Positions 1-32,000 of a stretch of DNA of 32,000 nt are shown piece by piece. The DNA comes from a virus. The stretch is from positions 30,087 to 62,086 of the IMG/VR virus record IMGVR_UViG_3300036768_001582, one strand, 5' to 3'. The position numbers were made by a program, and so were the translations under genes. The number at the start of each line of letters is the position of its first letter. The stretch's first letter is position 1. The notes under the pieces are model-generated. The model did no database searches and had not been told where the DNA came from. It worked only from the letters and a program-made list of their open reading frames with translations.

Positions 1-2
1 CT

Positions 3-28
3 GGGGAAAAGCGAAACGGGGCGCCCCG
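3..28 (-). terminator. Candidate intrinsic terminator at the end of the head operon
   Basis: The minus strand reads the GC palindrome CGGGGCGCCCCG (17-28) followed by the T-rich TTTCGCTTTTCCCC (3-16). It lies about 70 nt downstream of the stop of the 98-412 CDS. The stem is short, so the call is weak. Confidence 0.35.
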
Positions 29-97
29 CGCGTGACAGCGGAGTCGCCCCGTACACTACGACAGAACTGAGAGACTAGGAAGCCTCTCGTGCGCCGT

Positions 98-412
98 TCA
101 GCTCGCGACGATGTACAGCCCGTACGTGACGCCGGACTGGTTCGCCACCGCGCTCTCCACGCCGGTCGCCTTGACGCGGATGAAGAGCTTTTCGTTGGCG
201 TGGTCGTACTCCGCCGCATCCGCCAGGATGCCCTCGTCCTTGACGGAGATGATGTTGAGGTTCGGCATCCCCGTCGCGGCGCGCAGCTTCGCGAGGAGGC
301 CCGTCGAGCCGCCCGCGGGGTACGCGCCGTCCCCGACGAGGGTGCAGCGGAAGTGGAAGACGGGGCCGACGGCGTCGACGCGCTCCACGATGGTGAGGTT
401 TCCGAGTGCCAT
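98..412 (-). CDS. 104-aa protein directly downstream of the major capsid gene; possible capsid accessory or decoration protein (by position only)
   Basis: ATG at 412 with a purine-rich GAGAA stretch upstream. GC-rich third codon positions. It is the last gene before the terminator-like hairpin. No family was recognised. Confidence 0.6.
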   Translation of the reverse strand: MALGNLTIVERVDAVGPVFHFRCTLVGDGAYPAGGSTGLLAKLRAATGMPNLNIISVKDEGILADAAEYDHANEKLFIRVKATGVESAVANQSGVTYGLYIVAS

Positions 413-444
413 GGTCTGTTCTCGCTTTCTTCCGGTTCGAGGTT

Positions 445-468
445 GAGGTCAGACCGGAGGTCAGACCG
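445..468 (-). repeat. Tandem 12-nt duplication spanning the capsid-gene stop codon
   Basis: Plus strand gaggtcagaccg occurs twice in tandem (445-456 and 457-468). The minus strand reads CGGTCTGACCTC CGGTCTGACCTC, so GTC TGA occurs twice in the same frame, 12 nt apart. Confidence 0.8.
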
Positions 469-1408
469 TGGTGACGCCCGTGGCCTTCACGACCGCGTCC
501 TCGTGCGCGTACTTGCAGTCCATGCGCAGGGTCGCGACGATGATGAGAACGCCCTCGGAGACGAGCTTGTCCGTCTCGACGCGGATGTTCCGCCAGATGC
601 CGATGTTCACGTTCTTCGGGTCCGTGAGGATGATGTTCGTCGTGTCCGCGCCACCGAGGTTCTCGGGGAACAGCGGGACGTCGACGATGCCGATGCCGTT
701 GTACATCGACGGCACGTCCTGCTCGATGTACTTGTCGCCCCCGACCGTCTGGCGGCTCGTGAGCGCGTCGCGCCACTTGATTTCCGCGTTGACGGACGTG
801 AGAAACTTGAGCGCGCGCTTGTCGCGGAGGAACTCGCTCGGCATCGCGCGAAGCATGTTCCGGAGGACCGTCGTGGAGATGGCGCCGCCGGCCGCGACGA
901 CGTGGCTCGTCGCCTGCTTGATGATGCCGTCGAACTTCGCGAGGAACGGGTCCGCGCTCGTCGTGTCGCCGTTGACGACGACCTCCTCGGTGTCGAGGGC
1001 GATGCGCTCGGCCATCATCTGCATGATGGTCTGGCGCAGCTCCGCGCGCTCGATGTTGTCCTCCAGGACCTCGTTGTCCAGGCGGACCTCGGCCTTGAAG
1101 AGCTGCGCGTTCAGCTCGACCTTCGAGAGGTCGGGCTTGGCGCGGTCACCCGCGGCGAGAGCCGTCGCCTCCGTGCCCGCGCGGAGGATGCGCGAGCCGA
1201 ACTTGATTTTCTCGATGAGCTGCTTGGGGCTGCGCATCGGGACGACCGTGCTCATGCCGAGCACGCGCGACGACTTGATCATGATGCGCATGAACTTCGC
1301 CGCCTGGGCGGGCTGGAGGAGGCCGCCGGAGGTCGTGAGGTCCGCGAGCGCCATGTCGGCCTTCGCGAGGATGCTGCGGTTGTCCGTGACGGGGGCTGCC
1401 ATGGTCAT
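461..1408 (-). CDS. Major capsid protein, HK97-fold (Phage_capsid-like), 315 aa
   Basis: The N-terminal pattern [27 protein letters not shown]...VPMRSPKQ is typical of HK97-type capsid proteins. Size and position after the protease/scaffold genes fit. SD AGGAGAA lies 5 nt before the ATG. Confidence 0.85.
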
Positions 1409-1441
1409 GGTGGTTCTCCTGTCTTCGCCGCCGTGGCCCGG

Positions 1442-2449
1442 TCAGCCGAAGAATTCCTTTCCTGCGGTCTCTGCGGTGACGGGTTCGTTCATGTCGAGCG
1501 GCCAGGAGACTTCCTCGCCGCGAGACTTCTGCACGTCGACCTGCGCGCCGTTGGACGCCTGGGTCGCGTTGCGGAGCGCCCCGAGCTGCTCCGCCTGCTT
1601 CTTGATGGTCTTCGCCGCGTCGTCGAGGGCCTTCTGGACCTCGGCGGGAAGCTCCACGCTCTTCTTGGTCCCCTTCTTTTCGGGGACGGTAGGCTGGGTG
1701 GCCGGCTTCTCGCCCGCGCCCTGCTCCGCGACGCCGGCGGAGGGAGCACCCTTCGCCTTCTGCGTGTCGTCGACGACCTTCGGGAGGACCTCGGCGAGGA
1801 TGTCGCCCAGCGCCGCGTACGCGGCCTGAAGCCGGTCGAGGCGGTCCTTCGCCATCTTCGCGCCGACCTTCTGGACGAGCGCGTGGCCGGCCTTCTCGCC
1901 CTCGGCCTTCGCCACGATGCGCTTCGCGCGGCGCACTTCGAGGCGCTTGCCCATGCCCGCGGGCGCCGCCGGCTCCGTCGCGGGGACGACGCCGTTGTTG
2001 TTGCCCGGGTCCTCGATGCCGAGGAACGCGAGGACGGCGTCCGCGATGTCGTCCGCGGTCGTCACGAGCTGGTCGATGATGCTCTCCGTCTCGCCGCCGG
2101 ACGTGAGGAGGCTCTTCGCCTTCGTCAGACCGTCGAGCGCGCCGTCCACGACCTCCTGGAAGGTCGTCGCGGCCTCGGCCGGCATCTTCGCCGCTGTCTT
2201 CGTGGTCGCGTCGGGCGCGGTCGTCTCCGTCGCCGCCGGAGCACCGCTCGCGGGAGCGGCGGCCGCCGGCTTGGTCGTGAAGCTGCCATCCGCGTTCTGC
2301 ACGACCTCGGAGCCGATTGCCATATCACCCTCGCGCTTGACCAAGAGGAACTTGCGGCGATTCGCGGCGCGGTCCACGACCGATACCTCCTCCACCGTCA
2401 TGTCGGTGAGGCGGTGTACCTGCTTCGGGTCCTGCTTCGCGTCGCTCAC
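1442..2449 (-). CDS. Scaffold-like protein, 335 aa, with an N-terminal EVSVVDRAANRRKFLLVK strand motif
   Basis: GTG start at 2449. Long Ala/Lys/Glu/Gln-rich region that looks helical. It sits between the protease-domain gene and the capsid gene. C-terminal motif SWPLDMNEP. Confidence 0.75.
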   Translation of the reverse strand: MSDAKQDPKQVHRLTDMTVEEVSVVDRAANRRKFLLVKREGDMAIGSEVVQNADGSFTTKPAAAAPASGAPAATETTAPDATTKTAAKMPAEAATTFQEVVDGALDGLTKAKSLLTSGGETESIIDQLVTTADDIADAVLAFLGIEDPGNNNGVVPATEPAAPAGMGKRLEVRRAKRIVAKAEGEKAGHALVQKVGAKMAKDRLDRLQAAYAALGDILAEVLPKVVDDTQKAKGAPSAGVAEQGAGEKPATQPTVPEKKGTKKSVELPAEVQKALDDAAKTIKKQAEQLGALRNATQASNGAQVDVQKSRGEEVSWPLDMNEPVTAETAGKEFFG

Positions 2450-2489
2450 GGTTTACGGGCTCCAGTGTGTTACGGAACAGCCTATCTCG

Positions 2490-4070
2490 TCAAGCCGCCT
2501 GCGTGGCTCCGGTATCGGGTTTCCGAATGGCGGAGCCCCCGATAGAGAATCCGGTGATGTCGCCGCCCTTCACCGCGGTCCAAAGCTCGTCGTCCACGAC
2601 CTTCACGGCCATGACCCACGTGCCCTTCTTGACCGGCGCGCCGTCCACCTCGAAGTCGACGGGTGCGATGAAGGACTCCAGAATCTTCACCTTGTCGTTG
2701 ATGGCGCCCTTGTGCATGAAGCCCATCGTCCGGAATTTCTCCATGAACGCGTGAGCGGCATTCCGAATCTCGTCCGCGGAGTAGATGTCCTGCTGGGCGT
2801 CCACCGTCTCGGGCTCCAGGACGATGCCGTAGACGAAGCGCTCCTCCGTCGTCGCCTTCTCGTCGCCGGCCTTCGCCTTCGCGAAGCGGACGGTGCGCCC
2901 GAGGAACTTCTGGAGCGGGTCGGCGGGCTTCTCGGCCTTCTCCGTCGGGATGCCGCGGAGCGAGACGGGCAGGAGCCCCTTCGTCGCGGTGTCGCGCGGG
3001 TCGGAGCAGCGGTGGCGCGCGACCATCCGGCGCTCGCCATCCTCGAAGAGGACGAGCGCGTTGCCCATCGCCTCCGCGAGGACCTTGCCGACCGCGCTCT
3101 CCCCGGTGTCGGCGGTGACGGTGACCGTCCGGCCGATGATGCTGTCCTCGTTCGCCGCGAACGCTTCCTCCACGCTCGTCGCCTTCACGACGGGGAGAGG
3201 CTCGTCGGCGGACACGAGCGCCTTCGTCGCGCAGTCGCCGCAGACCAGCTCGCGCTCGACGCGCTTCGTGACCGCGTCGGCGAGCAGCTCCAGCGCGCGG
3301 CTCGCGGGCTCGTCGCACCGCTCGCACTTGAACGCGTAGCCCGGGAACGTCGGCCCGGGGTCGGGGAGCCCGAATTCCGTCTTGGCCAGCTCCTCCTCGG
3401 TCGGCTCGTACAGGTACAGCTTCGACACGCAGAGGCGGTGCTCACCGTCGACCATCTTCACGAGCGGCTCCGCGAACAGCTCCATGGAGACGAGCGCGTC
3501 CCGGACGCGGCGCGCGTCGTCGCCCTTGAGCGTCCAGTATCGGAGCGCGTAGGGGACGACGGCTTCCAGCGACGGCGGGAGCGCGGAGCAGCCCTCGGGC
3601 GGCATGACGCCGGCGTCCACGGCCTGCTTCGTGAGCACGTAGGGCACGAGGCTCTTGGCCATCGAGGCCACCCAGCCGTCGGCGCGCCGCTTGAGCTGGA
3701 GGGTGCCGTTACATTCGGAGCCCTTCGCGAGGAAGAACTCACGGAAGTCGGCGGTGGCGATGCCCGGCGTGACCGTCGCCTGGAACTTCTCCGTGTGGAG
3801 GCGCTCCGTCTGGCGCACCGGGTAGGCGCGCGTGCCGAGCGACACCGCGATGGGCAGCGTCTTCGCGAGCCCCTTCGGGATGCCGGTGAGGTCGAATTCC
3901 CAGACCTCGTTGCCGAGGAGCTTCGACGCGACGAGCGGGCCGCACGGCTTCGTCCCCGCCTCCGGCGCGAAGCCGGAGTAGGGAGCCGGGACGAGGGTGG
4001 ACGGCTTCGTCGCGGGCGACGTGGTCGTGCCCGCGGCGGCCTTCTTCGTCTTCGTGCGCTTCGTCGTCAT
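2490..4070 (-). CDS. 526-aa fusion: unknown N-terminal region of about 390 aa (with a CxxC...CxxC zinc-ribbon-like pair) plus a C-terminal XkdF-like putative prohead serine protease domain
   Basis: The C-terminal FVYGIVLEPETVDAQQDIYSADEIRNAAHAFM...FMHKG...ESFIAP...GTWVMAVKVVDDELWTAVKGGDITGFSIGG matches the XkdF/Peptidase_S78_2 pattern as I remember it. SD GAGGAG lies 7 nt before the ATG at 4070. Confidence 0.75.
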   Translation of the reverse strand: MTTKRTKTKKAAAGTTTSPATKPSTLVPAPYSGFAPEAGTKPCGPLVASKLLGNEVWEFDLTGIPKGLAKTLPIAVSLGTRAYPVRQTERLHTEKFQATVTPGIATADFREFFLAKGSECNGTLQLKRRADGWVASMAKSLVPYVLTKQAVDAGVMPPEGCSALPPSLEAVVPYALRYWTLKGDDARRVRDALVSMELFAEPLVKMVDGEHRLCVSKLYLYEPTEEELAKTEFGLPDPGPTFPGYAFKCERCDEPASRALELLADAVTKRVERELVCGDCATKALVSADEPLPVVKATSVEEAFAANEDSIIGRTVTVTADTGESAVGKVLAEAMGNALVLFEDGERRMVARHRCSDPRDTATKGLLPVSLRGIPTEKAEKPADPLQKFLGRTVRFAKAKAGDEKATTEERFVYGIVLEPETVDAQQDIYSADEIRNAAHAFMEKFRTMGFMHKGAINDKVKILESFIAPVDFEVDGAPVKKGTWVMAVKVVDDELWTAVKGGDITGFSIGGSAIRKPDTGATQAA

Positions 4071-4097
4071 CGGGAAGCTCCTCGGCTCGGGGTCACG

Positions 4098-5219
4098 TCA
4101 CTTCGTCGCCCAGGGGTCGCGCCCCCAGCCGTCGTCGGCGTCCGCGGGGCGCTTCGCCGGCTCGGCCTTCTCCTCGAACGGGAGGCCGGGCTCGGGGTCG
4201 TTCATGTCCATCGGCCAGACGAAGGGCGCGTTGGGGTCGGCCTTCTCCGTCTTGGTCGTGTCGCTCTTCGCCGTCGGGTCCTTCGCGGGAGCCGGCGGGT
4301 TGCTGAACGCCATGTTCGCGGCGTTCGGGCCGGGCTGCTCGGTCAGCGAGAGCGCCGACTGGACGTCCTTGATGACCTCGCCGAGGTTCTGCGCGAAGGA
4401 GCCCTGGCCGTCGACCTTGTCCTTGGCCGCGGGGGTCTCCTTCTCGCTCTGGTCCTTCGTCGCGGTGAGGTCGCCCATCGTCTTCTCCGGGAGCGGCGCG
4501 AACGCAGCCTCCATCTCGACGGTGAACGGCGCGGTGCCCTCCTTCTGGGCCTCCCACGACGCCTTCGCGATGGCGGTCACGCGCTTGACGCACGCGAGGC
4601 GAGCCTTCGCCGTCTCCTCGTCGTCCGCCTTGATGGCCTCGAACTGGGAGGCCGTCCAGGACGCGAAGAGCGCCTTGTCCATCTTCACTTCCGTGCTCTT
4701 CATCGCGTCTCCCTTGAGGCCGGAGAGCATCGACACGACGCCCTTCAGCTCCGTCTTGGCCTTGTCGGTGTCACCCTCGCGGAGCGCGTCGGACACGCCC
4801 CAGAGCCGCTCGCGCGCGGCGTCGAGCGTCACCTTGATGGCGGTGAACTCGTCCAGCTCCATCTTCTGGACCTCGCCCTCGGCCTTGCCGACGCCCGGCG
4901 GGGGCGGCTTCAGCGGGCCGCCCGGAGCGGCGCCGGCCGGCGGAGCAGCGGGCGCCGGAGCGCCGGCGCCAGCGGGGACCGCGCCCTGGAGCGCGGCGAT
5001 GATGGCGGGCACCTCCGTCGCGGCCGTCGGCGGGAGCGCGCCGCCGTTCGCGGTCGCGGCCTGGATGAGGGCCTGGAGCTTGGTCGCGGCCTGCTGGAGC
5101 GCGGCCACCGGCCCGGCGCCCGTCGCGGCTCCGGGAGCGGGCGGCGCGGCCGGAGGCGGAGCACCGCCAGCGGCGGGCGGAGGCGGAGCAGCGTGAGCGG
5201 TGGGGGCGGCCATGGTCAT
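4098..5219 (-). CDS. Second scaffold-like, Ala/Pro-rich acidic protein, 373 aa
   Basis: SD AGGAGAA plus ATG at 5219. N-terminal poly-Ala/Pro tract, then a charged region that looks helical. The C-terminal motif VWPMDMNDP is shared with the 1442-2449 product. Confidence 0.7.
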   Translation of the reverse strand: MTMAAPTAHAAPPPPAAGGAPPPAAPPAPGAATGAGPVAALQQAATKLQALIQAATANGGALPPTAATEVPAIIAALQGAVPAGAGAPAPAAPPAGAAPGGPLKPPPPGVGKAEGEVQKMELDEFTAIKVTLDAARERLWGVSDALREGDTDKAKTELKGVVSMLSGLKGDAMKSTEVKMDKALFASWTASQFEAIKADDEETAKARLACVKRVTAIAKASWEAQKEGTAPFTVEMEAAFAPLPEKTMGDLTATKDQSEKETPAAKDKVDGQGSFAQNLGEVIKDVQSALSLTEQPGPNAANMAFSNPPAPAKDPTAKSDTTKTEKADPNAPFVWPMDMNDPEPGLPFEEKAEPAKRPADADDGWGRDPWATK

Positions 5220-5253
5220 GTCGGTTCTCCTGTTCGTCGGTGAAGGTACAGGC

Positions 5254-5595
5254 TCAGCCGCGCCCGGTCAAAGCCGCGGCGTTCTCCGCGAGCGTGTCCG
5301 GCGTCCAGACGTTCCCCGTAGCCTCGGGGTTGTACGGGATGCCGTCCAGCTCGCATCGGAGATACGCGGTGAGGTGGTCGAGAATCTTCGGCACGGACCA
5401 CTTCAGGTCACCGCGGAGGCGCTTCACGAGGTCCCAGCACATGTCCGTGCGCCGCCGAATCTCGCTCCGCGTCGTGCGCGCGCCGTCGAGGAACGACAGC
5501 TCCACGCTCGCGACGACCGCGACGACGATGCGCCCGAAGTCGGGACCGGAGACGAGCGAGCGGACGACCTCACCGCGTTCGTGCATGCTGCGCAC
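5254..5595 (-). CDS. Hypothetical protein, about 113 aa; start uncertain (GTG 5595 or ATG 5586)
   Basis: Open frame with GC-rich third positions between the MuF-like gene and the scaffold-like gene. No clear SD. Confidence 0.5.
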   Translation of the reverse strand: MRSMHERGEVVRSLVSGPDFGRIVVAVVASVELSFLDGARTTRSEIRRRTDMCWDLVKRLRGDLKWSVPKILDHLTAYLRCELDGIPYNPEATGNVWTPDTLAENAAALTGRG

Positions 5596-5628
5596 GGTAT
5601 CACGTGCGTGAGAGAATCGGTATCCCCT

Positions 5629-6699
5629 TCACACGAGCGGGAGGATGGTCGAGCGGCAGTTGCCGTGCAGCGGTGGGCAGGTGCAGCCCTTCGCCTGGAG
5701 CTGCGCGTCGGAGAGGCGCGTGTTGAACGAGCCGGTGTCGTCGAGATTGCCGACCGCGTTATCCACGACGTCGGCGAGGCGGTCGCGCGAGCCGTCCCGG
5801 TTCTTCGTGTAGAGGTACTCCACGCCGTTCTCGTCCTTGCCGACGTTCACCCACGGCTGGATGAAGCGGACGTCCTCGGGGTCGCTCGACGCGGCCACCT
5901 TCTTGTACCGCTTCAGGTCGTTCACGACGTCGAACGTGCGGCCGTGCATGAAGCGGCACTGGAGGCTCGTGACCTCATCCAACACGGCCTCGAACATGTA
6001 CCGCTCGATGCCCGCGTCCTCGTACGCGCGGAGAGAGCCGAACTGCCGCGCGCGCCCCGCGTACACGCTGCTGACCATGTTGTAGTAGGCCCGCGAGCGG
6101 TTCACGTTCATCTTCACGAGCGCGGCTTCAATCTCGCCGCCAATCTCGACGCGGCCGAGGCCGTTCTTGAGACCCTCGGCCACGACTTTCCGAGCCAGCT
6201 CGCTCGCCTTGTCCGCGCGCGCCCCGTATTCGTCGCGGACGTAGTGCGCCTGGGCCTTCGCGGCGTGCGCGGCCACCTTCTTGTCCGTGACGGTGAGGCT
6301 CGCGTTCACGTCGAGCCCGAACGTCGCCTTGGCGCTCGTGCGCGCGCCGCCGGCCACGCGCGTGTACGCGCCCTTGAACGTGGTCTGGATGGCGGGGAGC
6401 ACCGCCTTGGGAGTGTCTTGGAGCGCGCGGTTGGCCGCGCGCATGACCGCTTCCTGCTTCTCTGCCGATGCCGTCGTCCAGTCGATGTCGAGCGCGTCGA
6501 GAGCGCGCGCCATCGCAGCGGCTTCGGCGGGGCCGGTGAGCCCGAGCAGCGCGTCCTGGAGCCGCTTGATGATGACGAGGAAGTCGCCGGGGTCGAGCGG
6601 GTCGAGCGCCTTGCGGACGTCGACGAGGAAGACGCGCTTGAGCACGTCCTCCGCCGCTTCGGCGCCCGCGACGTAGAGGTCAGCCGCGGGGCTCGTCAT
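5629..6699 (-). CDS. Head morphogenesis protein, Phage_Mu_F / SPP1 gp7 family, 356 aa
   Basis: Motifs AGIERYMFEAVLDEVTSLQCRFMHGRTF and the C-terminal CPPLHGNCRSTILP are characteristic of MuF-type proteins. It lies immediately downstream of the portal gene, with a 20-nt overlap. Confidence 0.85.
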   Translation of the reverse strand: MTSPAADLYVAGAEAAEDVLKRVFLVDVRKALDPLDPGDFLVIIKRLQDALLGLTGPAEAAAMARALDALDIDWTTASAEKQEAVMRAANRALQDTPKAVLPAIQTTFKGAYTRVAGGARTSAKATFGLDVNASLTVTDKKVAAHAAKAQAHYVRDEYGARADKASELARKVVAEGLKNGLGRVEIGGEIEAALVKMNVNRSRAYYNMVSSVYAGRARQFGSLRAYEDAGIERYMFEAVLDEVTSLQCRFMHGRTFDVVNDLKRYKKVAASSDPEDVRFIQPWVNVGKDENGVEYLYTKNRDGSRDRLADVVDNAVGNLDDTGSFNTRLSDAQLQAKGCTCPPLHGNCRSTILPLV

Positions 6700-9067
6700 C
6701 GGAGATGGCCGCGAGGACGCCGGGGTCGGCCAGGAGGCTCTTCGCCGCGCGCACGCGCGCCTCGGGGCTCATCTCCGCGCGCTTCGCGGCCATGAACTCC
6801 GCGCGAGCCTGCTTCGACTCCTCCGCGAGCAGCGCGTTACGGACCTGGAGCAGCGCGCGCGCCTTGTCGGCGAGCGACGGACGGAGGCGCCTGAACTTCG
6901 GGCGCTTGCCCTGCGCGGGCTGGAGGCCGCCGGCCTGGGCGAGGTCGGCCCCGGCGAGCGTCCCACCGACGTCGGGGACGTTGTTCGCGCCGAGGTTCGG
7001 GCCGCCGTCGTCGCTCTTCGGCGTCGCGACGGGCTGCGCGGCGGTCGCGTAGGGGTGGCGCGCCGCGATGGCGCCAGCCATCCCCGCGGTCGGCGGGAGG
7101 CCCCCGGCCGGCGGCGGGAAGCCGCCGAAGCCACCGCTGTACATGTACTGCGACACGGTCATCTCGCCGGTCGGGTCCGGCGAGCCGTCCGGGAGCAGCT
7201 TCGGGCCGAGGCCGGCCGCCGCGCGCGCCTCGTTGACCGTGACGACGTTGCCCATCGCGGTCGGCGTGAGGATGCTCTGCGCCGCGGCGTCGTCGGGGAC
7301 CAGCTCGTCCGCTTCGCCGCCGACCCACGGGCCGCGCAGCTCCCCGTTCTCCTCGACCGGGATGCCGGCGAGCGTGAGCTGAACGGGCTGCTTCACCCAC
7401 GCGGCGTCGAGCGTCTTCAGCTCCTTGTTGAAGACCTTTTCGGCAATCTGTCGCGCCTCCTCGGGCGTGATGACGCTCGCGTCGGCGAGGAGCTGGATGA
7501 TGGTCGCGAGCTGCTGCGGGTCCGTCATCGACGGAGCGTTGGAGACGAACTTCCAGTAACGGATGCCGAGGTCGGAGAAGAGCTTGCGGTTGATGAGGAA
7601 GTCGAAGTCCTCGCGCTCGGGGCTGAACACCTGCTGCTCCGCGAATTCGAGAGCGGCCTCCGCCGTCGCACGGTTGAAGTCGCGGATGTCTCCGCGGAGC
7701 AGGCGCGGCATCCGGAAGGCCATGCCGACCTTGTCCGTGTTCCGCTCGTCGTAGTCCATGAAGAGGCCGTCCTTGTTCTGGGCCTCCGTGAGCGGCTTCA
7801 GCTCCACCTTCGCCTGCGCGGCGGCGCCCGTGAGCGCGTTCGCCGCTCCGTCGCTCACCGCCTCGATGATGAGCATCTTGTGAAAGTTTTTCTTCCCCTT
7901 GATTTCCGTCTCGATGTAGCTCTCCAGCCGCTTCACCGACTCTTCGGTCATCCGGCCGCCGGAGACGAGACACGCGAGCGGCGGGACGCTCTTGTTCTCA
8001 AAGTACAGGTAGTTGACCTCTTCGGCCTGGCGCGAGCCGAGCACCGCGAGGAGCACGCCAATCCAGCGCGGCACGCCGTACGACGAGCGCGGCGAGTGGA
8101 CCTTGAAGTGGAGCACCTCGGTGGCCGGCGAGACGCCTTCCTCCGCCGCCTTGAGGACGTCGACGCTCTCGTACACCTTGCCCGTCTTGGACGAGATGAC
8201 GCGCGGGTCCCCATACTCCTTGAAGAACACGGTGGACTGCTCGAACACCTGGACGAAGCGGCGAAACTTCTTGCGCTTGGGCTTCTTGACGTAGGTAACC
8301 TCGGTGGCCTTCACCTTGAGCGTCACTTCCGTCGGGCTCGTGTCCTGCGGCATGAGCCGCATCGTGAACGCCGGCAGGTAGGTGAACTCCGCGACCTCCC
8401 CGAGCCCGTTGCGGAGGACTTCGAGGTAGCCGTTGCCGATGACTTCGAGGTCCTGGCGGAGCCGGCGACGGAGCGCGACGAAGGAGAGGTCCTCGCAACA
8501 GAAGTTGAAGAACTGTTCCACGCGCGCCTTCTCCGCGCGCATCGACTCCGCCATCTCCTGCATCCGAGCGGTGACCTCGTCCCCGTTCGGGTCGACCATC
8601 GTGACGAGCGTGGCGGCCTGCTCGGCGGTGACCGTCGGGTCGGCGAGCGCGGCCTCCCGCTCCAGCTCGATGACGCGAGCGACACGGAGCCGCGCGTCGG
8701 GCGCGTCGAGGTCAATGATGGGCTCGAAACGGTGGCCGAAGCCGTCGATGTTCGTCACGTACGCGTCGACGTTCGGGCGCAGCGCGCTGGAATGCTCCAC
8801 GAGCGCGGTGAGCGTGCTCGGGTTGTACGGCGGCTCCAGCGCTCCGGCGTTGGCGAAGCGCTTTTCCACGTCGTCGACGGTCGGGAGCGCGTTGGACTCC
8901 ATGATGCCGTCGGGGCCGGCGTCCTTCATCACGCCGGCGCGGTCGGCGTCGCGGCCGAGGACGTGGAGCTTCACGATGGCCTCGCGGCCCTCGGTCATCT
9001 GCTCGATGCGCTTCCGCAACTCCTCGGGCTGGAGGAGCGCGTCTCCGGGGAGCGCGGCCGCGGTCAC
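6680..9067 (-). CDS. Portal protein, 795 aa, with a long Gly/Ala/Pro-rich C-terminal extension
   Basis: The N-terminal half (EPPYNPSTLTALVEHSSALRPNVDAYVTNIDGFGHRFEP...) fits the Phage_portal pattern. GTG start at 9067 sits in a GTGA overlap with the upstream stop. A MuF-like gene follows. Confidence 0.88.
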   Translation of the reverse strand: MTAAALPGDALLQPEELRKRIEQMTEGREAIVKLHVLGRDADRAGVMKDAGPDGIMESNALPTVDDVEKRFANAGALEPPYNPSTLTALVEHSSALRPNVDAYVTNIDGFGHRFEPIIDLDAPDARLRVARVIELEREAALADPTVTAEQAATLVTMVDPNGDEVTARMQEMAESMRAEKARVEQFFNFCCEDLSFVALRRRLRQDLEVIGNGYLEVLRNGLGEVAEFTYLPAFTMRLMPQDTSPTEVTLKVKATEVTYVKKPKRKKFRRFVQVFEQSTVFFKEYGDPRVISSKTGKVYESVDVLKAAEEGVSPATEVLHFKVHSPRSSYGVPRWIGVLLAVLGSRQAEEVNYLYFENKSVPPLACLVSGGRMTEESVKRLESYIETEIKGKKNFHKMLIIEAVSDGAANALTGAAAQAKVELKPLTEAQNKDGLFMDYDERNTDKVGMAFRMPRLLRGDIRDFNRATAEAALEFAEQQVFSPEREDFDFLINRKLFSDLGIRYWKFVSNAPSMTDPQQLATIIQLLADASVITPEEARQIAEKVFNKELKTLDAAWVKQPVQLTLAGIPVEENGELRGPWVGGEADELVPDDAAAQSILTPTAMGNVVTVNEARAAAGLGPKLLPDGSPDPTGEMTVSQYMYSGGFGGFPPPAGGLPPTAGMAGAIAARHPYATAAQPVATPKSDDGGPNLGANNVPDVGGTLAGADLAQAGGLQPAQGKRPKFRRLRPSLADKARALLQVRNALLAEESKQARAEFMAAKRAEMSPEARVRAAKSLLADPGVLAAISDDEPRG

Positions 9068-9300
9068 GACGCCTCCGGCTTCGGCGCGACGACGGTGGCG
9101 ACGTAGGGCTGGGCGGCGCCCGCGTCTCCGGCGCTCGCGGAGACGGCGCGGACGGTGAAGCCGCGCGCGACGAGCCGCGAGCGAATCTCCGCGCGCGCTT
9201 CGTCGTCTCCCATCGTCGGGATGTCGAAGCCGGGCTCCTCGACGGCCGCGACGTTCGGGGCTGCGCCGTACGGGAGGACGAAGAGGCGGACGCGGTGCAT
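9064..9300 (-). CDS. Hypothetical 78-aa protein
   Basis: ATG at 9300. GC-rich third positions. Its stop overlaps the portal GTG start. Confidence 0.55.
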   Translation of the reverse strand: MHRVRLFVLPYGAAPNVAAVEEPGFDIPTMGDDEARAEIRSRLVARGFTVRAVSASAGDAGAAQPYVATVVAPKPEAS

Positions 9301-9309
9301 GAGCGCACT

Positions 9310-9870
9310 CTACCTGGAGAGAGACTCCGAAGCCATCGTCAGTTCACCGACGCGCGTGAGGTACCGCTCCCACGGGAAGTGCGGGCCGGGGTCCCAGTGG
9401 CCGTGCCCCTTGTTGAAGGCGTCGGTCACGTCCTTGTGCCCGCAGAAGCCGCGCTGGCCCATCTGGAGCTGCTCCGGCGTGAGCTTGCACACGGGGATGT
9501 CCCACTTCAGGACGAGCTGCGCGGCGATGACCGCCGAGTGCTCCAGCACCGCGAGGGAGTACGCGTCGAGCCAGTCCTCCGGCTTTTGCCGCGCGTAGCC
9601 CGCGTGTTCGAGGCCGATGCCGTTGCTGTTCGCGCCGGGCGCGTGCCACGCGACGTCGGTGTCCTTCACGCACTGGATGACCTCGCGGTCGTCGATGCAG
9701 TAGTGGGCGCTCGCGCGCGGCGCGTCCTTGCCGGCGAACCACCGCGCGACGTTCCGCGCCGTCCCCGGTTTCTCCGGCGCCTCCATCGTGTGGATAACGA
9801 TGAGGTCGATGCGCTGGCGCGCCGCCGGCGTGAAGTTGCGGGCCTGGATGAAGTCGTACGTGGCGGACAT
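9310..9870 (-). CDS. N-acetylmuramoyl-L-alanine amidase (Amidase_2 / T7-lysozyme-like endolysin), 186 aa
   Basis: Motifs IDLIVIHTMEAP, SAHYCID, AWHAPGANSNGIGLEHAG and GHKDV...HWDPGP. Start re-placed at the internal ATG at 9870 (MSATYDF). The 82-codon ORF-track extension is Arg/Ser/Pro-rich and does not look like protein-coding sequence. Confidence 0.9.
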   Translation of the reverse strand: MSATYDFIQARNFTPAARQRIDLIVIHTMEAPEKPGTARNVARWFAGKDAPRASAHYCIDDREVIQCVKDTDVAWHAPGANSNGIGLEHAGYARQKPEDWLDAYSLAVLEHSAVIAAQLVLKWDIPVCKLTPEQLQMGQRGFCGHKDVTDAFNKGHGHWDPGPHFPWERYLTRVGELTMASESLSR

Positions 9871-9883
9871 GGCCGCCAGCGTA

Positions 9884-10165
9884 TCACGCGAGCGAGAGCA
9901 GGAAGAGCCGCACGCGGTCGGCCGCGCCGGCGGCGTCGAGCGCCTCCAGCGCCGCGCGCCGGTCGGCGTCGTGGGCGAGCGCCGCGAGCACCGCGCGGCG
10001 CGACGGAGCAGGGATGCCGGCGGCTTTGATGAGCTGCTGGGCGCGACCGGCCCACGCGGGGTACCAGAACTGGAGGACGCGGCCTTCGCGCCGATGCTCG
10101 ACGGGGACGCCGGCATCCTGGAGCTTGAGGGCGAGGTCGCGGCACGTCGTGTAGATGCGCTTCAA
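9884..10165 (-). CDS. Hypothetical protein of about 93 aa; start uncertain (TTG 10165 or GTG 10258)
   Basis: Strongly GC-rich third positions through to the stop at 9884. There is no ATG or GTG in frame after the upstream stop at 10206. Confidence 0.45.
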   Translation of the reverse strand: MKRIYTTCRDLALKLQDAGVPVEHRREGRVLQFWYPAWAGRAQQLIKAAGIPAPSRRAVLAALAHDADRRAALEALDAAGAADRVRLFLLSLA

Positions 10166-10205
10166 GCCTCGAAGCGTACCGCGCGCCCGGCGGGCTCCGC
10201 GAGCG

Positions 10206-10544
10206 CTAGAGGAACCCGAGCCGCTTCGCGATAGGCCCGCCGACGTACCACGTCTCACCGGCGTCCTGGAACGTCGCGACGGACCCCGCCGACTGGAGGA
10301 CGAAGAGCGCCGCGCGCACCTCGTCGCCGCTCGCGTCGCGAGCGAAGCGCTTGGCGAGGTACTCCGCGGTCACGCCGTTCTGCTTCGCGATGATGCGGCG
10401 GAGCAGCGCGGTGGCGAGCTGGTTCAGGCGCGCGTCCCCGCCGACGACGCCGACGAGGCGGTCCATCTCCGTCGTCGCGGCCTCCTGCTTCGCGCTCTGT
10501 CGGATGGCGGTCGCGTCGATTCCCCGGAGCAGCGGCCAGGGCAT
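10206..10544 (-). CDS. Hypothetical 112-aa protein
   Basis: ATG at 10544 in a TAATG overlap with the upstream stop. Typical codon bias. Confidence 0.6.
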   Translation of the reverse strand: MPWPLLRGIDATAIRQSAKQEAATTEMDRLVGVVGGDARLNQLATALLRRIIAKQNGVTAEYLAKRFARDASGDEVRAALFVLQSAGSVATFQDAGETWYVGGPIAKRLGFL

Positions 10545-10960
10545 TACTGGCCGCGCTCCGCGAGCCGTGTCGCCGCGGAGACGAACGCCTGCTCAAGGAC
10601 CTCGCCGTCGGCCACGTACACCTCGTACATCTTCATGTACTTCTTGTCCTCCGGGTCGGAGCCGCGAATGGGCACCGTCCCGCCCCAGACGACGCGGATG
10701 GGGTGTCCTTCGCTGATGAGCGCCGCGTCGATGAGCTGCATCAGGCGGACGCCGGAGAGCATGAAGGAGCCGCGCTTCGGGACGTGGATGAGCGCGACCT
10801 CGTACTGGCCGAAGCGGCCGTTGCGGAGCGTCCGGCCGCCGTAGTAGCCGAGCAGCTCCTCCCCGTTGAACTTCGGGCGCCGCGTCTTGGGCGCCTCGAC
10901 CTTCTTCCAGTCGAAGCGCGCGCGGAGCTGCTCGACGGTGATGTCCGGGATGTCGCTCAT
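10544..10960 (-). CDS. Hypothetical 138-aa protein
   Basis: ATG at 10960 preceded by GGGAAGAGA. Typical codon bias. Confidence 0.6.
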   Translation of the reverse strand: MSDIPDITVEQLRARFDWKKVEAPKTRRPKFNGEELLGYYGGRTLRNGRFGQYEVALIHVPKRGSFMLSGVRLMQLIDAALISEGHPIRVVWGGTVPIRGSDPEDKKYMKMYEVYVADGEVLEQAFVSAATRLAERGQ

Positions 10961-10990
10961 GCGAGTCTCTTCCCGCGCGCTGCTCGCGCT

Positions 10991-11620
10991 TTACGGGACT
11001 TGGAGGCAGCGCGCGATGGCGGTGAGGATGACCGAGTCCCCCGCCGCGGTGTGCTGCGCCTGGCAGCGGAATGCCTGGCGGACGCCCATGTTCACGCCGT
11101 CGTTGTAGAACGTGCCCGACGTGACCGGGAGTGTGAAGGGATTGCTCGTCGCGCACGAGCCGGCGAGCAGGACGTCCTTGTTGCTGAGGCACGTCGCGTA
11201 GACGTCGGCGAAGCCGGCCTGCGTGAACGCCGGAGACGGCGAGTTGACGGTGTACACCGTCGCGCGAGTCACCTGCGTGCCGTCGGCGCCCGCCGGACCC
11301 ATCGGTCCCGGAGCACCGGGCGGACCGGGAGGACCCATCGGCCCCACCGGACCCATCGGGCCGGCCGGTCCCGGGTCTCCGGGGTCTCCCTTCTCTGCGG
11401 CCGCGCCGTCCTTTCCCGGAGGGCCTGGCGGTCCCGGAGGGCCTGGCGGTCCCATCGGCCCCTCGGGGCCGGCCGGGCCGCTCGCGACGGCACCCGGCGG
11501 CGTGTTCTGCGGCTCGCACGTCGGAGCCGCGAGCGTCGTCGCGGAGCCCGTGGAGCCCGTCTTGTCCGAGCCGCACGCGACGAGCGCGGCGGCGAGAGCG
11601 ATGGCGATGTAGGTGCGCAT
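10991..11620 (-). CDS. Lipoprotein with a collagen-like Gly-X-Y region and a Cys-containing globular C-terminal domain, 209 aa
   Basis: Start re-placed at ATG 11620 with SD GGAGG 6 nt upstream. The signal peptide [16 protein letters not shown] contains the lipobox LVAC. About 21 GXY triplets ([25 protein letters not shown]...[37 protein letters not shown]). TAA stop. Confidence 0.8.
11282..11479 (-). repeat. Collagen-like Gly-X-Y triplet repeat (coding)
   Basis: Two runs of GXY triplets, interrupted by AAAEK, read directly from the translation of 10991-11620. Confidence 0.85.
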
Positions 11621-11658
11621 AGGTGTCCTCCGACCGATGGACGGCAACGGCTGAGCCG

Positions 11659-12150
11659 TTATTCCCTGGACGGAGGAGCCGGCGACGTCGAGCGCGACCG
11701 GCGCACGTCCTGGAGCGTCCGGCGGCCCGGCGCGATGCCCTGCTCCCGGAGCCACGGATTGATGCGCGCGAGCACGCGAGCAGCGCGCGGCGCGGTGTGC
11801 TCGTTGTTCAGGATGAGCCCCTCGACGTCCTCCGCCACGGCGAGCATGTCGTCCCCGGCGTCGAGCCGCGCCCAGAGCGCGTCCCACTTCGCGTTCGCGC
11901 GGTCGGTGGGCGCCTCGCGCGAGAGGAACGCCGCGAGCGGCCCGTCCTTCTTGCGGCCGGTGCGCGTGTCGCGGAGCCCGCGGAGGGAGTCGGCGTAGCC
12001 GAGCAGCTTCCTCGCGGCCAGCTCCTCCTCGTACGCGTCGAAGCGATGCGAGCCGCAGCTCCCGCACTCCGTCGAATGGGTGTTCAGGCCGGCCGCGAGC
12101 GTCTCCAGCTCGTCGGCGATGGCGTTCAGGCGGTCGGCATAGGTAGGCAT
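11659..12150 (-). CDS. Hypothetical 163-aa protein
   Basis: Start re-placed at ATG 12150 (MPTYADRL), with AGAGGA 8-9 nt upstream. Confidence 0.6.
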
Positions 12151-12174
12151 TCGTGGGGTCCTCTGACGCCGAAT

Positions 12175-12200
12175 GCCCACCGCGCCGAAGCACGGTGGGC
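12175..12200 (-). promoter_or_regulatory. Stable intergenic RNA hairpin: 11-bp stem with a UUCG tetraloop
   Basis: The minus strand reads GCCCACCGTGC-TTCG-GCGCGGTGGGC (one G-U pair). It lies in the 70-nt gap between the 12221-12850 and 11659-12150 CDSs. No U-tract follows. Confidence 0.5.
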
Positions 12201-12220
12201 CGGAGCGGCGAGCAGCGCGG

Positions 12221-12850
12221 TCAGAGCACCGCGACGCCGCGGTCCCCGTAGACGACCGTGCCGGCGCGGAAGGAGCGCTTGAGCGCGCCCCAGAGCATCT
12301 GGCGCACGCGCGTCTTCTCGCTCGGGAGCTGCGGGACGGGGATGCGGTTGGCCTTCTTCTCCGCGTCGTAGCGGCGGCCGGGGAGCCCGCGCACGAGCGA
12401 CACGAACGTCTCGTTGAACGGCGTCTTCACGACCCAGAAGCCGGAGCCGTCCTCGAAGACCTCGACCTTGCCGATGCGGCGCGCGATGCGCTCCGCGAGC
12501 TTCTTGAAGCCCAGCTTGTCGAGCGCGGCGACGTACGCGGCGACGAGCGGCCCGTCCTGCTCGCACGCGATGCGGTACACGAGCACGTTCGCGCAAGCGC
12601 GCGCCTCCGTGCTGAGCGCCGCCTTCGCGGTCAGCTCCATGTAGACGTCGACGGGGAGCGTCGCGGCGAGCGCCGAGACGACCGCGACGACGTCCACCGC
12701 GACGTCGGGCTGGGTGAAGCCGTGCTTCTTGCGGCACTCGGGGCCAACGCCCGTCTCGACGGAGAGCGCGTCGACCAGCGGCCGCGAGCAGCAAGCGCAG
12801 AACGTCGCGACGAGCTTCGTCGCGGGCGCGTTCTCGTACCCGCCGCTCAC
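12221..12850 (-). CDS. 209-aa protein with an N-terminal DUF6011-like zinc-ribbon motif
   Basis: GTG at 12850 in a GTGA overlap. The motif CACCSRPLVDALSVETGVGPECRKKHG resembles the CxxCGRxL..S...GIGPxC signature of DUF6011 as I remember it. Confidence 0.65.
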   Translation of the reverse strand: MSGGYENAPATKLVATFCACCSRPLVDALSVETGVGPECRKKHGFTQPDVAVDVVAVVSALAATLPVDVYMELTAKAALSTEARACANVLVYRIACEQDGPLVAAYVAALDKLGFKKLAERIARRIGKVEVFEDGSGFWVVKTPFNETFVSLVRGLPGRRYDAEKKANRIPVPQLPSEKTRVRQMLWGALKRSFRAGTVVYGDRGVAVL

Positions 12851-13056
12851 GAGCACACCTCCACCGAGCGGACGCCGTAGCGGGCAGCGGCGCGGGTCGC
12901 CTCGCGGCGCGCCTCGGGGAAGGAGCCGTAGAAGCTGCGGGTGACGCTCTCGCCGGCGAACTGGAAGACCCAGAGCCCCTCGCCGCGGGGCTCGCGGCCG
13001 TGGGCGGCGCGATACTGGCTGGTCGAGACGCGAACGTGGCTGACGGGAACGGGCAT
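12847..13056 (-). CDS. Hypothetical 69-aa protein; first gene of promoter cassette P1
   Basis: ATG at 13056 with SD AAGGAG 7 nt upstream. A promoter-like element lies about 40 nt further upstream. Confidence 0.6.
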   Translation of the reverse strand: MPVPVSHVRVSTSQYRAAHGREPRGEGLWVFQFAGESVTRSFYGSFPEARREATRAAARYGVRSVEVCS

Positions 13057-13094
13057 CGGGCTCTCCTTTGCGGCCGCTTCGGGCCGTACAGAGA

Positions 13095-13123
13095 AGCCTA
13101 ATTCCGGCTTCGTACTCTTGCAA
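13095..13123 (-). promoter_or_regulatory. Sigma-70-type promoter P1 (-35 TTGCAA, 17-nt spacer, -10 TAGGCT)
   Basis: The minus strand reads GAAAAAAGAGATTCGGAAGACTTGCAAGAGTACGAAGCCGGAATTAGGCT. It matches the copy near 16800 at 40 of 41 positions. It lies in an AT-richer island and is followed by a GGCC-N6-GGCC hairpin and the AAGGAG SD. Confidence 0.6.
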
Positions 13124-13161
13124 GTCTTCCGAATCTCTTTTTTCGGCCAGCCGGAATTAGG
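13097..13161. repeat. Perfect 12-bp inverted repeat bracketing promoter P1
   Basis: cctaattccggc (13097-13108) and gccggaattagg (13150-13161) are separated by 41 nt. That spacer contains the -35 element, and the left arm overlaps the -10 element. Confidence 0.8.
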
Positions 13162-13793
13162 TGTATGGATTCGTAGAGTTCAACCACCTTCTGGCGGTAC
13201 TCATCCGGCCCGTTCACGAGCTTCGCGAGCGCGAGAAGCGCCGCGCCCGTCTCGTCGTCGCGCGACCCCCACCGGAGCAGCGTCACGAGCGGCCCGCCGA
13301 CCATGTCCGGGCGCTCTTCGCGCTCGTACCCGGAGCCGTCGAGCAGCTTGTAGGCCCAGAACGGGACCCAGACCGCGCGCCGGTCGGGCGCCTTCCCCGG
13401 GCGTCGGCGGCCAAAGGCCGTCCGCGTCGGGAGCAGCTCGATGCGCACGCGGCCGCGGAGCAGCAAGTCCATCCACGCCTCGACGCGCCACTCCTCGTAC
13501 CGCGACGACTCCGGCGCGAACGGCCCGAGAAGCCGAAGCCCGCGGCGGCGCGCGTCTCGCGCGAAGACGCCGGCGCGGTGGTGGTACGTCTCGACGTGCG
13601 CCTCCCATCCGCGTTCGAGGAGGACGCGGTCGCACACGAGGCACTTCAACTGGCGCTCTCCGCGCGGCGTCCGGCGCGCGTAGTAGTCGGCGGGGAAGGG
13701 GTACACGGCGTCCTTCGTGAAGGGGACGTCGTGCGGCTCGCTCCACGGCTGCATGACGCCGCGCCGGAGCCCTCGGGGAGTGACGACGTTCAC
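13098..13793 (-). CDS. Hypothetical 231-aa protein; its 3' end runs through promoter P1
   Basis: GTG at 13793 in a GTGA overlap, with SD GGAGG 5 nt upstream. The last 22 or so codons (..VELYESIHLIPAGRKKRFGRLARVRSRN) have AT-rich third positions and coincide with the promoter cassette. Confidence 0.6.
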   Translation of the reverse strand: MNVVTPRGLRRGVMQPWSEPHDVPFTKDAVYPFPADYYARRTPRGERQLKCLVCDRVLLERGWEAHVETYHHRAGVFARDARRRGLRLLGPFAPESSRYEEWRVEAWMDLLLRGRVRIELLPTRTAFGRRRPGKAPDRRAVWVPFWAYKLLDGSGYEREERPDMVGGPLVTLLRWGSRDDETGAALLALAKLVNGPDEYRQKVVELYESIHLIPAGRKKRFGRLARVRSRN

Positions 13794-14482
13794 GTGAACC
13801 TCCACCACGTGAGGAGCAGCGTACGGACGCCGCCGGGGCCTTCGAGGTCCATCGTGCTCTGGAGCGTCCGGAGCGCGTCGGGGCCGTACGTGTGCGCGTA
13901 CAGCGCCGCCTCCGCGCCCAGCGCGCGCTGCTCCGCGCTGCCGACGCGGAGAAAGCGCACGACGAAGCTCCATGCGTCGTAGACGTGCGGCGGGAGCCGA
14001 TAGTGGACGCTCGTGCGTGCGTCGCCGAAGCGCCGGAGCCCGAACGCGCGCTGCGCCCAGAGGAGCCGGTCCCCGTAGCGCCGCTTCACGAGCCGGCAGA
14101 CGCTCTCCGCGCTGACCTTGTACTTGCGCGTCCGGCGTCGTCCGCGCGCGTCGCGGCCCAGGTCCTTCTCGTACCAGCCCGGCGCCCGGAACCAGACGAT
14201 GCGGAGCGGGAGCGTGTCCGAGAACGGCGGCGCGCACACGAGCGCGGTCCATATGTGCTCGACGGCGGAGCTGATGCCGCTGTTCGGGCCGGAGAGCAGC
14301 GGACCCGCGACGCGCCATCCGGCGGCCTCGGCCTCCGCGGCCGTCTTCGGGATGGGGTACGGAAACGGCTTCCAGCCCGGCGGAGGGCTGTTGTGGTCGG
14401 AGCGCACGCCCTCGGGGAGCGACGCTTCGACCTCGGCATCCGACAGCGCCGCCGGCGGCTTCTTGACGGTGGGGACGGCCAT
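13790..14482 (-). CDS. Hypothetical 230-aa protein
   Basis: ATG at 14482 in a TGATG overlap. Typical codon bias. The ORF-track start was trimmed by 14 codons. Confidence 0.6.
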   Translation of the reverse strand: MAVPTVKKPPAALSDAEVEASLPEGVRSDHNSPPPGWKPFPYPIPKTAAEAEAAGWRVAGPLLSGPNSGISSAVEHIWTALVCAPPFSDTLPLRIVWFRAPGWYEKDLGRDARGRRRTRKYKVSAESVCRLVKRRYGDRLLWAQRAFGLRRFGDARTSVHYRLPPHVYDAWSFVVRFLRVGSAEQRALGAEAALYAHTYGPDALRTLQSTMDLEGPGGVRTLLLTWWRFT

Positions 14483-15135
14483 CACCGCACCTCGTCGAAG
14501 CGCGAGAGGACGGTGAGCTGCCACTCCTGCTCCGGCGGAGTCGGCGGCGCGAAGACTTCGCGCGCGAGCAGCGCGATGGCGTCGACGCGGCGCTTGTTCG
14601 CGTCGCGCCGGACGCTACACGATTCATCCTCGTCGACGGGGTACATGTCGAAGACGGCGAGCAGCGCCTTCATCGTCGTCACGTCGGCCATCGCGCGCTC
14701 CAGGAAGAGCCGCATCGACGCCTGGTCCTTCGGGACCTCCGAGCTGTCGCAGCGGCCCGCGCGGACGTCGGCCAGGTCCGGCTTCACCATCGGCCACTCG
14801 CGCGCGAACCACGCCGCCCACTCGGGCGCCCATCCGTCGTCGGTGAGCGAGCCGCGCGAGTCCTTCACCGTCGGCCAGTCGATGAACGGGAGGCCGAGCG
14901 CCCGCAGCTTCGACCGCGCGCTCCACGACGACGACCACCGAGCAGCCTTGAGCCGCTTGACGGCCGTTGCCTGCTGGCACCGCTTCGTCTTCACGTGGTC
15001 GGCGAAGCGCCCGCGCTCGACGGGCATCCCGCACCCGGTGCATTCGCGCCGCGTGAAGTGGTACTCCGGACGAGCGCGGAGCGCCGCGAGCATCTGCGCG
15101 ACGATGCGCGCCGCCGGCCCGACGATGTCGCTCAC
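14482..15135 (-). CDS. Hypothetical 217-aa protein with a CxxC...C zinc-finger-like element
   Basis: GTG at 15135 in a GTGA overlap, with SD GGAGGG 6 nt upstream. Motif CTGCGMPVERGRFADHVKTKRC. Confidence 0.6.
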   Translation of the reverse strand: MSDIVGPAARIVAQMLAALRARPEYHFTRRECTGCGMPVERGRFADHVKTKRCQQATAVKRLKAARWSSSWSARSKLRALGLPFIDWPTVKDSRGSLTDDGWAPEWAAWFAREWPMVKPDLADVRAGRCDSSEVPKDQASMRLFLERAMADVTTMKALLAVFDMYPVDEDESCSVRRDANKRRVDAIALLAREVFAPPTPPEQEWQLTVLSRFDEVR

Positions 15136-15530
15136 GACGAGCCCTCCGGCTTCGCGTACGCGAGCACCTCGCCGCCGTCGTCGGAGAGCTTCGCGAGGAA
15201 CGCGTCCATCGCGCGCTGCGTCTTGAGCACGCGGCGGCGCGGCGCCTTGCCGGGAACGCGGTACGCGACCTCGACGGCGTCGAACGCCTCGACGATGTAG
15301 CCGCGGGGGACGCCGGTGAGGCACGCGTTGCGCGCGCTCCAGAACGTGTCCCCGTCGCGCTCATTGCGCTCGAACAGGACGCGCTCGCCCTTGGCGACCG
15401 CCAGCCCGAGCTTCGTCGTGACATCGCGCTTCGCGACGCCGACCTGCATGCCGTCGAAGCGGCCGCGGTACTGCGGGAACGCGGAGACGGCGTCGTTGGC
15501 TTCCTGGATGAGCTGCTCGCGGGTCTTCAT
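15132..15530 (-). CDS. Hypothetical 132-aa protein; first gene of promoter cassette P2
   Basis: Start re-placed at ATG 15530 (MKTREQLIQ), with SD AAGGAG 8 nt upstream inside a leader similar to that of P1. Confidence 0.65.
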   Translation of the reverse strand: MKTREQLIQEANDAVSAFPQYRGRFDGMQVGVAKRDVTTKLGLAVAKGERVLFERNERDGDTFWSARNACLTGVPRGYIVEAFDAVEVAYRVPGKAPRRRVLKTQRAMDAFLAKLSDDGGEVLAYAKPEGSS

Positions 15531-15570
15531 CGTTGGGCTCCTTTGCGGCGTCTTCGCGCCGACCCAATAG

Positions 15571-15598
15571 AGCATACGGATTCTTCCGACTCTTGCAA
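15571..15598 (-). promoter_or_regulatory. Sigma-70-type promoter P2 (-35 TTGCAA, 16-nt spacer, -10 TATGCT)
   Basis: The minus strand reads CGGAAGACTTGCAAGAGTCGGAAGAATCCGTATGCT. It shares the 18-mer CGGAAGACTTGCAAGAGT with P1 and P3. The leader has a GGCG-N6-CGCC hairpin followed by AAGGAG. Confidence 0.55.
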
Positions 15599-15633
15599 GT
15601 CTTCCGCGGTCGATTCTTGGTAATTGGTCGAAA

Positions 15634-16059
15634 CTAGCGGGGATTCTGCCGCACGAAGACGTACGCCAGCACGTTCGGCGGAACGTCCGCGCGGCGCGGA
15701 GTCGTCGGGCTGAGCCGGCCGTCGAGCACCGCGAGCGCGAGCCCAGCGCGGACGTCGCGCGGCTCCAGCCCGTAGATGTCCCGGAGACGGGACACGAGCG
15801 CCGGCTCCTCGACGCCCAGGTGCCTGAACGGCGAGGCTGCTACGGCCTGGACGACGAGCGCCGCGGCGCTCTCCGGGAGCACCTGCGCGAACGTCGTCCC
15901 GCACTTCCGGCAGTTGCGGAGCCGGAGCGCGACGACGCCGTCATCCCAGAGGTCGATGCCGCTCGCGGGGAACGGGAGCGCCCACCACTCTTCAGCCGTG
16001 TACGTCGCGCCGCAGGCGCAGACGTGCGGCAAGCACGGCGGCCGGTCGGTGTCACCCAT
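15634..16059 (-). CDS. Hypothetical 141-aa protein with a Cys-pair (zinc-ribbon-like) N-terminus
   Basis: ATG at 16059 in an ATGGGTGA overlap. Motif CLPHVCACG...CRKCG. Confidence 0.55.
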   Translation of the reverse strand: MGDTDRPPCLPHVCACGATYTAEEWWALPFPASGIDLWDDGVVALRLRNCRKCGTTFAQVLPESAAALVVQAVAASPFRHLGVEEPALVSRLRDIYGLEPRDVRAGLALAVLDGRLSPTTPRRADVPPNVLAYVFVRQNPR

Positions 16060-16285
16060 GGGAGTCCACCGGGAACGTGAAGGACGAGACGTTCCAGCCA
16101 CCGTCGGGGCGACGCTCCTCGACGCCGACGATGACGCCGCCGGGTTCGTAGTCGTCGTCCATCGTGCGCTGCGCGATGCGGCGGGCTTCGGCTTCGTTCG
16201 CGGCGTCGACGTCGAGCAGCTCCCGCGTGAACGGGTTGCCGTTCCACTCCGCGCAGACGACGAAGGCGCGCAGTTTCGGCTTCAC
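16052..16285 (-). CDS. Hypothetical 77-aa protein
   Basis: GTG at 16285 in a GTGA overlap, with SD GGAGG 6 nt upstream. Confidence 0.6.
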   Translation of the reverse strand: MKPKLRAFVVCAEWNGNPFTRELLDVDAANEAEARRIAQRTMDDDYEPGGVIVGVEERRPDGGWNVSSFTFPVDSHG

Positions 16286-16542
16286 GACGCACCTCCGAAG
16301 AACGCGAGCGCGGCCGCTTCGGGCTTGTTGAGGAGCGGGTACGCGTAGCCGTGCGTGGCGCCGGACGCGCGGACGGCCTCCTGCGACGGCGCCAACTCCG
16401 TCGACACCTCGACGGAGTAGGAGCCCTTGCGGCAGCGGAGCGCCGCGACGCCGACGGGCGAGAGCGCGTGGACGGAGAGCACGGGCTTGTACCCCATCCG
16501 CGCGCACCACGCGCGGAACGCTGCCTTGACTGCGGCGCTCAC
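16282..16542 (-). CDS. Hypothetical 86-aa protein
   Basis: GTG at 16542 in a GTGA overlap, with SD GGAGG 4 nt upstream. Confidence 0.6.
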   Translation of the reverse strand: MSAAVKAAFRAWCARMGYKPVLSVHALSPVGVAALRCRKGSYSVEVSTELAPSQEAVRASGATHGYAYPLLNKPEAAALAFFGGAS

Positions 16543-16751
16543 TGGACCTCCACCGGCGTCGAGCCGTGCATGTTGACGACGTGCTCCGGCTGGCCAATCT
16601 CGCGCGCCGTCGACGTCGTCGTGATGCGGACGTAGCCCTGGCCGCACTTGAGCGCGCCGTGCTTCGCGACGTGCCAGCGGGAGTCGGTGGACCCCACCAC
16701 GCGGAACGTCTCGCCCCACTGGATGCTCTTCAGAGTGCGCTGCTTGGCCAT
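16539..16751 (-). CDS. Hypothetical 70-aa protein; first gene of promoter cassette P3
   Basis: ATG at 16751 with SD GAAGGAG 9 nt upstream. A promoter-like element lies about 45 nt upstream. Confidence 0.6.
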   Translation of the reverse strand: MAKQRTLKSIQWGETFRVVGSTDSRWHVAKHGALKCGQGYVRITTTSTAREIGQPEHVVNMHGSTPVEVQ

Positions 16752-16793
16752 CGTCGTCTTCTCCTTCGCGGCGTTCTTTGCGCCGGTTCAGAG

Positions 16794-16822
16794 AGCTTAC
16801 GGCCGGCTTCGTACTCTTGCAA
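16794..16822 (-). promoter_or_regulatory. Sigma-70-type promoter P3 (-35 TTGCAA, 17-nt spacer, -10 TAAGCT)
   Basis: The minus strand reads GAAAAAAGAGACTCGGAAGACTTGCAAGAGTACGAAGCCGGCCGTAAGCT. The leader has a GGCG-N7-CGCC hairpin followed by GAAGGAG. Confidence 0.6.
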
Positions 16823-16850
16823 GTCTTCCGAGTCTCTTTTTTCTATTCAC

Positions 16851-16913
16851 ACCCCAACGGGGTCGGATTCCTTGAGGAATCCGGCGCGAAAAAGCTCAGC
16901 CCAGTACCGGGCT
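16851..16913 (-). terminator. Cluster of three hairpins ending the tail/fibre operon; one is followed by a T-run
   Basis: The minus strand reads AGCCC-GGTACT-GGGCT, then GAGCTTTTT (16889-16913). Next comes the 8-bp stem CGGATTCC-TCAA-GGAATCCG (16864-16883), then ACCCC-GTT-GGGGT (16851-16863). All lie between the stop at 16912 and promoter P3. Confidence 0.4.
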
Positions 16914-17142
16914 AGCGGGGCCGTACCGTCTCCGCCAGCTCCGGCGGCAGCCGGTCGTACCGCCAGAGCGTCGCGGTCGCGACGAAGCCGGAGCCGTCGT
17001 GCTCCGCGCGCGCCTGGATGACGAGCACGGTGTCCGGGTCCGCGTCGGGGACCGTCGCGGCGAGGTCGGCGAGCAGCGCGGAGAGCGCCTCGGGTGCCGT
17101 CGCTCCGCGTGCGACGTGGACGGTGGAGTACCGGCGCGGCAC
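16912..17142 (-). CDS. Hypothetical 76-aa protein
   Basis: GTG at 17142 in a TAGTG overlap. GC-rich third positions. The ORF-track upstream extension is Arg-rich and looks non-coding. Confidence 0.5.
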   Translation of the reverse strand: MPRRYSTVHVARGATAPEALSALLADLAATVPDADPDTVLVIQARAEHDGSGFVATATLWRYDRLPPELAETVRPR

Positions 17143-17540
17143 TATCGGCCCCCGAGCATCGGCGCGACCGCGGGGAGCCCGCCGACCTGGAGCGCGACGA
17201 GCATCGCGGCCGCCCACGCCGGGTCGTCGAGCCCCCGCTGGATGACGCGCTCCGCGCGCTCCACGAGCGCGTCGGCGAGCGCGGTCGCCACGGGGTCGCT
17301 CGGGCCGTACGGGCGTACGTTCGCGTGTAGGACGGTGGCGCCGACGAATTCGAGCAGCCAGCGCGGCGCGAGGTACGCGCCAGAGAAGCCGTGGGCCTCC
17401 GTCGCGGGGTCGGGGTGGAAGCCGAACACGCGCAGCTCGTGCGCCGCCGCGCTCGTGATGACCACGATGTCGCTCGCGAGCCCGCGGCCTCCGTCGGCCA
17501 GAACCCAATCCGACGGACGGAAGATAGGTGGGGCGTCCAC
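17142..17540 (-). CDS. Hypothetical 132-aa protein
   Basis: GTG at 17540, 7 nt after the upstream stop. Strongly GC-rich third positions. Confidence 0.6.
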   Translation of the reverse strand: MDAPPIFRPSDWVLADGGRGLASDIVVITSAAAHELRVFGFHPDPATEAHGFSGAYLAPRWLLEFVGATVLHANVRPYGPSDPVATALADALVERAERVIQRGLDDPAWAAAMLVALQVGGLPAVAPMLGGR

Positions 17541-17547
17541 GGTACAC

Positions 17548-17880
17548 CTACGGGCCGAGGTCGGCGGTGACCTCGACGGTGTTGTACCCCTCGCCGGGGA
17601 AGGTCTGGGGCTTGCCGTCCCCCCACGTCACTTCCCACTCCACGTCGTACTTGCCGGGGGTGTTCGTGTCGCCGACGGCCCACTGGTACTCCACGAGGCC
17701 GGTCTCGGCGTCGACCACGATGGCCGCCGCGCTGACCTTGAGCTTCCCCGTCTTGCACTCGCGCATGAGAAAGCGCACGCCGGTCGCGAACGCGAGGTTG
17801 GCCGCGCTCCCGTCGTCGTAGCCGAGCGACATGCGGATGTACGGCCGCCGGTCGTTGCGCTTGATGGAGAAGTCGGCCAT
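17548..17880 (-). CDS. 110-aa Ig-like protein resembling the BppU N-terminal (baseplate upper protein) domain
   Basis: The pattern KRNDRRPYIRMSL..DGSAANL..ATGVRFLMRE..G.LKV.AAAIVVDAETGLVEYQW..GDTNTPGKYDVEWEVTWGDGKPQTFP fits the BppU_N-type Ig domain as I remember it. It lies directly downstream of the fibre gene. Confidence 0.55.
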   Translation of the reverse strand: MADFSIKRNDRRPYIRMSLGYDDGSAANLAFATGVRFLMRECKTGKLKVSAAAIVVDAETGLVEYQWAVGDTNTPGKYDVEWEVTWGDGKPQTFPGEGYNTVEVTADLGP

Positions 17881-17892
17881 GGGCCGATGGTA

Positions 17893-20800
17893 TCACGCCT
17901 TGGGCTTCGCGCGTCCCTTCGGAGTCGGAGCCGTCGTCGCCTTCGCCGTCGGGCCGAGGACGCTGCTCGCGCGCGCCTTCGACGCGGCTTCGAGGACGGA
18001 CGCGAGCGCCACCGCGCCGAGGACGACGCGAGCGCGCGCCTTGGGCTGGACGAAGATGCGCGCCACGCCCGGCTTCGGAGGCGGCGGCTCAGTGAAGTAG
18101 AACGCCGCACCGTCGATGACGAGCGACGAGAGCGCGAGCTGCGCGGAGCCGGTGAAGCGCTGCTGGGCGAACGCGAGGCCGGCGAACGGGCTGAGGGCGA
18201 GCGTCGCGGTGCCCGTGACCGGCGGCGGGACGTACACGCCCGAGCCGGAGACGTCGAGCGGCGACAGCGCCAGGATGGCCGTGCCGGTGACCGCGCTTCC
18301 TCCGACACCCGCCGGCGAGAGCGACGAGAGCGACAACGCCGCCGCGCCCGAGAACGTCTCCGCGCCCGCCGCGGTGCTCGCGAGCGGCTGGAGCGCAAGC
18401 GAGGCCGTGCCCGTGACCGGGTTGAGCGCGTTGCCGCTCGCCTCGCCGGCGAGGGACTGGAGCGCAAGGGTCGCGGAGCCCGTGAAGCGCTGCTCTGCGG
18501 CCGCCGTGGAATTGAGGGGCGCGAGGGCCAAGTTGGCCGCGCCAGAGAAGGTTTCTTCTCCCGCAGCCGTCGCCGCGAGCGGCGAGAGCGCGAGCGAGCC
18601 GGTGCCCGTGAAGAAGACGCCCTGACCGCCGGCGCCTTCGGCGGAGAGCGGCGAGAGCGCCAGGGTGGCTGCTCCGGTGAACGTCTCGGCGCCCGTGGCG
18701 CTCGCGTCGAGCGGCCGGAGGTCGAGCGCAGCGGCCCCGGCGAAGGTCTCGGCACCCGCACCGGACGACGAGAGCGCCTGGAGCGCCAACGTCGCGGTGC
18801 CGGACACGCCCCACGCCCCGACCGCGTCGAGGCCGAGGGACTTGAGGTCCAGGGTCGCGGTGCCGGTCACCGGATTGGCCACGTTGCCGCTCGCGTCCCC
18901 GAGCAGCGGCGCCAGCGCGAGCGACGCCGTGCCGGTGAACGTCTCCGCGCCGGTGCCCTGGGACGAGAGCGGCGAGAGCGCGAGCGACGCCGTTCCCGTG
19001 AACGTCTCGATGGCGACCGCGCTCGCGGACAGCGGCGAGCACGTGAGCGACGCGGTCCCGGTGACCGGGTTGGCGACGACGCCGGAGCCCGTCGACGCGA
19101 GCGGTTGGAGGTCGAGCGAGCACGTACCCGAGAACGTCTCCGCGCCCGTCGCGGCGGCAGACAGCGACGACGCGGCGAGCGTCGCGGAGCCGGAGAAGGT
19201 CTCGATGCCGCTCGCGGACGACGAGAGCGGCGAGCACGCGAGCGTGGCCGTTCCCGTCACCGGGTTGGCCACGTTGCCGCTCGCGCTGCTCGCGAGCGGA
19301 GAGGCGGCGAGCGTCGCGGAGCCGGAGAAGGTCTCGGCGCCCGAGCCCGTCCCCGACAAGGACGAGAGGGCCAGCGCACACGTGCCGGTGAAGGTTTCGA
19401 GCGCGGTCCCCGAGGACGAGAGCGGCGAGAGGGCGAGCGAGCACGTCCCGGTCACCGGGGGCGGCGTGTTCACGCCGGAGGCCGACGACGAGAACGGCTG
19501 GAGCGCGTGGGTGGCCGAGCCCGAGAACGTCTCCGCGCCGGTCGCGGAGCTGCTGAGCGGGGAGAGCGCGCACGTCCCCGTACCCGTGAAGCGGAGCTGC
19601 CCGGAGCCCGACGACGAGAGCGACGAGAGCGAGAGCGAGCACGTCCCGGAGAACGTCTCGCTGCCGGTCGCGGAGCTGCTGAGCGGCGAGGCGGCGAGCG
19701 TCGCGGTGCCCGTGAACGTCTCGGCCCCGCTGGCCGCGCCGCTGAGGGGCTGGAGCGCGCACGTCGCGGTCCCGGTGAACGTCTCGACCCCGTTCGCCGA
19801 CGACGAGAGTGACGAGAGCGTGTGCGTGGCGGTGCCGATGAAGCGGACCTGGCCGCTCGCGGAGAGCGAGAGCGGCGAGAGCGCGAGCGAGCCAGTGCCC
19901 GTGATGTTGACCGCGGCGGCCGTGACGAATTCCGCCATGGCCCAGCGGTCCACGTCGCGGATGCGCGCGTCCTCCCAGCCCGTCGTGGCGGCCACCATCC
20001 AGAGCGCTACGCCGCCCTGCATGTAGTCCGCGCCGCCCGCGCCGTAGCCGAAAAAGATGTACTGGCCGCCGGCGTTGGGGTTCCCGTCGAGGTTCGCCGC
20101 CGACTGCTGGAGCGTCGTGAGGTCCCCGTCCTTGTGCAGCTTGTGGCGGCCGCGGTCCTGGCGCTGCGTCGTGAGGTGCCACTCGCTGAAGCCGGTGTTG
20201 ACGAAGAGCGCGCGCCCGTCCGCGCCGCCGGCGTCGAAGAACGCGGAGGCGTGCTTCGGGACGCCGCTCTGCTGGACCGCGTTCAAGCCGAGCCAATAGG
20301 CGCTCGTGGACCAGACGCCCTTCGCGTCGTAGCCGAGGGTGGAGCCGACCGTCCACGTGTCGAGCCGCGACACCGTCCAGACGATGGTTCCTTCCACCGA
20401 GCCGGAGCCGTCGGGGGCCAGCGCCTTCTCCGCGTCGGCGATGCCGAGCGAGGGCGCGCCGCAGTTCACGCCCACGCGCGCCTGGACGTCGCGGAGCTGC
20501 TCGTCAGCGCGCTCGTCTTCGAGGACGCCCGCGTAGTATTCGTGGGCGTAGATGTACCCCTCGAACATCGCGCTGAGCGCGTAATTGCCGAAGAGACGCG
20601 GCACGCCGGTCGTGACCTGGACGCCGCCGAAGGCCGCCGACGACCACGCGCTCATCGTTCCACTCGCCGCGTCCCCGACGCGCAGCTCCATCGTCCCCGC
20701 CGTCCCGTCCCATCGAATCTGGATGAGCAGGTAGTTGTTCACGATGACGGACGACGGCGGCATCACCGTGACCATCTGCCAGCCGTCGTTGGGGCCTCCA

Positions 20801-21576
20801 CCGAGGTCGCGGCCCACGCCGTCGTACGCGCCGAACGTCACGCCCGCGTCGTGGACGTGGACGCCGACGTACCCGAGCCCGTCGGAGAAGACGGCTGGAT
20901 TGGAGTAGGGCGACTGCGCCGTGTTCGTGCCGAGCACCGCGGGGAGCGCCGCGAGCGGGTAGACGAGGAACGTGGCGGTGCCGGCCACGCCCGTGGTCTG
21001 CATGAGGTCATCGACGGTGATGCCCGCCGCGTCCAGGTAGTCGTCCACGCCGTCGCCGCGCGGAGCGCCGCCGACGTCGGTGGGCTGGTTGCCCGCGGTG
21101 CCCTGGGTGAAGTCCCACCCCGGCGTCGTGTTCGTTGCCGGCCACGTCGCGATGCCACCCCCGATGGCGTACGCACCCGCGTTGTAGACCTCGGTGATGG
21201 CCGCGGAGATGCCGGAGCGCATCCGGTGCGAGCCGCCGAAGTAGACGTAGGACGAGCCCGCCGGCGTCGTGTCGCCGCCCATCGTCGGGCACGCGACCTC
21301 GGAGACGAAACCGCGGAACGTCCAGCGCAGCGGCACGGCGTCCCCGTACGGCTTCCACGGCGAGATGACCGAGGACTCCCACTTTCGGACGGTGCCCCCG
21401 TTGATGGTGATGCGGGCGCTGTCGTTCGCGTCGAGGATGGCCGCGAAGCCCATCCCAGCGCTCTTGATGGGGTACAGCGACGGGTCGTCCTCCCATGCCG
21501 GACGCTCGACGGGCGCGTGGCCGAATTCGCGCTCCCCGTTGTCCCAGCCCAGGTTCCCCGCGTCGATGCCGAACAT
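17893..21576 (-). CDS. Tail fibre or receptor-binding protein, 1227 aa: N-terminal region, two LamG (Laminin_G_3)-like domains, about 28 tandem 21-residue repeats and a basic C-terminal tail
   Basis: SD GAGGAG 9 nt before the ATG at 21576. LamG hallmarks: PRGDGVDDYLDAAG..., LLIQIRWDGTAGTMELRVGD, FEGYIYAHEYYAGVLEDERADEQL, and a second GGADYMQGGVALWMVAATTGWEDARI. The repeats were read directly from the translation. Confidence 0.85.
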   Translation of the reverse strand: MFGIDAGNLGWDNGEREFGHAPVERPAWEDDPSLYPIKSAGMGFAAILDANDSARITINGGTVRKWESSVISPWKPYGDAVPLRWTFRGFVSEVACPTMGGDTTPAGSSYVYFGGSHRMRSGISAAITEVYNAGAYAIGGGIATWPATNTTPGWDFTQGTAGNQPTDVGGAPRGDGVDDYLDAAGITVDDLMQTTGVAGTATFLVYPLAALPAVLGTNTAQSPYSNPAVFSDGLGYVGVHVHDAGVTFGAYDGVGRDLGGGPNDGWQMVTVMPPSSVIVNNYLLIQIRWDGTAGTMELRVGDAASGTMSAWSSAAFGGVQVTTGVPRLFGNYALSAMFEGYIYAHEYYAGVLEDERADEQLRDVQARVGVNCGAPSLGIADAEKALAPDGSGSVEGTIVWTVSRLDTWTVGSTLGYDAKGVWSTSAYWLGLNAVQQSGVPKHASAFFDAGGADGRALFVNTGFSEWHLTTQRQDRGRHKLHKDGDLTTLQQSAANLDGNPNAGGQYIFFGYGAGGADYMQGGVALWMVAATTGWEDARIRDVDRWAMAEFVTAAAVNITGTGSLALSPLSLSASGQVRFIGTATHTLSSLSSSANGVETFTGTATCALQPLSGAASGAETFTGTATLAASPLSSSATGSETFSGTCSLSLSSLSSSGSGQLRFTGTGTCALSPLSSSATGAETFSGSATHALQPFSSSASGVNTPPPVTGTCSLALSPLSSSGTALETFTGTCALALSSLSGTGSGAETFSGSATLAASPLASSASGNVANPVTGTATLACSPLSSSASGIETFSGSATLAASSLSAAATGAETFSGTCSLDLQPLASTGSGVVANPVTGTASLTCSPLSASAVAIETFTGTASLALSPLSSQGTGAETFTGTASLALAPLLGDASGNVANPVTGTATLDLKSLGLDAVGAWGVSGTATLALQALSSSGAGAETFAGAAALDLRPLDASATGAETFTGAATLALSPLSAEGAGGQGVFFTGTGSLALSPLAATAAGEETFSGAANLALAPLNSTAAAEQRFTGSATLALQSLAGEASGNALNPVTGTASLALQPLASTAAGAETFSGAAALSLSSLSPAGVGGSAVTGTAILALSPLDVSGSGVYVPPPVTGTATLALSPFAGLAFAQQRFTGSAQLALSSLVIDGAAFYFTEPPPPKPGVARIFVQPKARARVVLGAVALASVLEAASKARASSVLGPTAKATTAPTPKGRAKPKA
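18094..19905 (-). repeat. About 28 in-frame tandem repeats of a 63-nt (21-aa) unit; consensus approximately TGTATLALSPLSSSASGAETF
   Basis: Residues about 558-1161 of the fibre. Most units are 21 aa. Seven are 23-24 aa, six of which replace ETF with xxNPV or PPPV. Copies have diverged, with scattered Cys substitutions. Confidence 0.85.
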
Positions 21577-21582
21577 GGGCCG

Positions 21583-22440
21583 CTACTCCTCGCCTTGCGT
21601 GACCTCGCCGTGCATGATGCCCGTGCTCGTCGCCGTCGTCATGATGGTGAAGAACAGGCAAGCGCCCGCCACAACCTTCGGGAAGATATAGCCCATCCCC
21701 TCGCCCTCTTCCTCGGTGTTCGCCGGGCCAAGCGAGTGGACGGGGATGGTCACGAGCGGCTTGAAGACGGTGACGCCGTAGTCGCCAGCGCTCGCCATCG
21801 CGGTCACGCGGTTGATGCTCTCGACGGAGCGCACGCCGCGCGCCGTCGTCGTGTTCGCCGCGAGCGGGAGCAGAATGAGACGCCCGACCTCGGTGAAGCC
21901 GGTCCCGCCGATGACGACGCCGCCCGCGGGGCCGGCCTGCGCCGTCGTCCCTTCGGAGTCGGTGTAGCTGTTGAGGTTCACGGTCCCCGCGGTCGCGCCG
22001 AGGGCCGTGTAAATCTCGACGGCGGCGAGGATGCCGCGGCTCTCCGCGCCAGCGGCGTACCGCGACGGCGCGACGGTGTTCGTCGTGATGACGCCGGTGG
22101 TGAGGCCCGAGAGCGAGCTGATGCCGCTGATGCGGTCGCAGACCTGCACCATCCCCGCGCCCGGCGTGGTGGCGAACTGGACCGCGAGCTTCACGATGCG
22201 CGCGACGCCCGTGCTGTCGCGCATCTGGTTGCCGTTGAGGTCCTGGAGCGCGCCCGCCGTCGCCGACGTGTATGCGATGGCCGTCGCGCCAGGGAGGCCG
22301 CCCTGCGCGGGGTCGCCGGCGGTCCGCCAGGACGAGTAGAGGCGCCCCGCCACCGTCGTCAGCGACGCCTTGGAGAAGGGGTTACGCTGCCACGCGGAGT
22401 CGCGCGCGTCCTTGTACGCCGCGTAGGAGACGAACGGCAC
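21583..22440 (-). CDS. 285-aa virion/tail-associated protein, paralogue B
   Basis: GTG at 22440 with SD GGGAG 6 nt upstream. Clear similarity to the 22695-23552 product (VAGR..S.W...G.P, ATAGAL, E.YT..GAT..T..L.SYTD..G.TAQ.GP..V.G.TGF.E..RLI.LP, ACLF). No family name recognised. Confidence 0.75.
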   Translation of the reverse strand: MPFVSYAAYKDARDSAWQRNPFSKASLTTVAGRLYSSWRTAGDPAQGGLPGATAIAYTSATAGALQDLNGNQMRDSTGVARIVKLAVQFATTPGAGMVQVCDRISGISSLSGLTTGVITTNTVAPSRYAAGAESRGILAAVEIYTALGATAGTVNLNSYTDSEGTTAQAGPAGGVVIGGTGFTEVGRLILLPLAANTTTARGVRSVESINRVTAMASAGDYGVTVFKPLVTIPVHSLGPANTEEEGEGMGYIFPKVVAGACLFFTIMTTATSTGIMHGEVTQGEE

Positions 22441-22443
22441 GGG

Positions 22444-22692
22444 TCACTCCCACTCCGGTGGCACGATGCCCGTCCACCCGACGACGCCCGGAGCGATGAG
22501 CACGGCGAAGCCGGAGGAGACGAGCGCGGTCACGACCTCCAGCGCGTCTGCCTCACTCACGCCGCGCCACGACGACTGGCCGGTGTCCTTCGGGACCGCG
22601 GCGAGCAGGGACGGGAGGTCGGAGATGTTCGCCGCTCCGCCGTCGCGGAGGACTTCGAGGACGCCCAGCTCCAGGTCCGTCAGCGCCGCCAT
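22444..22692 (-). CDS. Hypothetical 82-aa protein between the two paralogues
   Basis: ATG at 22692 with SD GGAG 8 nt upstream. A GTG at 22698 in a GTGA overlap is an alternative start. Confidence 0.55.
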   Translation of the reverse strand: MAALTDLELGVLEVLRDGGAANISDLPSLLAAVPKDTGQSSWRGVSEADALEVVTALVSSGFAVLIAPGVVGWTGIVPPEWE

Positions 22693-22694
22693 CG

Positions 22695-23552
22695 TCACTT
22701 CTCCACGAAGAGCGCCTGGCCGTAGACCTCGGGCGCGGTGGTCGTGTTCGGGTACAGCATCATGAACAGGCACGCGTCGCTGTTCGTGCCGAGGTCGACG
22801 GGGCCACCGGCCTTCAACATGCAATTCCACTGCTCTCCGGCCCCGATGGTCGAAAGCGGCAGCGTCGCGATGCGCTTGAACATCGTCGGCCCGAACGCGC
22901 CCGCGGTGCCCGTCGTCGCGGTGACCTGGACGGAGGCGATGGCGCGGAGCCCCTTGTCCCCGGAGAGTACCGGGAGCGGGATGAGCCGCTGCGCCTCTCG
23001 GAAGCCGGTGTTCCCGAAGACGACGAGCGGGCCGACCTGCGCCGTGTTGCCGGCGTCGTCGGTGTACGAGGACAGCTTGATGGTCGTCGTCGTCGCGCCA
23101 ATCTGGGTGTACACCTCGGCGGCCGCCTCGACGCCCTTGCCGTCGCTCGGGGCGCGCGAGGGAAGCGCCGGCGTGTTCACCGTCTGCGCGGTGATGACCG
23201 TTCCCGACAGGTTGCCCTGCTGGTTGTAGCGGTCGGCGATGACGTACGTGCCGACGACGAGCGACGAGAGCGTGAAGCTCACGAGCCGCTTCTTGGCGCC
23301 GCTCGCGGGAGCGGCTTGGGCGAGCGCGCCCGCCGTCGCGTTCGTGACCGCGGCGCTCGCTCCGGGAGCGGCCGAGGCGGCCGCGCCGGGGCTGCCGTCG
23401 TACTGCCAGAGCGAGACCCAGCGCCCCGCCACGAGCGTACCCGGAGCCGCGCCCGCGACGCGTGCCGACTTGTAGAAGTTCAGCACCTCCGCCGTAGACG
23501 ACGTCGCGAGGTTGATGAGGTTGGAGTAGTCGGTAATCGCCTCACCGGCCAT
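22695..23552 (-). CDS. 285-aa virion/tail-associated protein, paralogue A
   Basis: ATG at 23552. Same length and conserved blocks as the 21583-22440 product. Confidence 0.75.
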   Translation of the reverse strand: MAGEAITDYSNLINLATSSTAEVLNFYKSARVAGAAPGTLVAGRWVSLWQYDGSPGAAASAAPGASAAVTNATAGALAQAAPASGAKKRLVSFTLSSLVVGTYVIADRYNQQGNLSGTVITAQTVNTPALPSRAPSDGKGVEAAAEVYTQIGATTTTIKLSSYTDDAGNTAQVGPLVVFGNTGFREAQRLIPLPVLSGDKGLRAIASVQVTATTGTAGAFGPTMFKRIATLPLSTIGAGEQWNCMLKAGGPVDLGTNSDACLFMMLYPNTTTAPEVYGQALFVEK

Positions 23553-24039
23553 GGCCCAACCTCATCGTGCGGTCGGCCTCGGCCGTCTCGCGCATGCACT
23601 TCACGACGGCGAACGGGTTGAGCACCCAGCGGTCCCGAAGCGTGACGACGCCGACGATGACCGCGCCGGCCAAGCAGCTCTGGTGCGCGTCGGGCCAGAG
23701 GGCGCGGAGCAGGACGTCGAGCGCCTCGCGCAGCTCCCCGACGCAGAACGGAAAGCCGACGTTGAACCGCGGCATGTTCTCGCGCTCCCACGCGGCCAGC
23801 TCTTGGACGCGCTCGCGGTCCTCCTTCGGGAGGTGCGCGAGGTCGATGAGGTGCTCCTTGATGTGAGGGTTCATCGAGAGCGCGAGCGAGATGGCCTTCA
23901 CGGCCTCGTCGGGACGAGCGCCGCGCGGCGGGCATTCGAGGGCCGAGCGGATAAGGAGGTCGGCCTCCGCATCCGTCGCGCCGCTCTTCTTCAGGAGCGG
24001 CCTCGCGCACTCGATGGCGTGCTTGGTCGCGGCGTTCAT
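23542..24039 (-). CDS. Hypothetical 165-aa protein
   Basis: ATG at 24039. Typical codon bias. Overlaps the downstream gene by 11 nt. Confidence 0.6.
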   Translation of the reverse strand: MNAATKHAIECARPLLKKSGATDAEADLLIRSALECPPRGARPDEAVKAISLALSMNPHIKEHLIDLAHLPKEDRERVQELAAWERENMPRFNVGFPFCVGELREALDVLLRALWPDAHQSCLAGAVIVGVVTLRDRWVLNPFAVVKCMRETAEADRTMRLGHGR

Positions 24040-24055
24040 GCTCGTCGCCGCGCGT

Positions 24056-24268
24056 TCAGCCGTCCGCGCCGGCGTCCTTCGGCTTCGCTTGGGGGTAGTC
24101 GCCGCACACGCCCGGCGGGCACGGGCACGTGTTCGGCTCCTTGATGGGGTCGCAATCGCGGTAGCAGCCCGACGAGAGCAGCGCGTTGACGATGACCGCG
24201 AGCCCCGCGAGGACGAGCAGGATGCCGAGCCCCGTGGCGGCTTCGCGCGGCGTCCGCACGCAGCTCAC
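24056..24268 (-). CDS. 70-aa bitopic membrane protein with a Cys-rich C-terminal tail
   Basis: GTG at 24268 in a GTGA overlap, with GGAGGG upstream. Hydrophobic segment ATGLGILLVLAGLAVIVNALL, then GCYRDCDPIKEPNTCPCPPGVCGDY (6 Cys). LSSGC is only an imperfect lipobox. Confidence 0.6.
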   Translation of the reverse strand: MSCVRTPREAATGLGILLVLAGLAVIVNALLSSGCYRDCDPIKEPNTCPCPPGVCGDYPQAKPKDAGADG

Positions 24269-24603
24269 GCGCCCTCCGGCGGCGTCACGGTGCCCGTGCC
24301 GCTGACCGTGAGCTTCGGGAGCGCGGCGGCGTTGTCCCCGCCCAGGCCGTTCTCCGCCGGCGCGGGAGGCGGGGGCGCGTCCTCGAAGTCGGAGACCTCG
24401 AAGCCGTCGGGGATGTCGATGGTCGCCTCCTGGACCTTCGCCCACCACGGCTCGTTGGTCTTCTTGAAGACGGGGCCGTGGAGCTTCGCCTGCTCCGCGA
24501 GGACCTTCTCCAGGTCAAGCGCGGTCGGCGGCGAAGCGTAGACCTTGTCCATGAGGACACCGCCGGCCTGGTGACGGATGATGTAGACCTTCTTGAGCGC
24601 CAT
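24265..24603 (-). CDS. Hypothetical 112-aa protein
   Basis: Start re-placed at ATG 24603 (MALKKVYIIRHQ), with GGAG 10 nt upstream. The ORF-track extension overlaps the upstream gene out of frame. Confidence 0.6.
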   Translation of the reverse strand: MALKKVYIIRHQAGGVLMDKVYASPPTALDLEKVLAEQAKLHGPVFKKTNEPWWAKVQEATIDIPDGFEVSDFEDAPPPPAPAENGLGGDNAAALPKLTVSGTGTVTPPEGA

Positions 24604-24620
24604 GGGTGCGATGCTCCGGT

Positions 24621-25022
24621 TCAGGCCGCCATCGAGACGGAGAGCGACGTCACCGAGACGTTCGCGCCCGCGCTGATGGCGACGGAGTTGAGGATGAGGT
24701 TCGAGGTCGCGGTGCCCACCGAGCCGTCGATGACGCGGACGTTGCCGGACGTGAGGAGCGAGAACCACGTGGCCGTCCCCGTCGCGTCGGCGGAGGAGTC
24801 GGCGGTGATGGCGTTCGCCGTCTTGGACCCGCCCGAGGCCGCCGCGAAGGCGGTGGCGCTCAGCGCCAGCTCCGCGAGCATGACCTGAGAGCTGATGGCC
24901 GTGTCCGCATCCGTCGGCTGGGTGCCGTCGTAGATGCGCAGCTTGCCGCCGTTGAGCACGTCGAGAGCCGCGTCCAGCGCTGCATTGCGCGAGGCCACGC
25001 GAGTCTTGGAGTTGAGAGCCAT
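24621..25022 (-). CDS. 133-aa Ala/Ser/Thr-rich protein, likely virion-associated (first gene of the tail/fibre block)
   Basis: ATG at 25022 with SD GGAGG about 8 nt upstream. Composition and position suggest a structural role. No family recognised. Confidence 0.6.
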   Translation of the reverse strand: MALNSKTRVASRNAALDAALDVLNGGKLRIYDGTQPTDADTAISSQVMLAELALSATAFAAASGGSKTANAITADSSADATGTATWFSLLTSGNVRVIDGSVGTATSNLILNSVAISAGANVSVTSLSVSMAA

Positions 25023-25063
25023 TCGAGAGACCTCCGGGGAGCGCGAGCGCGCGCACCGCTAGG

Positions 25064-25270
25064 CTACACCATCTTCTGGTCGAAGAACAGCATATCCGGA
25101 GAGCGACACGCGTAGCAGGCAAGGCCATATCGGACGTGTGCGAACACGACGTCCTCGGGCAGCGCCCAGACCTGCACCGCGTCGCACGCGGAGCAGCGGA
25201 GCCGGACCTCGACGAGGCCGCTGAACTGGACGCGCGGCTCCGACGGCGGGAGCGTGTCGCGGTCGCTCAC
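25064..25270 (-). CDS. 68-aa protein with two Cys pairs (zinc-ribbon-like)
   Basis: GTG at 25270 in a GTGA overlap. Motif CSAC...CYAC. No clear SD. Confidence 0.45.
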   Translation of the reverse strand: MSDRDTLPPSEPRVQFSGLVEVRLRCSACDAVQVWALPEDVVFAHVRYGLACYACRSPDMLFFDQKMV

Positions 25271-25401
25271 GGCCAGAGGTCCCGCCGCCAGCGCCCCGAG
25301 CGGACCCAGTCCACGAACGCGCGGACGAGCACCAGCGCGACGTACGCGAGCAGGATGAGCGCCACCGCGCCGAAGACGGCGAGCCCGATGACGCAGAGCA
25401 T
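25267..25401 (-). CDS. Small single-pass membrane protein, 44 aa (51 aa if it starts at GTG 25421)
   Basis: MLCVIGLAVFGAVALILLAYVALVLV followed by the basic tail RAFVDWVRSGRWRRDLWP. It lies immediately downstream of the tRNA. Confidence 0.45.
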   Translation of the reverse strand: MLCVIGLAVFGAVALILLAYVALVLVRAFVDWVRSGRWRRDLWP

Positions 25402-25446
25402 CGCGAACTGGTCCGGCTCCACGACCGGGACTGTACCAGACGAGAG

Positions 25447-32000: not shown

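Follow-up and report, generated by a model that had tools for sequence, protein, structure and literature searches.

Class I promoters of the phages T5 and T7, read by the host RNA polymerase, are conserved and repeated early promoters of lytic phages. Promoter-early stem-loop (PeSL) cassettes are known from the T4-type phages RB49 and phi1, and their promoter and terminator activity, as well as mini-circles, were demonstrated experimentally (Arbiol et al. 2010, PMC2839356). The PeSL cassette is the closest known counterpart of the repeats described here. These repeats were found in an uncultured phage of ~70% GC encoding an HK97-type capsid, Phage_portal and an XkdF protease, within a 32,000-nt window (the whole stretch of DNA analysed) of a 62-kb contig (G000; completeness 59%) from a lineage of ~100 kb. 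As with the class I promoters of T5 and T7, several near-identical, predicted host-type promoters, conserved past the hexamers, precede putative early blocks, whereas the sequence of the box is different and the -35 is TTGCAA, not the consensus.

The 18-mer CGGAAGACTTGCAAGAGT occurred exactly three times in the window, always on the minus strand (13114-13131, 15589-15606 and 16813-16830), against a chance expectation of 0.01. The three identical cores of the original prediction were present, but they undercounted the contig, where the total was five, with a fourth exact copy at 1886-1903 and a fifth, degenerate one at 472-500 (contig positions; those of P1 to P3 are window positions). The window copies were named P3, P2 and P1, and the two elsewhere on the contig P0 and P-1. 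All five were intergenic, on the coding strand, and displayed the same order of TTGCAA, 16 or 17 nt, TA(A/T/G)GCT, hairpin, SD and ATG. TTGCAA was absent from the rest of the 62-kb contig, and each of the four A-runs of at least six on the contig (A6-8) lay just 5' of P3, P1, P0 or P-1. The five copies would form one promoter class, composed of an UP-like A-tract (four of five), TTGCAA, a 16/17-nt spacer and TAnGCT.

Several details noted beforehand were reproduced. The spans 13095-13123, 15571-15598 and 16794-16822 ran exactly from -35 to -10, P1 and P3 were identical at 40 of 41 positions, direct CGGAAGA repeats flanked the -35 of P2, and the supposed AT-richer islands at P1, P2 and P3 were the sole GC dips between 12 and 18 kb. 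The 8-bp palindrome put forward as a regulator argument was weak, since TTGCAA is its own reverse complement and a palindrome around it is near-automatic; a regulator site shared by the copies is possible. The exact motif was private to this phage, with no match elsewhere in IMG/VR and only three chance matches in JGI metagenomes, on contigs of 23-45% GC.

The P3 cassette (16749-16842, minus strand) comprised an A6 tract (16837-16842), the invariant box (16813-16830) with the -35 TTGCAA (16817-16822), a 17-nt spacer and the -10 TAAGCT (16794-16799), followed by a folded leader with the hairpin CGGCG/CGCCG (16769-16785), the SD AAGGAG (16761-16766) and the ATG (16749-16751). Three stem-loops in series lay 5' of it on the same strand (16851-16914; z -2.6, equalled by 1 of 200 shuffles). 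The first (16897-16914) started at the stop codon of an upstream 76-aa gene and ran into a T5 stretch, the one T-run among the stem-loops of the cassettes; by its sequence it is terminator-like and would insulate the units upstream. The P2 cassette (15528-15606, minus strand) contained the box (15589-15606), the -35 (15593-15598) and the -10 TATGCT (15571-15576), separated by a 16-nt spacer holding the second CGGAAGA (15582-15588), then the hairpin (15546-15561), SD (15538-15543) and ATG (15528-15530); neither an A-tract nor an upstream stem-loop was found at P2. At P1 (13054-13161, minus strand), the A6 tract (13138-13143) and box (13114-13131) with the -35 (13118-13123) were followed, after a 17-nt spacer, by the -10 TAGGCT (13095-13100), within which the upstream 231-aa ORF ends with its TAG stop codon, and by the hairpin CGGCC/GGCCG (13071-13086), SD (13063-13068) and ATG (13054-13056). 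P1 was enclosed by a perfect 13-bp inverted repeat (13097-13109 and 13149-13161; z -4.1).

The reading of these repeats as promoter-leader cassettes was upheld by sequence and by comparison with relatives. All five copies had sigma-70 geometry, with TTGCAA (four of six positions matching TTGACA), a 16/17-nt spacer and TAAGCT, TATGCT or TAGGCT, and all five were correctly oriented before an SD-ATG. A generic sigma-70 scan called no site, the cassettes all falling short of its threshold of 9/12. Versions of the form TTGCA[A/T]-16/17-TAnnnT occupied orthologous positions in the complete relative G001 and in the further relative G003, with different flanks and nothing else aligning. The pattern TTGCA[AT]-16/17-TAnnn[TC] was counted five times in this phage, four times in G001 and five times in G003, compared with 0.4-0.9 in shuffles. 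A gene started within ~100 nt in the printed context at 12 of these 14 sites; for a pair of sites in G003, the closest gene calls began 35 and 307 nt further on. Such a promoter preceded the AAA-ATPase gene in all three phages (P-1 here, 56284 in G001, 25161 in G003) and a 300-aa gene in both relatives (53648 in G001, 24439 in G003). In G001, these promoters headed ATPase, helicase, DnaB, DNA polymerase and SbcCD genes, that is, the replication arm. Given the orthologous promoters and this position, P1 to P3 are probably sigma-70-type promoters of the early class, recognised by the host RNA polymerase.

Conservation of the box beyond the hexamers could also mean that the promoters need a phage factor (an ECF-like sigma, an activator or a repressor) reading the invariant box GACTTGCAAGAGT with CGGAAGA, so that every phage would have promoters of its own specificity and a means to switch the set as one; we consider this possible but unlikely. 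The 13-18-bp invariant box was private to each phage, each keeping its own -35 extension (CGGAAGACTTGCAAGAGT here, three TGCAAT repeats with 10-bp spacing in G001, ATCTCTTGCATC in G003). All 14 promoters used TTGCA[A/T], never TTGACA, although candidate host lineages enrich the latter (TTGACA-16/17-TAnnnT was the enriched form in five MAGs with related phage contigs). The relatives also encode an ECF-like sigma of the sigma-70 family, in which regions 2 and 4 are present. However, in both relatives the sigma gene lay inside units behind this promoter type and no other promoter was seen, a bootstrap problem which argues that the host polymerase reads the promoters first. A TAnnnT -10 at 16/17 nt is moreover a primary-sigma signature, the palindrome is trivial, and the small proteins of the window had no recognisable DNA-binding domain. 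Co-evolution of the private box with a phage-encoded transcription factor (ECF-like sigma, early-shutoff repressor or activator) is likewise unlikely; if true, the operons for accessory genes and for replication would together be a regulon specific to the phage, with the leader hairpin as a second regulatory layer.

Host assignment through cultured phages failed (capsid less than 45% identical, nearest in siphovirus-like phages), as did assignment through MAGs, in which relatives were found in Myxococcota, Gemmatimonadaceae, Phycisphaerae and other groups, the contigs being short or of phage size. ECF promoters pair an AAC-type -35 with a CGT-type -10, 16-17 nt apart. Assignment of the cassettes to this type was rejected: the box lacks AAC, the only CGTA is found 13-14 nt from TGCAAG (P1 has none), and GGAAC-N15-18-CGT was not found on the coding strand.

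The short GC hairpin and AAGGAG announced for each copy were present, with 5-bp stems (CGGCC/GGCCG or CGGCG/CGCCG) and loops of 6-7 nt starting 8-9 nt past the -10, and AAGGAG 6-9 nt before the ATG in P1 to P3; cassette geometry relative to SD and ATG was fixed. The leader stem was paired in all four of P0 to P3, with one compensatory change (G-C to C-G); this covariation involves a single pair in four related sequences and was equalled by 116 of 500 shuffles, and no additional copies could be brought in because the IMG/VR and JGI scans gave no true matches. The gain in stability over shuffles was modest (z -1.4 to -2.2). The P-1 hairpin was unrelated to the others, non-homologous hairpins stood at the equivalent place in G001 and G003, and Rfam held no family for the leaders. 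MFE folds also displayed an outer stem in which CUCU pairs with the SD. If the start is ~7 nt past the -10, this stem probably lies outside the transcript.

With such a start, the transcript would open 2-3 nt before the GC hairpin, and AAGGAG and ATG would follow the hairpin at once. This 5'-terminal hairpin would shield the mRNA end and leave the ribosome site open; having no T-run, it is probably not a terminator. Stabilising 5'-terminal stem-loops of the ompA type were reportedly described in bacterial mRNAs by Emory, Bouvet and Belasco in 1992. As in that type, the hairpin here lies a few nucleotides from the predicted 5' end and directly before the ribosome-binding site, whereas its stem is only 5 bp long and the 5' end itself is a prediction.

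The 5-bp stem with a GAAGA-type loop, whose distance from the promoter was constant over four cassettes, would also suit a regulatory RNA (nut/boxB-like antiterminator loading, a translational repressor or an RNase target) in which a phage protein would recognise the purine-rich loops CGAAGA, CGAAGC and CAAAGAA. Antitermination would fit a genome transcribed in a single direction throughout, past several hairpins lacking T-runs. This explanation is nevertheless improbable, as the loop was not conserved (CAAACGA in P0), the hairpins of P-1 and of the relatives were unrelated, Rfam gave no match and no N-like protein was identified. A lambda-type nut site was considered separately and rejected: the loops differ, an N-like protein was not identified, and the boxA-like GCTCTCT, which overlaps the -10, would be left untranscribed.

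The cassettes did not mark a plain junction of tail and head modules, as first described, but lay in an insertion between terL and portal, downstream of a fibre gene. This gap measured 17.6 kb here, ~5.5 kb in G001 and 0.27 kb in the relative G002, where adjacency of terL and portal identifies it as an insertion zone; across these sequences, the insertion is hypervariable. The block behind P3 (15634-16751, minus strand) held four overlapping genes of 70, 86, 77 and 141 aa with no Pfam or PHROG match, their calls being identical in public contigs. Genes of 132, 217, 230 and 231 aa were found behind P2 (13098-15530, minus strand), and a 69-aa and a 209-aa gene behind P1 (12221-13056, minus strand). 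The original prediction of 11 ORFans without function stood in that none had a Pfam or PHROG function, with no match at all for nine of the 11, but the 209-aa protein carried an N-terminal DUF6011 domain. Nor were the 217-aa and 231-aa proteins strict ORFans: they were paralogues with a CxxC-x11-H-x5-C/H finger and a WxPxW motif, from a small zinc-finger family with a member in a relative. Structure prediction, as had been proposed for the ORFans, gave a model for this family (pLDDT 78) with no PDB fold match. Homologue searches with the 132-aa protein returned only itself and one strain variant, and the small genes upstream of terL had no Pfam or PHROG match.

Under the favoured reading as host-type promoters, host RNA polymerase carrying the primary sigma would read the cassettes early in infection, turning small blocks of accessory genes into autonomous units nested in the late region. 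These units would be co-expressed with the replication arm, which has the same promoter class. The suggested separate timing of the cassettes is unlikely, because one promoter type is used throughout and heads the replication arm in the relatives. No canonical terminator was found between P1 and the lysis and portal genes, and early timing would need the U-less hairpin at 12175-12200 (minus strand) as a stop. This 11-bp stem with a UUCG loop and no T-run, directly 3' of the 209-aa gene, could possibly end the P1 unit as a terminator or attenuator. A search for a further promoter motif, used late, yielded only a weak TCTCTCA lead, and PF00940 (T7-like RNA polymerase) had no match in five related records, a result to be read against control genomes that gave no signal either.

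In the ~99% identical strain variant L041, another sequence stood in place of codons 1 to ~83 of the 132-aa gene, and the left junction of this replacement lay at the SD of the P2 leader. The copies themselves fell into two subtypes and were mosaics of one another. Shared cassettes of ~40-85 bp would serve as homology patches for the exchange of gene segments, as PeSLs do; the evidence for recombination consisted of the single L041 junction and the mosaic copies, and neither copy-to-copy deletion nor a circle was seen. Mosaicism, the leader junction of a natural variant and a motif private to one phage would equally be expected of scars left by recent duplication or cassette insertion, with no present promoter function. 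Scars alone are very improbable: conservation was block-wise, with the -35 box, -10 and stem retained and spacers varying between subtypes, the SD/ATG geometry was fixed, and diverged relatives retained hexamers and spacing at orthologous sites where nothing else aligned.

The repeated cassettes are real and would be a fairly ordinary phage means to run and swap accessory genes. Taken as a whole, an explanation by early sigma-70 promoters with hairpin leaders, heading accessory units and acting as recombination patches, is moderately likely. Uncultured high-GC phages of this ~100-kb lineage would thereby gain a first, predicted map of transcription, with promoters of a single class in front of the replication arm as well as of the accessory blocks between terL and portal. 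The cassettes flag genes of unknown function as likely early accessory genes and as candidates for host takeover or counter-defence, and could be compact expression signals for high-GC hosts.

Compared with PeSLs, the cassettes showed no sequence relationship, were present in five copies rather than ~50, and belong to a phage that is not T4-type (HK97-type capsid, ~70% GC). Their constant stem-loop is a 5-bp leader hairpin without a T-run, and while PeSL activities were shown by experiment, the present cassettes are known from sequence alone. In both systems, the repeated promoter is sigma-70-like and has AT-rich sequence 5' of the -35, the unit ends 3' with an SD and a start codon, and stem-loops vary in position (here 5' of P3, enclosing P1, and past the -10 in all). 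Both also lie in hypervariable regions before genes of unknown function. PeSL copies act as recombination points, and the present copies may do so too, as suggested by one variant junction read from the sequence. Supported by this natural junction, the idea of a promoter-plus-stem-loop shuffling module, demonstrated to date in T4-type coliphages, may extend to an unrelated lineage.

All genes of the contig were placed on the minus strand by codon-position GC analysis, and in the region of interest its ORFs agree with those called independently on public contigs of identical sequence. The source record (62,086 bp, 70.5% GC) belongs to the linear class and was estimated to be 59% complete, the window being its right half; the phage was also found in public runs SRR11728137, SRR11727984, SRR25435768 and SRR25478807. 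In transcription order, small genes precede terL (26706-28139), which is followed by a tRNA region, two 285-aa paralogues, a fibre gene (1227 aa, 17893-21576) and three small genes. Then come cassette P3 with genes of 70, 86, 77 and 141 aa, P2 with genes of 132, 217, 230 and 231 aa, and P1 with genes of 69 and 209 aa. A 163-aa gene, a collagen-like gene, an endolysin gene (Amidase_2, 9310-9870), the portal gene (6680-9067), genes for a Mu-F-like protein and an XkdF-type protease protein, and the major capsid protein gene (461-1408) complete the series. This gene order puts the three cassettes inside the terL-portal gap. The endolysin gene is part of a one-directional gene string in which no canonical terminator separates P1 from the portal gene.

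The repeated cassettes were real and non-random. The 18-mer CGGAAGACTTGCAAGAGT, an invariant box around the -35, occurred three times in the window, always on the minus strand, against a chance expectation of 0.01, in agreement with the original prediction, whose coordinates (13095-13123, 15571-15598 and 16794-16822) correspond to the -35 to -10 spans. Extending the search to the whole contig yielded two further copies on the same strand, P0 (exact 18-mer, contig 1886-1903) and the variant P-1 (GACTTGCAAGAGT, contig 472-500). In P1, P2 and P3, the -35 TTGCAA is separated by 17, 16 and 17 nt from the -10 hexamers TAGGCT, TATGCT and TAAGCT, respectively, and AAGGAG stands 6-9 nt ahead of the ATG. 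Other predicted features were likewise recovered: P1 and P3 were identical at 40 of 41 positions, CGGAAGA flanked the -35 on both sides in P2, and the only GC dips within 12-18 kb were the three cassette sites. The copies fell into subtype A (P-1, P0 and P2), with the 16-nt spacer GAGTCG(G/A)(A/G)AGAATCCG, and subtype B (P1 and P3), with a 17-nt spacer. P0 joins an A-type promoter to a leader end of P3 type, and the copies are therefore mosaics. Over the 62 kb, TTGCAA was found at the five cassette sites only, and the four A runs of at least 6 nt in the whole contig, counting both strands, are all located just ahead of P3, P1, P0 and P-1, which makes a chance origin very unlikely. The 8-bp palindrome initially read as a hint of a regulator site carries little weight, since TTGCAA is self-reverse-complementary and one extra complementary pair suffices. 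An intergenic stretch at window 29524-29617 (minus strand) holds two A5 tracts and the segments AAAAAGAGACGTCTC...GGGCCGGTAAGAG, resembling the A-tract, GAGAC and -10 of P3 and lacking TTGCAA; this could be a cassette in decay or a variant form.

Each leader carries a hairpin with a 5-bp stem (CGGCG/CGCCG; CGGCC/GGCCG in P1) and a 6-7-nt loop, starting 8-9 nt past the -10, so that a transcript initiated about 7 nt past the -10 would begin 2-3 nt ahead of it. Stem cells were paired in 20 of 20 cases across P0-P3, with one compensatory change (G-C to C-G, in P1); this covariation, from four related sequences, was not significant, as 116 of 500 shuffles did as well. Leader folding was modestly better than that of shuffles (z -1.4 to -2.2), and the leaders matched no Rfam family. 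Promoters of two related viral records, G001 and G003, were followed by unrelated hairpins at the same position, which favours a structural role over a sequence-specific one; the hairpin could for example act as a 5' stabiliser keeping the SD exposed. Around the cassettes, three stem-loops were found upstream of P3, with a T5 after the first, P1 lies inside a perfect 13-bp inverted repeat (z -4.1), no structure was found upstream of P2, and the 209-aa gene is followed by an 11-bp hairpin with UUCG.

A capsid-based search returned four related viral records, with synteny conserved from portal to tail in their protein map. The box of the contig under study was absent from all four. The pattern TTGCA[A/T]-N16/17-TAnnn[T/C] occurred four times in G001 (a 96.9-kb record with terminal overlap, capsid 72% identical) and five times in G003, compared to 0.7-0.9 in shuffles, and most of these sites were followed by a gene start within about 100 nt. 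Some G003 sites adjoin the ATG directly, suggesting leaderless transcripts. Promoters of this type preceded the AAA-ATPase gene in the contig (P-1), in G001 (56284) and in G003 (25161), as well as a 300-aa gene in G001 (53648) and G003 (24439). Hexamers and spacing were all that the phages had in common, the surroundings being conserved within each phage (ATTGCAATACTTGCAATCACTGCAATCATGCGTATGAT in G001, ATCTCTTGCATC in G003). Sigma-70 determinants were thus kept while the proteins were only 35-50% identical, as functional promoters would predict. In G001, which is complete, the two orthologous promoters stand at the front of the replication arm, which comprises ATPase, helicases, DnaB, DNA polymerase and SbcCD, and the contig under study ends exactly where this arm would follow. 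Separate timing of the blocks, as first proposed, is disfavoured by these orthologous promoters, since P1-P3 would fire together with the replication genes.

The cassettes very probably constitute a single early-type class of promoters, and in the simplest cascade the TTGCAA class would be read first, by the host RNA polymerase carrying the primary sigma. Five MAGs with contigs of related phages showed strong enrichment of TTGACA-16/17-TAnnnT over its reversed control (15/0, 15/0, 36/4, 23/1 and 70/5), and the TTGCAA form was not enriched, except modestly in one (19 vs 4). The uniform TTGCA[A/T] and the private boxes of the phages leave room for a phage factor required by the cassettes, which we consider unlikely relative to recognition by the host sigma-70-type machinery. 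TTGACA itself was scarce on both strands relative to simple base composition (1 vs 7.3 expected in the contig, 9 vs 17.8 in G001, 5 vs 11.9 in G003). Small ECF-like sigma factors (regions 2 and 4) were encoded in G001 (18062-18559, minus strand) and G003 (22942-23505, minus strand), in both within a TTGCAA-promoter-driven unit: the G003 gene is the second behind promoter 24439, and in G001 coding sequence extends up to the start of the sigma gene. Reading the cassettes as ECF promoters was rejected, the box having no AAC and the only CGTA, absent in P1, lying 13-14 nt from TGCAAG; nor was a GGAAC...CGT site present on the coding strand of the contig, where the region matching the relatives' sigma locus is missing.

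P0 precedes a 109-aa protein (contig 1495-1824, minus strand) that has no Pfam match and whose segment ISRSTAFALARAGLV resembles a helix-turn-helix, making it a candidate for binding the box DNA. The coding strand carries three copies of TCTCTCA (window 5609-5615 and 68-74, contig 25375-25381, all minus strand), in short intergenic regions upstream of structural genes and with a TA-containing hexamer ahead of each; the genes that follow are a 110-aa gene after Mu-F, a gene past the capsid operon terminator and a 747-aa gene. CTCT also occurs immediately past the -10 in TTGCAA promoters. TCTCTCA could mark a second, late class of promoter or of start site.

The 11 genes behind the cassettes had been described as lacking recognisable function, which stood for the nine proteins without a Pfam or PHROG match and failed for the 209-aa protein, which contains DUF6011; the 69-aa protein gave an insignificant match only. 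The 231-aa (13098-13793, minus strand) and 217-aa (14482-15135, minus strand) proteins are paralogues, sharing an N-terminal CxxC-x11-H-x5-C/H finger, AG(V/I)P, WxPxW and LRRAxxDxE. Two more members in G001 (11216-11692 and 51644-52480) likewise stand behind TTGCAA promoters. A profile search of 1.84 billion proteins extended the family to about 50 relatives of 135-230 aa, none with a Pfam domain, and a sufficiently confident AF2 model (pLDDT 78) matched no PDB fold. An anti-defence or takeover role for the downstream genes is a guess.

The terL-portal distance ranged from 0.27 kb in the related record G002 to about 5.5 kb in G001, where the gap opens with a promoter of its own, and 17.6 kb here. 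In L041 (1289-1699, compared with window 15287-15530), a public contig of a strain variant from another sample, an unrelated Cys-rich segment takes the place of the initial ~83 codons of the gene for the 132-aa protein; the 50 residues at the C-terminus and the flanks to either side are all ~99% identical. The left junction coincides with the SD of the P2 leader, GGAG/CCCAACG becoming GGAG/ACGACG, an ending of P0/P3 type; no donor was found in the genomes compared. All public contigs of the phage are interrupted at the repeats, at 16819 and near 13133-13250. The cassettes appear to serve also as patches for recombination within a hypervariable region.

Promoter-early stem-loop (PeSL) cassettes of T4-type phages combine a strong early promoter of sigma-70-like type with AT-rich sequence upstream and a stem-loop of variable position; they lie in hyperplastic regions ahead of ORFans and mediate modular shuffling (PMC2839356). 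The cassettes studied here would behave as described for PeSLs, a likeness of function rather than of family membership. Unlike the PeSL carriers, this phage is not T4-type, and its cassettes would represent a new instance, in an unstudied lineage, of a known phage strategy.

Follow-up and report, generated by a model that had tools for sequence, protein, structure and literature searches.

A C-terminal array of 21-residue tandem repeats in a predicted phage fibre protein belongs to an unnamed but widespread sequence family

Phage fibres are usually trimers, and triple beta-helices or triple beta-spirals are exemplified by T4 gp5C and gp12 and by the adenovirus and reovirus fibres. The triple beta-spiral units of adenovirus and reovirus comprise about 15-16 residues and contain one turn. 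Like the shaft predicted for the protein described here, those of the adenovirus fibre and reovirus sigma1 are viral shafts of periodic units with alternating hydrophobic residues, a Gly/Pro turn and globular parts at the ends, whereas the units of our array have 21 residues and three turn markers and show no sequence similarity to those shafts. A second group of look-alikes consists of the beta-solenoids CsgA, FapC, region IV of MpAFP (PDB 3p4g) and the TPS-type beta-helices of FHA and HMW1, which share with the array units of ca. 19-22 residues, small residues and alternating apolar positions. In those proteins each unit forms one rung, which holds for the array only in a low-confidence model. 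Further, the array motif (G2, P10, G17, E19, F21) is distinct from theirs, no significant structural match (E at least 0.34, TM at most 0.32) and no sequence or profile match to them was obtained, and they are secreted bacterial adhesins or amyloids while the array is part of a predicted phage virion protein.

The locus can also be compared with Agrobacterium phage 7-7-1 (PDB 9rkv), with which it shares a garland protein homologue located in the same module as the fibre gene, although gene order differs. In the long tail fibre of 7-7-1, gp015, an N-terminal anchor precedes a middle domain of beta-helical fold (PMC12796354). This protein shows no sequence similarity to our fibre, contains no tandem 21-residue repeat and gave a Foldseek E-value of only about 8. 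Homology of the repeat family to 7-7-1 gp009, gp010, gp011 and gp015 was considered and none was detected. The only matches of an array of the repeat family in cultured phages were found in Microcystis phages Mae-JY02 and Mel-JY03 and Pseudanabaena phage Pan4, with 33-35% identity over ca. 240-265 residues to family member P0009, which is encoded just upstream of a lysis-type gene on a phage contig with terminase and portal genes. In Mae-JY02, the array is likewise C-terminal, with a unit of 20 residues (GTASGTLDLTGSATGAVRVA), and the protein is rich in glycine in its N-terminal part. The Mae-JY02 and Mel-JY03 proteins are annotated as glycerophosphodiester phosphodiesterase and the Pan4 protein as hypothetical.

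The window, i.e. the whole 32,000-nucleotide stretch of viral DNA that was analysed, encodes a large terminase, portal, protease, major capsid protein and amidase in addition to the fibre protein; no sheath, tube or baseplate genes were found in it. The nearest genomic source encountered for the phage is contig JAWVHG010000367.1 of NCBI assembly GCA_040384025.1. The fibre gene (Table 1) has a GC3 of 0.94 and starts 6 nt past the end of the upstream ORF, and the downstream ORF begins 12 nt past its stop codon.

Table 1. Coordinates of the fibre gene, its parts and neighbouring genes in the window
Feature	Position	Strand	Remarks
Fibre gene	17893..21576	-	1227 aa, ATG start; from ORF list
N-terminal 40 residues, MFGIDAGNLGWDNGEREFG...	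21457..21576	-	Putative virion-attachment segment; 77% identity to P0002
Globular domain D1, aa 151-372	20461..21126	-	Common to P0002 and P0004 (jackhmmer)
Globular domain D2, aa 373-558	19903..20460	-	Common to P0002 only (jackhmmer)
Array, 28 tandem units, aa 559-1161	18094..19902	-	Window consensus TGTATLALSPLSSSASGAETF
C-terminal tail, 66 residues	17896..18093	-	Pro-rich start TEPPPPKPG, one predicted helix, basic end
285-aa ORF, paralogue b	21583..22440	-	Upstream; 36% identity to paralogue a, 76% to L001 counterpart
285-aa ORF, paralogue a	22695..23552	-	Upstream; no family or PDB match
133-aa homologue of phage 7-7-1 garland protein gp014 and its paralogue gp012	24621..25022	-	Four ORFs upstream of fibre gene
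110-aa ORF	17548..17880	-	Downstream; adjoins array-bearing fibres in 4/4 syntenic loci

Formal detection by identity autocorrelation, a unit HMM and Tandem Repeats Finder upheld the periodicity. A preliminary description of this DNA had proposed about 28 tandem 21-residue repeats making up half of the 1227-residue protein, and the residues it named, 558-1161, map exactly to positions 18094-19905 of the minus strand. Autocorrelation of residues 559-1161 was 0.376 at lag 21 (shuffle mean 0.123, z=19.2) and 0.390 at lag 65 (z=19.7), with other peaks at lags 23, 42, 44, 63 and 86; z>4 was reached at no lag in the N-terminal 558 residues. The unit HMM delineated 28 consecutive units, 20 of them 21 residues long, five of 23 (units 10, 13, 16, 20 and 23), two of 24 (units 7 and 26) and a last one of 20 residues. 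ETF is replaced by xxNPV or PPPV in six of the seven long units, in exact agreement with the earlier account, with unit 20 carrying GQGVFF instead. Long units occur at 7, 10, 13 and 16 and then at 20, 23 and 26, i.e. at every third position, and thus define a super-repeat of 65 residues (195 nt). The lag-65 peak is as strong as that at lag 21 because, over most of the array, one unit in three exceeds the usual length. At the DNA level, Tandem Repeats Finder returned periods of 63, 69 and 195 nt, 21 copies of a 98-nt reference could be aligned at 60-74% identity and the longest exact direct repeat was 33 nt. S, T, A or G make up 61% of the array residues, and the sporadic cysteines noted before number eight, all at unit positions 4, 6 and 8.

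As the preliminary description had suspected, the repeat is part of no named family. No match was found in Pfam (345 residues of the array, E<=10), NCBIfam (C-terminal 669 residues), PHROGs or the PDB sequences, the repeat was covered by no Pfam or PHROG family in 60 family members, and literature searches turned up nothing relevant on a 21-residue phage repeat or on LamG domains combined with tail fibres and tandem repeats. An exhaustive search with a 42-column profile, A2, however, yielded 372 representative protein clusters at E<=1e-3, with 158 representative proteins at E<=1e-10 and 39 at E<=1e-30. Judged by sequence, the 21-residue repeat is an unnamed but widespread family, while a repetitive beta fibre shaft as such is of a known kind. 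Among the best-scoring 150 of the 372 proteins, units are spaced by 21 residues in 609 cases, 23 in 97 and 24 in 40, and the array is nearly always located C-terminal to a variable globular part and followed by a tail of 30-90 residues. The surroundings in which arrays of the family occur are those of phages. The C-terminal placement, previously thought unusual, is therefore normal in this family, with the N-terminus as the conserved putative anchor. Our protein has all the features that define the family: tandem 21-residue units with G2, P10, F/L11, G17, E19 and F21, a C-terminal location and a short tail.

Conservation across the family is highest at G17 (88%), G2 (84%) and F/L11 (81%), followed by F21 (68%), A7 (67%), E19 (63%), L8 (62%) and P10 (52%). 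Insertions are tolerated at a single site, after G17 and before the following unit begins. Long units follow each other at every third position in 29 of 71 intervals compared with ca. 9 expected, although the strict pattern is absent in P0002 and P0003. In 608 units, 106 of 121 cysteines fall on the alternating apolar positions 4, 6, 8 and 13, a restriction consistent with these positions being buried. Copy number differs between relatives, as had been anticipated, with 28 units in our protein, 29 in P0002, ca. 28 in P0003 and ca. 21 in P0004, and ranges from about 3 to 29 in the family. Unit-by-unit orthology with our protein is present in the last 524 residues for P0004. For P0002 it was rejected, since any pair of units shares ca. 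6.3 of 17 positions compared with ca. 9 of 17 within one protein. Covariation of residue volume between unit positions (6-11, r=-0.45; 4-15, r=+0.77, at the protein level) was dropped as evidence because it is confounded by relatedness.

Variants of the repeat also occur on viral contigs of IMG/VR. When GAETFTGTG was searched for as a degenerate DNA pattern, 4 viral and 10 genome loci were hit, with real arrays at L002-L005 and L008 only and chance matches at the remainder. Other searches recovered little. No relatives were found when the fibre protein was searched against viral and genome collections for related loci. In a word-indexed protein search, the full-length fibre matched only itself and P0002, and neither the N-terminal 558 residues nor profile A2 returned anything although P0001 and P0002 were present, results we take as misses rather than absence. 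Searching 50,697 phage records by tblastn gave no match for the fibre, family member P0012 or the 133-residue protein; the low-complexity filter probably hides arrays.

The globular part had been described as a pair of LamG domains, an assignment that the analysis did not demonstrate for this protein. Residues 1-558 matched no Pfam family even at E<=10, the whole protein is likewise without a Pfam match and PDB profile searches with D1 and D2 came back empty. Both domains were aligned with hhalign to a target set made up of N-terminal domains from four members of the family and the Pfam-confirmed LamG domain of P0002. The match of D1 was weak (probability 3%, E 0.015) and covered only a 41-column C-terminal stretch with an FxGxI strand motif, and D2 reached a probability of 0.3%. 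D1 may be termed LamG-like by this one C-terminal motif only. The only recognisable LamG domain, that of P0002 (PF02210, 31.8 bits, cutoff 22.9; PF13385, 28.4 bits, cutoff 27.6), is an inserted extra domain at residues 277-374, and our protein does not carry this insert. An AlphaFold model of residues 1-621 from a 2-sequence alignment was unusable (pLDDT 29.6).

P0002 is 36% identical to our fibre protein over 81% of its length. Identity is 77% in the N-terminal 40 residues compared with 39% in the array and 25% in the tail, and regions outside the N-terminal segment range from 25 to 45%. The tail, with 12 Lys and Arg against 2 Asp and Glu, is 40% identical to that of P0004. The best conservation being at the N-terminus fits the expectation for a fibre anchor, and the gradient marks this end as the putative virion anchor and array and tail as the probable distal part. 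Genes next to the fibre gene are 65-79% identical between our locus and that of P0002.

The 133-residue protein matches PDB 9rkv_A (phmmer, E 6.6e-11), 7-7-1 gp012 (E 2e-15) and gp014 (E 4e-15) as well as phrog_3758, virion structural protein (E 1.4e-27), and the fibre gene is located within a predicted virion-appendage module, downstream of the garland homologue. The 110-residue protein is 66% identical to its counterpart at locus L017, 42% at L019 and 38% at L001 and weakly matches phrog_1627. Paralogue b has no counterpart at L017 and L019, two loci whose fibre N-terminus differs too, and across four loci the fibre N-terminus and the 285-residue pair are either both present or both absent. 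We infer that paralogue b may be the docking partner of the fibre N-terminus. Of the features expected for a tail fibre, the conservation gradient and a gene located in a module with a garland homologue in a phage genome were found, while presence in the virion and location at the tail are predictions.

To model the array, AlphaFold was run on the monomer with a 42-sequence family alignment. In the resulting model, each unit consists of three short strands and bends at G2, P10 and G17. Confidence is low: overall pLDDT was 60.5, with 60-75 in the units and no residue above 90, and only one of five models reached 60 while the rest stayed near 40. Foldseek returned nothing significant from the PDB (best E 0.34, TM<=0.32) or BFVD (best E 1.9e-3, TM<=0.36). 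The insignificant top matches were mostly beta-solenoids, i.e. LpxD, tapirin, MpAFP, TPS domains, CsgA and FapC, along with the 7-7-1 tail fibre. The solenoid or beta-helical shaft proposed in the preliminary description stands as the best available, low-confidence reading of the array.

On balance, we lean towards positions 18094-19905 encoding the shaft of a virion fibre with a docking N-terminus, globular domains, stacked beta-solenoid-like units and a distal array and tail, for which we infer the fold, oligomeric state, docking partner and position on tail versus capsid. Shown directly are the periodicity with its statistics, the existence of the family, the setting in a phage genome, the gradient of conservation and mosaicism. 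The N-terminal 40 residues would dock the fibre to the particle, probably via the two upstream 285-residue proteins, followed by ca. 520 globular residues, the 28 repeat units and the 66-residue basic tail. Positions 3-8, 11-14 and 19-22 of each unit would most likely form short beta-strands, with turns at the conserved G2, S9-P10 and G17. Stacked one rung per unit, the units would build a beta-solenoid-like rod whose apolar core consists of positions 4, 6, 8, 11, 13 and 21. With 28 rungs of 4.8 A, the rod would measure ca. 13 nm and have a net charge near -20, ending in the +10 tail. Array and tail would lie distally and make contact with the host. Two observations do not sit easily with such a rod: the conserved glutamate shares a strand face with Phe21, which is awkward for a dry core, and a single-chain solenoid offers no explanation for long units at every third position, here and family-wide.

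The latter would be accounted for if the arrays of three identical chains were intertwined into a shaft of the triple beta-helix or triple beta-spiral type, in which each unit is one face or spiral repeat and a chain comes back to the same face every three units. Such a shaft would explain a super-repeat of 65 residues in which one of three units is longer. We consider this rather unlikely overall, although several lines of evidence favour it. Besides the spacing of long units and a lag-65 autocorrelation equal to that at lag 21, alternating apolar residues and Gly/Pro turns resemble triple beta-spiral repeats, and a weak AlphaFold model is expected when an obligate oligomer is modelled as a monomer only, as done here. 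Further, the characterised 7-7-1 tail fibres are trimeric (PMC12796354). However, three turn markers (G2, P10 and G17) suit a three-stranded unit better than a unit that covers one face, the three-unit period could stem from duplicated three-unit blocks, as the 195-nt period suggests, and P0002 and P0003 are without the strict pattern. It is a long shot that such an intertwined trimer represents a new fibre architecture serving as an acidic, filament- or cell-surface-binding rod in a large group of uncultured phages that have a distant link to 7-7-1.

A capsid rather than tail location of the protein seems improbable to us. As a head fibre, the protein would act as a long and flexible filament that makes first contact with flagella or other filaments, comparable to those of 7-7-1 and phiCbK. 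The sole structurally characterised relative of the neighbouring genes comes from 7-7-1, whose capsid-fibre protein awaits assignment, and 7-7-1 gp009, encoded five genes after the garland gene and given no assignment in the structure paper, ends in 4.5 units of exactly 21 residues and a basic tail. The window fibre might be the same kind of protein as a gp009-like capsid fibre. Yet the family HMMs miss gp009, leaving period, relative position and basic tail as the likeness, our protein has no known capsid-binding motif and the partners of the garland protein are tail fibres rather than capsid fibres (PMC12796354). Very improbable, finally, is a flexible Ser/Thr/Ala/Gly-rich spacer without fixed fold that keeps globular parts apart: array composition, low AlphaFold confidence and the lack of matches in HMM and fold libraries would fit, but disordered linkers conserve composition and not register, while hundreds of diverged proteins here keep an exact 21-residue register, fixed apolar, Gly and Pro positions, restricted cysteines and a single insertion site.

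In conclusion, hundreds of diverged protein clusters share a repeat that is nonetheless unnamed, is represented by no profile in Pfam, NCBIfam or PHROGs and lacks a structure, whether solved or predicted with confidence. A family profile would label many metagenomic phage virion proteins now called hypothetical as fibre shafts and would at the same time flag their N-terminal module as anchor and their C-terminal module as distal tip. With its strict register, one insertion site and about 3 to 29 units, the repeat is also a candidate scaffold for fibres of tunable length.

Residues 558 to 1161 of the window fibre, encoded by exactly 18094-19905, form a tandem repeat array. Identity autocorrelation across residues 559 to 1161 peaked at lag 21 (0.376 vs 0.123 in shuffles, z=19.2) and lag 65 (0.390, z=19.7), with further peaks at lags 23, 42, 44, 63 and 86, and no lag reached z>4 in the N-terminal 558 residues. 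Using a unit HMM made from eleven clear units of the array, 28 consecutive units were found. A preliminary description made from the sequence alone had proposed about 28 units over this stretch; its boundaries match, and the periodicity is upheld by the autocorrelation and by Tandem Repeats Finder, which returned periods of 63, 69 and 195 nt in the array DNA. Twenty units are 21 residues long, five have 23 residues (units 10, 13, 16, 20 and 23), two have 24 (units 7 and 26) and the terminal unit has 20. In six of the seven long units ETF is replaced by xxNPV or PPPV, as had also been noted from the sequence and is seen in the unit listing. The longer unit is every third one in most of the array (7, 10, 13, 16; 20, 23, 26), resulting in a 65-residue super-repeat which corresponds to the 195 nt period. 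Since the DNA copies are 60-74% identical and the longest exact direct repeat spans 33 nt, the array is, by this measure, old and diverged and not the product of a recent expansion. The window has a G+C content of ca. 70% and carries almost all genes on the - strand. A 467-codon open frame on the + strand (18626-20026, GC3 0.96) is not a gene; in DNA this rich in G+C, it arises as a shadow of the repeat.

In an exhaustive search of 1.84 billion representative proteins, a 42-column profile built on double repeat units (A2) matched 372 at E<=1e-3; of these, 158 passed E<=1e-10 and 39 passed E<=1e-30. In the 150 best matches, arrays of 3 to ca. 29 units are nearly always C-terminal and followed by a tail of 30-90 residues, with unit spacings of 21 (609 cases), 23 (97), 24 (40) or 22 residues (24). 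The family consensus is T-G-T-G-S-A-A-L-S-P-F-A-A-S-G/A-T-G-A-E-T-F, with conservation at G2 (84%), A7 (67%), L8 (62%), P10 (52%), F/L11 (81%), G17 (88%), E19 (63%) and F21 (68%). The tails differ among members and are basic in several. They are very diverse across these 150 proteins, some having short repeats of their own (W-containing, 10-11 residues, in P0009, P0029 and P0061), and ca. 20 Rhodobacter capsulatus phages have a hypothetical protein (gene 14) that is matched by the P0009 tail. N-terminal parts vary as well: among 60 members, Laminin_G_3 was found in seven, TIG and Ig_3 in two each and the podophage GP4 fibre-tail adaptor Gp77 in one, while in none of these proteins is the repeat itself covered by a Pfam or PHROG family. 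Cluster members are unnamed environmental sequences, and the contexts inspected were phage; P0009, for example, lies directly upstream of a PG_binding_1 lysis-type gene on a contig that also carries TerL and portal genes. Variants of the repeat are present in four IMG/VR contigs (L002-L005). The only cultured phages matching a family array were Microcystis phages Mae-JY02 and Mel-JY03 and Pseudanabaena phage Pan4. In Mae-JY02 (L016 5128-7020), a 630-residue protein combines a glycine-rich N-terminal part with ca. 14 tandem 20-residue units (GTASGTLDLTGSATGAVRVA) related to the family, and its annotation as glycerophosphodiester phosphodiesterase looks wrong for that part. In line with the preliminary description, which did not recognise a named family, the repeat falls outside every named family tested, and its sequence matches place it in a large, unnamed and widespread family.

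We modeled residues 904-1227 as an AlphaFold2 monomer, using aligned C-terminal segments of 42 family sequences (mean pLDDT 60.5; remaining four models ca. 40). Every unit is predicted to contain three short strands (positions 3-8, 11-14 and 19-22) with turns at T1-G2, S9-P10 and A15-G17, and the tail is disordered except for a helix at 1188-1201. Foldseek searches of PDB and BFVD with this model returned nothing significant; the non-significant PDB matches were mostly beta-solenoids. Sequence patterns speak independently for a regular beta structure in which one face is buried: 106 of 121 Cys in family units lie at positions 4, 6, 8 or 13, changes in unit length are confined to one site, after G17 and before the following unit begins, and the register is exact over hundreds of diverged proteins. 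Together with the three-strand model, these patterns moderately favor one rung per unit, which would give ca. 13 nm for 28 units. The previously proposed solenoid or beta-helical shaft is thus the favored reading, against which the low pLDDT and the Foldseek result have to be weighed. Net charge is ca. -20 for the array and ca. +10 for the tail.

As in the window protein, long units recur at every third place family-wide (29 of 71 intervals vs ca. 9 expected for random placement), for which a single-chain solenoid offers no geometric reason. An intertwined trimer, in which one chain would be back at the same face every three units, would explain this spacing, the models here being of monomers. 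Inheritance via duplication of 3-unit blocks is a further possibility. No basic residue is conserved as a partner for the conserved Glu19. Units of the window protein and of P0002, its closest homologue, from a syntenic locus, show no positional orthology (ca. 6.3 of 17 positions match in any pair vs ca. 9 of 17 within one protein), which points to homogenization or independent turnover within arrays. Despite this, total unit numbers are similar in the window protein, P0002 and P0003 (28, 29 and ca. 28), with ca. 21 in P0004.

The window is phage DNA. The 133-residue ORF upstream of the fibre matched PDB 9rkv chain A (E 6.6e-11) and Agrobacterium phage 7-7-1 gp014 (E 4e-15) and gp012 (E 2e-15). 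The cryo-EM study of 7-7-1 (PMC12796354) describes gp014 as the "garland" protein; at the baseplate, its dimers bind both the short and the long tail fibres. Downstream of this ORF follow a 165-residue ORF, the two 285-residue ORFs, the fibre as fourth ORF and the 110-residue ORF; the fibre starts 6 nt past the end of its upstream neighbour and the next ORF 12 nt past the fibre stop codon. Searches with the two 285-residue ORFs gave no Pfam, NCBIfam or PHROG match, and for paralogue a the PDB was likewise empty. The 110-residue ORF shows weak likeness to the N-terminal part of phrog_1627 and to Rib/YPDG-type Ig-like repeats, and could encode a fibre accessory or assembly protein.

Features of the window (window coordinates)
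Feature	Position	Strand	Remarks
HK97-type major capsid protein	461-1408		
Prohead protease domain	2490-4070	-	526 aa; homology confined to final ca. 120 residues, first 400 without match
Portal	6680-9067		
Amidase	9310-10116		
209-aa protein	10991-11620	-	lipoprotein-type signal, ca. 70-residue collagen-like G-X-Y stretch, Cys-containing C-terminal domain; Collagen (PF01391) proteins also in related loci L001 (225 aa) and L017 (209 aa)
110-aa ORF	17548-17880	-	after fibre; kept in 4/4 syntenic loci, 38-66% identity
Fibre ORF	17893-21576	-	1227 aa, ATG start
285-aa ORF	21583-22440	-	directly upstream of fibre; 36% identical to paralogue a
285-aa ORF (paralogue a)	22695-23552	-	upstream of fibre
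133-aa ORF	24621-25022	-	phrog_3758 "virion structural protein"
tRNA-His	25447-25524	-	unusual anticodon ATG (ARAGORN); between terminase and fibre module
Large terminase	26706-28358		

Three further loci, of metagenomic or MAG origin, carry the same fibre module: L001 (with P0002), L017 (P0004; NCBI GCA_040384025.1) and L019 (P0003). Between the window and L001, neighbouring proteins share 65-79% identity and the fibres 36-39% overall, with 77% in the first 40 residues, 39% in the array and 25% in the tail. The fibre N-terminal part and the 285-residue pair are common to both, and in L017 and L019 they are jointly replaced by unrelated 321- and 310-residue proteins and unrelated fibre N-termini. 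The C-terminal 524 residues of the window fibre align colinearly with P0004 (46% identity), including unit-specific features such as GGQGVFF and the tail. The two modules move independently, in the mosaic pattern usual for a tail fibre. The N-terminus would be the anchor, probably docking on the upstream 285-residue proteins, and array and tail the distal part. A shaft preceded by an N-terminal globular part, first regarded as an anomaly, is therefore the normal layout in the repeat family.

The proposed double LamG was not demonstrated for the window protein by our searches. Pfam was empty for residues 1-558 even at E<=10, as were NCBIfam, PHROG and PDB sequence searches with the window protein. 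P0002 bears a genuine LamG (PF02210 and PF13385 above cutoffs, residues 277-374) within an extra inserted segment of ca. 260 residues (ca. 147-400; gene L001 10001-14464). This segment is lacking in the window protein, so the globular part of the fibre is in turn modular. Using hhalign against a set made up of the P0002 LamG and N-terminal domains from four family members, D1 (residues 151-372) aligned only over a 41-column C-terminal stretch with an FxGxI strand motif (probability 3%, E 0.015) and D2 (residues 373-558) gave nothing. The AlphaFold model of residues 1-621 had an unusably low pLDDT of 29.6. LamG-like folds in this half are possible.

Tandem 21-residue units also occur in 7-7-1 gp009 (L022 7313-8740, 475 residues, "structural protein"), encoded five genes past the garland gene. 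At its C-terminal end, 4.5 units of exactly 21 residues (APMAEATLDLAINDSAQFIPV...) lead into a basic tail (RDRGNKRRGVMVVQTL); the family HMMs did not detect it. In the main text of PMC12796354, gp009-gp013 are absent and the capsid-fibre protein is left without identification. By analogy, the array would function in the manner of other fibre shafts with repetitive beta structure and of solenoid rods. On present evidence, the repeat is a fresh version of a familiar fibre-shaft type and implies no new biological principle, while the family can serve annotation and makes a reasonable target for structural work.
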